From Verrucomicrobiia bacterium (GTDB lineage Bacteria > Verrucomicrobiota > Verrucomicrobiia > Limisphaerales > UBA1319), in assembly GCA_963664225.1 (NCBI GenBank), contig OY760937.1, positions 672,001-736,000 on the forward strand: a stretch of 64,000 nt of DNA, read 5' to 3'. Each line of letters begins with the position of its first letter. Within the stretch, counting starts at the first letter, position 1. The notes under the pieces are model-generated. The model was not told the origin of the DNA. It was given only the letters and a program-made list of their open reading frames with translations, and did no database searches. Made by a program: the position numbers and the translations under genes. This document shows positions 1 to 64,000 of this stretch, piece after piece.

Positions 1-260
1 CCCCAATTCGCATTTTGGAAGTATTCATAGCGTTCCCGCACCTCGCCACCGAGCGTGAGCCACGTCGTGCCATCGTGGCTTAAGGGAATGAACTTGAGCT
101 GGTCAATGACGTTTGTGCGGAGCTCGGGGTCGCGCAAAGCTGAATAGTCCTCATCCTGGCGCGACAGCTTGAAATCCGGGCGAATGCCCTCATCACCCGC
201 ATACAGGTTGCCTGCAATTACTGAAGGCATTCCGATCATAAAGCAAAGGAGGCACTTCAT
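1..260 (-). CDS. Alginate-export-family outer-membrane protein, N-terminal part (runs off the window)
   Basis: Manual translation from ATG at 260: MKCLLCFMIG...RQDEDYSALRDP...LKFIPLSHDGTTWLTLGGEVRERYEYFQNANWG. Signal peptide plus the 'EDYS..LKFIPL..LGGE.RERYE' pattern typical of this family. Not in the ORF track. Confidence 0.7.
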   Translation of the reverse strand, partial: MKCLLCFMIGMPSVIAGNLYAGDEGIRPDFKLSRQDEDYSALRDPELRTNVIDQLKFIPLSHDGTTWLTLGGEVRERYEYFQNANW

Positions 261-304
261 TTGCACTGATGGAATGAGCGAAGGATTCGCCCGGGTTGCC
301 GGTA

Positions 305-982
305 TCAGTGACTCTCTTTTTTTGCCACGATCTGAGGTTTTTGCGCGGACTGCGGCGCTTTATGAACCATCGTGTAGGCATATTCGATCCCGCTGCCGTA
401 AGCGCCTGCCTGCTTGTTGAGGATGCCCATCAGCGCGTTGTAATGCTCGCGATTCTTCCAGTCGCGCTGCCACTCAAGGAGGGCGGCGATGGTCGTCAAA
501 CGCACGGCACCCGCCTGGACCATGCGGGACAAGGCGGCGTCATGAGCCGCCTGCGAAGTTGCACCGCAACAGTCTTCAACCACGTAAACATTGTAACCCG
601 CACCGAGCATTTCAATGGTCGGCCACGTTATGCAAACCTCAGTCCAGAGGCCGGTCATGATGATGTTCTTGCGGCCTGTGGCTTCGATGGCCTTGCGAAA
701 GCCAGGGTCGTCCCAGGAATTCATGGAACTGCGCTCGACGACCGGCTGACCCGGAAACACGTCCAGCAACTGGGGCCAGACGTAGCCGCTGAAACTCTCG
801 GTCTCCACGGCTGTGAGCACGCCGGGAACGTTGAACTCCTTGGAAACTTTGGCGATCAACGTCACATTGTTGATCAACGTGGCGCGGTCGATGCTGGCCA
901 CGCCGAAAAGCATTTGTGGCTGGAAGTCAATGAAAACAATCGCACTGTCCTGTGCCGTGTAGAGTTTTTGATATTGATTCAT
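305..982 (-). CDS. Isochorismatase/YcaC-like cysteine hydrolase
   Basis: IVFIDFQPQM, ERSSMNSWDD and GLWTEVC motifs. Start placed at MNQYQKL (982). Confidence 0.85.
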   Translation of the reverse strand: MNQYQKLYTAQDSAIVFIDFQPQMLFGVASIDRATLINNVTLIAKVSKEFNVPGVLTAVETESFSGYVWPQLLDVFPGQPVVERSSMNSWDDPGFRKAIEATGRKNIIMTGLWTEVCITWPTIEMLGAGYNVYVVEDCCGATSQAAHDAALSRMVQAGAVRLTTIAALLEWQRDWKNREHYNALMGILNKQAGAYGSGIEYAYTMVHKAPQSAQKPQIVAKKESH

Positions 983-1204
983 GGAGTGTTTCTTTCTTTG
1001 GATTTGGTTGTGAGGTTGGGGAGTTTGATTGGCACCGTGGATTTGACAAGCTCCAGCGGTGCGATGGGCGGCCTGATCAGGTGATCCCACGCCGCAATTC
1101 GACTGCCGGGAGAATCGGTGGACTTCTCGTGGGTATTGCCTGCCAAAGCGAACATAAATAGATGATGCGATATGGATTGGCCAATCCGGGGTGGAATAAT
1201 GTGT

Positions 1205-1960
1205 TCAGATTTGCGCCGCGCCTCCATCGACGAAAAGTTCGATTCCGTTGACGTAACTGCTGTCATCAGATGCAAGGAACACCACAGCCTTGGCGATTTC
1301 GTCAGGCGTGCCGACGCGCCCCAATGGCGTTGAGGCGGCAGCCTGCGCAGTCATCTGGCCAATCTGCGCATCGCTTAAGCGGAGTTCGCTCTTATAGCCA
1401 GGGGTGACGACGGTTCCCGGGCTGATGACGTTGACACGAATGTTGCGGCGTTTGAGGTCAACGGACCAAGTTCTCGCGAAGGATCGCAGGGCTGCCTTGG
1501 TCGCGGCGTAAACGCCAAATGCCGGGATGCCTTTGATGGATACCATCGAGCCATTGATGACGATTGTCCCGCCCGCCGTCATCAGCGACACGGCCTTCTG
1601 CACCGTGAACAGAGTTCCCTTCACGTTAATCCCAAAATATTTGTCAAAGTGCTCTTCGGTGACCTGTTCGAGCGGCACAAATGCGCCACCACCGGCATTG
1701 GCAAAAAGAATGTCCAGGCGGCCTTTTAGATCTTTGATTACGGCGAAGAGACGATCGAGATCCGCCATTTTTGAAATATCACTGCGGACGCCAATTGCGC
1801 CTGATCCGAGACCCTCCACTGCGGCGTCAAGTTCGGGCTGACGGCGCCCTGTGATGATGATCTCCGCCCCCTCGGCAACGAAGCGCCTGGCCGTGGCGAG
1901 ACCAATGCCGCTAGTGCCACCGGTGACAAGGGCGATTTTTCCAGCGAGTTTCTGTGACAT
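1205..1960 (-). CDS. Short-chain dehydrogenase/reductase
   Basis: TGGTSGIG, NAG and YAATK catalytic motifs. Confidence 0.9.
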   Translation of the reverse strand: MSQKLAGKIALVTGGTSGIGLATARRFVAEGAEIIITGRRQPELDAAVEGLGSGAIGVRSDISKMADLDRLFAVIKDLKGRLDILFANAGGGAFVPLEQVTEEHFDKYFGINVKGTLFTVQKAVSLMTAGGTIVINGSMVSIKGIPAFGVYAATKAALRSFARTWSVDLKRRNIRVNVISPGTVVTPGYKSELRLSDAQIGQMTAQAAASTPLGRVGTPDEIAKAVVFLASDDSSYVNGIELFVDGGAAQI

Positions 1961-1981
1961 AATAAATCAATTGATGGAACG

Positions 1982-2740
1982 TCAGGCGTTGAATCCGCCG
2001 TCCACGTTAAGGGTCGCACCGGTGATATAGGACGCTTCGGGGCTGGCAAGGAAGGCGACGGCGGCCGCGACTTCCACGGGTTTTCCATAGCGGCCTAGAG
2101 CTGTTCCCGCTTTCTGATCCGCTGCGGCCTCGCCATCGGCGGGATTCATGTCCGTGTCGATCGGGCCGGGCTGGACGACGTTCACCGTGATGGCCTTGGG
2201 GCCGAGATCGCGCGCCCAACCGCGCGTGTAGGCGGCAATGGCGGCTTTGGTCGCACTATAATCGGCCATACCCGGCGAAGGAGAGCGGGCGGCCAGGACA
2301 GAGCCAATCGAAATGATCCGGCCTCCGTTGGCCATGAACGGCACCGCGGCGCGCACCGCTGAGGCCACCCCGCTGACATTAACCGCCAACTGCCGGTCAA
2401 ATTGAGTCGCATCGGCGGCGGGATTGCTTATTGGTCCGCCCACGAACACCCCGGCGCTGTTGACGAGGATGTCAATGCGACCAAAGTGCTCCGCAACAGT
2501 CCTGACCAACTGTCTGGCTTGCGCGGGGACCGCCTGATCGGCTTTGAATGCTGCGGCGCGAACGCCAATGCTTTCAAGTTCGCGAACGACGGCGTTGGCC
2601 TTGTCCGCTGACGATGCGTAGCTGAGGGCGACGTCGGCGCCGTCCTCTGCGAGGCGCTTGGCGATGGCCGCCCCGATGCCGCGTGAACCGCCGGTGACCA
2701 ATGCGACTTTACCTGTGAGTTTTCCGGGTTGTGCAGTCAT
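1982..2740 (-). CDS. Short-chain dehydrogenase/reductase (FabG/BdcA-like)
   Basis: TGGSRGIG, YSATK and QPGPIDTDMNP motifs. Confidence 0.9.
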   Translation of the reverse strand: MTAQPGKLTGKVALVTGGSRGIGAAIAKRLAEDGADVALSYASSADKANAVVRELESIGVRAAAFKADQAVPAQARQLVRTVAEHFGRIDILVNSAGVFVGGPISNPAADATQFDRQLAVNVSGVASAVRAAVPFMANGGRIISIGSVLAARSPSPGMADYSATKAAIAAYTRGWARDLGPKAITVNVVQPGPIDTDMNPADGEAAADQKAGTALGRYGKPVEVAAAVAFLASPEASYITGATLNVDGGFNA

Positions 2741-2797
2741 GGTATTCGTGGATCGATGGTTATGAGCCTGCTGTGTTGTGTCGGTTGATGAAGTGAA

Positions 2798-3397
2798 TCA
2801 GCCGCGCAGTTTTGAGGCGATGGTGGCGACGTGTTTACCCTGGAAACGGGCTTGGGCCAGTTCCTTGGCGCTGGGTTTGCGCGAGCCGTCCGCGCCCGCG
2901 ATGGTCGCGGCGCCCCACGGGGAACCGCCCTTGACTTCGGTGATGTCTGAGAGTTCCGGACAGGAATAGGGCAGGCCAACGTAGATCAGGCCCTGGTGCA
3001 TGAGCGTGGTGACAAAGCTGATGATTGTGCTTTCGTTGCCCCCGCCCGTGCCGGTGCTGGTGAAGACGCTGCCCACCTTGCCGACCAGCGCGCCTTTGAC
3101 CCAGAGACCGCCGGTCTGGTCGAGGAAGTTGCGCATTTGAGCCGCCATGTTGCCGAATCGGGTGGGTGTACCAAAAATGATGGCGTCGTAATCGCCCAAT
3201 TCCTTGGGGGATGCGATGGGCGCGGCCTGATCGAGTTTAACACCATGCTCCCTGGCCGATTCGGGCGACATGATTTCGGGGACACGTTTGAGGGTCACTT
3301 CGACGCCAGGAACAGCGCGCGCGCCTTCGGTGATGGCATTGGCCATGGTTTCAATGTGGCCATACATGGAATAATAGAGAACAAGCAGCTTAATCAT
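2798..3397 (-). CDS. wrbA: NAD(P)H:quinone oxidoreductase WrbA
   Basis: [21 protein letters not shown] and GGSPWGA motifs. Confidence 0.93.
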
Positions 3398-3548
3398 AAT
3401 TTTAACTTTTTGTTTAGTCCAAGACCTTCGCTTCCACGGTGGCAATGTCAGACGACCCTGGTCGGTTGGCTAATGCTTTTTTGCTTAAACTTCCATGCGC
3501 GGAAGTTATGGTCGGATGCGAATGGAGCCTCGAACTACCAGTGGGAAA

Positions 3549-3811
3549 GGCTCGGCGGGAGCCTCGCCCTACCGGTGCAAGTGGTGGTAAGGCGAAGAGG
3601 TGGCTCGGCAGGAGCCTCGCCCTATCGGTGCAAGTGGTGGTAAGGCAAAGAGGTGGCTCGGCAGGAGCCTCGCCCTACCGGTGCAAGTGGTGGTAAGGCG
3701 AAGAGGTGGCTCGGCAGGAGCCTCGCCCTACCGGTGCAAGTGGTGGTAAGGCAAAGAGGTGGCTCGGCGGGAGCCTCGCCCTACCGGTGCAAGCGGTGGT
3801 AAGGCAAGAGG
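3549..3811. repeat. Tandem array of 5 x 53-bp units, each with a 25-bp REP-like palindromic core
   Basis: GGCTCGGCRGGAGCCTCGCCCTAYC starts at 3549, 3602, 3655, 3708 and 3761, with near-identical linkers. The reverse complement reads G-GTAG-GGCGA-GGCTC(ccgcc)GAGCC. Confidence 0.9.
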
Positions 3812-3838
3812 CGTTTCGACGGCCTTAAGGGACTGTGT

Positions 3839-5365
3839 TTAAGGGGAGGAAAGTTTGAATGAAGATGAGGTTTCGGCCCAGGCCATACTGGCGGCGTTCG
3901 TGGAATAAAAGCGGTAATAGTAAGTCGTGTCGGGTTCGAGCGCGCGAAGGCGGGCATCAAAGGGATTCGATCCGAAACGCGAATTGGTTCCCAAGTCCAC
4001 GGTATATTCCCATTGCGCGGCATTCGTATTGCCATCCCTGGTTCCCCATGCGACGAATACGCGCCCCCAAGAATCGCCGTAGATGCCTTGTCGCAGCGTG
4101 CCCGTGACGACGGCCGCATTGGCACTGGCCTTGGTCGCAGACAGGTTCTTGACGTTCAGACTCACGGGCGGGGCCATTGGCGCATTCAGTTGGGTGACGG
4201 CCCAGTTCTGATATTCTTTTGCAGATGGGACTCGGGCGTGAGTCTGCTTGAATTCGGCAACCCAAAGTTTGGCCGCATTCAGGAAGCGTTGATGCAAATA
4301 GTAATTGGGGGTTTTCTCATCTTTTGGGTTGATGAGGTAAAAATATCTGTCCGGCTCGTTGTTGTAAATTTCCCACCAGAGCACGAAGGGACAGCCCCAG
4401 CCCAAAAGAGTTTGGGCGTATTTCCTCGAGCGGGATTCCTGTATGTCCGGCGGTTCAGCGCCCCAACCGTATTCGCCGATGAACAGGCGCTTGCCGGAAA
4501 TGCTGCCGGCTTTGTTGGTGGGGATTTGGGACTCCGCATAATTTAGCGTCGCGGTAATATCCGCCGGACTCAGGTCCTGCATGTCGTAGGAGGAATAGGA
4601 GACGAAATCGAGGTTGGTCACGCCGGGCACGACCGCATTAATGACGCGCTGTTTTCCGTCCATCGCATCGCGGACGCGGTTGACCTCGGCATAAGCAAAG
4701 ACCTCGACACCGCGATGGGGCGTGTCGCGCTTGGCGTCGTCCACGGCTTGCTGGCGTGTGTTGAGCCAGTCCCGCATCCCCTGAATGGCGGTCGGGGATG
4801 GGATAATGGAGGCGTTATAACCTGGCAGCAGATACCAATCCCCCTCCCAATGGCCCAGATAAAAACGTTTTCCTGAGTTCGCATAATGCGTGAGAAAATA
4901 CCGGGTGAGATCGTAAATCTCGCGATATTCCGCCTGCCTTTCCTCTGCGGAAAAACCGTCCGCCCACCAGCCAGGGGAGGTGAAGCAATAGGCCCATAAA
5001 ACATATTGCTGGAACGGCATGTCCAGCACGGCCCGGCAGGATGGCTCGTTTTGTGCCAGGGCTACCAGGTTGGTAATGGTGGATGGCAGCTTGACGCTGT
5101 ATTGCTGATCGAAGCCCTTGCCCAGAAAAAACTTGATCGTCGTGCTGCCCATTCCTTGTATGGCCTCCGCGGTTTCCACCAGCCTGGCCTTGTCGGTGAA
5201 GTGATATAGCGGGCTGAAAGTCTGGGTGCCTATTCCATAATTGAAGAGATCGGCTTCGGCGTCACGAACGAGTGCTGGTTTGGATTCCGGGCTGGACACG
5301 GCAGGAGGATTGCTGGCGGAGAGGCTCAAGGCTTGGAGAAGAATAGTCCACAGCAAAGCGCGCAT
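3839..5365 (-). CDS. Secreted hypothetical protein: putative glycoside-hydrolase-like barrel plus C-terminal Fn3-like domain
   Basis: Signal peptide MRALLWTILL. Motifs GHWEGDW, DFVSYSSYD and FIGEYG. C-terminal LEPDTTYYYRFYSTN is Fn3-like. Confidence 0.55.
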   Translation of the reverse strand: MRALLWTILLQALSLSASNPPAVSSPESKPALVRDAEADLFNYGIGTQTFSPLYHFTDKARLVETAEAIQGMGSTTIKFFLGKGFDQQYSVKLPSTITNLVALAQNEPSCRAVLDMPFQQYVLWAYCFTSPGWWADGFSAEERQAEYREIYDLTRYFLTHYANSGKRFYLGHWEGDWYLLPGYNASIIPSPTAIQGMRDWLNTRQQAVDDAKRDTPHRGVEVFAYAEVNRVRDAMDGKQRVINAVVPGVTNLDFVSYSSYDMQDLSPADITATLNYAESQIPTNKAGSISGKRLFIGEYGWGAEPPDIQESRSRKYAQTLLGWGCPFVLWWEIYNNEPDRYFYLINPKDEKTPNYYLHQRFLNAAKLWVAEFKQTHARVPSAKEYQNWAVTQLNAPMAPPVSLNVKNLSATKASANAAVVTGTLRQGIYGDSWGRVFVAWGTRDGNTNAAQWEYTVDLGTNSRFGSNPFDARLRALEPDTTYYYRFYSTNAASMAWAETSSSFKLSSP

Positions 5366-5546
5366 GCGGCTCAGTTGATTAGAATTTAATAATTTCAAAA
5401 TACGGATTCCAACCTGTTTATGTGAATTGTTTTCGGCCGTGAGTTTATCAAGGTCGAGCACAGGCCGCAATAAGGTAATGGAACAACTGGAATGCATGAG
5501 TGTAGGACAAAATTCCTCGGCAGGAAAGCAAGGGCTATAAAAGGAT

Positions 5547-5597
5547 CCCCTCTCTCCGGCTCTCACCCCACTCGTGCCTCGCGGGGCGAGAGAGAAG
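5547..5597. repeat. Degenerate CCCTCTCCC...GGGGAGAG-type palindromic element
   Basis: CCCCTCTCTCCGGCTCTCACCCCAC-tcgtgcctc-GCGGGGCGAGAGAG forms an imperfect stem in an intergenic region. Confidence 0.5.
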
Positions 5598-5751
5598 ATC
5601 GCGCGTTCAGTTCTTTGGGCCGACTATGTTCATTCGCCACCATATACTTCCATGTCGTTTTACATCCTTTTCGGCGTTCTGAAGATTCTTGTCCTGCACC
5701 CGGAGGGCATGTTTATGGACGGCCTGGCGTGGCATGTTAACGGCAAGAGGT

Positions 5752-5776
5752 GGCTCGGCGGGAGCCTCGCCCTACC
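5752..5776. repeat. Single copy of the 25-bp REP-like element
   Basis: GGCTCGGCGGGAGCCTCGCCCTACC is identical to the array core and is preceded by the same AAGAGGT linker end. Confidence 0.9.
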
Positions 5777-5888
5777 GTTGTTTTCCAGAGCGCATGCGCG
5801 GCTTCAAACCGCTTGCTGGCAAAGATGCAACCCGGTATCGTGGCCCTCATGCACGCAACAACAACCTTGAATTGACATCATGGTCACC

Positions 5889-8800
5889 ATGCGACTCAGC
5901 AATTTGGTGTTCACCATGAGCGTTGCCGGCCTGTTGCTGGCCTGCGGTTCCTCCAAAGCGAAGGAAGTTTTTGAAGCGCCGCGAAATCTGCCTGTCGTCC
6001 ACGAGGTGGATGTGGTCGTGGTCGGAGGCAGTTCCGGCGGTGTCTCCGCCGCTGTGGAAGCGGCACGCAACGGAGCCCGGGTTTTTCTGGCGGCGCCGCG
6101 CACCTATCTGGGCGAGGACATTTGCAGCACCTATCAGCTCTGGCTCGAGCCCGGTGAATTGCCCGCGTCCGAACTGGCCCGGGAACTATTCAAACCGACG
6201 TCTTCAGTTATTCCACCGAGCGTGCCATTTACCTACACTGCCGACCTGTCATCGGCTGGCGTTCACAAAGATAACGTTCCGCCTTCGCTGCTCAGCGATG
6301 GGAAATGGAACAGTGCCGCCAGCGAGAGTGTTCAATACGACGGCAATGTTGTTTTGCAGGTCGATCTGGGGCGGGAGCAGAAGATCCAAAGAGTTCATGT
6401 GCTGGCGTATCAGCGGGACGATGAATTTGAAGTGGGCTCGATTCACGTTGCTGCAAGCAGCGATCAGAAGGAATGGCAACCGTTGGCGAAAATTGAAAAC
6501 GACCGGATTGGACAAGGATCCCATGAGGGGCTGGCTCTGGATCTCTCGGCGCCCACAATGACGCAAACGCGTTATTTGAGGTTGGATGTAAAAAAAGGGC
6601 CGCAAGCCAAACGGATTCTTCTGGGTGAAATCGTTGTCGAAGCACAACAGCCCGCCGGCCAATCCGTGGTTGCGTCCTCTGAGCCGCAAGTGGTCACGCC
6701 CATGCAGGTAAAACGGGTTTTGGACCAGGCGCTCATCCGGGCCAAAGTGCCGTTTCTGTTTTCCAGTTACGTCACCGATGTTCTGCGGGACCGCCAGGGC
6801 CAGCCCGCAGGAATCGTCATTGCCAACCGCTCCGGCAGGCAGGCTGTAATCGCGAAAGTGATTATCGATGCGACCGAGCAGGGCACCGTGGCGCGTCTGG
6901 CCAAGGCTCGTTTCACAGATTATCCCAGCGGCATGCAAATGTTTCGTTGGAACGTGGTCGGAGGTTTGCGCGCCACCAATGATAATCTGAGTGTGATTGC
7001 GCGCGATAAACCCATCATCGTTACCGACCGCAAAGGGGTGGGGCATCCGGTGACGGAATACCGGGTTCGGGTCCCGATGCAGAATGGCCGTTTCGCCTCT
7101 TATGCGGAGGCGGAGCAACTGGCGCGGGATATAACGTGGACCCAGGAACAGGTGGATGCGTCCGAAGTGCCGTTTCTGATTTCTCCCGATCACATTCGCA
7201 GTCAGCAGCCCCAGACTGGCGCATGGCCCGGAGCCGATCACCTTGCCATGAAAACGCTCCAACCGGAAAAGAACGACCGCCTCTTTGTGTTGGGCGGTTG
7301 CGCGGATCTTACCCGCGCCGCAGCGGCTGATTTGGTGGGACCATTGAATTTGATCCAGGTTGGGGCGCGTGTTGGCAAGGTCGCCGCCGTTCTGGCCCAA
7401 AAGATGCCTCAACCTGATGGCGCGCATTTGCCCGGCGCAAAGGCACCTGCCGAACTTGCGGGTGAAGCGCGCGAAATCGGCCCGGAGATGAGTCCCCGCG
7501 AGATTAACGCGCGCCGGATTCCTGCGGAACGCCAGGCCGTGCCCGTGCTCGGTGAATATGACGTGGTCGTGGTGGGAGGAGGGACGGGGGGGTCCCCGGC
7601 AGCCATCAGTGCGGGACGCCAGGGTTCACGGACGTTGTTACTCGAATACCTGCACACCCTGGGCGGAGTGGGCACCGCCGGGTATATCAGCAGTTATTAT
7701 TATGGAAATCGCGTGGGCTTTACGCAGGAGATGGAAGAGGGCATGGCTGCATTTAACGATCCGGAGACCCGCCGCAACGCGGGATGGAATCCAGATTGGA
7801 AATCAGAATGGTATCGCCGCGAGTTGCGCAAGGCCAGGGTCGATCTCTGGCTGGGCACGCTGGGCGTTGGGGCGTATGTCGAGAACGGACGGGTGCGCGG
7901 TGTGGTGGTCGTCACGCCCCAGGGCCGCGGCGTGGTGCTCGCCAAAATGGTGATTGATTCCACCGGTAACGCCGACATTGCCGCCGCAGCCGGAGCGCCC
8001 TGTCGTTACACGGATGATTCCGATATCGCAGTGCAGGGTGCGGGATTGCCTCCGCGCGAACTGGGAGGCCGCTACACCAATACGGACTACAACTTCGTGG
8101 ATGACACGGATATCGTCGATATCTGGCGCACGTTTGTCACGGCGCGGCAAAAGTTCGCTTCCGCCTACGATCTTGGGCAACTGGTGGACACCCGCGAGAG
8201 ACGGCAGGTGCTGGGCGAGTTTACGCTGAGCCCCATGGACATGATGCTGGGGCGCACGTTTCCTGACACCGTGGTCATCACCAAGAGTAATTTCGATTCG
8301 CACGGATATACGATTCATCCGATGTTTCTCATCCGTCCACCGGACCGAAAGGAAATGGCCGTGCGCGTTCCCTTCCGCTGTTTGATTCCCCGGGGACTGG
8401 ACCGCATCCTGGTCACCGGCCTGGGGGTGAGTGCCCACCGTGATGCGCTGCCGGTCATCCGCATGCAGGCGGATATCCAAAACCAGGGCTATGCCTGCGG
8501 AGTTGCCGCCTCGATGATCATTCGCAAAAACTGCGGTGTGCGGGAATTGGACCTGAAGGCATTGCAACAAAATCTGGTGGAGAAGGGGATTTTGCCGGAG
8601 TCCGTGCTCACCGAGATCGATTCGTTTCCGATGTCCCAGGAGCGACTGGCGAAGGCAGTGACGCAAGTGGCGCACGATTACGACGAGTTGGAAGTGCTGC
8701 TCACCAATCCCGAAGCGGCCAAGCCTCTCTTGCGGGCGGCACTGGCCGGCACTAATTCCGCGCCAGCGCAGCTTGTTTACGCTCATATCCTGGGCATGCT

Positions 8801-9350
8801 CGGCGATCCTTCCGGCTCACTGATATTAACCAAGGCCATCACCAGCGATTCCTGGGACACGGGATGGAACTACACCGGCATGGGCCAGTATGGGATGAGC
8901 CTGAGTCCGCTCGACAGCCTGCTCATTGCCTTGGGACGCAGCGGCGACAAGCAAGGGTTGGGCCCCATTCTTGCCAAGGTGGGCGAACTGCGCGCCGACA
9001 GCGAGTTTTCGCACTTTCGCGCGGTGGCCATGGCCTTGGAATCGCTGGGCGATCCCGCCGCCGCCAAACCATTGGCCGCGCTGCTGCAAAAGCCTGGCAT
9101 CTCAGGACATGCCGTGACCAATATTGAAGCGGCCCTGCGTGATAATCCTGCCAGCGGCACCGATACGACCACTCGAAATCGGGCGCTCACGGAGTTGATT
9201 CTGGCCCGCGCTCTGTATCGCTGCGGCGACGAACAGGGATTGGGTGAACAAATTCTCAAGCAATTTGCCTTGGACCTGCATGGTCATTATGCACGCCACG
9301 CCCAGGCCGTTCTCAATAGAGGTCCATATATCCTGTTGAAGCCGGAGTAA
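5889..9350 (+). CDS. Exported FAD-dependent oxidoreductase with two FAD modules, an inserted discoidin (F5/8 type C)-like domain and a helical C-terminus
   Basis: DVVVVGGSSGG...IIDATEQG and DVVVVGGGTGG...VIDSTGNAD. LSDGKW..LQVDLG..TRYLRL is discoidin-like. N-terminal LLLAC is a possible lipobox. Confidence 0.8.
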   Translation: MRLSNLVFTMSVAGLLLACGSSKAKEVFEAPRNLPVVHEVDVVVVGGSSGGVSAAVEAARNGARVFLAAPRTYLGEDICSTYQLWLEPGELPASELARELFKPTSSVIPPSVPFTYTADLSSAGVHKDNVPPSLLSDGKWNSAASESVQYDGNVVLQVDLGREQKIQRVHVLAYQRDDEFEVGSIHVAASSDQKEWQPLAKIENDRIGQGSHEGLALDLSAPTMTQTRYLRLDVKKGPQAKRILLGEIVVEAQQPAGQSVVASSEPQVVTPMQVKRVLDQALIRAKVPFLFSSYVTDVLRDRQGQPAGIVIANRSGRQAVIAKVIIDATEQGTVARLAKARFTDYPSGMQMFRWNVVGGLRATNDNLSVIARDKPIIVTDRKGVGHPVTEYRVRVPMQNGRFASYAEAEQLARDITWTQEQVDASEVPFLISPDHIRSQQPQTGAWPGADHLAMKTLQPEKNDRLFVLGGCADLTRAAAADLVGPLNLIQVGARVGKVAAVLAQKMPQPDGAHLPGAKAPAELAGEAREIGPEMSPREINARRIPAERQAVPVLGEYDVVVVGGGTGGSPAAISAGRQGSRTLLLEYLHTLGGVGTAGYISSYYYGNRVGFTQEMEEGMAAFNDPETRRNAGWNPDWKSEWYRRELRKARVDLWLGTLGVGAYVENGRVRGVVVVTPQGRGVVLAKMVIDSTGNADIAAAAGAPCRYTDDSDIAVQGAGLPPRELGGRYTNTDYNFVDDTDIVDIWRTFVTARQKFASAYDLGQLVDTRERRQVLGEFTLSPMDMMLGRTFPDTVVITKSNFDSHGYTIHPMFLIRPPDRKEMAVRVPFRCLIPRGLDRILVTGLGVSAHRDALPVIRMQADIQNQGYACGVAASMIIRKNCGVRELDLKALQQNLVEKGILPESVLTEIDSFPMSQERLAKAVTQVAHDYDELEVLLTNPEAAKPLLRAALAGTNSAPAQLVYAHILGMLGDPSGSLILTKAITSDSWDTGWNYTGMGQYGMSLSPLDSLLIALGRSGDKQGLGPILAKVGELRADSEFSHFRAVAMALESLGDPAAAKPLAALLQKPGISGHAVTNIEAALRDNPASGTDTTTRNRALTELILARALYRCGDEQGLGEQILKQFALDLHGHYARHAQAVLNRGPYILLKPE

Positions 9351-9365
9351 ATGGGAAGTGAAGAG

Positions 9366-9392
9366 ACAGGATGAACGGGATAAACAGGATGG
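9366..9392. repeat. 3 x 9-bp direct repeat
   Basis: ACAGGATGA-ACGGGATAA-ACAGGATGG between convergent genes. Confidence 0.6.
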
Positions 9393-9405
9393 ATTGGAGC
9401 GATGG

Positions 9406-10254
9406 TCAGTGAATCGAGGCGGCCTGGGATTTAAAGTATTCGGTGTAATTCAATGCCTCTTTCGGGAGCAAGTGCAAACCATCCGTCGTCCGATATTCGC
9501 TGCAATCCGGGAGCGCGATATATTTATATTTTGTGGCGGGAAAATAGCGGTAAAACGTTTCGCGAATTATTTTTGGTTTTGGCAAATTGCACAGCCTCGC
9601 ATGGATCGGCATTTCAAAGAACACGACCTGGACGCCTTTTGATTCCAGCTCATTCACACGCCTCCGGATGCTTTCAAAGCGCGAGACAAGCAATTCATCG
9701 GCGGGATTTTCCGAAAACTGTTCGATTTGGCGCGCCAAAATTGTTTCAAAGAACGCGGGATCGAGGACAGTGTCAGCGGCGCCGGACGGCCTCGAGGATT
9801 TTATTTGTTCGAGGAATTTGCGGAATATTCCAGCCGGCTGGTTTTCAGCCCGCAGAGAAGGGAAAACGCGGCGGCAGTCATAAAGGATGGGCGAAAACAA
9901 GGCAGAGGCAAAACCAGAGGACTCTGCCCGCAAAGGCATGTTCATCTCCACATAAACATTCTTTGGCAGAGTTCTGGCGTGAGTGAGGATGCTCAAACCG
10001 TCGTGAATGCTTAAGCCGCCAAAGGAAAGGTTATAGAATCCGGGGAGATTGGTGTTGACCAGGCGGAACGACAGGGAAGATCCCACGATCACATTCTGAA
10101 TGGGATCGCCTTCATGATAAAGCAAGGTTTGCGCCTTGATGACATTGGCCTGCCATTGGTTTTGAGCGGCGTATTCAGGATGCGGGGAGCCTCGAAATAA
10201 AACGGCGTGCAACAAAAGGAACACCAGAGCGGCAATCAGGGCTTTCTTGATCAT
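9406..10254 (-). CDS. Membrane-anchored SGNH-like protein, probable acyltransferase partner (AlgJ/DltD-like role)
   Basis: N-terminal TM helix, VIVGSS (GxS nucleophile-like) and C-terminal DGLH (DxxH). Lies directly downstream of the MBOAT gene. Confidence 0.6.
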   Translation of the reverse strand: MIKKALIAALVFLLLHAVLFRGSPHPEYAAQNQWQANVIKAQTLLYHEGDPIQNVIVGSSLSFRLVNTNLPGFYNLSFGGLSIHDGLSILTHARTLPKNVYVEMNMPLRAESSGFASALFSPILYDCRRVFPSLRAENQPAGIFRKFLEQIKSSRPSGAADTVLDPAFFETILARQIEQFSENPADELLVSRFESIRRRVNELESKGVQVVFFEMPIHARLCNLPKPKIIRETFYRYFPATKYKYIALPDCSEYRTTDGLHLLPKEALNYTEYFKSQAASIH

Positions 10255-10266
10255 GGTGTAAGGCTC

Positions 10267-11670
10267 TTAGAATTGAAAATAAATAAAGGTCCCCGGCGAC
10301 CCGCTGTTGGTGACGATCATAAAGATCATGAATCCGTATGCCACGTAATCCAGGTCCCGGAACTTCTGAAAGCCTCCTCGCTGTTTAATCAGGTAAAGGG
10401 CATGGTAAGCCACCACGGGAAACGAATAGATCAGCAAATACATGTTGAGGCCGGCGTCCAATCCGCCGCGATTGGCGACAATGGCTTTCATGTATCCGAT
10501 GACGTGGTGGAACTCAGGCAGTTTGAACAAGAGCCATCCGAGGGTGACGAAGGAAAAAACCATGAGACCCTTGAGAATCATGAGACATCGGTTGTTGCCA
10601 ATGGTGATTCGTTTGCCCAAAAACCTTTCCACAGCCAATGCCAATCCATGAAACCCTCCCCAGACCGCATAGCTCCAGGCCGCTCCGTGCCACAACCCTC
10701 CCAGAAACATCGTAATCATCAAATTAATATACGTTCTCGCGCGGCCTTTGCGGTTACCGCCCAGCGGAATATAAAGGTATTCCATGAGAAAAGTGGACAA
10801 GGAGATGTGCCAGCGTTTCCAAAAATCCTTAAAGGAAGTCGCGATGTAAGGGAAATTAAAGTTGTCCTTGAAGTGGTATCCAAACAACCCTGCCAATCCG
10901 ATTGCAATCAGGGAGTAGCCGGCAAAATCCGCAAAAATCTGGCAGGAATAGCCAAAGAGCATGTTCACCAAGGTCAGAGTGGAGCTGGCTTCGAAATACG
11001 GAAACGCAATCCCAATGGTGTGTTCCTTGAGGTTATCGGCGACCACCATTTTAAGAAAATATCCAAGGACCAGGGACTTGAAACAGCTTTTCCACTTAAT
11101 ATCTTTAAGGGTTTTGACACCAATCTGGGGCAGGAACTCGTGCGCCTTGACAATGGGCCCCGAGATGAGCTGCGGGAAAAATCCTTTGAACAACATGATC
11201 TGTTTTGCATGCTCCACGAACGAGATGGGGACAACGTCTTTGCCCTTGAGATGCTTCTCTTTGAAGACGTCAATGACCAGACTGATGCCTTGAAAAGTGA
11301 AAAACGAGATGCCAATGGGCAATGGAATGGTGACCAGGAATTCCCCGATGGAGCTGGTTTCTTTAAAGAAGGTTCTGGCAAAGAGAGGGCCGTATTTGAA
11401 AAACGACAACACCGCCAGATTTAGGAGGACGCCCAAAGATGCAAAGATCCTCCTGTGCTCGACAGGACCATGGACGATGTAGTAGCTGGATATGATGTTT
11501 ATTCCCACCGAGAATAGCAGCAACAGCACCAAAACCGGCTGGTTATAGGCATAAAAGACCAGGCTCGATACAATAAGAACGGGAATCTGAAGCTTTACCA
11601 GTTGTGGCAGGTAATATGCGACCCATGTGACGATCAATAATGCAATAAATGCGAAGCTGTTAAATAACAT
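10267..11670 (-). CDS. MBOAT family O-acyltransferase (AlgI/DltB-like)
   Basis: LPIGISFFTFQ, DFAGYS, FWKRWHISLS and GLWHGA motifs. Confidence 0.93.
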   Translation of the reverse strand: MLFNSFAFIALLIVTWVAYYLPQLVKLQIPVLIVSSLVFYAYNQPVLVLLLLFSVGINIISSYYIVHGPVEHRRIFASLGVLLNLAVLSFFKYGPLFARTFFKETSSIGEFLVTIPLPIGISFFTFQGISLVIDVFKEKHLKGKDVVPISFVEHAKQIMLFKGFFPQLISGPIVKAHEFLPQIGVKTLKDIKWKSCFKSLVLGYFLKMVVADNLKEHTIGIAFPYFEASSTLTLVNMLFGYSCQIFADFAGYSLIAIGLAGLFGYHFKDNFNFPYIATSFKDFWKRWHISLSTFLMEYLYIPLGGNRKGRARTYINLMITMFLGGLWHGAAWSYAVWGGFHGLALAVERFLGKRITIGNNRCLMILKGLMVFSFVTLGWLLFKLPEFHHVIGYMKAIVANRGGLDAGLNMYLLIYSFPVVAYHALYLIKQRGGFQKFRDLDYVAYGFMIFMIVTNSGSPGTFIYFQF

Positions 11671-12137
11671 GCGGATCGTTGGTTGCCTTATTGGACGTCA
11701 AGAGGAGCCATGTCGTTGTCTTGATGACGCGTGATCCGCTGGCAAGGTTTTGTGGTTAATCCTTTGCGGCGATCTGAGCGTGTCGGAAAATTCAACATTT
11801 ACGATTATTTTTATGCATGGACGGGAGTTGACAAGTTAAAATGATCAAAATGAGAATGGATGGAGCGCATTCTCCGGGGAGGATTCAAGGGATGAGTCGA
11901 TTTTCGGCCGATTTCCGGGGTATTTGAGACCGTGATCAACGTGAAGGCAAAGAAACGTGGATTGTCGTGCGCTTGAAACTGTTGGCTTCAATATTTTTCG
12001 ATATCGATAATAAAGAGGTGATTTAACATAGATCTGAAAACATCCGAATGTTCGCATTGCTCTGATATCCCAGGTGAGAACGGGATCTTCCGCGAAAGCC
12101 ATTTAAGTAAACGCGCCGTTTGCCGATAACATCTGGG

Positions 12138-12968
12138 ATGTCTGTAAAGAAAATGCTCGAGCGTGGAATCCTAGTCCTCCTGGCGATGTGCCTGTGGGGC
12201 ATGCCGGGCGCATTTGCCGACGAATGTCAGGAAAACGCGACGGCGTACACCACGGGTTCGGATGCGATGGTCAGGTTGGGGATTACGCTGCAACAAAATC
12301 TGCCTCCCGAGTATCGATCTCAAGTGAATATCCAACCCGTGAATATCACCCCGGATGTCATCCCAATTGTCAGACTGGATGAGGTGGTCAATCCGAACAC
12401 AGCCCAGAGGATGGCTTGTGTGCATGTGTCGAGCGGATTTGTGGATCTAGTCAACAATGTGGCGCACGCAAAGGCAATCGACAGAATTGAAAGGGGCTAT
12501 TTCAAAGATTACATTTTGAGCCTGTCCAGGGAGAACGGGGACAGGCCTCTTCAGCCTCTTCCGAGGATATCCGATCCCCGATTCTGGACGGATCGGATGA
12601 TGAACGAACAGCAGAGCAATTTCAATCAGATCGTGGGCGGTGTCATTGGCTCCAAGCTGGCGCTTTATTACCTGGGGCATTATCAAAAACACAGGGGTCA
12701 ACTGCAATTGGGCGAGAGGAATGGTAAGCCTTTGCCGATCAATACGGTTTTGACGCTTGATGATTGGGATGACGCCCTGCAGCACGGTGTCAACAACGCG
12801 TTAAGCTGCGGCTATGGAGTGGAGGGGATAAAGGCTTTTTTCGAGTGCATTGGAAAGATGCCGTCACGCCCCGGATGGACGCTTTACTTTTTGCCGGCGG
12901 CTGTTAATGTCGCGAAAGCAAATAAGGAAATGGAGAAGCTGGAGAAGAAGTTTTTCGGTCACAGTTAG
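12138..12968 (+). CDS. Exported hypothetical protein, possibly a degenerate M48-peptidase-like fold
   Basis: Signal peptide. VHVSSGFVDLV, GSKLALYYLGH and CGYGVEGIKAFFE resemble M48 segments, but there is no HExxH. Confidence 0.45.
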   Translation: MSVKKMLERGILVLLAMCLWGMPGAFADECQENATAYTTGSDAMVRLGITLQQNLPPEYRSQVNIQPVNITPDVIPIVRLDEVVNPNTAQRMACVHVSSGFVDLVNNVAHAKAIDRIERGYFKDYILSLSRENGDRPLQPLPRISDPRFWTDRMMNEQQSNFNQIVGGVIGSKLALYYLGHYQKHRGQLQLGERNGKPLPINTVLTLDDWDDALQHGVNNALSCGYGVEGIKAFFECIGKMPSRPGWTLYFLPAAVNVAKANKEMEKLEKKFFGHS

Positions 12969-13070
12969 TTTTTCCGTTTCCGCGGTGCGGCCCGGCTTCC
13001 GCAGCCAGGAACCGCTTATATTCGGTCGGTTTAATTCTGTTTCTGCTAATTGGCAGAGGTATCATCACCT

Positions 13071-15359
13071 ATGAAAATGATAACGCGCGTGATCGGGATT
13101 CTGGCCACGGTGGGATTTGCCGCGAGCCTGTGTGGCGCTCAAATTAGTCTGGCGCCTGCTGTTTTAACCAATGACTTCACCGGGTCCATAAAGATGGACA
13201 TCACAGATTTGAATGTGGGAGAATCGGTGGTGGTGGAGCGGTTCATCGATTTCAACGGGAACGGGGTGGTCGATGCGGAGGACGTCCCGCTCCAAAGTTT
13301 TTCGCTGGCCGACGATGTCGCGCCTTCCATTGGGGGCGTGCGCAATCCCAACCTTCCGGGCGATGAGGACGGCGGGATTCCAAGACAGATTCGCTCCGTG
13401 ATGAATATGCGGCTTTCGGAGCTGGATTTCATGAGCGGAACCTTTCTAATGCGGCTCTCCAGCCCCACCCATGCGTTTTTACCGGTGGCGCAACCATTGA
13501 CCGTATTTTCCCGGCCGGCCGGCCAACTCATTGTCGGCAATGTGATGACGAGCGGAGGCGTGCTCTCATCCAACGCATGGATCATCGCGCAGGATCCAAA
13601 CACGGGAGAATTGATTGCCGGCGCGCCCGCAGGTTCCACGGGCGGTTTTTTGCTCAAGGCGCCCGCCGGAGTCTGGCGACTGCTGGCGCTGAAGGCGGGT
13701 TACGTGGCGCAAACGCCGCCAATGGTGGCGCTACAGGCGGTATCGGTCGTGACGACCAATCTGGTGTTGACGCCAGGCTCGGTCAAAGTTTCGGGAGTGT
13801 TGCATGAAAAGGGAACGAATACCGGCCTGCCCGCGGTTTCCATGATGCTCCGTTCCGACACCGGCGCGCAGACTGTGGCCTATACCGATGCGGACGGACA
13901 TTTCGAATGCTCCGTGACCCCGGGGCAGTGGACCATCACGCCGAATCTCAAATCGCTCACTGTGCTCGGGTATGTGGGTTCCAGCGAGGCATGGAAGTTC
14001 GATGGCACAACAGGGGATGTGACCAATCTGGATTATGCGCTGCCGAGAGTCACCGCATTGTTGTATGGACGGGTGAAGAATACGATCAACCGCAACATCG
14101 CCGACCTGGAACTGGTGGCTGATACGACCAATTCATTGGCTGCCGCCGTGGCCTACACGGATCCCTATGGGACATTCTTCCTCGGGTTGGCCGAAGGGGC
14201 GTGGTACATTGCACCATACGAAGTGGACATGAGCGAGAGGGGGTTATTTGGGGCGGGGCAGACGGTCACTTTGGCGAGCGGCGAGGCGCAGGTGCTCAAT
14301 CTGACGTTCACGCAGGGTGGATCTCATATTCGCGGGCAGGTGATGGACGGGAATGGGGATCCGGTGAGCGGCCTGAAAGTGGAGGGTTGGAATTTTGGCG
14401 ATGCAACGGCGCATGCGTACACGGACATCGAAGGGGCTTTTGATCTTCATGTCAAGGCCGGGCAGTGGTTTGTCAGCGTTGCCGACACCGGGGCATCCTT
14501 AGATGAACTGGCGGCGGATGGCGCTCTGGTCCAAGTGGCCGATGGGGATGATTTCGGAGGGATCCTTTTGACAGCCGTTCCCGTTATCGGGCATTTGACG
14601 GGTCGATTTGTCGATTCATTGGGCGGCGCGATCACCAATATGCCGTTTGTGGCGACCAATGGATTGGGAATGTTCCTCCTCCAGATTCCGGGGGCGGATG
14701 GAGAATTCGATTTTGCGGTGTCTTCAGGCCATTGGACCGTGCAGCTTGAAACGTCCGGCGCCCTGGCCGGCGGTTTGCTCTCGCCCCAGTTGATTTGGGC
14801 CATAACCAATGCGGATGGCGTTTCCAACGTGGTTTGTGTGGCGCAGAAAACGACGACCACGCTTTCGATCACTGTGGTGGCGGATGGTCAAACGCCGGTT
14901 GCGGCCCTGCCGGTGTTCGCGGATGCGGACGTCAGCGGCACCAATTACCATCAGGAGATTCTAACGGGAGCGGACGGGTCGGCCACGGTGTCCGTTTTCG
15001 ATGGGGTGTGGGATGTGACTTTATTGGCGACTGCGCTTGAGCAGTTGAACTATAAACCGGCTCCGGCTCAGGAGGTCACCATCAACGGCGGGCCGGGCAC
15101 AGTCAGTTTCGCGCTAAAAACGCAGGGCCCCACCATCTCACCAAGCCTCATATCCCTTGGTTTTCAAACCCTGGGCTACGAAATGGCCATCGCCGGCGAA
15201 CCCCATAGAACATACCGGATCGATGGTTCGACCAATCTGACAGAGTGGTTCGAAGTGGGCCGTGTTCTTACGACAAACGATCAAGTCATCAGCCATTTCG
15301 TCGATTCGACGGCAGACTTCCAAGGCCAGAAGTTCTATCGCATCGTGGTTGAAAAATGA
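13071..15359 (+). CDS. Secreted protein with repeated carboxypeptidase-regulatory-like beta-sandwich domains and a C-terminal STNL/FYR domain
   Basis: Signal peptide. Repeats of G.V....AYTD..G.F....G.W. Ends YRIDGSTNLTEW...KFYRIVVEK. Confidence 0.7.
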   Translation: MKMITRVIGILATVGFAASLCGAQISLAPAVLTNDFTGSIKMDITDLNVGESVVVERFIDFNGNGVVDAEDVPLQSFSLADDVAPSIGGVRNPNLPGDEDGGIPRQIRSVMNMRLSELDFMSGTFLMRLSSPTHAFLPVAQPLTVFSRPAGQLIVGNVMTSGGVLSSNAWIIAQDPNTGELIAGAPAGSTGGFLLKAPAGVWRLLALKAGYVAQTPPMVALQAVSVVTTNLVLTPGSVKVSGVLHEKGTNTGLPAVSMMLRSDTGAQTVAYTDADGHFECSVTPGQWTITPNLKSLTVLGYVGSSEAWKFDGTTGDVTNLDYALPRVTALLYGRVKNTINRNIADLELVADTTNSLAAAVAYTDPYGTFFLGLAEGAWYIAPYEVDMSERGLFGAGQTVTLASGEAQVLNLTFTQGGSHIRGQVMDGNGDPVSGLKVEGWNFGDATAHAYTDIEGAFDLHVKAGQWFVSVADTGASLDELAADGALVQVADGDDFGGILLTAVPVIGHLTGRFVDSLGGAITNMPFVATNGLGMFLLQIPGADGEFDFAVSSGHWTVQLETSGALAGGLLSPQLIWAITNADGVSNVVCVAQKTTTTLSITVVADGQTPVAALPVFADADVSGTNYHQEILTGADGSATVSVFDGVWDVTLLATALEQLNYKPAPAQEVTINGGPGTVSFALKTQGPTISPSLISLGFQTLGYEMAIAGEPHRTYRIDGSTNLTEWFEVGRVLTTNDQVISHFVDSTADFQGQKFYRIVVEK

Positions 15360-15488
15360 CGCGTCGATTTCATTAATCCTTTTGGCGAACCGCAGTCAAG
15401 GCGCTGGTAAAACAGCGCCTTCGCTGTCTGGTTGAATTGGGGTGGGGAAGACCTCCAAGTCGTCTGTGTGGCCGAAATTGGCGCAAAA

Positions 15489-16478
15489 TCAAGGCTGACG
15501 ATAGATGTGTTTCCACTGGAGGCGACAGGCATCGACCACTTCCATGACGGCCAGCGTGTCGTCGAGAGGCATGAGAGGACATTCCAAAAGTCCTTCCTGC
15601 AGACATCGCATGACTTCGGCGATTTCAAATTGATAACCCAGGCCGGGGTAGGGATGTGATAGGACCCGTGGTTCCTTGCCGTGGTATATCAGGGAAAGGG
15701 TGTGGGGTTTCCAGCAAGGCTCGTGGATGCGGATGCGGCCTGTGGTGCCGATGATGTCCGCTTCCTTGAAGGTGTGGAGCATGACGGAGCAGTTGCATGT
15801 GGCCAGTTCGCCTCCGCCAAATTGCATGAGAATGGCCAGCGCCTCGTCCACGCCCGTTGTGCCGATGCCGGCGAAACTGCTCACGCGGTCGGCGCGTCCA
15901 AAGAGCATGTTGGCCAGGGCGATGGCATAAACGCCCACGTCCATGAGCGTGCCGCCACCCAGTGCGGGATTGAGCAGGCGGCCTTGCGGACTCGGATCGC
16001 CTGCATATCCGAAATTCACGTTGATCATGCGGGTCTGGCCAATCGCACCCTCCTGAATCAAACGCATCATTTCCCGGATGGCCGGGAAGAAGCGCGTCCA
16101 CATGGCCTCCATGAGAAAGAGCTTGCGTTCCCGTGCCAAATCAATCATTTGACGCGCCTCCGTGGCGTTCAATGCAAAGGGTTTTTCGCAAAGCACCGGC
16201 TTGCCTGCGTTGAGGCAGAGGTAAACACAGGGGCAGTGCCGGGGATTGCGCGTGGCCACATAGATGATGTCCACGTCCGGACAGGCGGCCAGGTCTTCGT
16301 AGGAGCCAAAGGCCTTTGCGCCGGAATAGGGCTTAACCACCGCTTCAGCGCGTTGCAGGGAGAGTGATCCCACTGCGGTCAAACGCGCGCCGGGTAGGCG
16401 CGGCAGATCGGAGGCAAATTTTGCGGCCATCTGGCCCGCTCCCATGATTCCCCAGCGAATTTCCCGAGGTGTTTTCAT
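15489..16478 (-). CDS. Gfo/Idh/MocA family oxidoreductase
   Basis: WGIMGAG, VLCEKP, MEAMWTRF and GGTLMDVGVY motifs. Confidence 0.9.
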   Translation of the reverse strand: MKTPREIRWGIMGAGQMAAKFASDLPRLPGARLTAVGSLSLQRAEAVVKPYSGAKAFGSYEDLAACPDVDIIYVATRNPRHCPCVYLCLNAGKPVLCEKPFALNATEARQMIDLARERKLFLMEAMWTRFFPAIREMMRLIQEGAIGQTRMINVNFGYAGDPSPQGRLLNPALGGGTLMDVGVYAIALANMLFGRADRVSSFAGIGTTGVDEALAILMQFGGGELATCNCSVMLHTFKEADIIGTTGRIRIHEPCWKPHTLSLIYHGKEPRVLSHPYPGLGYQFEIAEVMRCLQEGLLECPLMPLDDTLAVMEVVDACRLQWKHIYRQP

Positions 16479-16502
16479 CCTAAAAAAGTCTTTGAACTTA
16501 AC

Positions 16503-16529
16503 CGCAAAGAGCGCAAAGAACTCAAAGAA
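16503..16529. repeat. 3 x 9-bp direct repeat
   Basis: CGCAAAGAG-CGCAAAGAA-CTCAAAGAA, intergenic. Confidence 0.65.
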
Positions 16530-16655
16530 AACGAGTCACAGTTCTTGCCGGTGGTGAAAGAGTGTCACCCGCCAGGCTGGCTTTGTGGTTAATAATCCGT
16601 GCGTTTCAGTTCCATAAAGCGAGAGCGGATCCAACCATTCTCCGCAACGAAACGA

Positions 16656-17456
16656 TCAGACCGATTTAACGGCTTGGGACAGTTCTCCGACAAAGGCGGC
16701 CACTTTTTCCACCATGTCCGCATTGGCACCGCCCTGGGCAATCCGGTTGACCACGGCGCTGCCGACAACGACCGCGTCGGCGCTGGCGGCGACCACCCGG
16801 GCCTGTTCGGGTGAGGACACGCCAAACCCCACCGCAATGGGCAGGGGAGTATGGGCGCGAATCCGGGTGATCATGGAGCCAATGTCTGCGGAGACGCTGG
16901 CCTGCATTCCCGTGACACCCTCGCGGGAGACGTAATAGAGGAAGCCCGCGGCATGGCGGACAATGGCGTCGATGCGCGAGTCCGGCGTGGTGGGTGCGAT
17001 GAGGAATATGGGGCACAATTGGGAAGCGCTCATCCATTCCACGTATTGGGTGGATTCCTCAGGCGGCAAATCGAGAATCAGCAGGCCATCGACTCCCGCT
17101 TTGGCGGCGCGTTCGATGAACTGTTGCGGACCGAAGTGATGGATCAGATTATAATAGACGTAAAGAACGATCGGGATTTGGGATTGCGCGCGGATCTGGG
17201 TCACACAATCGAGAATCCCGGCCGGAGTCGTGCCGGACGCCAGGCCGCGTTGGGCGGCCAATTGATTGACCAGCCCGTCGGCGAGGGGATCGCTGAAGGG
17301 GACGCCCAATTCGAGCACGTCCGCGCCCGCCTTGTCCATGGCAAGGGCGAGCCTGCGGGTGTGTTCGAGGTCGGGATCCCCGGCGCCGATATAAATGACC
17401 AATCCTTTGCGCTTGTTTTTGGCCAGTCGCGCGAAACGTTCCTGGATGCGGTTCAT
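16656..17456 (-). CDS. trpA: Tryptophan synthase alpha chain
   Basis: [17 protein letters not shown] and VGFGVS motifs. Confidence 0.96.
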
Positions 17457-19270
17457 TGCTCGTAGATCATATCCGAAACGGTGCCGCCGGCCTTGATGAA
17501 CGGAAGCACGTGTTCGCTATATGGCGTGGCCACATCGAGCAGGAACGGCCCCTTGCAATCGAGCATTCGCTGCATTGCGGCCTTGAGGTCCTTTCGGAAG
17601 ATGACCCGTTCACAATCGACGTTAAAGCCTTTGGCAATGGCGACGAAGTCAGGGTAGATCTGGCTCTTCTTCAACGGATCTCCGAGGTAGGTATTGCCAC
17701 GATTACCCGCGTAAAAACGATCTTCCCATTGCATCACCATGCCCAAGTGCTGGTTGTTGAGGATGATGGCCTTGGCGCTGATTTTTTCGATGTGGGCGGT
17801 CGCCAGTTCCTGGATGTTCATGAGGAAGGAGCCATCGCCATCGATATCGACGACCTGTTTGTCGGGACAGGCCACCTTGGCGCCGAGGGCGGCCGGATAG
17901 CCAAAGCCCATGGAACCGAGTCCGGCGCTGGTGAGGAAGCGGCGGGGCTTGTCGAATTTGTAATACTGTCCGGCCCACATCTGGTGCTGGCCCACGCCGG
18001 TGGTGATGATGGCATCGCCGCCGGTCAATTCGTAGAGCATTTCGATGACCATTTGCGGCATGATGATCTGGCTGGCGTCGCCGCCCATGAGTTCGCGGAC
18101 GTGCTGGGACTTGAGCACTTCGTCGGTGACGTGGTAACGCAACGCGCCCTTGATTTTCCACTCTGCGATCTGCTTGTTCCATGCTGAAAAATCGCTTGTC
18201 ACGGGATGGTCCTTCAACAAGGCGTTCAGACGATGAAGGGCGTGCAAAATATCCCCGACCACCGGGAGGTTGGCGGGTTTGTTTTTGTTGATTTCCGAGG
18301 GATCGACATCGACATGGACAATGGTGCCATGCTCGCAAAACTTTTTGACGTTGCCTGTGACCCGGTCATCGAAACGAACGCCAAAGGCCAGGAGCAGGTC
18401 GGCTTTTTCCACGGCCCAATTGGCATAGGGGGTGCCGTGCATGCCCAGCCATTTGAGGGAGAGGGAATTGGTTTCCGGGAAGGCGCCGCAGCCCATGAGG
18501 GTGCTCGTCACGGGGATATGGGTGGCTTCCGCGAATTTGCGCAATTCCTGGCTGGCGCCGCTGCTGATGATGCCGCCGCCGACATAGAGGACGGGGCGCT
18601 CGGCTTTGTTAATGGCCGCGAGGATGTCCAACAAGGCGGAGTCGCTGGCCTCGCGTTTTGGACTGTAGCCGCGCAGGGTGATTTCATCGGAAAAGACCGG
18701 GGCTACGCGGGTCTGCTGGACGTTTTTGGGAATATCGATGAGCACCGGGCCGGGGCGTCCGCTGCTGGCAACGAAAAAAGCCTCTTTGACGATGCGCGCC
18801 AGGTCGTTGGCGTCGGTCACCAGGTAGCTGTGTTTGACCACAGGCAGGGTCATTCCGAAAATATCGGTTTCCTGAAAGGCGTTTTTGCCGATCATGGCCT
18901 GGGCGACCTGCCCGGTGATGGCGACCAGAGGAATGGAGTCCATGTAGGCATCCGCGATGCCGGTGACCAGGTTGGTGGCTCCGGGGCCGCTGGTGGCCAT
19001 GCAAACGCCGACCTTGCCGGAGGCGCGGGCGTAACCTTCCGCAGCGAAAACCCCACCTTGTTCGTGGCGGGGGAGAACCGTGCGGATTTTTTTGGATTTG
19101 GTCAGCGCCTGGTGGATTTCCATGCTGGCGCCGCCCGGATAAGCAAAAATGGTATCAACCCCTTCGCGCTCGAGGGCTGCAACGAGAATTTCGCTGCCCA
19201 GCATTGTGCTCACTGCATTCTTTGCGTCCACGTTTTTTTGCGGTTCCTGCGTTCCAGTCATCTTGCTCAT
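17453..19270 (-). CDS. ilvB: Acetolactate synthase large subunit, biosynthetic type
   Basis: [21 protein letters not shown] and the TPP motif GDGSFLMN. Confidence 0.95.
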
Positions 19271-19305
19271 ATCAGCCTTGGGTCGGACGGCCTGGACGGA
19301 GCGTG

Positions 19306-19373
19306 AAAAGACCACGACCGCCGGCAGCCGTGGATTGCATCAAGACAGCGTTCTGTCTAATGAATCCGTGCGG
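19306..19373 (-). promoter_or_regulatory. Putative transcription attenuator (terminator 19306-19333 with overlapping antiterminator 19332-19367)
   Basis: Minus strand terminator CCACGGCTG-ccgg-CGGTCGTGG-TCTTTT. The alternative hairpin GGATTCATTAGACAG-aacg-CTGTCTTGATGCAATCC contains the leader stop codon and shares bases with the terminator 5' arm. Confidence 0.7.
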
Positions 19374-19416
19374 TGTCAGCGCATGCGACAACGACTACCA
19401 GCATTACCGCTTGCAT
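19357..19416 (-). CDS. Putative ilv leader peptide MQAVMLVVVVACADTARIH
   Basis: Run of Leu-Val-Val-Val-Val codons about 120 nt upstream of ilvB. An alternative in-frame ATG at 19470 adds more Ile/Val codons. Confidence 0.7.
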   Translation of the reverse strand: MQAVMLVVVVACADTARIH

Positions 19417-19757
19417 TAGACAACAAATCACGATTGGAACGTAACGAACGATGGCCCGGTGGTCAAGCATTCCCCCCACTGGTTTTTGGGTTACGAAGGG
19501 AAACGGCGGCCAGGCGGCCCTTGGGCGAGGGGATGGGGTCGGGATGCAACTGGCTTTGGCGGAGGGTTTTGATTGCAATCACAACAAGGGCGAGGTTCAC
19601 AAACAACTGGTTAAAATGAATTTTCTTTGCAATTCAGCCATAGATGGTCTAGTTTGAAGTCAAGCAAAACAATGCAAGTTGCGTGACACTGGCAGGCCCA
19701 ATGGGATGAATGGGGTGAGCGGGCGCCCTGAATCGCAAACGAACAGGTTAGAATACT

Positions 19758-21506
19758 GTGAAAACGATACTCAAGACAAAAAATGTTGTCGCAAAGACAA
19801 CGCCAATTTCCATACCCGCGCATGTGCGGCAGTGGCCGCTGGGGCAGATGCCTCTGTCTGTCCGGCTCGCCGGAGTGCTCCAAAAAATGGGCTTTCGCGT
19901 CCTGGGGGATTTGCACGGCATCCTTTACGACCAGGTGCTCTCAATGCGCAACTGCGGGCAGCGCAGCATTCGCGAGTTGGAGACGCTGGTGGATCGCGTG
20001 GGAGCGGGTGAATTCGATTATGGCAAGGTCAAGGGGCTGGGACTGGAACTGCTGGTTCGCCAGGCCGATGACGCCATCGACAAGATCGACGACCGCGAGC
20101 GCGAGATGCTGCTGATGCGCCTGGGCGGCACGGGCCAGCGCCCGATGACGCTGGAGGAGATCGGAACGGAATTCGATCTGACCCGCGAGCGGGTTCGCCA
20201 GGTGGTCGATTTGCTTTATGATCGAATTTACAAGCATGGCGGTCCCGCGGTGGATTCGATGCTGCGGCGTCTGGCGGAGAAGTGTCTCGAATCGACCTGT
20301 CCGTTGACCCCGGAACTTTTCGACCGGTTGCTTGCGAGCAAATCGATGTCCGGCAAATATCCAGCCGCATTTTACGTTCGACTGGTTGGAGAGCTGCATC
20401 CTGAAATTCCGGCCTGGCCCGATGGTCAGAAGCCTTACCCCAATCTGGACCAGCGCGCACGGGACATCATCCGTCCTGTGGCGGATATCCTGCGTGGGAA
20501 TATCTCCCCTCTGGAATTGTCCGACATTTACAAACGGCTCAAGGAAGCCGGCCAGCCGGCCAATTTAAATCCGAGCGAATTTCTGCGGGCGCTCAAGCAG
20601 TGCAGTTCGCTCACGGTCGAATTCCCCGAACCGGAGCATCCGGTGGTGCGGTTGACGAGCTTGCGCATCTGCGACTGGGTGCAGCGTGTTCTGGCCCAAT
20701 CTCCCCAGCCGTTGCGGCCGGAGGAAATCATCGCCCAAGCCAAGAAGCTGTTTGGCCACGAAGTGCCGCCCATCTCAATCGGGGGATTGCGCAACTCGCT
20801 GCGCCCCGAGCAGGGCATTTACTTGCTGGATCGCCGGGCCTTTGGCATGCGCCAGCATATTCTTCTGCCTGAGAACCTTTGGGCCAAGATGCGCACGGAT
20901 GTTTTCAAGCTGTTGAAGGATGAAAACCGCCCGGTCTCGACGCGCGAAATGCTCAAGCGCAATCGTTTCTCATGGGCCAGCCAGACGAATGTGCATGAAA
21001 TCGCACACATCCTGCGTGAGGACGAGCGGTTTGTCGATCTGGGCCGTTTTCTGTTCGCCTTGAAGACGTGGGGTTTACACGAGCGTGAGCACATCAAGGA
21101 CTTGATTCCCGAGGCGCTCAAGGCTGCGGGACACCCGATGACGGCCACGGAAATCCTGAAGGAACTGCGGCGCAAGCGCTCTGTGGGACGCGCGACCATC
21201 TCCGCGGTGATCCGCCATCACGAGGGGGTCAAACATTATGGTTTTGGTTATTACGGCTTGAAAAACTGGAAGGACATGGACAAGGCCTTCTATGTCACGC
21301 AACCATTGCTGGTGCGCCGGATCATTCTCAACACCGCTCCGCCGCTGACCTTCAGCGGGCTGTGTGAGAAATTGAAGATCCCCGCTAAAGGCAAGCTGGC
21401 CAGCCAGCTTTGGGAAACGATCACCACATTACGCCGGGTCAAGACCAAGCCCGAGACCATGGGGCCTGATACGTTGATCATTCACAAGACCTGGAAGAAA
21501 GAGTGA
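19758..21506 (+). CDS. RNA polymerase alpha-CTD-like + sigma70 region 4 + multiple winged-helix (HARE-HTH-like) domain protein
   Basis: LSVRLAGVLQKMG..LGDL..MRNCGQRSIREL (alphaCTD HhH). REREML..MTLEEIGTEFDLTRERVRQ (sigma region 4). Repeated L....PL...EI...G.F/YGL..W units. Confidence 0.75.
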   Translation: MKTILKTKNVVAKTTPISIPAHVRQWPLGQMPLSVRLAGVLQKMGFRVLGDLHGILYDQVLSMRNCGQRSIRELETLVDRVGAGEFDYGKVKGLGLELLVRQADDAIDKIDDREREMLLMRLGGTGQRPMTLEEIGTEFDLTRERVRQVVDLLYDRIYKHGGPAVDSMLRRLAEKCLESTCPLTPELFDRLLASKSMSGKYPAAFYVRLVGELHPEIPAWPDGQKPYPNLDQRARDIIRPVADILRGNISPLELSDIYKRLKEAGQPANLNPSEFLRALKQCSSLTVEFPEPEHPVVRLTSLRICDWVQRVLAQSPQPLRPEEIIAQAKKLFGHEVPPISIGGLRNSLRPEQGIYLLDRRAFGMRQHILLPENLWAKMRTDVFKLLKDENRPVSTREMLKRNRFSWASQTNVHEIAHILREDERFVDLGRFLFALKTWGLHEREHIKDLIPEALKAAGHPMTATEILKELRRKRSVGRATISAVIRHHEGVKHYGFGYYGLKNWKDMDKAFYVTQPLLVRRIILNTAPPLTFSGLCEKLKIPAKGKLASQLWETITTLRRVKTKPETMGPDTLIIHKTWKKE

Positions 21507-21531
21507 TCTGACATTCCAATGTTTTTTGCAT

Positions 21532-21564
21532 ACGGGTCGGCCTAAAAACCGGCCCGTTTTTTTT
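21532..21564 (+). terminator. Rho-independent terminator
   Basis: ACGGGTCGG-cctaaaaa-CCGGCCCGT followed by a T run. Confidence 0.8.
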
Positions 21565-21588
21565 GTGGCTTTTAACCAACAAAGAAGA

Positions 21589-23754
21589 TTACCGCGCTTT
21601 TTCCAAAAGACGGGTGACCAGGTTCGTTTCGGCCAGTGGCCCGGCGCTCAAGGCGAGCAGGGTGGGTTTCCAGGGATCGACCTCCAACGTGAAGCGGTTC
21701 CCATGCGCTTGCAAGGTTTGGGCGCGCAGGTCATAAACATAGGCGGCATTCTTCAAGGCTACATTCACGCGAACCGGTTTTTCCAAATGCTCGTTGCCAC
21801 CCGCCTGTTTGAGGGACTCGCTCATGTGATAGGCGATGTTTCGTTCGAGGGCAACGAGTTGGGTGGCGCCCAATTGGAACCGATGGATCAGAACGTGTGG
21901 GTTTGAAGCACTGTCATCGACCGCGCTTACGATGATTTCAGGGGCGAACGGCATTTGGGACTGAAGCCAGTGTGTCCAATCCGGGCTGGGTTTGGCGCTT
22001 AGTCGATCCGATGCGTAGTTTGCGATATCGCCGTCATGACGTTGCGCGGGGGTGGTGTTGGTGGCGCAGGCGGCCATGGCGCACTCCCACGAGAGCGATG
22101 ATGGGAATTGGTCTTCCAAGGGACTGCGAGAACGGAGCTTTCCGTGAGCATCAAAAATTCCCGGTGTGCCGTCGGAGAACACGACGTGATGGTCATTGGT
22201 CAGAAACTTTTGGATGCGCGCTCCTTCGGTGTCGGACAACGCCAGGGCCTCTGGCAGAACCAAGGCGCGGATGCCCTGACTGTCCAGAAAACCGTTCTCC
22301 ACTTGTTCGGATGCGACGAAGGTGGGGGAGTAGCCCGAGTCCTGGAGGAGTTTGAGCCAGCTCTCGCGCACGCGCACCTGGCGGTTGTGATCCGCCTCGT
22401 AACTGGAGAAGCGGCGGAGCCATGTGGAGCCGTCCACACAGGATTCGACGAGCCAGTCCGCCTGGATGGAGGGTTGGGAATAAAGGATGGCGATGGGATC
22501 GTGCAGCCTTTGCGCGGTCATGAAAAGTCGGGCCAAAGGTCCGGTCATTTCCTTAAGCACAGGAATCAGCGGCTTGGCGCGCGGGGTCAGGGCGTAGTCC
22601 GGGGATTTCCAGTCGATGCAATCCTCGCTCCACCAGACGATGCACCCTTTGTCGCCCTGGAACAGCAAATGCCACAGGCGGCGCGTGGCGGGATTGGTTT
22701 CCTTTTCAAATACGGTGGTCAGAAATGGCTTGCCGGGCATGAAAGAACCCAGTATTTCGCGCGCCGAACCGATGTCGTAGGGTTCGATCCAATCCAGCGC
22801 GTTGGCCATCCGCCACAAATCGTAGCCGCCAAAGGCCGAGGGCATTTGTGTGCCTTCGATTCCAACCGGAGTGCCGGGATCGATGGTGTGAATGGACGCG
22901 CGCAAATTGTCCAGGGTGCGGGCCAGGCTCAGATCCATGTAGGTCCTGAAATCGGCCCAGGGACTGAAATTCCATCGGGTGGGCTGTTTGCGGGCTTCGG
23001 ACAGAACGAGCTGGATTTTCTGGACCGCCTGCCAATCGGGATTGCCTCGGGGCAGTGCATCTCCACTGGCCAGTCGATTTTTAATCTGGTCCGTGGTGAA
23101 AGGGCGCACATCATCCCAGGCGGCGAATTCGGTTTGCCATTGGTGATTCAAGGCGTCCAATGTCGCATACCGGGTTTTCAACCACAGACGGAATCCATTG
23201 AGCGCATGAGGCGAAAAATCGTAATCGAACGGATTGGCGGAGATCGTGATGGAAATTTCGTCGCGTAAATCATAGGCCAGGGGCTTGAACGGCTGGTTCT
23301 GGCGGGCGTTGTTCAGGACCTGCTTGCGGGACCAATCGATCCATGCCGGATCGTCCAGTGAATGATCGCGTTCGAGAGCCGCGGTATCACGCGTGCGCGA
23401 CCATGCGGTGACCAATGACTCCCAATCCGCAGCGCGGGAGTTGAACTTGAGGCAAAGGCCGCGATTGACCACGTTTTCCACATAATACGGAAATTGATTT
23501 GTTGCCCAGAAGTCGGGCGCGGCGTCGCCGAAAACCATTCCTGTATTGATGCCCATTTCCTCCATGCGCTGTTTGAAAAGGGGCAGCCGGGATGCATCTT
23601 TCCAGGCGGAGTCGCCAATCCAGAGAATCGTGCGGTAATCGTTCCATGGGCGGATGGCATCAGGCCGGGGCGTTTGTGCCGGGGCAAAAAGCGGGAGCAG
23701 AAACAGGGCGGCAATAAAAGGCCACGACCGTTGGATTCGATGTGAGAATGGCAT
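21589..23754 (-). CDS. Exported GH42-like glycoside hydrolase with beta-galactosidase trimerisation-like domain
   Basis: Signal peptide. FRLWLKTRYATLDALNHQWQTEFAAWDDV is GH42-like. Later segment IAILYSQPS..ALVLPEALALSD. Confidence 0.6.
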   Translation of the reverse strand: MPFSHRIQRSWPFIAALFLLPLFAPAQTPRPDAIRPWNDYRTILWIGDSAWKDASRLPLFKQRMEEMGINTGMVFGDAAPDFWATNQFPYYVENVVNRGLCLKFNSRAADWESLVTAWSRTRDTAALERDHSLDDPAWIDWSRKQVLNNARQNQPFKPLAYDLRDEISITISANPFDYDFSPHALNGFRLWLKTRYATLDALNHQWQTEFAAWDDVRPFTTDQIKNRLASGDALPRGNPDWQAVQKIQLVLSEARKQPTRWNFSPWADFRTYMDLSLARTLDNLRASIHTIDPGTPVGIEGTQMPSAFGGYDLWRMANALDWIEPYDIGSAREILGSFMPGKPFLTTVFEKETNPATRRLWHLLFQGDKGCIVWWSEDCIDWKSPDYALTPRAKPLIPVLKEMTGPLARLFMTAQRLHDPIAILYSQPSIQADWLVESCVDGSTWLRRFSSYEADHNRQVRVRESWLKLLQDSGYSPTFVASEQVENGFLDSQGIRALVLPEALALSDTEGARIQKFLTNDHHVVFSDGTPGIFDAHGKLRSRSPLEDQFPSSLSWECAMAACATNTTPAQRHDGDIANYASDRLSAKPSPDWTHWLQSQMPFAPEIIVSAVDDSASNPHVLIHRFQLGATQLVALERNIAYHMSESLKQAGGNEHLEKPVRVNVALKNAAYVYDLRAQTLQAHGNRFTLEVDPWKPTLLALSAGPLAETNLVTRLLEKAR

Positions 23755-23904
23755 GCATGAAAAATAGTGATTTTGAGCACGCTTTACCAGAGCGAATGTG
23801 TGGTTCTGCAAGGCACGCCGTCACGTCCTGTTTGCGTTGATTCGGGCGGTTTGGGCAAATCCCGCTGGCCACTGGCGTGCTTCTGCATTAAGATCGTGAT
23901 CAAC

Positions 23905-24840
23905 ATGGTATCATTGCCAAAACCTGAGGTCATCCTGACTCACGAGAGTGATTTGGATGGCTTGGTGTCGGGACTGCTTTTGCAGCGCCTGGCTCAAAAA
24001 CTGTTTAATCAATCGATCCGGCTTGAAGCCTACCCTTACGACGCCTGGCGCCAGAGGACGATGCGCGAGAATTGCGCCTGGACCTCGGATTTTTATTTCG
24101 ATCCGCGTCTGGACAAGCCGGGCTGGGTGGTGATCGACCATCATCCGACCCAGACACCGGCCAAGAATGCCTATTTGATTCATGACTTGGGCAAGTCGGC
24201 CAGCCTGTTGTGTTACGACCTTTGCAAGGAGCAGGGGCTGGGTTCTGAGACTCTGGATAAACTGGTGCGTTACAGCAATATCGCGGACCTGTTTTTAAGT
24301 GACGACCCTGAATTCCCAGTGGCTGTGGATTACGCCAATCTGGTGAAGACCTACCAGTTCTGGAATTTACACGCGGTGATCGAGGGACAATTGGAGCGGT
24401 TGGTGGATCATCCATTGCTTGAGGTGATGGCGGTGAAACGCAGGGTGGAAGACCCGATCGGCCTCAATTGGAGCGAGGCGAACATCGTGGAACTCGCGCC
24501 GAGGGTTGGCTATGCGGACACCGTGCTCGGGAATACGAACCTGATCGCATTCAATCTGCTCGAAAAAAAGAACACCGCCTTCGATGTGGTGATCACTCTC
24601 TTTCGCAAGGGCAATGGCACGGTCATCGCGAGCTTTCGCAGCCGCGGCGGTCAGGCATTGAACCTGGCGGAAAAGTTCCAGGGCGGGGGCCATCCCAACG
24701 CCGCCGGGGCCACGTTGCCGCGTTCGGTGTCGCGCATTCCAGACGCGGTGGATTATTTGCGCAAGGTGCTCACCCCCACGGCTACCCGTGAAGCGCCGCT
24801 CAACAGCCTCGAAAGTATTTTCGATTCGCTCAAACTTTAA
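23905..24840 (+). CDS. DHH/DHHA1 family phosphoesterase
   Basis: THESDLDG, VIDHH and GGGHPNAAG motifs. Confidence 0.85.
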   Translation: MVSLPKPEVILTHESDLDGLVSGLLLQRLAQKLFNQSIRLEAYPYDAWRQRTMRENCAWTSDFYFDPRLDKPGWVVIDHHPTQTPAKNAYLIHDLGKSASLLCYDLCKEQGLGSETLDKLVRYSNIADLFLSDDPEFPVAVDYANLVKTYQFWNLHAVIEGQLERLVDHPLLEVMAVKRRVEDPIGLNWSEANIVELAPRVGYADTVLGNTNLIAFNLLEKKNTAFDVVITLFRKGNGTVIASFRSRGGQALNLAEKFQGGGHPNAAGATLPRSVSRIPDAVDYLRKVLTPTATREAPLNSLESIFDSLKL

Positions 24841-24842
24841 TT

Positions 24843-25637
24843 ATGCCTCAGACCAAAAAAATTGTTTCCAAAACAGCCCATTCCAAGGTGGATGCCACAA
24901 CAACCCCTTCCTCGGGTTTGCGAGCCGATGGCCGCGCCCCGGGCGATCTGCGCCCCATTAAATTTCAGAACGGCATCGCGCCAAACGCGGCCGGATCCAC
25001 ATTGATTTCCTTTGGGAATACCCAGGTGATTTGCGGTGTCACGATCGATGAGGGGGTGCCCCGCTGGATGAAAGAGCAGGGGGTGACCGGTGGATGGATT
25101 ACGGCCGAATATTCCATGTTGCCTTATTCGACGTTGCAGCGCAAACAGCGAGACAGCACCAAGGGCAAGGTCGAGGGGCGCTCCCAGGAGATTCAGCGTC
25201 TGATCGGCCGGTCCATTCGCACGGCGGTGGATCTGGAAAAGCTGGGCGCCCGCACGATCTGGATCGATTGCGATGTGCTGCAGGCCGATGGCGGAACGCG
25301 GACTGCGGCGATCACCGGCAGTTACGTGGCTCTCTCGCTGGCGATCAAGAAGTTGATGGATGCGGGAACTCTCAAGGAAAGCCCTATAGTCAATGCGGTG
25401 GCCGCCGTGAGTGTGGGCATCGTCAAGGGGCGCGTTCTGGCCGACCTCTGTTATACGGAGGACGCGGACGCAGAGGTGGATATGAATCTGGTCATGACGG
25501 CCAAAGGCGAATTTGTGGAAATCCAGGGTTCCGGCGAGGAATCCACCTTCACCATCGAACAGCTCAACACCATGCTGTGTTCGGGGAGTCAAGCGGTGAA
25601 ACAATTGCTCGAACTACAGAAACATGCCATCGCCTGA
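24843..25637 (+). CDS. rph: Ribonuclease PH
   Basis: GWITAEYSMLP, EIQRLIGRS and CDVLQADGGTRTAAITG motifs. Confidence 0.97.
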   Translation: MPQTKKIVSKTAHSKVDATTTPSSGLRADGRAPGDLRPIKFQNGIAPNAAGSTLISFGNTQVICGVTIDEGVPRWMKEQGVTGGWITAEYSMLPYSTLQRKQRDSTKGKVEGRSQEIQRLIGRSIRTAVDLEKLGARTIWIDCDVLQADGGTRTAAITGSYVALSLAIKKLMDAGTLKESPIVNAVAAVSVGIVKGRVLADLCYTEDADAEVDMNLVMTAKGEFVEIQGSGEESTFTIEQLNTMLCSGSQAVKQLLELQKHAIA

Positions 25638-26562
25638 CGCAACCCTGCATCACATTTCCGTCCTTGTGCCTTCCGAATTTGAGGAAGCGGTGGCGGAGGT
25701 TTTTGAGAATGTATTCGGTCAACCTGCGGTCACCTTTCGCAAGGAGGGGAGCGTGGTGGGAACCGTTTCCGTTTATTGTGATGCTCCGCGGGCGCGCGCC
25801 ATGGTTTTGCGGGGCGCCGTCCAGAAGGCGGTCAATGAACTGAAGCCGCTGCGCGACGCCGGACATCGCGCCCGGGTGTCGCTGAAGAAGGTGCGGCGTG
25901 AAGATTGGGCCGAGTCCTGGAAAAAGCATTTCAAGCCGCTGAAGATTGGACGGTCGCTGCTGATCAAGCCCAGTTGGAGCCGGGTCAAGCTTCTCCCAGG
26001 TCAGCAATGTGTGGTGTTGGATCCGGGGCTGAGTTTTGGCACCGGCCAGCATCCGACCACCGAGTTTTGCCTGCGCCAATTGGAGAAACGGGCCAAGGAG
26101 GCAAAACGACATTTGGATCCGAAGCAGAAGCGGGGATTGTCGTTCCTCGATGTGGGGACCGGGACAGGCATTTTGGCCATCTCAGCCTCCAAATTGGGGT
26201 ATGGTCCGGTGCATGCCTTCGATTTCGATCCTGTGGCCGTGAAGGTGGCGCGGGAAAATGCCCTTGGCAACGGAAACGCGGGTGAAATCAAATTCTGGCG
26301 CGGGGACCTCAAGAAGATGTCGTCCAAATCCCGTCAACAATTTGACGTGATCTGCGCCAACGTCGAGTTCGATGTCTTAAAAAGCGAGCACGCCAAAATC
26401 ATCCATCGTCTTAAGCCGCAAGGAATACTGATTCTGGCGGGGATTTTGAAAAAGCAATTTCCAGCCATCCTGGAGACGTACACCAAGGCGGGCCTCAAAC
26501 GGGTGGCTGAGAAGGTGCAAAAGGAGTGGCACTCCGGGGCGTTTGAATGGGCAGCGGATTGA
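25624..26562 (+). CDS. prmA: Ribosomal protein L11 methyltransferase
   Basis: EDWAESWKKHFKP, DPGLSFGTGQHPTT and LDVGTGTGILAI motifs. Confidence 0.92.
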   Translation: MPSPDATLHHISVLVPSEFEEAVAEVFENVFGQPAVTFRKEGSVVGTVSVYCDAPRARAMVLRGAVQKAVNELKPLRDAGHRARVSLKKVRREDWAESWKKHFKPLKIGRSLLIKPSWSRVKLLPGQQCVVLDPGLSFGTGQHPTTEFCLRQLEKRAKEAKRHLDPKQKRGLSFLDVGTGTGILAISASKLGYGPVHAFDFDPVAVKVARENALGNGNAGEIKFWRGDLKKMSSKSRQQFDVICANVEFDVLKSEHAKIIHRLKPQGILILAGILKKQFPAILETYTKAGLKRVAEKVQKEWHSGAFEWAAD

Positions 26563-26665
26563 TTCTTCGGATTGTCTTCCGTTGTGGCGGCTCGTTATAC
26601 TTACGATTTGCATAGTGGCGGAGATGATGTATCGTATGACGGAGTTAGTAATAGAGCGGGGGTTT

Positions 26666-26884
26666 ATGTCTGCCAAAAAGCATAAGAAATTGCAGCGGAA
26701 GCCGGGAAAAAGCCCGGCCAAGCCGGTTGCAGACCATGCTGGTAAGACTATCGCAGGAATCCCCCATGCTCTAAAAACCAGTCCCCCGGTGCAATGGGCG
26801 AAAGCAGTGGCGGAATTCTTCCATTTGCCCAGTTACTTCATGCCTTCGAAGTCCAAGCATCCCTTTCAACGCATCAACGAATAG
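26666..26884 (+). CDS. Small basic hypothetical protein
   Basis: MSAKKHKKLQRK... 72 aa, with a G-rich RBS-like sequence before the ATG. No recognisable motif. Confidence 0.35.
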   Translation: MSAKKHKKLQRKPGKSPAKPVADHAGKTIAGIPHALKTSPPVQWAKAVAEFFHLPSYFMPSKSKHPFQRINE

Positions 26885-26905
26885 GGGCCGACTTTATCTC
26901 TTGGG

Positions 26906-27229
26906 CTATGGGCTCACCGTAAACAGGCGCTCCAAATCTCGCGCGCCATGTAGTACACGCACGATTTCGATACTAGCTGCTGTCTCCCGGTTAAAAACCA
27001 AATAGGTGGGGAATTCGTCAATGCGCCACGATCGCAAGCCCTTCAGCAAGTTCCTGCGAAATTGCCGGGGACGACCTTGTCCGGGGGATTTGGAGAGCTT
27101 TGTAAACGTGGACTCAGCGCAATTGGTGAAACGAATCGCCAACTCAGCGTTTCCTGCCACATCGAGAAAATAATCCAAAATTGCATGGAGATCGCACCTG
27201 GCGGCCGGGGCGATTGTATAGTGGCTCAT
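26906..27229 (-). CDS. parE: Type II toxin, ParE/RelE family
   Basis: APAARCDL..I..Y, P.QGRPR, LRSW and IEIVRVLHGARDL motifs. Confidence 0.85.
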   Translation of the reverse strand: MSHYTIAPAARCDLHAILDYFLDVAGNAELAIRFTNCAESTFTKLSKSPGQGRPRQFRRNLLKGLRSWRIDEFPTYLVFNRETAASIEIVRVLHGARDLERLFTVSP

Positions 27230-27504
27230 CGATTGGCACGCTTGAAGTTCGCATTCCGCTTCCTGAGTTCGGCCATAACCTGGTCCCCCGGAATGCCATC
27301 GCCCTGTTCAAGTTGTTTGACTCCCTCAGCCAGCTTGTCTTCCAGTTCTTCCAAAGTGGAAACCGAAAAGGAAGGTTGCCGTTCTTTATCTTCCTTGAGT
27401 CGGCGAAGGCCGGCACGCACCACTTCGCTGGCAGTCTGGTAAAGGCCGCCTTTGACTTCGCCGTTTATAAAATTTTCAAGCTCTGGTGTTAGTGATACGT
27501 TCAT
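27226..27504 (-). CDS. parD: Type II antitoxin, ParD (CC2985-like) family
   Basis: MNVSLTPELENFI..V.GGLYQTASEVVRAGLR. 4-bp overlap with the toxin gene. Confidence 0.88.
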   Translation of the reverse strand: MNVSLTPELENFINGEVKGGLYQTASEVVRAGLRRLKEDKERQPSFSVSTLEELEDKLAEGVKQLEQGDGIPGDQVMAELRKRNANFKRANR

Positions 27505-27573
27505 AACTGTTTCCGCGTTCTCCTCACGCTTCTTGCCATATTTTACAAAATAACAGAAATTGCGCAAATTATG

Positions 27574-28239
27574 TTATTGAGTGTTCTGCAAAGCGTTTGA
27601 TGTGACCCGGCTTCCCTGGATCACCAAGGAGCCACTCTTTTGCAGGACCAGTCGCAGGACCATGGTGTTGAGATCGGCGGCGGTTTTGATGTTTTTCTGG
27701 ATTTGATTTTTCACGCCCAGATCGATTTCCCGCGCGGGTCCCGGGGTTTTCAAGCTCACAAAACGGATTTTGCCCAAGGTCAGGTTGAGCGTGTCAATTC
27801 CCATAAAGTCCAAGGATTGTACCTGGGCTTTTTTCTGTGAATTGGCCTGGGTTAATGCCTGAAGCATTTGAAGATTCGTCTGGCCTTTCTGGTTTTCCAC
27901 CACGTCGATCTCGCTCAGATTGAAGCGCAGTAGGGTGAGTCTAAGCTCGCGGTGGCTCAAAGCCGCGCGGTCGTACTCGACATGGATCTCCTTGACGATG
28001 AGGAAGGGGGAGCCGCCGAATTGGGCGGGGTTGTAGAGGATAAAATCCTCGAGCGTCAGGGTGGGGGCCATAAGCGCTAGTTCGAACGAGCCGATGCGGG
28101 CTTCCAAACCGGTTTCCGAGCGTATGCGGCTCTCGATCCATGACTTGAGCAGGATGTCCTTGAGCAGAACCAGCGACACGCCCAGGACGATGAGCAGGAT
28201 TACGAGCCGGAACAACCAGCGTGTTATGAATCGGATCAT
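27574..28239 (-). CDS. AsmA-like membrane-anchored protein
   Basis: N-terminal TM helix, then IRSETGLEARIG..LTLEDFILYNPAQF, with an AsmA N-terminal-like pattern. Confidence 0.55.
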   Translation of the reverse strand: MIRFITRWLFRLVILLIVLGVSLVLLKDILLKSWIESRIRSETGLEARIGSFELALMAPTLTLEDFILYNPAQFGGSPFLIVKEIHVEYDRAALSHRELRLTLLRFNLSEIDVVENQKGQTNLQMLQALTQANSQKKAQVQSLDFMGIDTLNLTLGKIRFVSLKTPGPAREIDLGVKNQIQKNIKTAADLNTMVLRLVLQKSGSLVIQGSRVTSNALQNTQ

Positions 28240-28319
28240 CGTGGAATGGGATTGATGCAAGGAAGCATAGATGGGGCGGAGAGGATTTCAACCCGAAAGG
28301 GTGGGGTTGTATTGGATAT

Positions 28320-28345
28320 AAAAAAAGCCCCGCGCTTGCGGGGCT
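28320..28345 (-). terminator. Rho-independent terminator after skp
   Basis: Minus strand AGCCCCGC-aag-cGCGGGGCT followed by a T run. Confidence 0.75.
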
Positions 28346-28371
28346 ATAGTGAAATTTATACGGCGTCCCGA

Positions 28372-29049
28372 TTACTTCTTGTCATCCTTTTTCGGAGCTT
28401 TGGCGTCCGGTGTCGGCTTGGGATTCAGATCCAGGGGCGAGACTTTGGAGGCTTCATCGGCGGTCTTGAGGAAATCCGCGGGGGCGTTGATGTTGAGTTG
28501 ACGAAGGACATCTTCCGTAATCTCATTTTCGCCATTGTTATAGACGAGGACGGGCGTGTTGTTGACGCTCTCAGCCGCCGTATCGAGCACCACGGAATAG
28601 GCCGCTGTTTTGGCCTTGGTAGCGATGACTTCCTGAATTTCGCGCAGGATGGAGTCCCGCATGCGGCGTTGTTGCTCGTTAAGGGTGGCCCGGGCCGTGC
28701 GGTCGAACTGGTTCACCTGGGTTTCGATTTCCTGAATTTCCCGAAGCTTGGTTTCGGCGGATTTCTTGCGTTTATCGCGCTCCTCGGTGGAGACGGCTTG
28801 ATCGCCGGCGCTATCGAGAAGCTTTTTGTATTCCTCGTTGGCTTTTTGATAGCCGTCGATCAGGTCTTTGCGTTGTTTGTCGAATTCCGCCGCGCGCTCT
28901 TTTAATTGGACATCGGCCTGCCTGGTTTTCCAAAAACCATCGAACACCTTTTTGAGGCTGATGATACCGACCTTGGTCTCGGCCTGGGCTGGAATTACCA
29001 TTGCCAGGCAGATCGCCGCGAGAATGGACCTGAAAAATGTTGATTTCAT
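28372..29049 (-). CDS. skp: OmpH/Skp periplasmic chaperone
   Basis: Signal peptide, KVGIISLKKVF, coiled coil, YSVVLD..EITEDVL. Directly downstream of bamA. Confidence 0.88.
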   Translation of the reverse strand: MKSTFFRSILAAICLAMVIPAQAETKVGIISLKKVFDGFWKTRQADVQLKERAAEFDKQRKDLIDGYQKANEEYKKLLDSAGDQAVSTEERDKRKKSAETKLREIQEIETQVNQFDRTARATLNEQQRRMRDSILREIQEVIATKAKTAAYSVVLDTAAESVNNTPVLVYNNGENEITEDVLRQLNINAPADFLKTADEASKVSPLDLNPKPTPDAKAPKKDDKK

Positions 29050-29219
29050 AAAATTCGAACTGTTATTTAACTTATAACCGTCTCATTGTAATCGTCTGCG
29101 AGATATTTTCCATCATTTATTGCCCGACTGAGAAATTTCGTGATTGAACCCCGCTTTGAATGTCCAAAACGGAGTCAATGATCGAAGAGGCTTGTCTGGC
29201 AGGGCTTTGCGTATGACGC

Positions 29220-31610
29220 TTAAAACTCGCGGGTGTAGCCCACACTGAATTGGAACTTGCCCGTGTCGCCTGTGAATTTTCCGCTGTTGAGCGGAATGCC
29301 GTAGTCCAGGCGCAAGGGGCCGATGGGCAGGTTCAGGCGCAAGCCCACGCCGACATCGTGCAGGTATTCGCTCATCCGGTAATTATAGGCGCCAGTATAA
29401 ACGTTACCAATGTCGTAGAAAGCAGCCACGCGCACGCGATCGATGACCGGAATGCTGTATTCGGCGCTTCCATACCAATAAGTGCCGCCACCAAAGGGCT
29501 CGCCGTCGCTGGCGATGAAGGTGTCGTCGGCTCCGACGTAATGGTATTTATAGCCGCGCAAGGTGTTGGCGCCGCCCAGGAACCACCGGTCGAACAGTGG
29601 AACTTTTTTGGTATCCCCGTAGGAATCCACGACGCCGGTGCGCCCGGTCAATTCAATGATGTGGCCTTCACTCAAACCCTTGAAATACCAGGAGGAACGC
29701 AGCTCCAGTTTGTAGAAATCGCGTTCGCCACCAAAGGGTCCGCCCGCCACTTCGGTGAGTAATTCAGTGCGCTGGCCGTGGTTTGGCTGAATGGCGCTGT
29801 TGCGGGTATCGTAGGCGATGGAGGTGCCGACTTTGGAGACGAGGTAACTGCCTTGTTCCTGTTTGATGAGTTCGGGGGCGGTGTCGGCGACATTGATGAT
29901 GCCAATGTTTTCCACGGTGTAGCTGACGCCTCCAATGAGGAAGTCGCTTCCCAAGGCGCGGGTCAAACCGAGGCGCGCGCCGGTCTGGCGTTCGTCGTAT
30001 AAATCGCTCAAGTAATTGAGTTCGCGGTGGTACAAATCCACGCTCAAGGCGAGTTTTCGACCCAAAAACCAGGGCTCGATGAAACTCATGATATAGTCCT
30101 GCCGCTGGGTGCCCAATTGCACGCGGATTCGGAATTTCTGGCCGCCGCCGGTGAAGTAGGGAGGCTTGAACAGGTCAAAATTTCCCTGATTGACTTCAGC
30201 AAAACCGACGACTTCGTCGATGGTGCTGAAACCGGCGCCCACGAGGAAGTTGCCGGTGTTTTTTTCCTCGACCCCAACGACCAGGTTTTTGCGGTTGGGA
30301 ACGTCGGTTGGCTCGGGTTGCGCCTCGACTTTTTCGAAGTAGGTGAGTTGTTCGAGGCGGGTTTTGCTCAGGTTGACTTTGACCATGTCAAAGACTTCGC
30401 CGGGGGCGACCGCCAACTCGCGACGAATGACCTTGTCCTTGGTCTTGGTGTTGCCTCGAATTTCGACCTTTTCGATGAAGGACTTGTCTTTTTCCTCAAT
30501 CTGATAGGTCAAATCCATCGTGCTGGTTTCGGGGTTGGGCATGCGAACGGCTTCGATGCGTGAGTCGATGTAGCCCCGGGCCCCATAAAAATTCTTGATC
30601 GCTTCGATGTCTTTATTCAAGCCCACCGGGGTGAATGTCTGGCCCACAGTGAGGCGCAAGCCGGTCGGATTCTCGGTCTTTTTGCGTTTGCCCGGGTCGA
30701 TGCGGCTCTTGTTATCGGCGATCCATTTTTTGATTTCCGCGGCGGAAAAGAGCTGGTTGCCTTTGAAATCGACCGCGCCGACTTTGTATTGGCGACCTTC
30801 GTTGATGAAAAATTGGATGACCTCCCATTTGGGATTTACCTGGTTGAATTTGACATCTTTAAGCTCGAAATCGATATAACCTTCGTTGCGGTAGAATTCG
30901 GAGAGCTTTTCCTTGTCGTCTTCAAATTGCTCGTCCTTGAGGACGCCGCTTCCGGTCAGCCAGGAGAACATCCAGCGCTTGCGGGTTTTGATGGTTTTGC
31001 GGAGCTTTTTCTCGGGAAAGGCATTTGAACCCACAAATTCGACGCGCTCGATTTTGATTTTGGGCGCTTCCGTGATCTCGAAGACAACGGTGCCGCGTCC
31101 GGCGCGTTCATCAATGTTCTCGACGTATTTGACCTGGGTTTTTTGATAACCCTTTTTTTGGTAATACTTGAGGATTTCCTGTGAATCGGAGAAGAGTTTG
31201 CGCTCGTCCACCGGTTCGCCCGTTTTGGAGGTGACTTTTTTGAGGAGCTTCTTGCGGGATTGGATTTTGTTACCGTTGAAAACGACCTCGGTCAGGACGG
31301 GCTTGCCCTGCATGACGTAGGTCAGGCTTACGCCGTCCGTGCCACGCTCTTCTGTGACCTGGACATTTCGAAAAAGCCCTGTGGAATAGAGGGTGCGTAT
31401 GTCGTTGTCGATGGTGCTGCGGGTATAAACCTCGCCGGGTTTGGTGCGGATGTTGGCGCGCACCAAATCATCGCTGGCGGCAGCCGGTCCGATGTTTTTG
31501 ATGGCGACATTGACGATGGACGGCCCCTCAGCGGCCTGCATGTGGGGAGCGGGAGCGCCCAGCAATAATAACGCCACAATGATGGCGCAGCGGCGAATCA
31601 GTAATTTCAT
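29220..31610 (-). CDS. bamA: Outer membrane protein assembly factor BamA
   Basis: POTRA repeats (GNTKTKDKVIRRE), LRGY lid motif and C-terminal FQFSVGYTREF. Confidence 0.95.
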   Translation of the reverse strand: MKLLIRRCAIIVALLLLGAPAPHMQAAEGPSIVNVAIKNIGPAAASDDLVRANIRTKPGEVYTRSTIDNDIRTLYSTGLFRNVQVTEERGTDGVSLTYVMQGKPVLTEVVFNGNKIQSRKKLLKKVTSKTGEPVDERKLFSDSQEILKYYQKKGYQKTQVKYVENIDERAGRGTVVFEITEAPKIKIERVEFVGSNAFPEKKLRKTIKTRKRWMFSWLTGSGVLKDEQFEDDKEKLSEFYRNEGYIDFELKDVKFNQVNPKWEVIQFFINEGRQYKVGAVDFKGNQLFSAAEIKKWIADNKSRIDPGKRKKTENPTGLRLTVGQTFTPVGLNKDIEAIKNFYGARGYIDSRIEAVRMPNPETSTMDLTYQIEEKDKSFIEKVEIRGNTKTKDKVIRRELAVAPGEVFDMVKVNLSKTRLEQLTYFEKVEAQPEPTDVPNRKNLVVGVEEKNTGNFLVGAGFSTIDEVVGFAEVNQGNFDLFKPPYFTGGGQKFRIRVQLGTQRQDYIMSFIEPWFLGRKLALSVDLYHRELNYLSDLYDERQTGARLGLTRALGSDFLIGGVSYTVENIGIINVADTAPELIKQEQGSYLVSKVGTSIAYDTRNSAIQPNHGQRTELLTEVAGGPFGGERDFYKLELRSSWYFKGLSEGHIIELTGRTGVVDSYGDTKKVPLFDRWFLGGANTLRGYKYHYVGADDTFIASDGEPFGGGTYWYGSAEYSIPVIDRVRVAAFYDIGNVYTGAYNYRMSEYLHDVGVGLRLNLPIGPLRLDYGIPLNSGKFTGDTGKFQFSVGYTREF

Positions 31611-31616
31611 GACACT

Positions 31617-33077
31617 CTAGTTTTCCACTGGCATAGACTCGCTGACCTTCGACGCGCTTTCAAAGCGCGTATAACCTTTGAAAAAGGTCAGATTCACCTC
31701 GCCGGTCGGGCCATTGCGCTGCTTGGCAATGATCAAATTGACAGGCAACGATTCTTGTTCCTCGCGGGGGCCTTCATCATCGTCGCCACCACTGGGCTTG
31801 TACAATAAGGCCACAAGATCCGCATCCTGTTCAATGGCACCCGACTCGCGCAGATCCGACAGCCGGGGTTTGCGGTTTTTTTCCTTCTCGACCTCGCGGT
31901 TGAGCTGGCTCAAGACGATGACCGGAACGTTTAATTCCTTGGCCAGAGCCTTGATGCCGTTGGAAATATCCGCAATTTCCTGTTGGCGGTTGTCTGCTCG
32001 CTTGGCAGTAGAATGTAGCAACTGCAGGTAGTCAATCACAAAGAGCTTGATCCCATGTTGTTGAACCATGCGCCGGGCCCGCGCGCGGAGCTGCAAAATC
32101 GATAATCCGGGCGTGTCATCGATGTATAGCGGTGCGGTGGACATTTTACCCGCAGCGCCGGTCAGCCGTGGAAAGTCGCGTTCCGCCAGAAATCCCTCCC
32201 GAATGTCGCGCAAATTCACCCGCGCCCGGGAGCAGAGCATGCGCAAAATAAGAGACTCGGCGGTCATTTCCAGGCTGAACACACCGACTGGCAGTTGCTG
32301 CTCCGCCACCACCGTTTCGGCAATATTCATCGCCAGACTGGTTTTGCCCATGCTGGGGCGCGCGGCCAGAACCACCATTTCCCCGCCATGGAGCCCGCTG
32401 GTTAATTTGTCCAGATCAGGGAAACCCGTCGAAATGCCCGTGAGCATGCCCTGGCGCTGGTGGAATTCCTCGATCGTGGTGATCGCCTTGTGCACGAGTT
32501 CCTTGACCGAACGCAGCGTGGTTTCCTCCCGTTCCTCGCTGATCTTCAGGACCTGGCGCTCCACATCGTCCATCAACTGATCCACCTCCCCTTCGAAATC
32601 GTAGATTTGGGTGATCACCCCCGTGCAGGTCTGGATCATCTTTCGCAGCAGCGATTTCTCCTGCACAATATCGAGGTAATACTCGAGATTCGCGGCCGAA
32701 GGCACCGCTTCAGGAAGTCCGGCCAGGTAACTCAATCCGCCGACCCCATCGAGCTGGTTTTTGTCTTTGAGCCGCTGTTGGAGCGTAATCAGGTCGATGG
32801 GTTCCTTGGTATCCCACATTTCGACCATGTTCTCGAAGAGGTTCTGGTGCCGCAGGTCGTAGAAGGCCTTCGCGCCGGTTTTCAATTTTTCGAGGCAGAG
32901 TCCAAGGCTTTGATTGGGCGAAATCAGGATACAACCCAGCACCCCTTGCTCGGCTTCCAAAGAATGCGGCGGCAGACGGTCCACACGCGAGGCATCCGGC
33001 GCTGCGGGCTTCTTGCGGCGGGGCGCGGGGCGTGCTGGCGCGTCTTGTGTGTGCTCTTCGGAAACGGAATCGATCAT
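31617..33077 (-). CDS. dnaB: Replicative DNA helicase
   Basis: PPHSLEAEQ, ARPSMGKT, IDYLQL and DLRESGAIEQDAD motifs. Confidence 0.97.
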   Translation of the reverse strand: MIDSVSEEHTQDAPARPAPRRKKPAAPDASRVDRLPPHSLEAEQGVLGCILISPNQSLGLCLEKLKTGAKAFYDLRHQNLFENMVEMWDTKEPIDLITLQQRLKDKNQLDGVGGLSYLAGLPEAVPSAANLEYYLDIVQEKSLLRKMIQTCTGVITQIYDFEGEVDQLMDDVERQVLKISEEREETTLRSVKELVHKAITTIEEFHQRQGMLTGISTGFPDLDKLTSGLHGGEMVVLAARPSMGKTSLAMNIAETVVAEQQLPVGVFSLEMTAESLILRMLCSRARVNLRDIREGFLAERDFPRLTGAAGKMSTAPLYIDDTPGLSILQLRARARRMVQQHGIKLFVIDYLQLLHSTAKRADNRQQEIADISNGIKALAKELNVPVIVLSQLNREVEKEKNRKPRLSDLRESGAIEQDADLVALLYKPSGGDDDEGPREEQESLPVNLIIAKQRNGPTGEVNLTFFKGYTRFESASKVSESMPVEN

Positions 33078-33260
33078 TGCGATAGCAAACAGGAAAAGGG
33101 CGCGTCTGGCAAATCAGACTTGTACCCCGCCATTCACAGGTTATTCACAATTTGACTCGAATCCACCGGGGCTGGGGACACGAGGTTACGTCCTGAGATG
33201 GATTAACGCCCCATGAGCCGTACAAACGATGTCAGAAGGGTGCCCCTGACCGTCCATCAT

Positions 33261-33285
33261 AAAGAGATGCGGGGTCACCCCGCGT
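33261..33285 (-). terminator. Probable terminator after the GH2 gene
   Basis: Minus strand GCGGGG-tga-CCCCGC followed by ATCTCTTT. Confidence 0.45.
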
Positions 33286-33328
33286 TCCAGGTTCAATCAA
33301 ACATTCCAACAAAGGAGATGCTTAAGAG

Positions 33329-35830
33329 TCATTGTTGTTGGCTCCGCAAATTCGATTCCTGCAGTGCTGCGCTGGAGCGCAGAGTGGCCTGGGTCTGACG
33401 CATGCCGTCGCTGGTCGCCGTCACACGAATGGCGCCGCCCTTGCCTTGGCTGGCGCGCACGATGAGCATGGCCTTGCCGTAGAAGAGTGTGACGTGGTCG
33501 GTGACGAATTCCGCAGGGTAATGATGATCGCCATTGCCCACACCGGCAATCTTCGCCGGGCCTTCGAGTGAGAATTTCACGTCGTTCATGGCCAGGGGAC
33601 AGAGGTTGCCGTCCTTGTCCAAGGCCTCGACAAGCACATAGCTCAGGTCGTCACCGTCTGATTTGATCGATTTGCGGTCAGGACTGAGACGCAGCATTGC
33701 CGGTTCGCCCGCTGTCCGCATGACTGCAGCGCCGAGCTTGCGACCGTTCTGGTAGGCCACGGCTTTGAGTTCGCCGGGGGCGTAGGGGACATCCATCCAG
33801 CGCAGCGCGTAGCGATCACGCACGACTTCCGCGTTAGGGTTTTTGGTCCGCATGCCCAGGGATTTGCCATTGAGAAAGAGTTCAGCCGAGTCGCCACCCG
33901 TATAGACATAGACCGGCACGTTTTTGCCCACGCGGTCGGGCCAGTTCCAGTGCGGCAGGATATGGATGGACTTCTTTTCCGGCGCCCAGTGGCTCTGGTA
34001 GAGGTAGTAGCGGTCCTTGGGAATGCCTACGAGGTCCACAATGCCGAAGGAACTGATGCGGGATTCCTCGTCTTTGGCGAGGTTGCGCGCGGTAAATTTG
34101 CCCCAGCCTTCCGCGATGAAGGGAACGGGTTCGCCGATGTAGTCGAAACCGGTCCATACGAACTCACCGGCCACGAAACGATCCTTTTCCATCAGCGCGA
34201 ACTCCACATCCGCCGGGTCTGAGTAAAAGGCCGCGTTGTGGTCATAGGAACTGATGCGGGCAGTCGTGGGGTAAGCGTCTTTTTTGGCGGGCATGGAGAA
34301 ATCGTCGTAATAGCCGCGCGTGCTGTAGGCGGAGGCGGATTCACTATAGACAAGGGGGAGGTTGGGCCAGCGTTCGCGTGAAATGGAGTAGCGGCGGGCG
34401 TAATTCCAGCCGGCGACATCCAGCGCGGCGGGGAGCTGGGACTTGGCGGACTCGGGCACGCACTGGGCCAGGCCGACGGGGCGCGTGGTGTCGAGCGCTT
34501 TGACGAAACCGACCATGGTCTTGAGCAGGCCAGGGGCATCGGGATACTTCAGGCCTTCCAGCTCCCAGATTTCATTGCCGACACTCCAGACCACGACACA
34601 GGGATGATTGCGGTCGCGGCGGACGAAATTGGAGTATTGCTTTTTACCGTGCTCGGGAATGGAGACGCCCTTGGGCAGGGTGGCCGTGCCATCCCATTTG
34701 TCGAAGGCTTCATCCCAGACGACGATTCCCATGCGATCGCACAGGTCGAGCAGTTCGGGCGCGGGCGGATTATGGCTGGTGCGGACGGCGTTCACACCCA
34801 TGTCCTGCATGATCTGCAATTCGCGTTCCATGGCGCGGGTGTTGAAGGCCATACCCAGAGGGCCAAGGTCCGAATGCAGGCAGACGCCCTGGAGTTGGAC
34901 GCGTCGGCCATTGAGATGAAAACCGTCGTTGGCGGTGAACTCAAAAGTGCGGATGCCGAATGGCGTTTCCATCGAGTCCACGAGCTTCCCCGCCGCAAAT
35001 ATGCGCGTGACAGTGGTGTAAAGCTGCGGCGTTTTTGTGTTCCAAAGCCGGGGCTTGCCAATGGTGAATGCGACCTGATCCGATTGGGATCCATTGGCTG
35101 GCACTGCGAAACTCGTCTTCAAGCTGGCGACCTCCTTGCCCTTCGGATCGATCAGTGTGGTTTCCACTTCGGGTTGAACGGCGGATGCGGTGTGGTTTTC
35201 CACGGTGGTTTCCACCCGTATCGTGGCGGAGTCGGCGCTGACCTGGGGCGTCGTCACGAATGTTCCCCAATGCGCGATATGGACCGGCTCGTTGACGACC
35301 AACTGGACCTTGCGATAGATTCCCGCGCCGGGATACCAGCGGGAATTGTGCTGGCGCGTGTCCACATGAACGGCGACGAGGTTTGTCTGACCGGGCTTCA
35401 CGAAATCCGTGGCATCCACACGAAACGACACGTAGCCGTAGTCCCAGCCGCCGACCTTCTTGCCATTGATGTAAACCGTTGGCATGGCCATTACGCCATC
35501 AAAATCCAGATACACACGTTTGCCGGAATCGGATGCGGGCAGGGTGAACGATTTGCGATACCAGCCCTCGCCGCGCCAAGGGAGCTTGCCGGTGTGTGCG
35601 TCGCCCTGCGGTTGGTAAGGGCCGACGATGGCCCAGTCATGGGGCAGGCGCACTGGTTGCCAGTCCGTGTCGTTAAAACTTACCGCCTCTGCGCCGACCT
35701 GGGCGCCTTTAATGAATTTCCAGTCACGATTGAAATTCTCAACCCGGCGCGGGGCCGCATCCGCTGCGCATGCAAAGGTGATGGTGATGGCAAACAGGAA
35801 GGCCACCAAACTTGAAACTCGGTTGTTCAT
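33329..35830 (-). CDS. Glycoside hydrolase family 2 (beta-galactosidase-like)
   Basis: LPHDW, SRWYPGAGIYR, RTSHNPP, WSVGNE and WTGFDYIGEP motifs. Confidence 0.93.
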   Translation of the reverse strand: MNNRVSSLVAFLFAITITFACAADAAPRRVENFNRDWKFIKGAQVGAEAVSFNDTDWQPVRLPHDWAIVGPYQPQGDAHTGKLPWRGEGWYRKSFTLPASDSGKRVYLDFDGVMAMPTVYINGKKVGGWDYGYVSFRVDATDFVKPGQTNLVAVHVDTRQHNSRWYPGAGIYRKVQLVVNEPVHIAHWGTFVTTPQVSADSATIRVETTVENHTASAVQPEVETTLIDPKGKEVASLKTSFAVPANGSQSDQVAFTIGKPRLWNTKTPQLYTTVTRIFAAGKLVDSMETPFGIRTFEFTANDGFHLNGRRVQLQGVCLHSDLGPLGMAFNTRAMERELQIMQDMGVNAVRTSHNPPAPELLDLCDRMGIVVWDEAFDKWDGTATLPKGVSIPEHGKKQYSNFVRRDRNHPCVVVWSVGNEIWELEGLKYPDAPGLLKTMVGFVKALDTTRPVGLAQCVPESAKSQLPAALDVAGWNYARRYSISRERWPNLPLVYSESASAYSTRGYYDDFSMPAKKDAYPTTARISSYDHNAAFYSDPADVEFALMEKDRFVAGEFVWTGFDYIGEPVPFIAEGWGKFTARNLAKDEESRISSFGIVDLVGIPKDRYYLYQSHWAPEKKSIHILPHWNWPDRVGKNVPVYVYTGGDSAELFLNGKSLGMRTKNPNAEVVRDRYALRWMDVPYAPGELKAVAYQNGRKLGAAVMRTAGEPAMLRLSPDRKSIKSDGDDLSYVLVEALDKDGNLCPLAMNDVKFSLEGPAKIAGVGNGDHHYPAEFVTDHVTLFYGKAMLIVRASQGKGGAIRVTATSDGMRQTQATLRSSAALQESNLRSQQQ

Positions 35831-36038
35831 AGTATTAGGGATGCCAAATATTAGCGTTCAGACCGTGAAAGTCGAACGAATTTGAAACGGGAAGGAAGCG
35901 CAGAAGGGAAAAAGCCACAGAGGAAAAGGAGACGCGGAGAATGAACCGCTGCGCGTGCGAAAAGGGAACTCGATCGATTAAACAGGAAAACGCAGATTAA
36001 AATTTGAAGAAATCGGGATGTGGATTTACAGAAGGGAT

Positions 36039-37169
36039 ATGATTATTGGCGTCCCCAAGGAAATAAAAGATCAGGAATATCGGGTGGGTTTGCTGCCCTC
36101 CGCCGCCTACCAACTTCTCAAGCGCGGACACTCTGTCGTCGTCGAGCGGAACGCGGGGGCCGGATCGGGATACCCGGATGGCGATTATGAGAGGGCTGGA
36201 GCGCGACTTGTCGATTTTCACACCGATGTGTTTGCGCAGGCGGATTTGATTGTGAAGGTCAAGGAACCGCAACCGTCCGAAATTCCATTATTGCGACGCG
36301 GCCAGCTTCTCTTTACCTACCTGCATCTTGCGGCGGACAAGACGCTCACCAAGGCGCTCCTGCAAACCGGTGTGACCGCCATTGCTTATGAAACCATCGA
36401 GGTCAATCACCGGCTGCCCCTATTGGAACCGATGAGCGAAATCGCCGGGCGCATGTCGGTGCTGGTTGGGGGCTATTTTCTTGCCAAACACCAGGGCGGC
36501 ACAGGCGTGCTGCTCGGAGGCGTTCCCGGAGTTCTTCCCGGCAAAGTGGTGGTGCTGGGCGGTGGGTCATCCGGCATTAACGCGGCGCGCATGGCCACGG
36601 GCATTGGCGCGGATGTGACCATACTCGAGGTGGACGTCGAGCGGATGCGATTTCTGGACATCACGCTGCACGCGGCCCACACGCTTTATTCCAACGAAGT
36701 GCATCTCATGGAATTGCTGCCGTCGGTGGATTTACTCATTGGCGCGGTGCTTTTGCCGGGCGCACGGGCGCCGCGGCTGATCCGGCGCGAAATGCTGCGA
36801 CGGATGCGTCCCGGCAGTGTGTTGGTGGACATAGCGATCGATCAGGGCGGCTGCGCGGAGACCTCGCGGCCCACCACGCATCACGATCCGGTGTATGTCG
36901 AGGAAGGGGTGACTCATTATTGCGTGGCCAACATGCCCGCCGCTTATGCACGCACGGCCACTCAGGCGTTGACGACCGCCACGTATCATTATGTTGAGAC
37001 TCTGGCCGACTACGGCCTGGCTCAGGCCTGCCAGCGCCAGCCTGCATTCGTTGGCGGCGTCAACGCTTACGATGGCCGGCTGACCTGCAAAGCGGTTGCC
37101 GAAGCGCATGGGTTGGAGTGGTCGCCGCTTGAATTGGCGCAACCGCTGCCAGACGCCGGACCCCTCTGA
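36039..37169 (+). CDS. ald: Alanine dehydrogenase
   Basis: [32 protein letters not shown] and HYCVANMP motifs. Confidence 0.96.
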
Positions 37170-37251
37170 TGAGTCATCAGATAAGACGTTTTCGGGAAAG
37201 TGGAAGAACGACTAAAAGTCTGATGAGTCTGGCCGACTCTGTTTTGGCGGG

Positions 37252-38034
37252 TCACTCGTCCAACCGCCCGAGCAAGCGCAGCAGACCGTCAAGAATTGTC
37301 AGTGGGTGCGGCGGGCAGCCGGGAATGAATAAATCGACGGGAACGACGGCGCTGGCGCCATTATTGACTTGGGGGAGGCCGATGAACGGCCCGCCTGCGA
37401 TGGCGCATGCGCCCACGGCGATGACAATCCTGGGTTCCGGAACGGCATCGTAGGTTTTTTTGAGTGCCAGTTCCATGTTTTTGGTCACCGGACCGGTGAT
37501 CAGCAGTCCGTCGGCATGTCGTGGTGATGCAACAAATTGAATGCCGAACCGGCTCAAGTCCCAGCCTATGGTTCCAAGCACGTTGACGTCCGCCTCGCAA
37601 GCATTGCAACCGCCCGCGCTGACCTGACGCAGGCGCAGCGAACGGCCGAACATCTTCCTCAATTTTTCGTCCAGGGCGGTGGCGAGGCGCAGTTCTTCGG
37701 CGCCGGGCTGGCCGAGCAGGAGGTCTTCGCGATGGCGCACGGCCATGCGGTGGTCTTTTGTGTGCGTGATGGCCCTGGTCGGGCAGGTTTCCACGCATGC
37801 AGCGCAGAAGATGCATTTGCCCAGGTCGAGGGCCACCGGGCTGTTTTCCAGACGAGCGATGGCGCCTGTGGGACACACGGGCACGCATTTGGCGCAGTCT
37901 TTTGCGCATTTGGTGGCGTCCACGCGCAGCGCGCCGCCGTGACGGTCCGGCAATGCGGGAGCGGGGCCGTCGGGATACGACATGGTCTGGCAACCGCGAT
38001 GCAGACGATGGAGGATGGCATCAATGGCGAACAT
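37252..38034 (-). CDS. Ehr/hydrogenase-4-type small subunit: 2x[4Fe-4S] ferredoxin fused to a NuoB/HyfI-like domain
   Basis: CAKDCAKCVPVCP and CIFCAACVETCP, followed by GGCNACE, GACA and PGCPP. Confidence 0.9.
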   Translation of the reverse strand: MFAIDAILHRLHRGCQTMSYPDGPAPALPDRHGGALRVDATKCAKDCAKCVPVCPTGAIARLENSPVALDLGKCIFCAACVETCPTRAITHTKDHRMAVRHREDLLLGQPGAEELRLATALDEKLRKMFGRSLRLRQVSAGGCNACEADVNVLGTIGWDLSRFGIQFVASPRHADGLLITGPVTKNMELALKKTYDAVPEPRIVIAVGACAIAGGPFIGLPQVNNGASAVVPVDLFIPGCPPHPLTILDGLLRLLGRLDE

Positions 38035-38036
38035 GG

Positions 38037-39518
38037 TCAGAGGTCAAAGCCGCAGTAAGAGAGGCTGAAGCTCTTGTTGCAGATTGGAAAATCGGAGATG
38101 GCCTGCCCGCGTAATGCGAGCGCCAGCCCAATCCAGTTATGAAAAGAAGGGTCGGTGACTTTGTATCGGCGGAAACGCCCCGCAGCGTCGGTGAGCGCGA
38201 CGTGACAGATTTCGCCGCGCCAACCTTCGACAAGCGCGACGGCCAGCGAGTCTGCGGCGGGTGAAGGCAGGTCGGTGTGAATCTCACCTTCCGGCGGCGA
38301 GGCCAACTGTTCTTCCAGCCAGGCCCCAGAACGCTGAATCTCCAGACAGCGGACTTTTGCGCGGGCAAAGACATCGCCGCCCGGCCAGACAGCCACTGGA
38401 GATTGCGCGAAGCGGTGCCAGCCGGAGGGATGGTCGAAGCGGACATCACGCACCAGACCGGACGCCCGCGCGGCCACTCCCACCAAACCCATATTGTTGG
38501 CTTGTTCGGTTGAAACCACGCCCGTTTCCTCGAAGCGCGAGCGCACCGAACTGGCGTCCCAAAACCATGCAAGAGCCTCGTCCACATCTTTCAACGCGGA
38601 GCGCAGCTTTTCCAGCAATGTAATTGAGCGTGCGGATTCAAGGTCATGCCGACATCCACCAGGACGAACCAGGCCGCGCCCAAACCGGTTGCCACACACC
38701 AGGGCTGTGAGATTCAAAAAGTCACCGCGAATCTTCCCGCATGCGGAGGATGTTGGCAGGAATGCCACATCGCCAGCCAATGCGCCGAGGTCGCCGGTGT
38801 GATTGGCCAGTCGCTCCAGTTCCAGGGCGAGCGCGCGCAGCCATTGAGCGCGCAAAGGGGCTTCGGTGCCAGCGAGGGCTTCAAGCACCATCGCGTATGA
38901 AGTGGCGTGGCCGATGGTTGTGTCGCCCGCGATGGTTTCCATCTGGCTCATTGTCGCCAGATACGGCCCGCCAGCGAGCGCCTCCTCGATGCCGCGATGC
39001 TGGTAGCCCAGCGCGATTTCCAGATGCAGCACCTCCTCGCCGTTGCATTGAAAACGAAAATGCCCCGGCTCGATGATGCCTGCGTGAACTGGGCCAACAG
39101 CAACTTCGTGAATTTCGCTGCCGTCCACTCGAAAGAATTCGGCGTTGGCGGGGGCAATGCCGTTGTTCTGACGCACCGGTTTGAGCCATGGATGGCCTTC
39201 AGGTTTCAAGCCGTGCTGCTCCCAGACTTCGCGCTCAAAAAGATGGGCCTGCGGATGCAATGCAGTGAGCGAGGGATAGCCGCCGCCAAATGGATTGGAG
39301 CGCGCCACTGCAAGGGTATTGTCCGCGTCAAACGCGATGACAGCCACCAGCCGCGTGCCGCCCTGATCGGGCACGCCAAACCACGCGCAGAGCCGCGCAC
39401 CGTGGTTTAATTCCGCTGCCGTGGTCCGAACGAGGTCCGCGACGGGCCACTGAGGCACTTCCTCCCACGGAAGGCTGGTAGCGTTGGCAAGCAGTGCGAA
39501 TGAAGAAGTGGCGCTCAT
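38037..39518 (-). CDS. Ehr/HyfG-like large subunit (NuoC+NuoD-like) lacking the Ni-binding CxxC motifs
   Basis: VGPVHAGIIEPGHFRF, GYQHRGIE and EGWRGE motifs. The L1 site reads ETIAGDT and the L2 site reads KSFSLSYCGFDL. Confidence 0.88.
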   Translation of the reverse strand: MSATSSFALLANATSLPWEEVPQWPVADLVRTTAAELNHGARLCAWFGVPDQGGTRLVAVIAFDADNTLAVARSNPFGGGYPSLTALHPQAHLFEREVWEQHGLKPEGHPWLKPVRQNNGIAPANAEFFRVDGSEIHEVAVGPVHAGIIEPGHFRFQCNGEEVLHLEIALGYQHRGIEEALAGGPYLATMSQMETIAGDTTIGHATSYAMVLEALAGTEAPLRAQWLRALALELERLANHTGDLGALAGDVAFLPTSSACGKIRGDFLNLTALVCGNRFGRGLVRPGGCRHDLESARSITLLEKLRSALKDVDEALAWFWDASSVRSRFEETGVVSTEQANNMGLVGVAARASGLVRDVRFDHPSGWHRFAQSPVAVWPGGDVFARAKVRCLEIQRSGAWLEEQLASPPEGEIHTDLPSPAADSLAVALVEGWRGEICHVALTDAAGRFRRYKVTDPSFHNWIGLALALRGQAISDFPICNKSFSLSYCGFDL

Positions 39519-40957
39519 TTTACGGGAAAGAACTGGGTGACAACCGCCGTCCAGGAATCTTGCAGCACGGTTGGCGTAAATAGTCCCAGCCACAGCGAGA
39601 AACCGAGCAGCGCCAGTGGCGGGATAATGAGGCCTGTCGTTTCCTTGAACTGTTGGCTGACCGTTCTTGACGCGGCGCGCGGACGGCCATCCACAATGGC
39701 GAAAAACAGACGTGTGAGGCCGAAGAATGCCAGCAACAGGCAACCAAGAAACATCGCCGCCGCCGCCGCATGTCCTGTCTCGAAGGCCGCGCGCACCACG
39801 CGCAATTCGCTAAAGAACGGACCGAAAGGCGGACAGGCGGTGACCGCAAACATGCCTGTTATAAAAATCGCCGCCGAGCGGGGTGTCAGTACGGCCATTC
39901 CTGCGACTTCGTCCATGGTGCGCCCGCCTGCCGCGCGCCGGATGTTGCCCACGCTCATGAAGAGGGCGCCTTTGGTGAGGCTGTTGGCCCACACATGAAA
40001 GAGCGCGGCCCACATGCCTGCGGCGCCCAGGGACGCGCCAATGCACAGGATTCCCATGTGTTCGACGCTTGAATAGGCCAGCATGCGTTTGAAGTCGCGC
40101 GTGGCCAGAAGCAAAAAGGCCGCGACCAGCATTGAGAAGAGGCCGATGGCCAGCAGGGTGCGGTCCGCAATGACCGATTCACCGGCGGCACTTATCACGG
40201 CGCGCACACGCAGGATGGCGGTGAAGGCCACAGTTGTGACGCCACCCGCGAGGACCGCGCCCACGATTCCCGGCGCTTCGCCGTAGGCATCTGGTTTCCA
40301 GGTGTGCATCGGCGCGAGGCCCATCTTCGTTCCGTAACCCACAAGCAATAGCACCCACGCCATCAGCAGCCAGGGCCGCGAGAGGCCTGTGCCCTGCGCG
40401 ATCAACGCGGTGAAAGTCAGGTCGCCTCCGCCGCCACCCTGCAGTGACGCGTAGCCGAGGCAGAACGAACCCAGGAGTGAGAGCGCGATGCCCGTGCCAC
40501 CGACGAGCAGGTATTTCCATGTGGCTTCGAACGCGCGCGGCGTGCCGTTGAAGTGCAGCAAGGGCACGGCAGCGAGGGTGACCGCCTCGGTCGCAATCCA
40601 GAGCAACCCCAAATGCCGGGCCTGATGTCCCGCGCTCAACAGTCCAAGGACCGACAGGAGCGCCACGACAAAGACGCGGTTTTGCCGTTCGCTACGCACT
40701 TTCAGGTAAGTCACACCATAGGCGGCGCAGACAAGGAACAGCAACGAAACCGCCGGTAATACCGCCCTCGCGAGGGGGTCAAACGCGAGCCACGCTCCAG
40801 GCGCGAACTCTGGCGGGGCCATGAGCAGCCAGAACGAGAGAAGGACATGGATGACGCCCACAACCGGCAGAAGCCATGGGCGCGTTCGATTGTTCGGCCA
40901 AAGGGCCGCGACGGCCGCTCCCAAAAGCGGCATGACGATCAGCAAGATGTTTTTCAT
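39515..40957 (-). CDS. HyfF-like proton-translocating membrane subunit
   Basis: EATWKY, GYGTKMGLAPMHTWKPDAY and KRMLAYSSVEHMG motifs. Confidence 0.9.
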   Translation of the reverse strand: MKNILLIVMPLLGAAVAALWPNNRTRPWLLPVVGVIHVLLSFWLLMAPPEFAPGAWLAFDPLARAVLPAVSLLFLVCAAYGVTYLKVRSERQNRVFVVALLSVLGLLSAGHQARHLGLLWIATEAVTLAAVPLLHFNGTPRAFEATWKYLLVGGTGIALSLLGSFCLGYASLQGGGGGDLTFTALIAQGTGLSRPWLLMAWVLLLVGYGTKMGLAPMHTWKPDAYGEAPGIVGAVLAGGVTTVAFTAILRVRAVISAAGESVIADRTLLAIGLFSMLVAAFLLLATRDFKRMLAYSSVEHMGILCIGASLGAAGMWAALFHVWANSLTKGALFMSVGNIRRAAGGRTMDEVAGMAVLTPRSAAIFITGMFAVTACPPFGPFFSELRVVRAAFETGHAAAAAMFLGCLLLAFFGLTRLFFAIVDGRPRAASRTVSQQFKETTGLIIPPLALLGFSLWLGLFTPTVLQDSWTAVVTQFFPVK

Positions 40958-41595
40958 TCTCGAAGCGCGGTCAGTTTGCGGGTGTCGAGCGAATCAAACG
41001 CGCGCTGGATGCGGTCCACGATAATGCCAATGATGAACACCCCCACTGTCACGTCGAGCAGGATGCCCGCCTCAACCAGGAGTGGTGTCGAGTGAATGAG
41101 CAGCAGGCCGAACAGGTAGGTGCCGTTCTCCAGAATCAGATATCCGCACACCTGTGAAATGGCTTTGGCCCGACCGATGAGCAACACGAAACCCGTGAGA
41201 ACCGTGGCGATCGCTCCCGGCACCAGGAGCGACCCCCTGTGCTCCGGTATCAATGGTAACATTCCCGCCAGGGCCACGGCTGCAATTGTTCCACCCGCGC
41301 CCAGCAGCAGCGACGGCACGAATCCTATAAAAGGCTGCAACTCGCGGTCGATGTGCACCGAACGCATTGCGCGAGTCAATAAAGTGGGAATGACCAGTCC
41401 CTTGCCGGCCATGGTCGCCAACGCGACCATTACCACGCGCCAATCGGGGTGTTCCTCGATAAGCAGCGGCATGACACCCAGAGTTACTCCTTGCATCGCC
41501 ATGGCGGCAATGAGTGTCGGCAACCGGCTGCTCCCCAGCGCCAACAGGTTCAAGGCCATCGCCAGGCCGATCAGCAGATTCAAATACTCGCTCAC
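40954..41595 (-). CDS. HyfE-like membrane subunit
   Basis: GTG start overlapping the upstream stop. QVCGYLILENG and VEAGILLD motifs. Confidence 0.85.
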   Translation of the reverse strand: MSEYLNLLIGLAMALNLLALGSSRLPTLIAAMAMQGVTLGVMPLLIEEHPDWRVVMVALATMAGKGLVIPTLLTRAMRSVHIDRELQPFIGFVPSLLLGAGGTIAAVALAGMLPLIPEHRGSLLVPGAIATVLTGFVLLIGRAKAISQVCGYLILENGTYLFGLLLIHSTPLLVEAGILLDVTVGVFIIGIIVDRIQRAFDSLDTRKLTALRE

Positions 41596-42518
41596 GCCGC
41601 ACCGCCTTTCCACGCCATGAGCAGCGCGAACAGGCATAAAAGAAAACCCGTCGTCAGCAGCAACGGCACGCGGCGGAACGCCAGCCGTGCAAGCAACGAT
41701 TCCACCAGCCCGACGGAAAGTATTACGACGAGAACGCCTCCCATCAGCACGCCGGCCGCCGCCAGCGGGTTCAATTTGCCGACCGGCAGCACGGCCTGGG
41801 TGAGAAGCAGCGAGAACAGCAGGAGTTTCATTGCCGCGCCATGCAAAATCACCGCAAGCAGGGGACCGCTGTGGTCGAGCACCATGGCTTCGTGAATCAT
41901 CGTCAGTTCCAGATGCGTGTTTGGATCGTCGAACGGAACTCGGCAATTTTCCGCCAGCAACACGGTGAAGAGACCCGCCGCCAGAAGCACCGCGCCGGCG
42001 TCCGACGAGGGGGCAAGCATGGTGACGAGCGACGTGCTCCCGGTCTGAACGCATAGCGCCAGCATCGCCGCGATGATGGCCGCCTCCGCAAGCACGGCGT
42101 AGCTGACTTCGCGCGCCGCGCCCATGCCTTCAAAGGCTGAACCGGTTTCCAACGCCGCCCACGCCGTGCAGAAGCGTGCGAGAGCCAGCAGATATATCAA
42201 CACCAGCATGTCCCCGCGAAAACTCAGCACGCCGCCCGCCGGGCCAAATGGTGCATTTGGTCCAATGGGGAGCAACATTGCAGCGCCCAACACAGCGACC
42301 CACGCAACGGCCGGGCCCAGCACGAATCCCGGCGAGGCCAGTGTGCTGAGGAGGACGTTCTTTTTCCAAAGCCGGGCCAGATCGTAATAGAGTTGCAGGA
42401 CCGGCGGCCCGCGCCGACCTGCCACCCAGGCCTTTACCTTGTTGATGATGCCCGGTAGCAGCGGCGCCAGCAGCAGCCATAACGCGAGGCGGGCAATCAG
42501 GTCGAGAATCGCAGTCAT
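41592..42518 (-). CDS. HyfC/NuoH-like membrane subunit
   Basis: GRRGPPVLQLYYDL, FEGMGAARE and ENCRVPFDDPNTHLELTMIHE motifs. Confidence 0.9.
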   Translation of the reverse strand: MTAILDLIARLALWLLLAPLLPGIINKVKAWVAGRRGPPVLQLYYDLARLWKKNVLLSTLASPGFVLGPAVAWVAVLGAAMLLPIGPNAPFGPAGGVLSFRGDMLVLIYLLALARFCTAWAALETGSAFEGMGAAREVSYAVLAEAAIIAAMLALCVQTGSTSLVTMLAPSSDAGAVLLAAGLFTVLLAENCRVPFDDPNTHLELTMIHEAMVLDHSGPLLAVILHGAAMKLLLFSLLLTQAVLPVGKLNPLAAAGVLMGGVLVVILSVGLVESLLARLAFRRVPLLLTTGFLLCLFALLMAWKGGAA

Positions 42519-42576
42519 GGTCTTTCTCCAGTTAAAAAAAGAAATTCCATGCCTGGCAGGAGTAACGCTCGGGGAG

Positions 42577-43290
42577 TCAAGGCTTCACCTCCATGTTGTT
42601 GCCAGTGGCATGCGCTGAATCCATGGCTGCGGCAGCAGTAAAAATCTCCGCGTCGCTGGCGCCTTTGATGACGCGCTCGCGCAAAGCGCCATGGGCCACC
42701 ACGCGAGTGAGTCGTCCAAGCAAATCGAGATGCGCACGTGGGGAAGGGGCGATGAAGAAAAACATCCGCGTAACCGGCATGTTGTCCGGTGTTGGCGTGG
42801 CTTGCGGAAAATGGTTGCGCATCAGAAGCAGCGCCACTGTGCCGGAGTCGCGACCGAGGGTGACGCGGGCGCTGGGATGGGGCAGGGCGAATCCGCCTCC
42901 GATCGCCGCCCAGGTGACTCCCCCGGCTGAGCGCAACCGTTGCACCAGGAGTTGGCGGATTGGTGGAGTGGCCCCCGGTAACGCAACGACAATCCTGGCC
43001 AGTGTGTCCGGCACTTCCGCCGGTTCGAGGTTGCGCCAGATGCCGCCGGTCCGCAGCAGCGGTTCGAGATGGCAGCCCGTTGAGAAAGCGGAAGTTTCGG
43101 GCGAGAGAAATCCGGCACGGGTGGCCAGCCCATGGGTCGCCGCCCATTCCACCACTTGCGCCCGGTCGAACAATAATCGGCCACGGTCCGGCGTGTGGGG
43201 CATTCCATCGTGGCGAATCCAGCCTTCGACAACGCTTTCCGCAACGCCGAACGATTCGGCAATCTGGATGAGATTCAGATACGTGGACAT
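42577..43290 (-). CDS. Excisionase-like HTH fused to a PTS EIIA(Ntr/Fru)-like domain
   Basis: LNLIQIAESFGVAESVVEGWI..GMP (HTH). TWAAIGGGFALPHP (EIIA phospho-His motif) and HLDLLGRL. Confidence 0.8.
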   Translation of the reverse strand: MSTYLNLIQIAESFGVAESVVEGWIRHDGMPHTPDRGRLLFDRAQVVEWAATHGLATRAGFLSPETSAFSTGCHLEPLLRTGGIWRNLEPAEVPDTLARIVVALPGATPPIRQLLVQRLRSAGGVTWAAIGGGFALPHPSARVTLGRDSGTVALLLMRNHFPQATPTPDNMPVTRMFFFIAPSPRAHLDLLGRLTRVVAHGALRERVIKGASDAEIFTAAAAMDSAHATGNNMEVKP

Positions 43291-43355
43291 GATTTATTGC
43301 TCAAGATTTGAGTGTGATTCAATGGCAGCCTCATGTCGGCGTTCAAGAAAGGTGT

Positions 43356-45302
43356 TCACTTGTCGCCTCCCAGCAGAACCAGCGCCGCCATCGCCGCTAT
43401 TCCGACCAGCAGGTAAAGCAGGTAAGCCTGCACCCGGCCGTGTTGAAAACGGCGCGCCGCCAGCGCCAGGTTCATGATCGCCCCGGCCGCAGGCGCGAAC
43501 ACGTATTCGAGCACTGTCTCCGGTGTGTGCTGAGTGGAACGAGCGTGCGCGGGGAAAACTTCCGTCGGGCGATGTTCGTGGCGAACTGGGCGGAGAATCC
43601 AGGCGAACCATTCGGTGATGATGGCGGCAAATGAGCCCGCGGTGTATTGCATGCGCGCCGTCGGCGCGGCGTAACCACAGTCCCACGTCAAAACGCGTTG
43701 AAACCCACTGCCTCGGGCCTTGCGCCACAGCCACACTGCCGCCACCACTGCGATCGCCGCCAGGGTGATATGCGCCATGCTGAGCGCCGCGAGAGGGACG
43801 GGGGAGGGAGTTCCGGCCCAAACGGGCTGCCAGACTTCAACAGCCCGCGAGACAGCGGGCCAGAATACAACCGGCGCCAGACCAATTGCCACACAGCCTG
43901 CGGCGAGCAACAGCATCGATCCGCGCATTGCCGGGCCACACTCGTGCGCATGAACCGCCGCGTCAGATCGAGGCGCGCCCAGGAAAACCACACCGCACAC
44001 CTTCACGAAACACGCCAGCGCCAGCGCGCCGGTTACGCCAAGCAGTATCGCCGCGGGTATCGCGGCCCACGCCGTAGGGCCATGCGCCAATGTGCTGTCG
44101 AACAGACCGAGATAAACGAGCCATTCGCTGACAAATCCATTGAGCGGTGGCAGTCCGGAAATAGCCGCGGCGCCGAGCGCGAAAAGCGATGCCGTCCATG
44201 GCATTGTCCGCCAGAGTCCGCCAAGGCGGCTCATTTCGCGGGTGCCGGTCGCGTGCAATACCGAGCCTGCGGCGAAAAACAGAAGGGATTTGAAAAGCCC
44301 GTGATTCCACACATGGAGAAGGCCTCCCGCCAGCGCAAGCCGTCCCCATGTTGGATTACCCTGGCTGGTGGCCACCATTGCGAATCCAAGACCAATGAGA
44401 ATGATTCCGATGTTCTCAACGCTGTGATAAGCGAGCAGCCGCTTGAGGTCGTGCTGGCCGAGGGCGAAGGCGACGCCGAGCACGGCGCCAACGACGCCAA
44501 GGGTTGCCACCACCCACCCGGCGGAGGGCGGAACAGGCAGCCAACCGCTGAACCGCACCAGCCCGTAAATGCCGATCTTGAGCGTTACGCCGGACAGGAT
44601 GGCCGACACGTGACTTGGCGCGTTGGCATGGGCTGAGGGCAGCCAGATGTGCAGTGGAAACATGCCGGCCTTCAGTCCGAATCCAACCAGCGCAAGCCAG
44701 AACAAGGGGGCGAACTCTGTATGGTTGCGCATCGGGCCGAGATCCCAGTTTCCGGTGTGGGCCGCAAGACTGGCGAAGAAGGCGAAAAGGCAAAGTGCGG
44801 CCACATGCGACGCGCCAAGGTACAGCCAACCCGCCGCCCGAACCTTGCTTGATCGTCGGTCGAGAGTGACCAAAAAATACGCCGCAACCGTGAATAGCTC
44901 CCATGCGATGAGAAAATGTAATCCGTTGGAGGAAAGTAGCACCAGGCCAAGACAGAGGAGCAGCACGCTCCACCACACCCGGCCGGGGCGCGAAGAACGC
45001 GGATGCGCCGCGTCACTCCAATATTCGCGGGCATAAACGGCGCCCGCACCGCCGATCAAGGCAAGCAGCGCAAGAAATAATGCGCTTAAAGCATCGAGTC
45101 GCAGATGGATGGTTTCGCCGCCAAGGTGCAGGACGCTGCGCCATTCCCAGGCTGCATCCGAGGCCAATGCCGTGACCGCCGCACCCAACGCGCCCGTAGT
45201 TCCAGCGAGCACGCACGCCAGCCACAGTCTGGGAGCGCGCGCTCCAGCGAGGATGCTCACAAGCATCCCTGCGCCAGAAATCGTCAGCAGAGTATGAATC
45301 AT
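43356..45302 (-). CDS. HyfB-like proton-translocating membrane subunit
   Basis: KAGMFPLHIWLPSAH, LKRLLAYHSVENIG, TWDCGY and MQYTAGSF motifs. Confidence 0.9.
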   Translation of the reverse strand: MIHTLLTISGAGMLVSILAGARAPRLWLACVLAGTTGALGAAVTALASDAAWEWRSVLHLGGETIHLRLDALSALFLALLALIGGAGAVYAREYWSDAAHPRSSRPGRVWWSVLLLCLGLVLLSSNGLHFLIAWELFTVAAYFLVTLDRRSSKVRAAGWLYLGASHVAALCLFAFFASLAAHTGNWDLGPMRNHTEFAPLFWLALVGFGLKAGMFPLHIWLPSAHANAPSHVSAILSGVTLKIGIYGLVRFSGWLPVPPSAGWVVATLGVVGAVLGVAFALGQHDLKRLLAYHSVENIGIILIGLGFAMVATSQGNPTWGRLALAGGLLHVWNHGLFKSLLFFAAGSVLHATGTREMSRLGGLWRTMPWTASLFALGAAAISGLPPLNGFVSEWLVYLGLFDSTLAHGPTAWAAIPAAILLGVTGALALACFVKVCGVVFLGAPRSDAAVHAHECGPAMRGSMLLLAAGCVAIGLAPVVFWPAVSRAVEVWQPVWAGTPSPVPLAALSMAHITLAAIAVVAAVWLWRKARGSGFQRVLTWDCGYAAPTARMQYTAGSFAAIITEWFAWILRPVRHEHRPTEVFPAHARSTQHTPETVLEYVFAPAAGAIMNLALAARRFQHGRVQAYLLYLLVGIAAMAALVLLGGDK

Positions 45303-45653
45303 GGTCTATGACCGTTGGCAGCCTGCCAGAATTGACTGCACGAGACCATAGCAAAAGCCCTGTCAGAGGGAAATGTCAACACCGCGCCATTCCTACAAGT
45401 GGATTAACACCCATTCAAAGGGCCCATGGAAGGCGACCGTTGGGGAAAAAGAGTCATCCAATAAAACCACCGAGATCGCGAATTGAAGACTAAAAAAACG
45501 GCCTGTCTCCTGTTCAAATGGCGGACGCCAAACCACCTTTTGAATTAAACCAGCAAAAACATGAGCTGGATTCAGACGGTTTTCGACGGGGCAACAAGAA
45601 AACCCAAAGAAAGGTTTCCGTTGGCAGCCACAGAAATTCGAAGCCGCCTGGTC

Positions 45654-46319
45654 TCAGTGGCGCAGTTTTCGATACGAGGCGAAACCTAACAGAACCAGTC
45701 CAGTTGCCAAAGTGCAGGTCAGCGGTTCCGGCACGCCGGTGATTTCCACCGACCAACCATTTAAAGTCGTTGTGCCGCCCGATTCGAGACTGGCTATGAA
45801 TAACGTCCAGTTTCCGTTGGCGTCTGTAGAGTTGAAAGAGGCCAGAGTGGCGTTTCGCGGGCTCGTGCCGAGAACCAGGTCGGGATCCACGTTTCGCCCG
45901 TCCGTTTGCCAATTGCCGGTCAGGGCCAGACCAGCCGAAGGGGGTTCGATTGTGTTGTAAAGATGGATGTCCCGATTAACAAGCGAGTCATCAAACGTAA
46001 TATTCAGGCCATGATCATCGTAACCGGCGAGGTTTGAGGCGGTTCGCCCTGGACGATTCAGAAGGATGGAAATGTCATTGTCATGGCTTAAATAGGCATA
46101 CAGACCGCCATTGCTATCCGAAGAAACATCGAAAGTGACCCGCACCGAATCGATCGACGTAATGGCTGAGCTTGCATCAAAAGTCAGAGCGACGCCGGAG
46201 GCGTTGCCGTCTGCAATCGATAAATTCAGTCCGGAAAAAGTGTATGTCTCGGTTACGGCTGCGGTCAAGGGCAGGGAACCCACTCCCAAAAGCAGCAATA
46301 GCAGCGATGTTTTTTTCAT
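45654..46319 (-). CDS. PEP-CTERM protein with a proprotein-convertase P-domain-like beta-sandwich
   Basis: Signal peptide. LASFNSTDANGNWTLFI..LNGWSVEI. C-terminal VPEP + TM + RKLRH. Confidence 0.85.
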   Translation of the reverse strand: MKKTSLLLLLLGVGSLPLTAAVTETYTFSGLNLSIADGNASGVALTFDASSAITSIDSVRVTFDVSSDSNGGLYAYLSHDNDISILLNRPGRTASNLAGYDDHGLNITFDDSLVNRDIHLYNTIEPPSAGLALTGNWQTDGRNVDPDLVLGTSPRNATLASFNSTDANGNWTLFIASLESGGTTTLNGWSVEITGVPEPLTCTLATGLVLLGFASYRKLRH

Positions 46320-46372
46320 GATGTGCATCTTAGTTCAGCGGGTCGATTTGCTTTGATTGGATGGTCGCAAAA

Positions 46373-49300
46373 TCAGGGATAAACGGTCCGGTAAAACCGC
46401 AATGGCGATCCTGAGTTATCGTCGTAAATAATCGTCCCGGAGGGGCCGGCGATGGAAGTGCCCAGGGTTTGCCAGTCGATGGGGTGAATCAGGCTCGTCG
46501 TGTATTGAATTGTGTATGAGCGTCCAGGGATGCCGCCGAATGTTATGCGATAAACGCCCGATCCCAGGTTTTGGATGCTGCCAATTTGATTTGAACCGGT
46601 GGAATCATCGGTTTTGATGTTGACGGTGACTGTTCCTTCGGCAGTCCCGCCGTGTCCATCGCTGATGGTGTAAGTGAAGGTATCACTACTGGTGAATCCG
46701 GCAGCGGGGACATAATGAACCCAGGTATCCGCCAGGTAAATTGACGCTCCATTCGCGCTCGTCGGGAAAACAGCGGTGATGGTCAAAGCGTCGCTGTCAG
46801 GATCGGTATCGTTGGCCAGCAAGGCGGTAGTGGCGACTTTGACACCCTGGGTGGCGAAGCGTTGAATCGCATCGGCGACCGCTGTCGGCGCATGATTTAC
46901 GGAAGTGGTCACAACCGTTGTGGCACTGTTGACAACCGGAGTGAAAACCCCATCCGTCACATTGATGGTGAAGGTGGTGGTTTCCGTGGAGCCACGCGTG
47001 ACACGATTTGAAGTTGGGGCAAAAACCAGGAGGCGGATGGCGGTGGTGGCATCGGCAGCGGTGCCATTAAATGTATAAGCACCCGGTCCAGCCAATGTGA
47101 AACCCGAGCCTGTCAACGAGGCAGGGGTGAACGCACCTTTCGCGGCGTTGTCCAGGGTTATGGTTGTGTCCAGAGTTTGCGCGGGCACATCGCTATTTGC
47201 AATCGTCACCCCGACGAATGGTGAGAGAGTGGCGTTATCATTCACCGCCTGTCCAGACAGAGTTCCGGCTATTGTTGGTGGCAAATTCACAGTTGCAGTG
47301 GCGCTCGGTCCGGCGGCCGGAGCCGTATTTCCCGCCAGATCAATGGCGGTTCCGGCAGCGATGGAGATACCCAGAGGACCATGGCCTGTAATATTGGAGA
47401 TGCTGACGGTGCGCGTGAGTCCGCTCCCGGAGACGGTGATCGTCCCACCGGCGGTGCCCGGGCTGTTCAAAGTGATGTCTCCGACGGCCAGCGTGCTCAC
47501 ATCGAAGTTTGCATCAGCATAAGTCACCGTAAAATCCACTGAACCGCCGGTTGTAACCGTCGGCGAAGGCGCGCTGATGACGATGGTGGGGGCCACGCCG
47601 TCCACGAGGATACCGCTGGTGCCGGCCATGCCATTTAAAGTGAGATTTGCGTTGATCGCCGACGAATCCCGCAGTGTGGCGCCGTTGAGCACGAGCGCTC
47701 CGGCCAGTGCGATTCCGTCGTTATCGCCATTTCCGGCTGCGACCACATATCGAAAGGTTAAGGCGGTTGAACCGCTGCCGGAGAGGTATGCGGCCTGCAC
47801 CGTTCCTCCTGTGGAGAGCGTGACTGGAAGGTAAGGGGTTGCGCCAGCGACCACGATTGCCTCGTTGAAAGTGACGGTAAAATCCAGCGCCTGACCGACC
47901 CCATAAAGTGCGTCAGGTGGAACGTCAACGGAATTGACGGTCGGCACAACTGAAATATTTGCAGTTTTGGATTGCGCATCGACAATGGCCACGGCACTAG
48001 CGCTTCCGGGTGCGGTGGCGGTAAACGTGGCGGTGGCGGTTCCAGAAGACTGAATCGTAGTTTGCGCAGAGGACAGGGTGCCATGCACGGCGCTTCCAAA
48101 AGTTATGGGAACACCGACCAAGGCAGCAAGGTTGGCCGGACTGATGGTGTTGGCGCCGGAATCAGTCAGAAAGCTGGCGGTCAGTGTGGTGGTTCCTCCC
48201 ACGCCGTCGGCAATGGTGGCTGGACTGGCCGAGTGGGTCATTTGCAGCCAAAGGGTGGCCGTGGCGTTCACCATCTGGTTGGCTGCGGGACCGGTGTTGA
48301 TCCCCCACCAATTATCATTGGCGGTCAAGGTGCTACTGGTTCCACCGCGTAAAGTCAGGCCGTTGGCCGCAGTGGCTGCGGTGTTTCCAAGGAAACGACA
48401 ATAACTGACTGTGACATTGTGGCCGCTGCCGTCGGCAGATCCGATGGCTCCACCAGCGCCAGTCGGGCTTGTGGCCTGGTTGTTTTGGAATGTGGACAAG
48501 GCGATCGTCAATGTGCCGCTTTGGTTATAAATAGCTCCACCTCTGGTATTTAAGCCAGTAATCTGATTTCCAATAAAACTGCAGCCACTGATCGAGTAGG
48601 TGGTTCCCAAGCCTGTGGTTTCAATCGCGCCACCATTTCCGCTCGTGGAAATGTTATTGGTGAATTGCGAACTGGACAAGGTCAGGATGCCAGTCCCTCC
48701 GCTGGTGCTGGCGTCGAAAGCAATTGCGCCTCCGCCACCAGAAGACCCATTACCATTAAATGTGCAGTTGCTTACCGTGAGGTTGCCTCCTGCGTTCGCA
48801 ATCGCACCCCCGATTGGGGAACCGAACCCGGAGGCGAAGTTGTCCGTGAAGAGACATCCTGTGACAATAGTCTGGTTCAAGCCGGATCCGCTGATCATGG
48901 CGCCACCGCCAATACCTGTGGTTTCACGTCCGCCTCTCATGGTGACATTCTTGACTGTGAAGAGGAAACTTGCATCGAGGTTGGGATTCACCTCCAGCAC
49001 GCGATCATTTGGCCTGGTCTGCTGGATGATTGTGGCAGCCGCAGATATGCCTTCAATAGTGGTACCGCTGCGGGTGATGTCCAGATCGCCCACGGCCGGG
49101 TCGGCCGGATAGTTTTCGCCCGTTCCGTCGATTGATAATTGATAAGTGCCTGCAGGAATAAGAATCCGGTGGGGAGCGCCGGTGGGGTCGTTGTTTGCGG
49201 CGATGATCGCTTCGCGCAAGCTGATGCCGTCCGGGCCTGGGCTGCCGGTTAACGCGCTGATGCTCGTGGTGTTGCCGTTGATTGCATCCGCGGTCGTGGT

Positions 49301-49378
49301 CACGGTGATGTCTGTCGCATATCCGCTCTGAGCTAAACAGAGGACCAGCATCGACGAGGCAATAAACAGTTTTTTCAT
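46373..49378 (-). CDS. Large secreted adhesin-like protein (CSLREA-like/beta-helix N-terminus, Ig-like and cadherin-like domains, C-terminal FYR domain)
   Basis: Signal peptide MKKLFI, ISLREAIIAAN, GGAI repeats, LLANDTDPDSD..FTYTISDG. Ends YTIQYTTSL..W..RFYRTVYP. Confidence 0.8.
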   Translation of the reverse strand: MKKLFIASSMLVLCLAQSGYATDITVTTTADAINGNTTSISALTGSPGPDGISLREAIIAANNDPTGAPHRILIPAGTYQLSIDGTGENYPADPAVGDLDITRSGTTIEGISAAATIIQQTRPNDRVLEVNPNLDASFLFTVKNVTMRGGRETTGIGGGAMISGSGLNQTIVTGCLFTDNFASGFGSPIGGAIANAGGNLTVSNCTFNGNGSSGGGGAIAFDASTSGGTGILTLSSSQFTNNISTSGNGGAIETTGLGTTYSISGCSFIGNQITGLNTRGGAIYNQSGTLTIALSTFQNNQATSPTGAGGAIGSADGSGHNVTVSYCRFLGNTAATAANGLTLRGGTSSTLTANDNWWGINTGPAANQMVNATATLWLQMTHSASPATIADGVGGTTTLTASFLTDSGANTISPANLAALVGVPITFGSAVHGTLSSAQTTIQSSGTATATFTATAPGSASAVAIVDAQSKTANISVVPTVNSVDVPPDALYGVGQALDFTVTFNEAIVVAGATPYLPVTLSTGGTVQAAYLSGSGSTALTFRYVVAAGNGDNDGIALAGALVLNGATLRDSSAINANLTLNGMAGTSGILVDGVAPTIVISAPSPTVTTGGSVDFTVTYADANFDVSTLAVGDITLNSPGTAGGTITVSGSGLTRTVSISNITGHGPLGISIAAGTAIDLAGNTAPAAGPSATATVNLPPTIAGTLSGQAVNDNATLSPFVGVTIANSDVPAQTLDTTITLDNAAKGAFTPASLTGSGFTLAGPGAYTFNGTAADATTAIRLLVFAPTSNRVTRGSTETTTFTINVTDGVFTPVVNSATTVVTTSVNHAPTAVADAIQRFATQGVKVATTALLANDTDPDSDALTITAVFPTSANGASIYLADTWVHYVPAAGFTSSDTFTYTISDGHGGTAEGTVTVNIKTDDSTGSNQIGSIQNLGSGVYRITFGGIPGRSYTIQYTTSLIHPIDWQTLGTSIAGPSGTIIYDDNSGSPLRFYRTVYP

Positions 49379-49499
49379 GGGAATCATGTTCAAAAAGGAA
49401 CGGCGGAAGAAGCAGCAGCACGGAAAGGCGCAGCCTGGCCGATTGTCAGCCAGACCGGACAGATGATGATGGATTGTTGCAGGTGCAATGAGATCAATC

Positions 49500-50024
49500 T
49501 CAGTTTCTGCTTGGAAAAACTCCGAATAACCCGATGCAAAAATTGAGGACAAGATAGGGTGACAAATTATTGTGGGGCTGGTTGCCCCCAGCAAGCGATG
49601 GGCTGCCGGGACTGATGGTTGCGTTGCTGGTTGAAGAATAGAGATTCACCGTTTGACGCAGGGCCTTGGCTGCGGCCCACGAGTGGTTCGTTGGAGAACT
49701 TTGATTGCCTGCGCCGGTATTGGCCGAAAAATGTGTATGCATGGGCAATCCCGTGTTTGACAATGTGACATTTGTCGTACCCCCTTCTTCACCCAAGAAG
49801 CGTTGCGTTAATCCGGGACCCTGACCTTGATGGATGGGAGCGCGGCCCTGCAAATTGGGCAGGGCAAAGTTGGTGGTGCCGTTACCGCCATAGGTTGTTC
49901 CCAGAATTGAAAAAAGCGCGGTATTCTGTTGGATGGGCAGCAATTGACCGTTGCACATGGCCCAATTGCGCGGGGCGAAGTTAAACCCAAATATCCGAAT
50001 TTCACCGATGAATGACTCTGACAT
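49500..50024 (-). CDS. Phage tail-collar domain protein (MdpB-like), copy 3
   Basis: FIGEIRIFGFNFAPRNWAMCNGQLL, LFSILGTTYGGNG..FALPNLQGR. C-terminal GVFPSRN. Confidence 0.9.
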   Translation of the reverse strand: MSESFIGEIRIFGFNFAPRNWAMCNGQLLPIQQNTALFSILGTTYGGNGTTNFALPNLQGRAPIHQGQGPGLTQRFLGEEGGTTNVTLSNTGLPMHTHFSANTGAGNQSSPTNHSWAAAKALRQTVNLYSSTSNATISPGSPSLAGGNQPHNNLSPYLVLNFCIGLFGVFPSRN

Positions 50025-50042
50025 GATTTATCCTTTCAGCTT

Positions 50043-50531
50043 CTAGTTTCGGGAAGGGAATATGCCTTGTATGGCAATGCAATAGTTAACCACCAAATAT
50101 GGGGGGCGATTCTCGTGCGGCTGGCTTCCACCTGCTCCGGCCGGGTTCATGATCGCATTCGCAGTCCCCGCGTAGAGGCTTTGGCCCGAGTTGGCCCAAT
50201 AATGATTTTGCGGATTGCTTTGATCGGCACTGGTGGCATTGGCGGCAATAGGATGGGTGTGGATGGGCATTTCATTTTGCGTCAGCGCGTGCACCTCCTC
50301 ACCGCCAACCTGACCCTGCGTATAACCATTGCCCAAATGGTATGGAGCGCGTCCGCGAAGGTCAGGAAGCGCAAATGTTTGTATTCCATTTCCGCCATAG
50401 GTCGTTCCCAGAAGGGCAAAAAGGGCCTGGTTCTGAGCGATTGACATGAGTTGACCTGAGCATGTTGCCCAGCCGCGCGGGGCAAAATCAAATCCAAACA
50501 TCCGGACTTCACCTAGGAATGGGGTTGACAT
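50043..50531 (-). CDS. Phage tail-collar domain protein (MdpB-like), copy 2
   Basis: FLGEVRMFGFDFAPRGWATCSGQ, LGTTYGGNG..FALPDLRGR. C-terminal GIFPSRN. Confidence 0.9.
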   Translation of the reverse strand: MSTPFLGEVRMFGFDFAPRGWATCSGQLMSIAQNQALFALLGTTYGGNGIQTFALPDLRGRAPYHLGNGYTQGQVGGEEVHALTQNEMPIHTHPIAANATSADQSNPQNHYWANSGQSLYAGTANAIMNPAGAGGSQPHENRPPYLVVNYCIAIQGIFPSRN

Positions 50532-50564
50532 AATGTTCTTTCAGTTTGATGGCTGCCTGATGGA

Positions 50565-51071
50565 TTAATTGCGCGACGGGAAAACACCCTCCAAGGCGAT
50601 GATGAAGTTTAATGTCAGGAATGGCGGCATGTTTTCATGCGGCTGGTTGCCGCCTGCCACTGGGAACATGGTGGTATTGGGTGATTGATCAGTGTAAGGC
50701 CGCAAATTCGCTGAGGCCGCCCAAAAATTGTTTGTAGGATCGGTGCTGGTCCCAAGATCGGAATTGCACGCCACGGCATGACTATGCACGGGTATTTGGT
50801 TTGGGATCAAAGTTACGGTTTCTGTGCCGCTACGTTGACCAATGACATAGTTTGAAAGGCCCGGGCCTTGTCCCTGGCCCACGGGCACCCGTCCCTGCAG
50901 GTTTGGAAGGCCAAATGTGGTCATACCATCTCCGCCATATATCGTTCCAATCAAGGCAAACAGCGCGTCGTTTTGTGAAATTGCCAGCAATTGCCCACTG
51001 CAGAAGGCATAACCACGTGGCGCAAAATTGCCGGCGAACATCATTATTTCTCCTAAAAATGGCGTGGCCAT
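50565..51071 (-). CDS. Phage tail-collar domain protein (MdpB-like), copy 1
   Basis: FLGEIMMFAGNFAPRGYAFCSGQ, IGTIYGGDG..FGLPNLQGR. C-terminal GVFPSRN. Confidence 0.9.
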   Translation of the reverse strand: MATPFLGEIMMFAGNFAPRGYAFCSGQLLAISQNDALFALIGTIYGGDGMTTFGLPNLQGRVPVGQGQGPGLSNYVIGQRSGTETVTLIPNQIPVHSHAVACNSDLGTSTDPTNNFWAASANLRPYTDQSPNTTMFPVAGGNQPHENMPPFLTLNFIIALEGVFPSRN

Positions 51072-51109
51072 AAAATTCCTTTTCGGGTTATTGTGTCAGG
51101 TTTGAGCGA

Positions 51110-51610
51110 CTATTGGTTGCTGCTGGTGCGTTGGCCCGGACGGGCAACGACTTTCGGACTAACGACCAGCGAGGGTTGCCTGCCGGGCCGGTTGAATACG
51201 GCTTCGTAATAGCAATACTCCTGATCGTTAACAACAATGGGCACGATGAAAATTGAAAAGCAGCCGATGGCGTTATGAGTGAACAAGTAGGTGTTCTGAT
51301 CGAGAGGTTGATCCAGCGATCCGCGGAAGGTGAGGGAAAACTTTTCATTCCCAGAGTCTGCTCTGCGCAATGACGATGTTTTCGATGGCTGAGGAGTCTG
51401 CACCTTGGTCAGCATGAGATCAATCATCGCTCCCTCGCTTCCGATGACAGTGAACGTGGTGTTCACCTGTCGGATGAACATGCCCATATGGATGGAGTCA
51501 AGCGAAACCTCGGTGATAGGGGAGGCACCTCCAAAAACAGTGACTGGAGCGATTGCGACCCCCGCGGCAAGCGTGGTGCAGTTCAAAAGAAACTCTCGGC
51601 GAGTAGGCAT
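51110..51610 (-). CDS. DUF6916-like protein with a twin-arginine signal
   Basis: MPTRREFL (Tat). FSLTFRG..LDQNTY.F.H..IG..IFIVPI..YYEAVFNR. Confidence 0.7.
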   Translation of the reverse strand: MPTRREFLLNCTTLAAGVAIAPVTVFGGASPITEVSLDSIHMGMFIRQVNTTFTVIGSEGAMIDLMLTKVQTPQPSKTSSLRRADSGNEKFSLTFRGSLDQPLDQNTYLFTHNAIGCFSIFIVPIVVNDQEYCYYEAVFNRPGRQPSLVVSPKVVARPGQRTSSNQ

Positions 51611-51798
51611 AAAATTACACAACTTCAGGCTAAATACGACTACGGACCTTGCGACTTTGATGACGTTCATCAGCAACGGCACCAACAACGCCGGAATAAA
51701 GCCAGATAAAGTGTTGGCGGTCAACTAAAAACGGCCCTCAATCGCGGCTTTTTCATAATTTTTGAATGACGCTGTTGATTGAAGAATCAAATCGGCGC

Positions 51799-51813
51799 TG
51801 GCACGGGATTTGC
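51799..51813 (+). promoter_or_regulatory. Sigma54 (-24/-12) promoter
   Basis: TGGCAC-GGGAT-TTGC is a perfect TGGCAC-N5-TTGC match about 100 bp upstream of the GNAT gene. Confidence 0.7.
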
Positions 51814-51910
51814 GGAGGTTACGATCGCAGATATTGCCGGTTTTGTTCATCAGGGCGCTTGTCTTGCCCAAATCAAAAGCGTATCAGGGTGATATGTCAT
51901 ATTTCGGCCT

Positions 51911-52450
51911 ATGAACGATCAGGCGCAAAACCAGAATAACGAGCCCAACATTTCCAAGGCTGGGGTAGGTGTTGTTTCGCTTCGGCATGAAATGCCCGGG
52001 GATGAGGTCTTTCTTTTTGCAGTCTATGCTTCCACCCGCGAGGCGGAGCTTGCGATGACGGGTTGGGACGAGGCCGCGTGCACGGCTTTCCTGAACATGC
52101 AGTTTCGCGCCATGCGGGTGGGTTATCGCAGCTCTTTTCCCAATGCCGAATTTTCCATCGTCCTTTTCGATGGATGCCCCGTGGGACGACTCGTCGTGGA
52201 CCGAGGCGCAAAGGAGGTGTGTGTCGTGGATGTGGCTTTGCTGCCATCGAGTCGCAATAAGGGGCTTGGAACAAGACTCATGCGCAATCTCCTGGCCGAA
52301 GTTGAAGTGTCAGGAAAGCCCGTTCGTTTGCGTGTTCAAAAGGGCAGTCCGGCGAATCGGTTTTATCAACGGCTGGGTTTTAAACAGCTCGAAGAATTCG
52401 ATTTCGATGTAGAGATGGAATGGCTGCCCAATAAACAGGTGGAATCCTAA
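51911..52450 (+). CDS. GNAT family N-acetyltransferase
   Basis: YASTREAEL..FLNMQFRA, DVALLPSSRNKGLGT and PANRFYQRLGF motifs. Confidence 0.88.
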   Translation: MNDQAQNQNNEPNISKAGVGVVSLRHEMPGDEVFLFAVYASTREAELAMTGWDEAACTAFLNMQFRAMRVGYRSSFPNAEFSIVLFDGCPVGRLVVDRGAKEVCVVDVALLPSSRNKGLGTRLMRNLLAEVEVSGKPVRLRVQKGSPANRFYQRLGFKQLEEFDFDVEMEWLPNKQVES

Positions 52451-52791
52451 CGGGAGGGCACGAGCCGGTTAAAGACGGCCTCATAGTAGAGTTTGCCCTG
52501 GTCCCTGCGGATCGGGACGATAAAGAGTTGAAAGGCTCCCAGTCGATCGTGTGAGAACGGGTGCAGCATCTGGGGAAGCAGTTTGTCTGCGGGACCTGCA
52601 AACAGCAGGGAAAATCTCTCGTAATCCTGATTATTAGCCGACCCTGCCGGTGGATTGGTCCTGCGATACTGAACCGCCTCCACCAGTTCCAGATCCAGTG
52701 TTCCTGCGGGATCTGACCCCACCCGGAAATTTGTATTCAAGAGCCCTTGGAATTGCTCAAATGACAATTGATCGAGCGAGATCTCATTCAT
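52447..52791 (-). CDS. DUF6916-like protein (no signal peptide)
   Basis: FSLLFAGP..LLPQ..H.RLG..LFIVPI..YYEAVFNR. Paralogous to 51110-51610. Confidence 0.72.
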   Translation of the reverse strand: MNEISLDQLSFEQFQGLLNTNFRVGSDPAGTLDLELVEAVQYRRTNPPAGSANNQDYERFSLLFAGPADKLLPQMLHPFSHDRLGAFQLFIVPIRRDQGKLYYEAVFNRLVPSR

Positions 52792-53564
52792 ATGCTTTTT
52801 AATTCAGGTGGAGGTTGAAAGGGGCCTCCAAAGTAAACTCTATCGACGCGCTTGGTTGCTTTCAACCAGGCCTGCCTTTGGGCTTCGGGCATTTTGAAGC
52901 AGAAACTGTAATGAAGCGGAACGGGATAGTATCCATAGACCGCCAGAATTCTCAATCCGGGCACTTTTCGGGGTGAACCGCAATGCCACGTCCGCTGGTC
53001 GATCAACAAGGCATCTTCCTTATTGCAAAATGCCGGAACATCGGGAGAAACGTTGGGCAACAAAGTCAAATCACGATGGGAGCCCGGTATGATGCGTGTG
53101 GGGCCCTTCTCCCAGGTCAGATCATCAAAGTACATGCCTACGAAGACATCTTTTGGATAATGATATTCCTTGCCAGGCATTCCATCGGGCTCGCGGTCTT
53201 TGTGCCATTTGGGAACGGAATTGGGATCCTCGGGCGACTGAATCAACCAACGATTCATGTACAATGAGGGCAGGGGATTGGCGACGGAATGGCTCAGGGC
53301 AGGGGTCAATACCTGTCGCACGCGTGGCGCCAAGGCCGGCCAGATGATCAATGGGGATTCACCTGGCAGGTCCCATTCGAGGCCATCAAAGAACAGAGCC
53401 GCTTTAACCTGTTCGGCAAAGGCGTCCACAGTCTCACGCTTAAAGACCTGCGGCAGGATGACAAAGCCGAGATCACGGAATTCGGCCATCATTCGGTCCA
53501 GTTCCGGTTTTGGATAAAGCTCTGTTACAAATTCCAGCAATGGGGTATCCATAATTAGATCCAT
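52788..53564 (-). CDS. 2-oxoglutarate/Fe(II) dioxygenase, PhyH-like
   Basis: WHKD (HxD), GPTRIIPGSH, distal TWHCG and a downstream Arg. Confidence 0.82.
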   Translation of the reverse strand: MDLIMDTPLLEFVTELYPKPELDRMMAEFRDLGFVILPQVFKRETVDAFAEQVKAALFFDGLEWDLPGESPLIIWPALAPRVRQVLTPALSHSVANPLPSLYMNRWLIQSPEDPNSVPKWHKDREPDGMPGKEYHYPKDVFVGMYFDDLTWEKGPTRIIPGSHRDLTLLPNVSPDVPAFCNKEDALLIDQRTWHCGSPRKVPGLRILAVYGYYPVPLHYSFCFKMPEAQRQAWLKATKRVDRVYFGGPFQPPPELKSI

Positions 53565-54578
53565 TTAATTTTCCAAAGCAGTGTTGGTTGAATCCCGGAA
53601 AAGTTCCCGGTGCTTTGCCACCAAATCCGCATAAGGACCGGCCATCCAACGTTCCGCCAGTTGGTGTATCTCTGCGCTGGCCTCCTTCTTTTTATCCTCA
53701 CTGTCATTGCTGAATTGAAAGTGAGGATTTTTGGCATGGAACTGGGTTACGCGCTGCATTTGCTCAATTTCCCCGGCTGAATGTTGGAGTCGAAAATGGG
53801 TTGAGATGCCCGTCAAAACTGCGTCTGGTAATTGTCGGTAGTCCACCAGCAATCCCGTTTCATCGGGGAAATGTTCCAGGGCGGCCGCGCAGATTCTTCC
53901 AATCAGGGCAGCACAATACTCGTTCATTGAGAGTTGGCACAAGAGCTCCGGGTTCAATCCCATCAGGCCAGGCTCAAGGGCCATCGGCAAAAGCAATCCC
54001 CCGCGCTGACGAAACTGGGAGACGAGCACCTCGACCGGGTCACGATAAATGAATATCCACGGCACTGTTGGAAATGCCCGACGGATCAAGTCCAAACTCA
54101 GTGTGTTGATGCAGTCGAATTTGATAAAAAACTGTTTTTGTTCCGCAAGATTGGGTTGCGCCATGGCGTTCACCATGGCACGAATCCAGGTCAATTGCTC
54201 TTCGGGATCAAGGTTTGGGGTGCGATAGTTGGCCCGGATCATGACATCAATGGGGCCTGCCTCGGAAATGACGATGTTTTTCGCCAGCGCGGCATACATC
54301 TGCGATACCAGCGTCGATCCGCAACGCGACATATGGAAGATAAAGCCGTTGGGCGCCACTCCCGGATGCGAAGCGGCTCGTTCAAGCAAGGTTTCGACGG
54401 GCGTTTGGGGACGGAACAGCAGATTGTAGGGCAGACGCATGCACCGGCTAATGGTCTGATCGAAGAAGGAATCCGTGAAACGCCCGGCTCCCAGATAACA
54501 CCAGTCGATCATGGGGCGCGATTGCCGCCAATAAACCCGGATGGGAACGTAACCTTGCAATTGAGCGGAATTAATCAT
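53565..54578 (-). CDS. Sulfotransferase-like P-loop protein
   Basis: GFIFHMSRCGSTL (5'-PSB-like) and WIFIYRDPVEVLVS (3'-PB-like). Confidence 0.75.
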   Translation of the reverse strand: MINSAQLQGYVPIRVYWRQSRPMIDWCYLGAGRFTDSFFDQTISRCMRLPYNLLFRPQTPVETLLERAASHPGVAPNGFIFHMSRCGSTLVSQMYAALAKNIVISEAGPIDVMIRANYRTPNLDPEEQLTWIRAMVNAMAQPNLAEQKQFFIKFDCINTLSLDLIRRAFPTVPWIFIYRDPVEVLVSQFRQRGGLLLPMALEPGLMGLNPELLCQLSMNEYCAALIGRICAAALEHFPDETGLLVDYRQLPDAVLTGISTHFRLQHSAGEIEQMQRVTQFHAKNPHFQFSNDSEDKKKEASAEIHQLAERWMAGPYADLVAKHRELFRDSTNTALEN

Positions 54579-54596
54579 GGGGTTGGGAAATTCCAG

Positions 54597-54806
54597 TTAA
54601 CAAACAAACCGCTCGATCCAAGCCTGCATGTTGCCGCGTATGGCGATTTCCACCTCATCGCTCGAGAATGAGAAACCCTGTTCCGCTCCAAGTTGCACGA
54701 CCGACGCAGAAAAAGCTGTCCTGTCCGATATGCCGCGCAGTTGTTCCTGCAAGGCCCGATTCTCCAGAACCCGCTCGCAGAATTGTTCAAGACTGGTTTG
54801 TGACAT
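54597..54806 (-). CDS. Nif11-like small protein
   Basis: MSQTSLEQFCERVLENRALQEQL..VVQLGAEQGFSFSSDEV matches the Nif11 leader pattern. Short Trp-containing tail. Confidence 0.72.
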   Translation of the reverse strand: MSQTSLEQFCERVLENRALQEQLRGISDRTAFSASVVQLGAEQGFSFSSDEVEIAIRGNMQAWIERFVC

Positions 54807-55036
54807 GCCTTCGGTAATTTGACTGCCCATGTTGCGAGCACACTAACGGGAGCCTCGGTTTTGTAAAGTCTTCAGCAAACCAAAGGGTGTATTTTCCCAT
54901 ATTGAATAGGGTTGCGGGTCCTCATGCGGGAAGCTTAGGATACGTCGCGCCGCGCCTGAAAACCGATTTTTTTGTGGCCGGTGGCTGCCAATTGGCCTGA
55001 TTTTCAAGCAAGTGAAGCTCAAAATATAAATTGATC

Positions 55037-57574
55037 ATGTCCGACCGTTTGCCCATTTACGATATTGAAAAGGAGATCATCACCCGGCTCCAGGAGTCGC
55101 GCCGTCTCATACTGCAGGCACCGACGGGTTCTGGAAAATCCACCCAGGTGCCGCAGATGTTGCTCGGGCATGGGTTGTTGAATGACGGACAAGTGGTGAT
55201 TTTGCAGCCTCGGCGATTGGCGGCGCGCTTGCTGGCCGCGCGTGTGGCACGTGAGCAGGGGGTGGAGTTGGGACGAGAGGTGGGATACCAGATTCGTTTT
55301 GAAAACCGCACCAGCGCGGCGACGCGGATCCGATTTGTGACCGAGGGGATTTTGTTGCGGCAGATGCTCAGGGATCCGCTGCTGGCGGGAATCCAGGTCT
55401 TGATTTTCGATGAGTTTCACGAGCGGCATTTGTATGGGGACATCACTTTGGCGCAAGCGTTGGAGCTTCAGGAAACCAGGCGGCCCGATTTGTTGATTAT
55501 CGTGATGTCGGCAACGCTGAACGCCGAGGGGTTGGAAAAGTATCTGAATCCTTGCGCCATGGTGTCCTCCGAAGGACGGATGTTTCCGGTGGAAATGGAA
55601 TACGCAATGCCACGGCCGCACACCAATCCTCCTCCGGTATGGGAGATGGCGGCGGAGGCTTTTCAGAAGCATGTGGTCTGCAATGGGGAAGGGGATGTTT
55701 TGGTGTTTATGCCAGGGGGCTATGAAATCCAGCAAACCATTGAAGCGATCCGCCAATGTCCCGAATCCAAAGGCTACATTCTGCTGCCATTGCACGGGGA
55801 GCTTCCACCGGGCGATCAGGATGCGGCCGTGGAGCGTTACGATCGTCCAAAGGTGGTGGTCTCGACCAACGTGGCTGAAACTTCGCTGACCATTGATGGT
55901 GTCCGGTTGGTGATTGACAGCGGGCTGGCGCGGATTCCCCGTTATGATCCGCACCGCGGGATCAATACGTTGCTGGTGGAGAAGATCAGCCGGGCCTCGG
56001 CAGAGCAACGGGCCGGGCGCGCGGGACGAACGGCGCCGGGGCGATGCATTCGCCTGTGGTCCCATCAGGAACATTTGGAACGCGCGGAGCGGGAATTGCC
56101 GGAGATCAAACGGTTGGATTTGTGCGAAGTGGTTCTGACCCTCAAAGCGGCGGAGGTGCGGGATTTGCGGAAGTTTCGATGGCTGGAGCCGCCTGTGGAA
56201 CAAAGCCTGGTGGATGCGGAAACCCTGCTGACGGATCTGGGCGCACTGGACCACAAGGGTGCGATTACGGAGATGGGGCGCAAAATTCTGGCGTTTCCGT
56301 TGCATCCGCGATACGCCCGGATGCTGCTGGCCGCCGAGGAATATCATTGTGTGTGGCAGGCGACGTTGATTGCCGCAATGACACAGGGCCGGGATTTGAT
56401 GATCCGCAATCCGGGGCGCGATGTTGAGGCGTTTCGCGAGGATTTGTTTGGGAATGAGGCGGCCTCCGATTTCTGGATCTGGATGCGGGCCTGGAATTTT
56501 GCATTGAAGAACAACTTTCGCATGGATGCGTGCCGCAGGGCGGGCATTCATGCGGTAACGGCACGACAGGTCGGACCGCTCCATGAGCAATTCCTGGGGA
56601 TTGCGCGCGAGGAGGGGTTGTCGGTGGAACGCGTGAAGGTGCCAGACGAGTCGATGCAGAAGTGTCTGCTGATTGGTTTTTCAGACCGTGTGGCGCGGCG
56701 GTTGGATGAAGGCACCCTGAGGTGCGAGGTGGTTCATGGGCGGCGCGGGGTGCTTGCCCGTGAGAGCGTGGCACGGCGGGGGGGATTGATTGTGGCCGCC
56801 GAGATACGAGAAGTGGAGGGGGCGGACCGGTCGTTGAACACCTTGTTATCATTGGCCACTGTGGTTGAACCTGATTGGCTGAAGGAGTTGTTTCCAGAAG
56901 ATATTGAATCCGAGTCGCGGGTATTTTACGACACCGCAACCAAACGGGTTTGCGCGGAGGAACAAATCCGTTTTCGGGGATTGACCCTGGAAGCGCGCCG
57001 TGTGGAACCGCCGCCTTCGGACGCCGCCGCGCGAATAATGGCAGAGGAAGTTTTGCAGGAGCGACTGGTGTTGAAGCATTGGGATAACAATGTGGAGCAA
57101 TGGATCCTGCGGTTGAATCTGCTTGGAAAGTGGTGCCCTGAGCTGCAATTGCCGCCCATTGGGTTGGAGGACCGGCGCAATTTAATCGAACAAATCTGCC
57201 TGGGCGCTGTTTCCTACAAGGAAATCAAGGACCGCGAGGTGCAACGTGCAGTCAAATCCTGGCTGCCGGATTACCAGCAGGAATTTGTGGAGAAACATGC
57301 GCCGGAGCGGCTGTCGCTGAGCAATGGAAAGACGCCCAAAGTGGTTTATGTGGCGGATGGGCAACCGTATATTTCCCTGCGGATTCAGGAGCTTTTTGGT
57401 GTGCAAACCACTCCGCGGATTGCGATGAACCGGGTTCCGGTGACCTTGCACATCCTTGCGCCGAGCATGCGTCCTGTGCAGATCACTCAGGATCTGGCGG
57501 GGTTCTGGAACGAGCATTACCCGAAAATCAAACAAGAGCTTCAGCGCAAATATCCGAAACACGAATGGCGGTGA
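55037..57574 (+). CDS. hrpB: ATP-dependent RNA helicase HrpB
   Basis: APTGSGKST, DEFHER, MSAT, QRAGRAGR and C-terminal KYPKHEW. Confidence 0.93.
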   Translation: MSDRLPIYDIEKEIITRLQESRRLILQAPTGSGKSTQVPQMLLGHGLLNDGQVVILQPRRLAARLLAARVAREQGVELGREVGYQIRFENRTSAATRIRFVTEGILLRQMLRDPLLAGIQVLIFDEFHERHLYGDITLAQALELQETRRPDLLIIVMSATLNAEGLEKYLNPCAMVSSEGRMFPVEMEYAMPRPHTNPPPVWEMAAEAFQKHVVCNGEGDVLVFMPGGYEIQQTIEAIRQCPESKGYILLPLHGELPPGDQDAAVERYDRPKVVVSTNVAETSLTIDGVRLVIDSGLARIPRYDPHRGINTLLVEKISRASAEQRAGRAGRTAPGRCIRLWSHQEHLERAERELPEIKRLDLCEVVLTLKAAEVRDLRKFRWLEPPVEQSLVDAETLLTDLGALDHKGAITEMGRKILAFPLHPRYARMLLAAEEYHCVWQATLIAAMTQGRDLMIRNPGRDVEAFREDLFGNEAASDFWIWMRAWNFALKNNFRMDACRRAGIHAVTARQVGPLHEQFLGIAREEGLSVERVKVPDESMQKCLLIGFSDRVARRLDEGTLRCEVVHGRRGVLARESVARRGGLIVAAEIREVEGADRSLNTLLSLATVVEPDWLKELFPEDIESESRVFYDTATKRVCAEEQIRFRGLTLEARRVEPPPSDAAARIMAEEVLQERLVLKHWDNNVEQWILRLNLLGKWCPELQLPPIGLEDRRNLIEQICLGAVSYKEIKDREVQRAVKSWLPDYQQEFVEKHAPERLSLSNGKTPKVVYVADGQPYISLRIQELFGVQTTPRIAMNRVPVTLHILAPSMRPVQITQDLAGFWNEHYPKIKQELQRKYPKHEWR

Positions 57575-57610
57575 CGGGTATTGAAACTGGGAAATACAGT
57601 GAAGGGGAAA

Positions 57611-57685
57611 TGGTGCGCGATACAGGTTTCGAACCTGTGACCCCTACCGTGTCAAGGTAATGCTCTACCACTGAGCTAACCGCGC
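57611..57685 (-). tRNA. tRNA-Val(GAC)
   Basis: GCGCGGTTAGCTCAGTGGTAGAGCATTACCTT-GAC-ACGGTAGGGGTCACAGGTTCGAAACCTGTATCGCGCACCA. Cloverleaf with encoded CCA. Confidence 0.97.
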
Positions 57686-57829
57686 ACGAATCATCGTGAC
57701 TGGAAAACCCTGCCAAAGGGGTGGCCGGTTTGCAAGTGCGTATTTCAGCAATGATGCAAGTAAATCGGGGCGGCGCATTTTTTTGTTTCCAGAGGGCGGC
57801 ATTTTGCCCATTTTAAAGCCCTATTTAAT

Positions 57830-59587
57830 ATGCGTTGGACACAATCGTTAATTCCCACGTTGCGGGAAACCCCGGCTGAGGCCGAGATTTTGTCGCATCA
57901 ATTGCTGCTGCGAGCGGGTTTGATCCGAAAACTCGCGGGCGGTTTATACATTTTTCTGCCGTTGGGCCTGCGTGCACTGCGCAAAGTGGAAGCCATTGTG
58001 CGGGAGGAAATGAACCGCGCGGGGGCGTTGGAAATATTGATGCCAGCCCTTCAGCCGCCGGAAATCTGGCAGGCCAGCGGTCGTTATGAGACCGCGAGCG
58101 ATGTGCTGTTCAAGGTGCGCGACAGCTCGCGAAAAGAATGGGTGCTGGGGCCGACGCATGAGGAAGTGGTGACGACACTGGTGGCCGGCGAGATCAGTTC
58201 CTATCGGCAAATGCCGCGGAATTTCTACCAGATCCAGACCAAATTCCGTGATGAAATCCGCCCGCGCTTCGGACTGATGCGCGCCAAGGAATTCATCATG
58301 AAGGATGCCTATAGCTTCGACACGAACGACGAGGGGGCTCAGGCCAGCTACAAGAAGATGTATGAGGCCTATACCCGCATCTTTCGCCGCTGCGGTTTGA
58401 AGGCGTTTCCGGTGGAGGCCGATACCGGGGTCATGGGCGGCAAGTTTTCGCACGAATTCATGGTTCCCGCCGAAACCGGTGAAAACGATGTGGCGTATTG
58501 CGATCACGGAGATTACGCGGCGAATGTGGAGAAGGCCACCAGCCGGCCATTCATTGACGGTTCGATTGCGGGGTTCGTTCCTAATGCAGAGCAGCCGGAG
58601 GTCAAGGGCGCGGAAAACGAGCCTGCGCTGGAGAAATTTGCCACGCCGGGAGTGGTCACCATCGAGGCGCTGTCCAAGGATCCCTATAAAGTGCGTCCGG
58701 GCAAGCAGATCAAGACACTCGTTTATCTGGTGGATGGCAAATTGGTCATCCTGTTGGTGCGCGGGGATCATCAGCTCAACGAAAACAAGCTGGCGGGCCT
58801 TTTGGGCACTATGACGTTCCGGGCCGCGACGGCGGACGAGATATTCGAGGCGATGGGTGCGCATCCGGGCAGCCTCGGCGCTGTGGGAGTGACCAAACTG
58901 CCGGTGTATGCCGATTTTATTCTTCGTGGCGCCACAGGGATGACCACCGGGGCCAACGAGGACGGTTTTCATTATCGCAACGTCAGCGTTGTTCGCGATA
59001 TTTCTTCGGCACAATTTGCCGATTTGCGGACCGCCAAGGTTGGAGAGGGGTGCCCAAATTGCGGTCATCCGTTGAAAATCCAACGGGCGATCGAAGTGGG
59101 CCATGTGTTCAAGCTGGGCACGAAGTACAGCAAGGCACTGAATGCGTTGTTTCTGGATGAATCGGGCAAGCAGCAGCCGGCCGTGATGGGCTGTTACGGG
59201 ATCGGGGTTACCCGGACAATGCAGGCGGTGATTGAGCAGTGCCACGATAAGGACGGCATCGTCTGGCCCATATCGGTGGCGCCCTTCGCGGTGTGCCTGA
59301 CGCCTTTGACGGTGACCCCGGGCAGCGCGCCAATGGAACTGGCCGAAAAGATCTATGCGGAACTCACCGCCAAGGGCGTGGACGTCATCATTGACGACCG
59401 CGATGAGCGCCCGGGAGTGAAGTTCAAAGACTCGGAACTGGTTGGTTTCCCAATCCGGCTGGCGATCGGGGAAAAATCCCTGGCCAAGGGAGAGGTGGAA
59501 TTAAAACTCCGCAGCGGGGCGATGACACCCGTTAAAGTGGAGGAAGCAGTCGCCAGGATCATGGAACTGTTGTCTCCCAAGGAATAG
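57830..59587 (+). CDS. proS: Proline--tRNA ligase (bacterial type with editing domain)
   Basis: LGPTHEE, FRDEIRPRFGLMR, IEVGHVFKLGTKYS and MGCYGIG motifs. Confidence 0.97.
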   Translation: MRWTQSLIPTLRETPAEAEILSHQLLLRAGLIRKLAGGLYIFLPLGLRALRKVEAIVREEMNRAGALEILMPALQPPEIWQASGRYETASDVLFKVRDSSRKEWVLGPTHEEVVTTLVAGEISSYRQMPRNFYQIQTKFRDEIRPRFGLMRAKEFIMKDAYSFDTNDEGAQASYKKMYEAYTRIFRRCGLKAFPVEADTGVMGGKFSHEFMVPAETGENDVAYCDHGDYAANVEKATSRPFIDGSIAGFVPNAEQPEVKGAENEPALEKFATPGVVTIEALSKDPYKVRPGKQIKTLVYLVDGKLVILLVRGDHQLNENKLAGLLGTMTFRAATADEIFEAMGAHPGSLGAVGVTKLPVYADFILRGATGMTTGANEDGFHYRNVSVVRDISSAQFADLRTAKVGEGCPNCGHPLKIQRAIEVGHVFKLGTKYSKALNALFLDESGKQQPAVMGCYGIGVTRTMQAVIEQCHDKDGIVWPISVAPFAVCLTPLTVTPGSAPMELAEKIYAELTAKGVDVIIDDRDERPGVKFKDSELVGFPIRLAIGEKSLAKGEVELKLRSGAMTPVKVEEAVARIMELLSPKE

Positions 59588-59612
59588 TCGATCGAATTAT
59601 AAAGATTGAACA

Positions 59613-59657
59613 GGGCCGGGCGGAGTGGAGTTTCCATCTCGCCCGGCTCGTTTTTTT
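59613..59657 (+). terminator. Rho-independent terminator after proS
   Basis: GGGCCGGGCG...CGCCCGGCTC followed by T7. Confidence 0.75.
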
Positions 59658-59663
59658 AGCCGG

Positions 59664-60998
59664 TTATTTCCGACCGGCTTTGGCCACATAAACTTCTTCG
59701 TTGGGGAGGCTCCGAATGATCATTTCCACAGTGCGTTCGATGGCGCCCTGATTATCCGTGACCACTTTGAGGGCGTTTTGGCCCAGCTCCTGGCAGCGCT
59801 TTTCATTGGCCAGGAGCGAGGACAAGGCGGCTTCCAGTTCAGCAGGATTCTGCACCTGGACAGCGGCATTGTTTTTGACGAAGGCCTGGGCAATGGCCGC
59901 AAAATTCTGCATGTTCGGACCAAATACCATGGCTTTGCCCAAGGCGCCCGGCTCGATGGGATTTTGACCGCCCTGGGCCGTCAGACTTTTCCCGACAAAA
60001 ATCACGGTGGAGCGCTCGTAAAAGTATTTCAACTCACCCGTGGAATTCACCAGCAGGCAATCGATGGAACCTGTTGCGGGTTTATAACTGGGCACCACCT
60101 CGCTGCGATAGGCAAAGGGGATGCCACATTTTTCCAAGACCCGTCCCACTTCGCGGCCGCGCTCAAAATGCCGTGGCACCATTACGAGAAAAAGTTCCGG
60201 AAATTTTTGTTTCAGGCGTTTGAAACATTGCGCCAGAATTTCCTCTTCGCCGTTGTGAGTGCTGCCGCAGACCAGCAAGCGGGCATTTTCCGATGCGCCG
60301 AGCTGGCGGAGCATTGCGGGCACGTCCAGGAGGCGTCGCTCATTGAGTTTGGCGGAGTCAAATTTCATGTTGCCCATGACGTGAACCGCCTCGGGCTGAC
60401 ATCCCAGGTTTCGCAAACGCTCGCCATCTTCGGCGCTCTGAACACCCACACCGGCAAAACTTGCAAACAGATCCCGAAATAAAAGCCCAAACCGTGTATA
60501 GCCGCGGTACGAACGATCCGAGAGCCGGGCGTTGACCAGAAATACCGGGATGTTGCGGCTTTTGGCCTGCCAGAGAAAATTGGGCCAGATTTCGGCTTCG
60601 ACGAGTACGATGGCCTCCGGGCGGAGGGTGCTCAAGGCGCGTTGGACGCATTTTTTGCGATCCACCGGATAGTAGATTTTTGCGATGTGACTGGGCAATT
60701 TTCGCTTCAACTCACCCATGCCGGTGGTAGTGGTGGTTGAAACAATGATTTTTAAATTGGGTACTCGAGGCTCAAGGGCGCGGATGAGTTGTGTGCAGAT
60801 GTTGACTTCGCCCACGCTTACTGCATGAAGCCAGATCACCTGCCGGTTGGTAATGGCTTGTTTTAGCTTGGCATCATAATGGCCAAAACGTTGTTTAAAA
60901 CCATCCAACCAATTACCCCGTCTCCACATCCGCATAAAATAGTACGGCGATGACAGGACGAAAAACAGCAGGAACAGAACATTATAAATAATTCGCAT
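59664..60998 (-). CDS. waaA: 3-deoxy-D-manno-octulosonic acid transferase
   Basis: WLHAVSVGE, EAEIWPN, NARLSDRS, VPRHFER and GGQNPIEP motifs. Confidence 0.95.
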   Translation of the reverse strand: MRIIYNVLFLLFFVLSSPYYFMRMWRRGNWLDGFKQRFGHYDAKLKQAITNRQVIWLHAVSVGEVNICTQLIRALEPRVPNLKIIVSTTTTTGMGELKRKLPSHIAKIYYPVDRKKCVQRALSTLRPEAIVLVEAEIWPNFLWQAKSRNIPVFLVNARLSDRSYRGYTRFGLLFRDLFASFAGVGVQSAEDGERLRNLGCQPEAVHVMGNMKFDSAKLNERRLLDVPAMLRQLGASENARLLVCGSTHNGEEEILAQCFKRLKQKFPELFLVMVPRHFERGREVGRVLEKCGIPFAYRSEVVPSYKPATGSIDCLLVNSTGELKYFYERSTVIFVGKSLTAQGGQNPIEPGALGKAMVFGPNMQNFAAIAQAFVKNNAAVQVQNPAELEAALSSLLANEKRCQELGQNALKVVTDNQGAIERTVEMIIRSLPNEEVYVAKAGRK

Positions 60999-61230
60999 GC
61001 GTCAACAGTCAATTGATTGACGCTCTATTCTTGTCACACCACAAGGGGAAATGACAAAGAAATAATTCCGTCCTTATTATCCGCAGGCTCTCCATAAAGG
61101 AACTCTGCTATAAGCGAAAAGTGCGATATGCCCGAGGATATGAGCCATTGATCGTTTTTTCATGGTTTGCTTTGAGATATCATCTCAGCCGGTAACGATA
61201 CCGCCCATGTTTATCTTTCAAAGCGCTGGT

Positions 61231-61593
61231 TTACGGTAATTTCCCCATTACCTGCTCCGGCGTCACTCCAACCAAGGCTATTGTCTTATGACGCGAAGTG
61301 TGACCGCGTACGAGTTGGATGTGGTTGCGGGGACAATCCAGGACATCGGCAAGGAGGCGCAAAAGGGCTTCATTCGCTGCGGCATCGACTGGAGGCGCGG
61401 TGACTTTGACGCGTAATTCGGCCCCAAGAGGACCTTCGATTTCGTTCCTGGAAGCGCGGGGTTGGAGTTTCACCGCCAACAGCAAAGTGTTCTCCTGTTG
61501 TCGGAGAAATGCCGGCAGTGGACAGGCGATTGGCGAGTTTCCCGGTTTTGGCGGAGGAAAAACGGCTTTTTTCTTTTTCTGATTAAGGGACAC
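61231..61593 (-). CDS. DUF167/YggU family protein
   Basis: VKLQPRASRNEI, VTAPPVDAAAN and GHTSRHK motifs. Confidence 0.88.
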   Translation of the reverse strand: MSLNQKKKKAVFPPPKPGNSPIACPLPAFLRQQENTLLLAVKLQPRASRNEIEGPLGAELRVKVTAPPVDAAANEALLRLLADVLDCPRNHIQLVRGHTSRHKTIALVGVTPEQVMGKLP

Positions 61594-61629
61594 AGATCGT
61601 TTTTGGCAGAGTCAAAGCACTTTGCTAAA

Positions 61630-62022
61630 TCAATTGTTCAATGTCTTAAGAGCCTTGTTTTGATCTGAAGTGCGGATGATAAGGAGGCCGTTTTTTGATT
61701 TTGGCGGTGTGGCCGAATAGCAGTATTCGATGTTGATATGGGCTTTGGAGAGCTTTTCGGAAATTTCCACCAGAGCGCCGGGCTTGTTCGAGCACTCGAT
61801 CATGAGCACCTCATTGGTAATGGTGAGGGTGTTATGGTCTTGGAAAATCTGAAGAGCGCGTGCGGTATCGTTAACGATCATGCGCACCACATTATAGTCC
61901 ACCGTGTCGCCAGTGGAGAGCGCATGGATGTTGATTTTGGCATCGCGCAAGGCCTGGCAAACACGGGCCAGGGTGCCGGGACGATTTTGAAGAAACACGG
62001 CTATCTGCGTGGCGATGTTCAT
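61630..62022 (-). CDS. Tandem ACT-domain protein
   Basis: QIAVFLQNRPGTLA..INI and NKPGAL..INIEYCY. Confidence 0.85.
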   Translation of the reverse strand: MNIATQIAVFLQNRPGTLARVCQALRDAKINIHALSTGDTVDYNVVRMIVNDTARALQIFQDHNTLTITNEVLMIECSNKPGALVEISEKLSKAHINIEYCYSATPPKSKNGLLIIRTSDQNKALKTLNN

Positions 62023-62301
62023 GATCATATAAAAATCCCGGTTGAATCTGATCCACCCAACTCCTGGAAGAGGTGATCGTCAAGCGGGAAGTACCGGTAT
62101 TGTAAGGCAATCTGTGGATTGCAGTGGGCCAAAAGCGATGGAAAACTTTATTGAATCGAGTGAAATGAGGCGACGTCTAACCTTTCAATAGAAGCGCGGA
62201 ACGGGTTCTTGCGCCAAGATAATGGATCAGTTAAACTGAACAGATCATTAAGAAATGACAGATTGCAGTGCAAGACCTGCAAGCTGAAAACGAAAAGAAA
62301 T

Positions 62302-62649
62302 ATGAAAAAAATCCAAATTGCATTGATGGTCACGGCGCTGACAATTGGCGCATTCGGCGTTCAGGCGCAGGATGTCAAAGCGGAAGCCAAGGCGAATTTC
62401 GAAAAATTCTGTGCCGGTTGTCATGGAAAAGAAGGCAAGGGTGACACAAAACTGGGGCAGAAGCTTGAGGCCAGGGATTATACCGATGCGAAGGTTCAGT
62501 CCACCTTGAAGGAAGAGGACATGTTCAAAGCCATCAAGGAGGGTTTGAAAAAAGGGGACAAAGTTTTGATGAAGCCATACAGCGACAAATTCACTGATGC
62601 GCAAATCAAGGCTCTGGTTGCGTATGTCAAGGACTTCGCCAAAAAGTAA
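62302..62649 (+). CDS. Monoheme class I cytochrome c
   Basis: Signal peptide, CAGCH and the distal-Met segment LMKPY. Confidence 0.9.
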   Translation: MKKIQIALMVTALTIGAFGVQAQDVKAEAKANFEKFCAGCHGKEGKGDTKLGQKLEARDYTDAKVQSTLKEEDMFKAIKEGLKKGDKVLMKPYSDKFTDAQIKALVAYVKDFAKK

Positions 62650-62712
62650 GTAAATTACCAATCATTTTGCCAGCCATTCAGGCGTTTGGGCTTGATGGCG
62701 CCACTCAACGTT

Positions 62713-62746
62713 AAATCCCTGTTTTATGACAGGGATTTTTCATTTT
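62713..62746 (+). terminator. Rho-independent terminator after cytochrome c
   Basis: AAATCCCTGT-tttatg-ACAGGGATTT followed by TTCATTTT. Confidence 0.75.
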
Positions 62747-62975
62747 CAAGCAGGCGCGCAAACTCCCGGGGCGATGGCGCAAACCAGGAAATAAGGGCAT
62801 TTTAGTTGGAAGGACGTTGAGGAGCGTGGAGAGCGTTAAAATTATAGACAGAATTGCCACAAAACGCTTTGCCTTGTGGAAATAGCGTGATAGAAATTGT
62901 TTAGTAAAGCCACAGAAGATCATACCACGCATGCCCATGGGCCAGTGTGGTTCGATTGTATTAAAGAAATTGATT

Positions 62976-64000
62976 ATGAATACAGTATCCAGCCTGAAAA
63001 TTGTCACTAAAAACCTCAAAGGGCTTGTCGAAGCAGCATTAGCCGACTCTGGCGGTTTGTTGCGTCTGGCTCCTTGCTGGGTTCCCCGCTCTTTCCTGCA
63101 TCCCGGCCGTCGATTAAAATTGGCTCCTCAAGATTTATATGCATTTGGAGTCAATCGCGGCGGCATTGATGAAAGATGGTTTGCTTCGACCACACCCGCA
63201 GCCAATGAAAATCGCACGGAGGATGAGGGCTTGAGCTACGTTGCGGCTGGGGGACAACGGTTTACGCTGAAGGATGCCGTTGACCAGGCTGGGGCCACCA
63301 TTGTAGGCAAACGACTCTGGAACAAATACAAAAGGTGGCCGGTTTATTCGAAATTCTTCGACAACATGGGACCGATTCCTCATCACATGCACCAATCGGC
63401 AAAGCATGCCAAATTGATTGGCCTGGAAGGCAAGCCGGAGTCGTATTATTTTCCGCCGCAACACAATAACGTGGGAAACAATTTCCCATATACCTTCTTT
63501 GGTTTTGAGCCTGGAACGACGAAAGCGCAAGTGCGCAAGTGTCTTGAGAATTGGAATGTTGAGGATAATGGGATTCTGGATTTGTCCAAAGCCTACCGTT
63601 TGAAACCAGGTTCCGGCTGGCTTGTAGGGCCTGGCATTCTTCACGCGCCCGGCTCGCTTTGCACCTATGAACCGCAATGGGGTTCGGACGTGTTCGGGAT
63701 GTATCAAAACCTGGTCGAAGGGCGGGAAGTGCCCTGGTCGCTGTTGGTTAAAGACATGCCCAAGGAAAAGCAAAAGGATCTGGATTTCATCGTGAGCGAG
63801 CTCGATTGGGAGGCGAATGTCGATCCGAATTTCAAGGAGAACCACTATCTGGAGCCGGTGCCTGTGGCCGACACGCGCAAGGAAGGTTACGTGGATCGTT
63901 GGATTGTTTATGACAAGATCAACGGTCAGCAGAGTTTCACAGCGAAGGAGTTGACCATCGATCCGGGAACGCGTTGCACCATCAAGGACGGCGGGGCTTA
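62976..64000 (+). CDS. Cupin-fold, mannose-6-phosphate-isomerase-like conserved protein (runs off the window)
   Basis: Manual translation MNTVSSLK..LRLAPCWVPRSF..GGIDERWFAS..KFFDNMGPIPHHMH..GKPESYYF..GILHAPGS. Open to the window end. Not in the ORF track. Confidence 0.7.
   Translation, partial: MNTVSSLKIVTKNLKGLVEAALADSGGLLRLAPCWVPRSFLHPGRRLKLAPQDLYAFGVNRGGIDERWFASTTPAANENRTEDEGLSYVAAGGQRFTLKDAVDQAGATIVGKRLWNKYKRWPVYSKFFDNMGPIPHHMHQSAKHAKLIGLEGKPESYYFPPQHNNVGNNFPYTFFGFEPGTTKAQVRKCLENWNVEDNGILDLSKAYRLKPGSGWLVGPGILHAPGSLCTYEPQWGSDVFGMYQNLVEGREVPWSLLVKDMPKEKQKDLDFIVSELDWEANVDPNFKENHYLEPVPVADTRKEGYVDRWIVYDKINGQQSFTAKELTIDPGTRCTIKDGGA

Follow-up and report, generated by a model that had tools for sequence, protein, structure and literature searches.

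The analyzed stretch of DNA (the window: 64,000 nucleotides, positions 672,001-736,000 of the forward strand of contig OY760937.1, assembly GCA_963664225.1, from a Verrucomicrobiia bacterium) contains at positions 45654..54806 a compact block of eleven open reading frames (ORFs), all located on the minus strand except for the GNAT acetyltransferase gene (Table 1). A sequence-only reading of the same DNA had placed eleven genes here and named their domains; both the positions and the domains are confirmed by the ORF list and, for all but the PEP-CTERM-type protein, by Pfam matches above the curated cut-offs, with NCBIfam as a second profile set. The Nif11 ORF is open to 54830, its likely start (M9 at 54806) coinciding with the end of the block as first delimited, and the large surface protein counts 1004 aa if read from its first ATG and 1001 aa if the second Met is the start.

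Table 1. Genes of the block, with window coordinates and the matches or features supporting each assignment.
Gene product	Position	Strand	Match or feature
Nif11-domain protein, 69 aa from M9	54597..54806	-	PF07862, 43.9 bits
Sulfotransfer_3 sulfotransferase, 337 aa	53565..54578	-	PF13469, 31.9 bits
PhyH-type Fe(II)/2-oxoglutarate hydroxylase, 258 aa	52788..53564	-	PF05721, 30.2 bits
DUF6916 protein, cytoplasmic, 114 aa	52447..52791	-	PF21880, 90.9 bits
GNAT acetyltransferase, 179 aa	51911..52450	+	PF13508 and PF00583
Tat-signal DUF6916 protein, 166 aa from MPTRREFLL	51110..51610	-	PF21880, 67.7 bits
Collar protein A, triplet position 1, 168 aa	50565..51071	-	PF07484, 97.2 bits
Collar protein B, 162 aa	50043..50531	-	PF07484, 99.5 bits; weak Gp10_C match
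Collar protein C, 174 aa	49500..50024	-	PF07484, 97.9 bits
Sec-signal surface protein, 1004 aa	46373..49387	-	Pfam and NCBIfam: Chlam_PMP, Big_9, cadherin-like domains
PEP-CTERM-type anchored protein, 224 aa	45654..46328	-	C-terminal VPEP, hydrophobic stretch, basic tail

The block is flanked by an Mrp/Nuo-like operon and by hrpB, proS and kdtA. It is indeed AT-richer, as had been noticed from the letters (GC of 0.50-0.55 over 45.5-55 kb vs. 0.59-0.63 in the left flank); since GC is also low at the window's right-hand extreme, composition by itself supports transfer moderately. A search of the block for an integrase, flanking repeats or an adjacent tRNA yielded none, and profile matches (Pfam/NCBIfam) on the island and its flanks agree with the earlier statement that phage structural genes are absent. 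In the entire 5.78-Mb genome, Collar (three matches) and DUF6916 (two matches) are found in this block only, and neither sheath nor Baseplate_J is matched, which places the collar genes outside any prophage or contractile system of this genome.

The recurrence of these genes together in unrelated bacteria, as put forward in the sequence-only reading, is directly observed in a cross-phylum neighborhood comparison. The core of the cassette was examined in 23 collar-triplet loci picked from a 301-genome Acidobacteriota sample, in which collar genes are present in 36 genomes; GNAT is found near the triplet in 21/23 loci and DUF6916, likewise, in 21/23. No signal peptide is present in collar proteins A, B or C, and HxH is conserved without exception in the alignment of each paralogue (in collar protein A, alignment A3, together with QPHxN). 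The core collar proteins amount to hardly more than the tip of a phage tail fibre, i.e., a collar domain followed by a small head with the HxH motif. Position in the triplet tracks phylogeny, with A clustering with position-1, B with position-2 and C with position-3 proteins (12 label changes vs. 30.2 on average after shuffling, with none of 200 shuffles reaching so low a value). The order is not strict, given apparent within-locus duplications at L023, L035 and L062, and single-collar copies of the cassette exist (L018). No modified residue emerged from the collar alignments: when positions are pooled, no column distinguishes collars of sulfotransferase-linked loci from those of sulfotransferase-free loci. 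At one locus (L165), a closely related triplet and GNAT lie beside an integrase and methyltransferases. The distribution is patchy: DUF6916 is present in 5/301 genomes of an own-phylum sample, and a same-genus relative (G001) lacks the collar triplet. In a study of Acaryochloris marina, the differential-expression tables list three collar genes, an acetyltransferase and neighboring hypotheticals together (PMC11633204).

These comparisons bear on whether the collar genes are simply a prophage or tailocin remnant in an accidental neighborhood. Such an origin would suit the PHROG tail-protein matches of collar protein A and the GC content below that of the left flank, and phage-borne transfer was guessed by the authors of one paper for a similar island of Pseudomonas syringae pv. 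tabaci (PMC2745422). However, three intact collar genes in conserved order, with the same non-phage partners at 21/23 triplet loci and with a DUF6916 companion matching no PHROG family, in a genome without sheath or baseplate-J gene and an island without integrase, largely refute it by context, and we regard a remnant as scarcely probable at all.

The sulfotransferase provides a second view of the neighborhood, based on 3555 homologues (E ≤ 0.001) among 7999 scored candidates and on 80 sulfotransferase-centred loci (L001-L080) from at least nine phylum-level groups as named in the sequence records. Collar genes lie within 10 kb in 53 of these 80 loci, at a median distance of 1.7 kb, accompanied in the set by GNAT (47 loci), DUF6916 (44) and a hydroxylase (55). 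Where the sequence extends for 8 kb or more to either side (47 loci), collars are present in 30 loci and 15 have no cassette gene nearby; all 15 genomes with such a cassette-free locus carry small collar genes elsewhere, vs. the 36/301 of the Acidobacteriota sample. In that sample, the sulfotransferase family occurs in 6/301 genomes, and four of the five besides the search centre have collars on the contig of the sulfotransferase at a distance of 2-5 kb. The proposed genetic tie between tailoring enzymes and collar genes is borne out by these data, and the tie of the sulfotransferase to collar genes is new here. The sulfotransferase module is dispensable for collar cassettes, being found in only 4/35 other collar-bearing genomes of the sample. 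A PAPS-synthesis gene adjoins the module in 9/80 loci and in one further locus (L081), and an APS kinase is encoded in the genome under study.

The Nif11 domain stands beside or is fused with the sulfotransferase in 78/80 loci. Same-frame fusions observed in these loci, namely AspH~Nif11 (19), Nif11~sulfotransferase (6), GNAT~AspH (5), AspH~Nif11~sulfotransferase (2) and GNAT~Nif11 (1), tie the enzymes to one pathway. The window protein is 48% identical to the N-terminus of a Nif11-sulfotransferase fusion (P0006), and its ORF stops about 10 residues past the domain with a tail conserved in the enzyme fusions; it contains no core peptide and scores 30.9 bits with the TIGR03798 RiPP-leader model, below the 32.3-bit cut-off. 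On these grounds, the earlier suggestion that an associated Nif11 peptide serves as the substrate is not supported. We take the protein to be an adaptor domain that has become detached from the tailoring enzymes, rather than a RiPP precursor, and its status as a putative split-off enzyme domain is a new proposal. Nif11 domains are RiPP leader peptides in other systems, and a collar/adhesin operon with an unrelated RiPP-like cluster beside it (Nif11 as precursor, plus hydroxylase and sulfotransferase) would be compatible with a leader score so near the threshold, as well as with a relative of the PhyH-type enzyme (54% identical) located in a peptide-maturation-like cluster that also encodes an ABC transporter and a transglutaminase-like protease (L083). 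This alternative is largely refuted and very improbable, in view of the short, fusion-like tail, the fusion of Nif11 to three different enzymes, the absence of a protease or exporter among Pfam matches of the island's ORFs, and the co-occurrence of the module with collar genes in different phyla.

The PhyH-type hydroxylase, with H121-x-D123...H194 invariant in 32/32 aligned sequences, is collar-linked as well, a linkage reported here for the first time: relatives are found directly upstream of collar genes at L085, L086, L088 and L093, and L081 has the layout of the block. It occupies the place taken by an AspH-type enzyme in most other copies; AspH is present in 2/23 collar-triplet loci of the Acidobacteriota sample. 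As a hydroxylase is absent from 15 of the 47 full-flank sulfotransferase loci, sulfation need not follow hydroxylation. Neither the hydroxylase nor the sulfotransferase has a signal peptide, and the GNAT has a weak RimI-like match (NCBIfam).

With respect to substrate, no sequence-level relative of the sulfotransferase was found among solved structures, and its AF2 model (pLDDT 92.3) was compared by Foldseek, the top matches being tyrosylprotein sulfotransferases (3ap3, E 6.7e-7) with the CurM sulfotransferase domain close behind and an olefin-synthase sulfotransferase domain also among them. A predicted fold closest to tyrosylprotein sulfotransferases favors a protein substrate, as do the AspH-type enzymes (known protein Asp/Asn hydroxylases) and the PhyH relative in the L083 cluster; the likely target of acetylation, hydroxylation and sulfation by the enzymes is a protein. 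An alternative that we consider unlikely is that they act on a small molecule, lipid or glycan (e.g., a hydroxylated, sulfated envelope component), which is bound by the collar trimer or adhesin or serves the same surface trait. The CurM domain and its olefin-synthase counterpart act on an acyl-carrier-bound hydroxyl, the PhyH and AspH families both contain acyl-chain hydroxylases, and the nearest solved PhyH relatives use free leucine or small molecules; the optional nature of the enzyme module and a sulfatase gene near the L018 cassette point the same way. Yet the best fold matches are protein tyrosine sulfotransferases, the enzymes are almost confined to genomes with collar genes, and GNAT, a core cassette gene, is itself fused to a hydroxylase, while clustering of the 80 loci revealed no recurring carrier-protein, glycosyltransferase or lipid gene, nor any additional family shared by more than 17 loci.

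The Sec-signal surface protein combines PMP-type beta-helix repeats with Big_9/cadherin-like domains. In 28 of the 50 loci with downstream room, the last collar gene is directly followed by an ORF of 450 aa or more; large proteins of the window type are found in 8/23 triplet loci and in only 13/80 sulfotransferase loci, in line with the lineage-specific adhesin described in the sequence-only reading. The PEP-CTERM-type protein scores 22.7 bits with the NCBIfam model NF038126 (cut-off 50), its P_proprotein match is also sub-threshold, and it has no counterpart in L001-L080; it and the C-terminal part of the adhesin have a match in the same-genus genome G001. The rarity of the adhesin type and the lack of a PEP-CTERM counterpart thus make this end of the block lineage-specific, with the PEP-CTERM protein a local addition. 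Phage fibre tips are receptor binders, and the collars could be, instead of an adhesin tip, the targeting part of an antagonistic or defensive device (bacteriocin-like binder, anti-predator coat or phage decoy), with modifications tuning recognition or protecting the producer. We hold this to be quite unlikely: the patchy, transfer-like distribution, the setting of L165 and a collar-domain protein detected in a Ruegeria exoproteome (PMC4949626) would fit, but the island has no toxin, immunity or lysis gene by Pfam and NCBIfam, and downstream of the collar genes a large surface protein is common.

The two DUF6916 paralogues of the block are 36% identical; the gene of the cytoplasmic one is convergent with that of the GNAT (4-nt overlap), and the other carries a twin-arginine signal (TRREFLL), an RR motif being present in 28/66 DUF6916 ORFs across the compared loci. 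The AF2 model of the Tat-signal protein (pLDDT 83.5) is a six-strand small beta-barrel, a generic fold with a best structural Z of 7.8, inside the tool's stated noise. Complex prediction for collars A+B+C with the mature Tat-signal protein, a check put forward in the sequence-only reading, came out weakly positive (0.40 vs. 0.12 for the best control), a value at or below 0.60, where only 18/157 solved complexes and both passing mismatches fall. The calibrated mark was reached by 116/157 solved complexes and 2/215 mismatches; partner pLDDT was at least 70 and contacts agreed by at least 84% between runs. The score covers collars vs. DUF6916, with the collar trimer itself outside it. Binding of the collar trimer to Tat-signal DUF6916 is weakly suggested by this model.

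Overall, we read the block as one copy of a non-viral cassette, widespread yet patchily distributed. Its core comprises one to three small collar proteins, a GNAT and a cytoplasmic DUF6916 protein, often with a Tat-signal DUF6916 paralogue and usually with a large secreted surface protein downstream; its accessory module in this copy consists of a PAPS sulfotransferase, a putative split-off Nif11 adaptor and a PhyH-type Fe/2OG hydroxylase. Gene content, linkage across phyla, domain fusions and the lack of a phage setting are directly observed, and the working is a model. In the proposed working, the three collar paralogues would come together as a single mixed trimer while folding in the cytoplasm, as suggested by the tracking of phylogeny by triplet position and by the co-purification of collar proteins of virophage DSLV2 as a heterotrimer. 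The signal-less enzymes would tailor a cassette protein, the collar trimer being the most probable one, with acetyl-CoA, 2-oxoglutarate/O2 and PAPS as cosubstrates; a cytoplasmic site is suggested by the lack of signal peptides in collar proteins and enzymes, the Tat signal being confined to one DUF6916. The folded product may then exit via the Tat pathway, carried by the Tat-signal DUF6916 protein, and act as a binding tip at the envelope with the Sec-exported adhesin. Cassette and working, taken jointly, have in our estimate about an even chance of being correct.

Comparison with known systems reveals partial likenesses. As in phage T4 fibre tips (gp12, gp37 and the gp10 C-terminal domain), a Collar domain is followed by a head, collar protein B weakly matches Gp10_C, and the HxH is invariant in the alignments of the three paralogues, such histidines holding a metal ion on the trimer axis in T4; in contrast, the window proteins begin at the collar domain without a fibre shaft, are three paralogues rather than one homotrimer, and have no baseplate for attachment. 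In Tat hitchhiker export (e.g., E. coli hydrogenase-2, DMSO reductase), a Tat-signal subunit carries signal-less partners; by analogy, the Tat-signal gene of the window is directly upstream of signal-less proteins that would need folding, and probably metal binding, before export, although no cofactor-insertion logic is known for the cassette and the modelled binding is weak. Human TPST1/2, tick TPST and CurM share Pfam family PF13469 with the window sulfotransferase and are its best structural matches (E 6.7e-7 to 1e-5, TM 0.42-0.53), but the latter has an extra N-terminal beta-hairpin region (about 70 residues) and a partner Nif11 domain. Nif11-type RiPP leader peptides (TIGR03798) have the same small helical domain PF07862, whereas the window type, without core peptide, is borne by or split from enzymes, so that the roles of enzyme and handle would be reversed or unrelated. 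A strain-specific island of P. syringae pv. tabaci 11528, noted in passing and attributed to bacteriophage by the authors, contains adjacent genes for an acetyltransferase, a phage collar protein, a sulfotransferase, an S-layer-domain protein and a 1618-aa protein (PMC2745422); likened here from the paper's gene table, it has a single collar gene vs. the triplet of the window. In virophage DSLV2, the products of three consecutive small Collar (PF07484) plus head genes are reported to co-purify as a 1:1:1 heterotrimer and to bind a cell surface (PMC12724248). The window has the same three consecutive collar-plus-head genes, known here from the genes alone; the DSLV2 trimer sits on a virus capsid, whereas the window triplet is chromosomal, without virion genes, and is accompanied by a GNAT, DUF6916 proteins, a Tat signal, tailoring enzymes and a large surface protein.

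Comparative analysis of the block (window 45654..54806) established that its collar genes, GNAT and DUF6916 genes constitute a real core cassette; an accessory tailoring module (PAPS sulfotransferase, Nif11 domain and hydroxylase), well supported and new from this copy, comes in addition. The eleven genes recognized by the sequence-only reading (see table) were borne out in both content and position, and every block protein except for the 224-aa one gave Pfam matches above curated cut-offs. In the 224-aa protein, a C-terminal PEP motif, a membrane span and a basic tail are visible, and its score with model NF038126 is 22.7 bits (cut-off 50). The block has a GC content of 0.50–0.55 vs. 0.59–0.63 to its left and is flanked by housekeeping genes (a Mrp/Nuo-like operon; hrpB, proS, kdtA); promoter and terminator scans yielded counts not above those in shuffled sequence. 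To the right of kdtA, window region 60500-63500 is GC-poor too (0.45–0.52) and includes a 356-aa open-ended ORF without a Pfam match, and a tRNA-Val (GAC) gene at 57611-57685 (minus strand) is located between hrpB and proS, ~2.8 kb from the block and off its boundary.

Genes of the collar cassette copy, with coordinates in the window where given, strand and placement
Gene product	Coordinates	Strand	Placement and domains
Nif11-domain ORF	54597-54806, or to 54830	minus	first in transcription order
PF13469 sulfotransferase		minus	second in transcription order, after Nif11 ORF
PhyH-type Fe/2OG oxygenase		minus	third in transcription order
DUF6916 protein, 114 aa		minus	last of first minus-strand run
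GNAT		plus	convergent with first run; four-base overlap with 114-aa DUF6916 gene
DUF6916 protein with twin-arginine signal		minus	opens second minus-strand run
Three Collar-domain proteins, 168/162/174 aa		minus	after twin-arginine DUF6916 gene
Sec-signal surface protein, 1004 aa		minus	after collar genes; PMP-type and Big_9/cadherin-like domains
224-aa protein, PEP-CTERM-like tail		minus	end of second run

The three collar proteins match the Collar domain (PF07484) with 97.2, 99.5 and 97.9 bits vs. a cut-off of 24. An HxH pair after the collar is invariant in the alignments of collars A, B and C (H96/H98 in 13 rows of A3, H91/H93 in 13 rows of A4 and H96/H98 in 17 rows of A5, respectively), all three of which have also kept a QPHxN motif and a G[IV][FY]PS-type C-terminus. 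All collar proteins begin with Met, a small residue and x-Pro-Phe/Tyr, and removal of the Met would expose the small residue at the N-terminus. A tree of 21 triplets, with weak support for its deep branches, revealed clustering by triplet position (12 label changes vs. a shuffled mean of 30.2, with none of 200 shuffles as low), and the three collar proteins of the window fall in the position-1, -2 and -3 groups. Exceptions to this order include three loci resembling local duplications, and single-collar copies also occur.

In soil and freshwater phyla, the cassette is a common feature, with Collar matches in 36 of the 301 sampled Acidobacteriota genomes, mostly as three hits ~520–600 bases apart. 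The anticipated co-occurrence of its genes in other bacteria was confirmed at 23 triplet loci taken from the collar-bearing genomes of this sample: a GNAT is present within ~7 kb in 21/23 and a DUF6916 protein in 21/23, along with an AspH-type hydroxylase in 2/23 and a window-type surface protein in 8/23. Other arrangements include a single-collar cassette (L018:9914-16388) with a sulfotransferase, a GNAT-AspH fusion, a Tat-DUF6916 protein, one collar gene and a 386-aa secreted repeat protein, just beyond which a 597-aa ORF, labeled sulfatase-like from its sequence without a family scan, is encoded on the opposite strand. At another locus (L040:15997-17448), a CBM96 and collagen-triple-helix protein is located ~3.4 kb from a four-gene collar run.

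A scan of the genome collection detected relatives of the sulfotransferase in at least 594 stretches, and the best 80 were kept (L001-L080), their record titles covering Acidobacteriota, Verrucomicrobiota, Planctomycetota, Chloroflexota, Myxococcota, Cyanobacteria, Alphaproteobacteria, Actinomycetota and Bacteroidota. Of these best 80 loci, 53 contain collar genes, with a median separation of 1.7 kb; of the 47 flanked by no less than 8 kb on each side, 30 have collars and 32 have some cassette gene. The genomes of the 15 full-flank loci without a cassette gene all (15/15) encode small collar genes elsewhere, vs. 36/301 in the Acidobacteriota sample, a comparison to be taken as a strong trend rather than a probability, as these genomes, which belong to several phyla, are not independent of one another. 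In the Acidobacteriota sample, the sulfotransferase family is present in 6/301 genomes; with the search-centre genome set aside, four of five have it 2–5 kb from collars on the same contig, and the fifth has a weaker partial match and no collars. Therefore, by the locus counts together with this sample, the module is optional: about 4 of 35 collar genomes contain this add-on, which is almost never found without collars. The occurrence of this sulfotransferase family almost only where collar genes are present is, for the genomes examined, a new observation.

The Nif11 ORF could be taken for a RiPP precursor, and the sequence-only reading had allowed for an associated peptide as a substrate. Its score with the RiPP-leader model TIGR03798 is 30.9 bits, not over the cut-off of 32.3. 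The ORF stops ~10 residues past the domain; a search of it for a core peptide with a cleavage motif found none, with no Gly-Gly, and neither the 11 island proteins nor the flanks include a maturation protease or exporter. Its tail AWIERF aligns with AWFERF of enzyme fusions, and the ORF is 48% identical, last residues included, to a sulfotransferase-fused N-terminal domain. The precursor interpretation was rejected on account of this sub-threshold leader, missing core, protease and exporter, and homology to an enzyme-fused domain; the suggested peptide substrate is thereby replaced by an enzyme domain, a corrected role that is new from this copy. Among 120 listed sulfotransferase homologues, a Nif11 domain is precomputed in four and recognized by sequence in a fifth (P0007), always at the N-terminus. 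At the best 80 sulfotransferase loci, it is adjacent or fused in 78/80, either as a stand-alone form, or C-terminal on an Asp/Asn beta-hydroxylase-family enzyme (19 open frames), or fused to the sulfotransferase N-terminus (6 open frames), or within a hydroxylase-Nif11-sulfotransferase triple fusion (2 open frames), or in a Nif11-GNAT fusion (one case); GNAT-hydroxylase fusions are also observed (five cases). The simplest reading of these architectures is that Nif11 would serve as an adaptor or docking domain common to the enzymes of one pathway.

The hydroxylase of this copy is a PhyH-type protein (PF05721, 30.2 bits vs. a cut-off of 22) in which H121, D123 and H194, invariant in 32/32 rows of its alignment (A2), would by our own reading form the His-x-Asp...His iron triad. 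An AspH-type hydroxylase is present in 54 of the 80 sulfotransferase loci, and the PhyH type of the window in only one other (L058); no AspH-type gene was found in the genome of the window by a search that gave no match in any control genome either. With 80 homologues in a word-indexed search, the PhyH subfamily is small; it includes an 80%-identical member on a metagenome contig (L081) with the exact layout of the window and an adjoining PAPS-synthesis gene. Relatives of ~49–52% identity are located directly upstream of collar genes on four contigs (L085, L086, L088 and L093), in three of which, where the sequence continues, a periplasmic-binding-protein-like gene is followed by a gene for a giant SprB/Calx-beta/TIG protein, with no sulfotransferase; further relatives have other, unrelated neighbourhoods, among them a peptide-maturation-like cluster (L083). 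We argue that hydroxylation is the selected function, because two oxygenase families fill the same cassette role. On two of these contigs (L085:10914-12179 and L088:2910-4055), the gene that separates the collars from the giant adhesin encodes a protein of the Peripla_BP_6 type. In the L083 cluster (1423-7720), three PhyH paralogues (one 54% identical to that of the window) are accompanied by a transglutaminase-like protein (PF13471) as well as an ABC exporter, an arrangement suggestive of peptide maturation that employs several hydroxylases.

The sulfotransferase matches PF13469 with 31.9 bits vs. a cut-off of 27. A search with its profile against sequences of solved structures found no relative, and its structural model (pLDDT 92.3) is matched by 31 solved chains at E<=0.001, those among the matches listed being all sulfotransferases or the related retinol dehydratase. 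A PAPS source is encoded elsewhere in the genome as an APS-kinase domain within a 643-aa frame, and a fused ATP sulfurylase/APS kinase is located beside the module in 9/80 loci as well as on L081. Protein tailoring of a cassette product appears moderately probable: tyrosylprotein sulfotransferases are the nearest matches of the model, followed closely by the CurM domain; the targets of AspH-family hydroxylases are Asp/Asn residues of proteins; the GNAT has a weak RimI-like match; and the collar N-termini would, as noted above, expose a small residue. The tailoring, if any, must be cytoplasmic, since the enzymes and the collar proteins all lack signal peptides. Against a protein substrate, the nearest solved relatives of the PhyH protein act on small molecules, and a hydroxylase is absent from 15 of the 47 full-flank loci, so that sulfation need not depend on it. 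Also against such a substrate, an alignment of collars from 23 sulfotransferase-linked vs. 21 sulfotransferase-free triplets, with positions pooled, contained no separating column that could mark a modification site; by-position differences between the collars are best explained by a different paralogue order.

The Tat-type DUF6916 protein begins with MPTRREFLLNCTTLAAGVAIAP, a twin-arginine motif followed by a hydrophobic stretch, and contains, behind a 31-residue signal, the same domain as the second DUF6916 protein of the block (36% identity). The twin-arginine motif is present in at least 28 of 66 DUF6916 ORFs of the loci, and RR is invariant in the 28 rows of an alignment (A6) chosen by that motif. 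The domain is modeled as a six-strand small barrel (pLDDT 83.5), for which Foldseek matched no solved structure at E<=0.001, the best of the weak hits being phage tail-tube and hub folds (E 0.03–0.1); the best hits of a wide structural search (Z 7.8; PilZ-N-type and other small split barrels) are within the range of models without a true match. A four-chain prediction of collars A, B and C with the mature Tat-DUF6916 protein scored 0.40 vs. 0.12 for the best control, a score that covers the DUF6916 partner alone and was obtained with shallow own alignments; the partner pLDDT is at least 70, and the runs agree in at least 84% of contacts. The mark used for complex predictions was attained for 116 of 157 solved complexes and for 2 of 215 mismatches, including, at scores of 0.60 or under, 18 of the 157 solved complexes and both mismatches. 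The prediction thus provides weak support for a collar-DUF6916 complex, and piggy-back Tat export of the collar proteins by the Tat-DUF6916 protein may be viewed as a reasonable but unproven and still rather doubtful proposition.

A prophage or tailocin remnant would be a natural source of tail-collar genes, and this possibility was rejected: throughout the 5.78-Mb genome, Collar matches are limited to the three in the block (and DUF6916 matches to its two), and sheath and Baseplate_J gave 0 matches. This agrees with the sequence-only reading, which had seen no capsid, sheath, tube, baseplate or integrase genes. An integrase, flanking repeats and an adjacent tRNA were looked for at the block and none were found. 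The closest collar relatives (49–52% identity) are encoded on short viral contigs, together with either an integrase or bacterial partners shared with the cassette (GNAT, sulfotransferase); they do not show a viral origin for it. Among contigs filed as viral, one (L161, whole, 5.5 kb) encodes nine collar genes in a row, and another (L162:231-8528) three collagen-like tail-fibre-like proteins followed by six collar genes.

Flanking genes are kept at ~70% DNA identity among 20 relatives, none of which contains a DNA match to the enzyme region; a clean empty insertion site is not demonstrable, because the flanking Mrp gene and hrpB are on different contigs in the relatives. Collar triplets are absent from a same-genus genome (G001, 93% complete) and present in three same-family genomes and one same-order genome; the sulfotransferase family is absent from all five. 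DUF6916 is found in 5/301 sampled genomes of the phylum of the window, including its own. A transferable accessory module would be expected to show such a patchy distribution. At window 45660-47622, the PEP-CTERM gene and the adhesin C-terminus match G001:C150:2679-4632 with 68% DNA identity, and this pair may be older than the arrival of the collar module, since G001 shares it without having a collar triplet.

Overall, the earlier interpretation, a domesticated phage-fibre-derived surface structure, modified and mounted on an adhesin, is partly supported, its gene association and non-prophage setting standing and its peptide substrate being withdrawn. The mechanism of the cassette is inferred. 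In its boldest version, which as a whole is unlikely, many phyla would share an undescribed route in which Nif11-docked enzymes acetylate, hydroxylate and O-sulfate a heterotrimeric fibre-tip knob in the cytoplasm; a dedicated DUF6916 protein would then escort the folded knob through Tat, and on a giant adhesin it would serve as an exchangeable tip for recognition, its sulfation making it a bacterial counterpart of eukaryotic sulfated protein ligands. If the model of tailoring and export holds, bacteria would have turned the receptor-binding tip of a phage into a surface tool of their own, sulfation and hydroxylation would join the few modifications known from bacterial surface proteins, Nif11 would gain a role beyond peptide natural products, and piggy-back Tat export would have a new example.

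Our literature searches found no paper mentioning DUF6916 and no study of the cassette, collar and sulfotransferase appearing together only in passing mention, and only unrelated work linking Nif11, sulfotransferase and hydroxylase. A 2009 genome paper on Pseudomonas syringae pv. tabaci (PMC2745422) describes a strain-specific island containing an acetyltransferase, a collar protein, a sulfotransferase, an S-layer-domain protein and a 1618-aa protein, for which its authors guessed phage-borne transfer. In expression tables for Acaryochloris marina (PMC11633204), three collar genes, an acetyltransferase and neighbouring hypotheticals change together, and a Ruegeria exoproteome (PMC4949626) includes a collar-domain protein. 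A PilV-collar fusion in a pilus locus is read as phage-domain reuse in another report (PMC9881135), and a virophage study (PMC12724248) describes three consecutive collar proteins that co-purify as a heterotrimer and bind Synechococcus cells.

Among known systems, the collars of the block differ from those of a virion or tailocin in being encoded without neighbouring tail, baseplate or capsid genes. They resemble T4 fibre tips in the HxH pair after the collar. In T4, such a histidine pair holds an axial metal ion. With the DSLV2 tripartite tail, the block shares three consecutive collar genes with distinct, conserved positions, a likeness that extends to the 1:1:1 trimer itself as a proposal.
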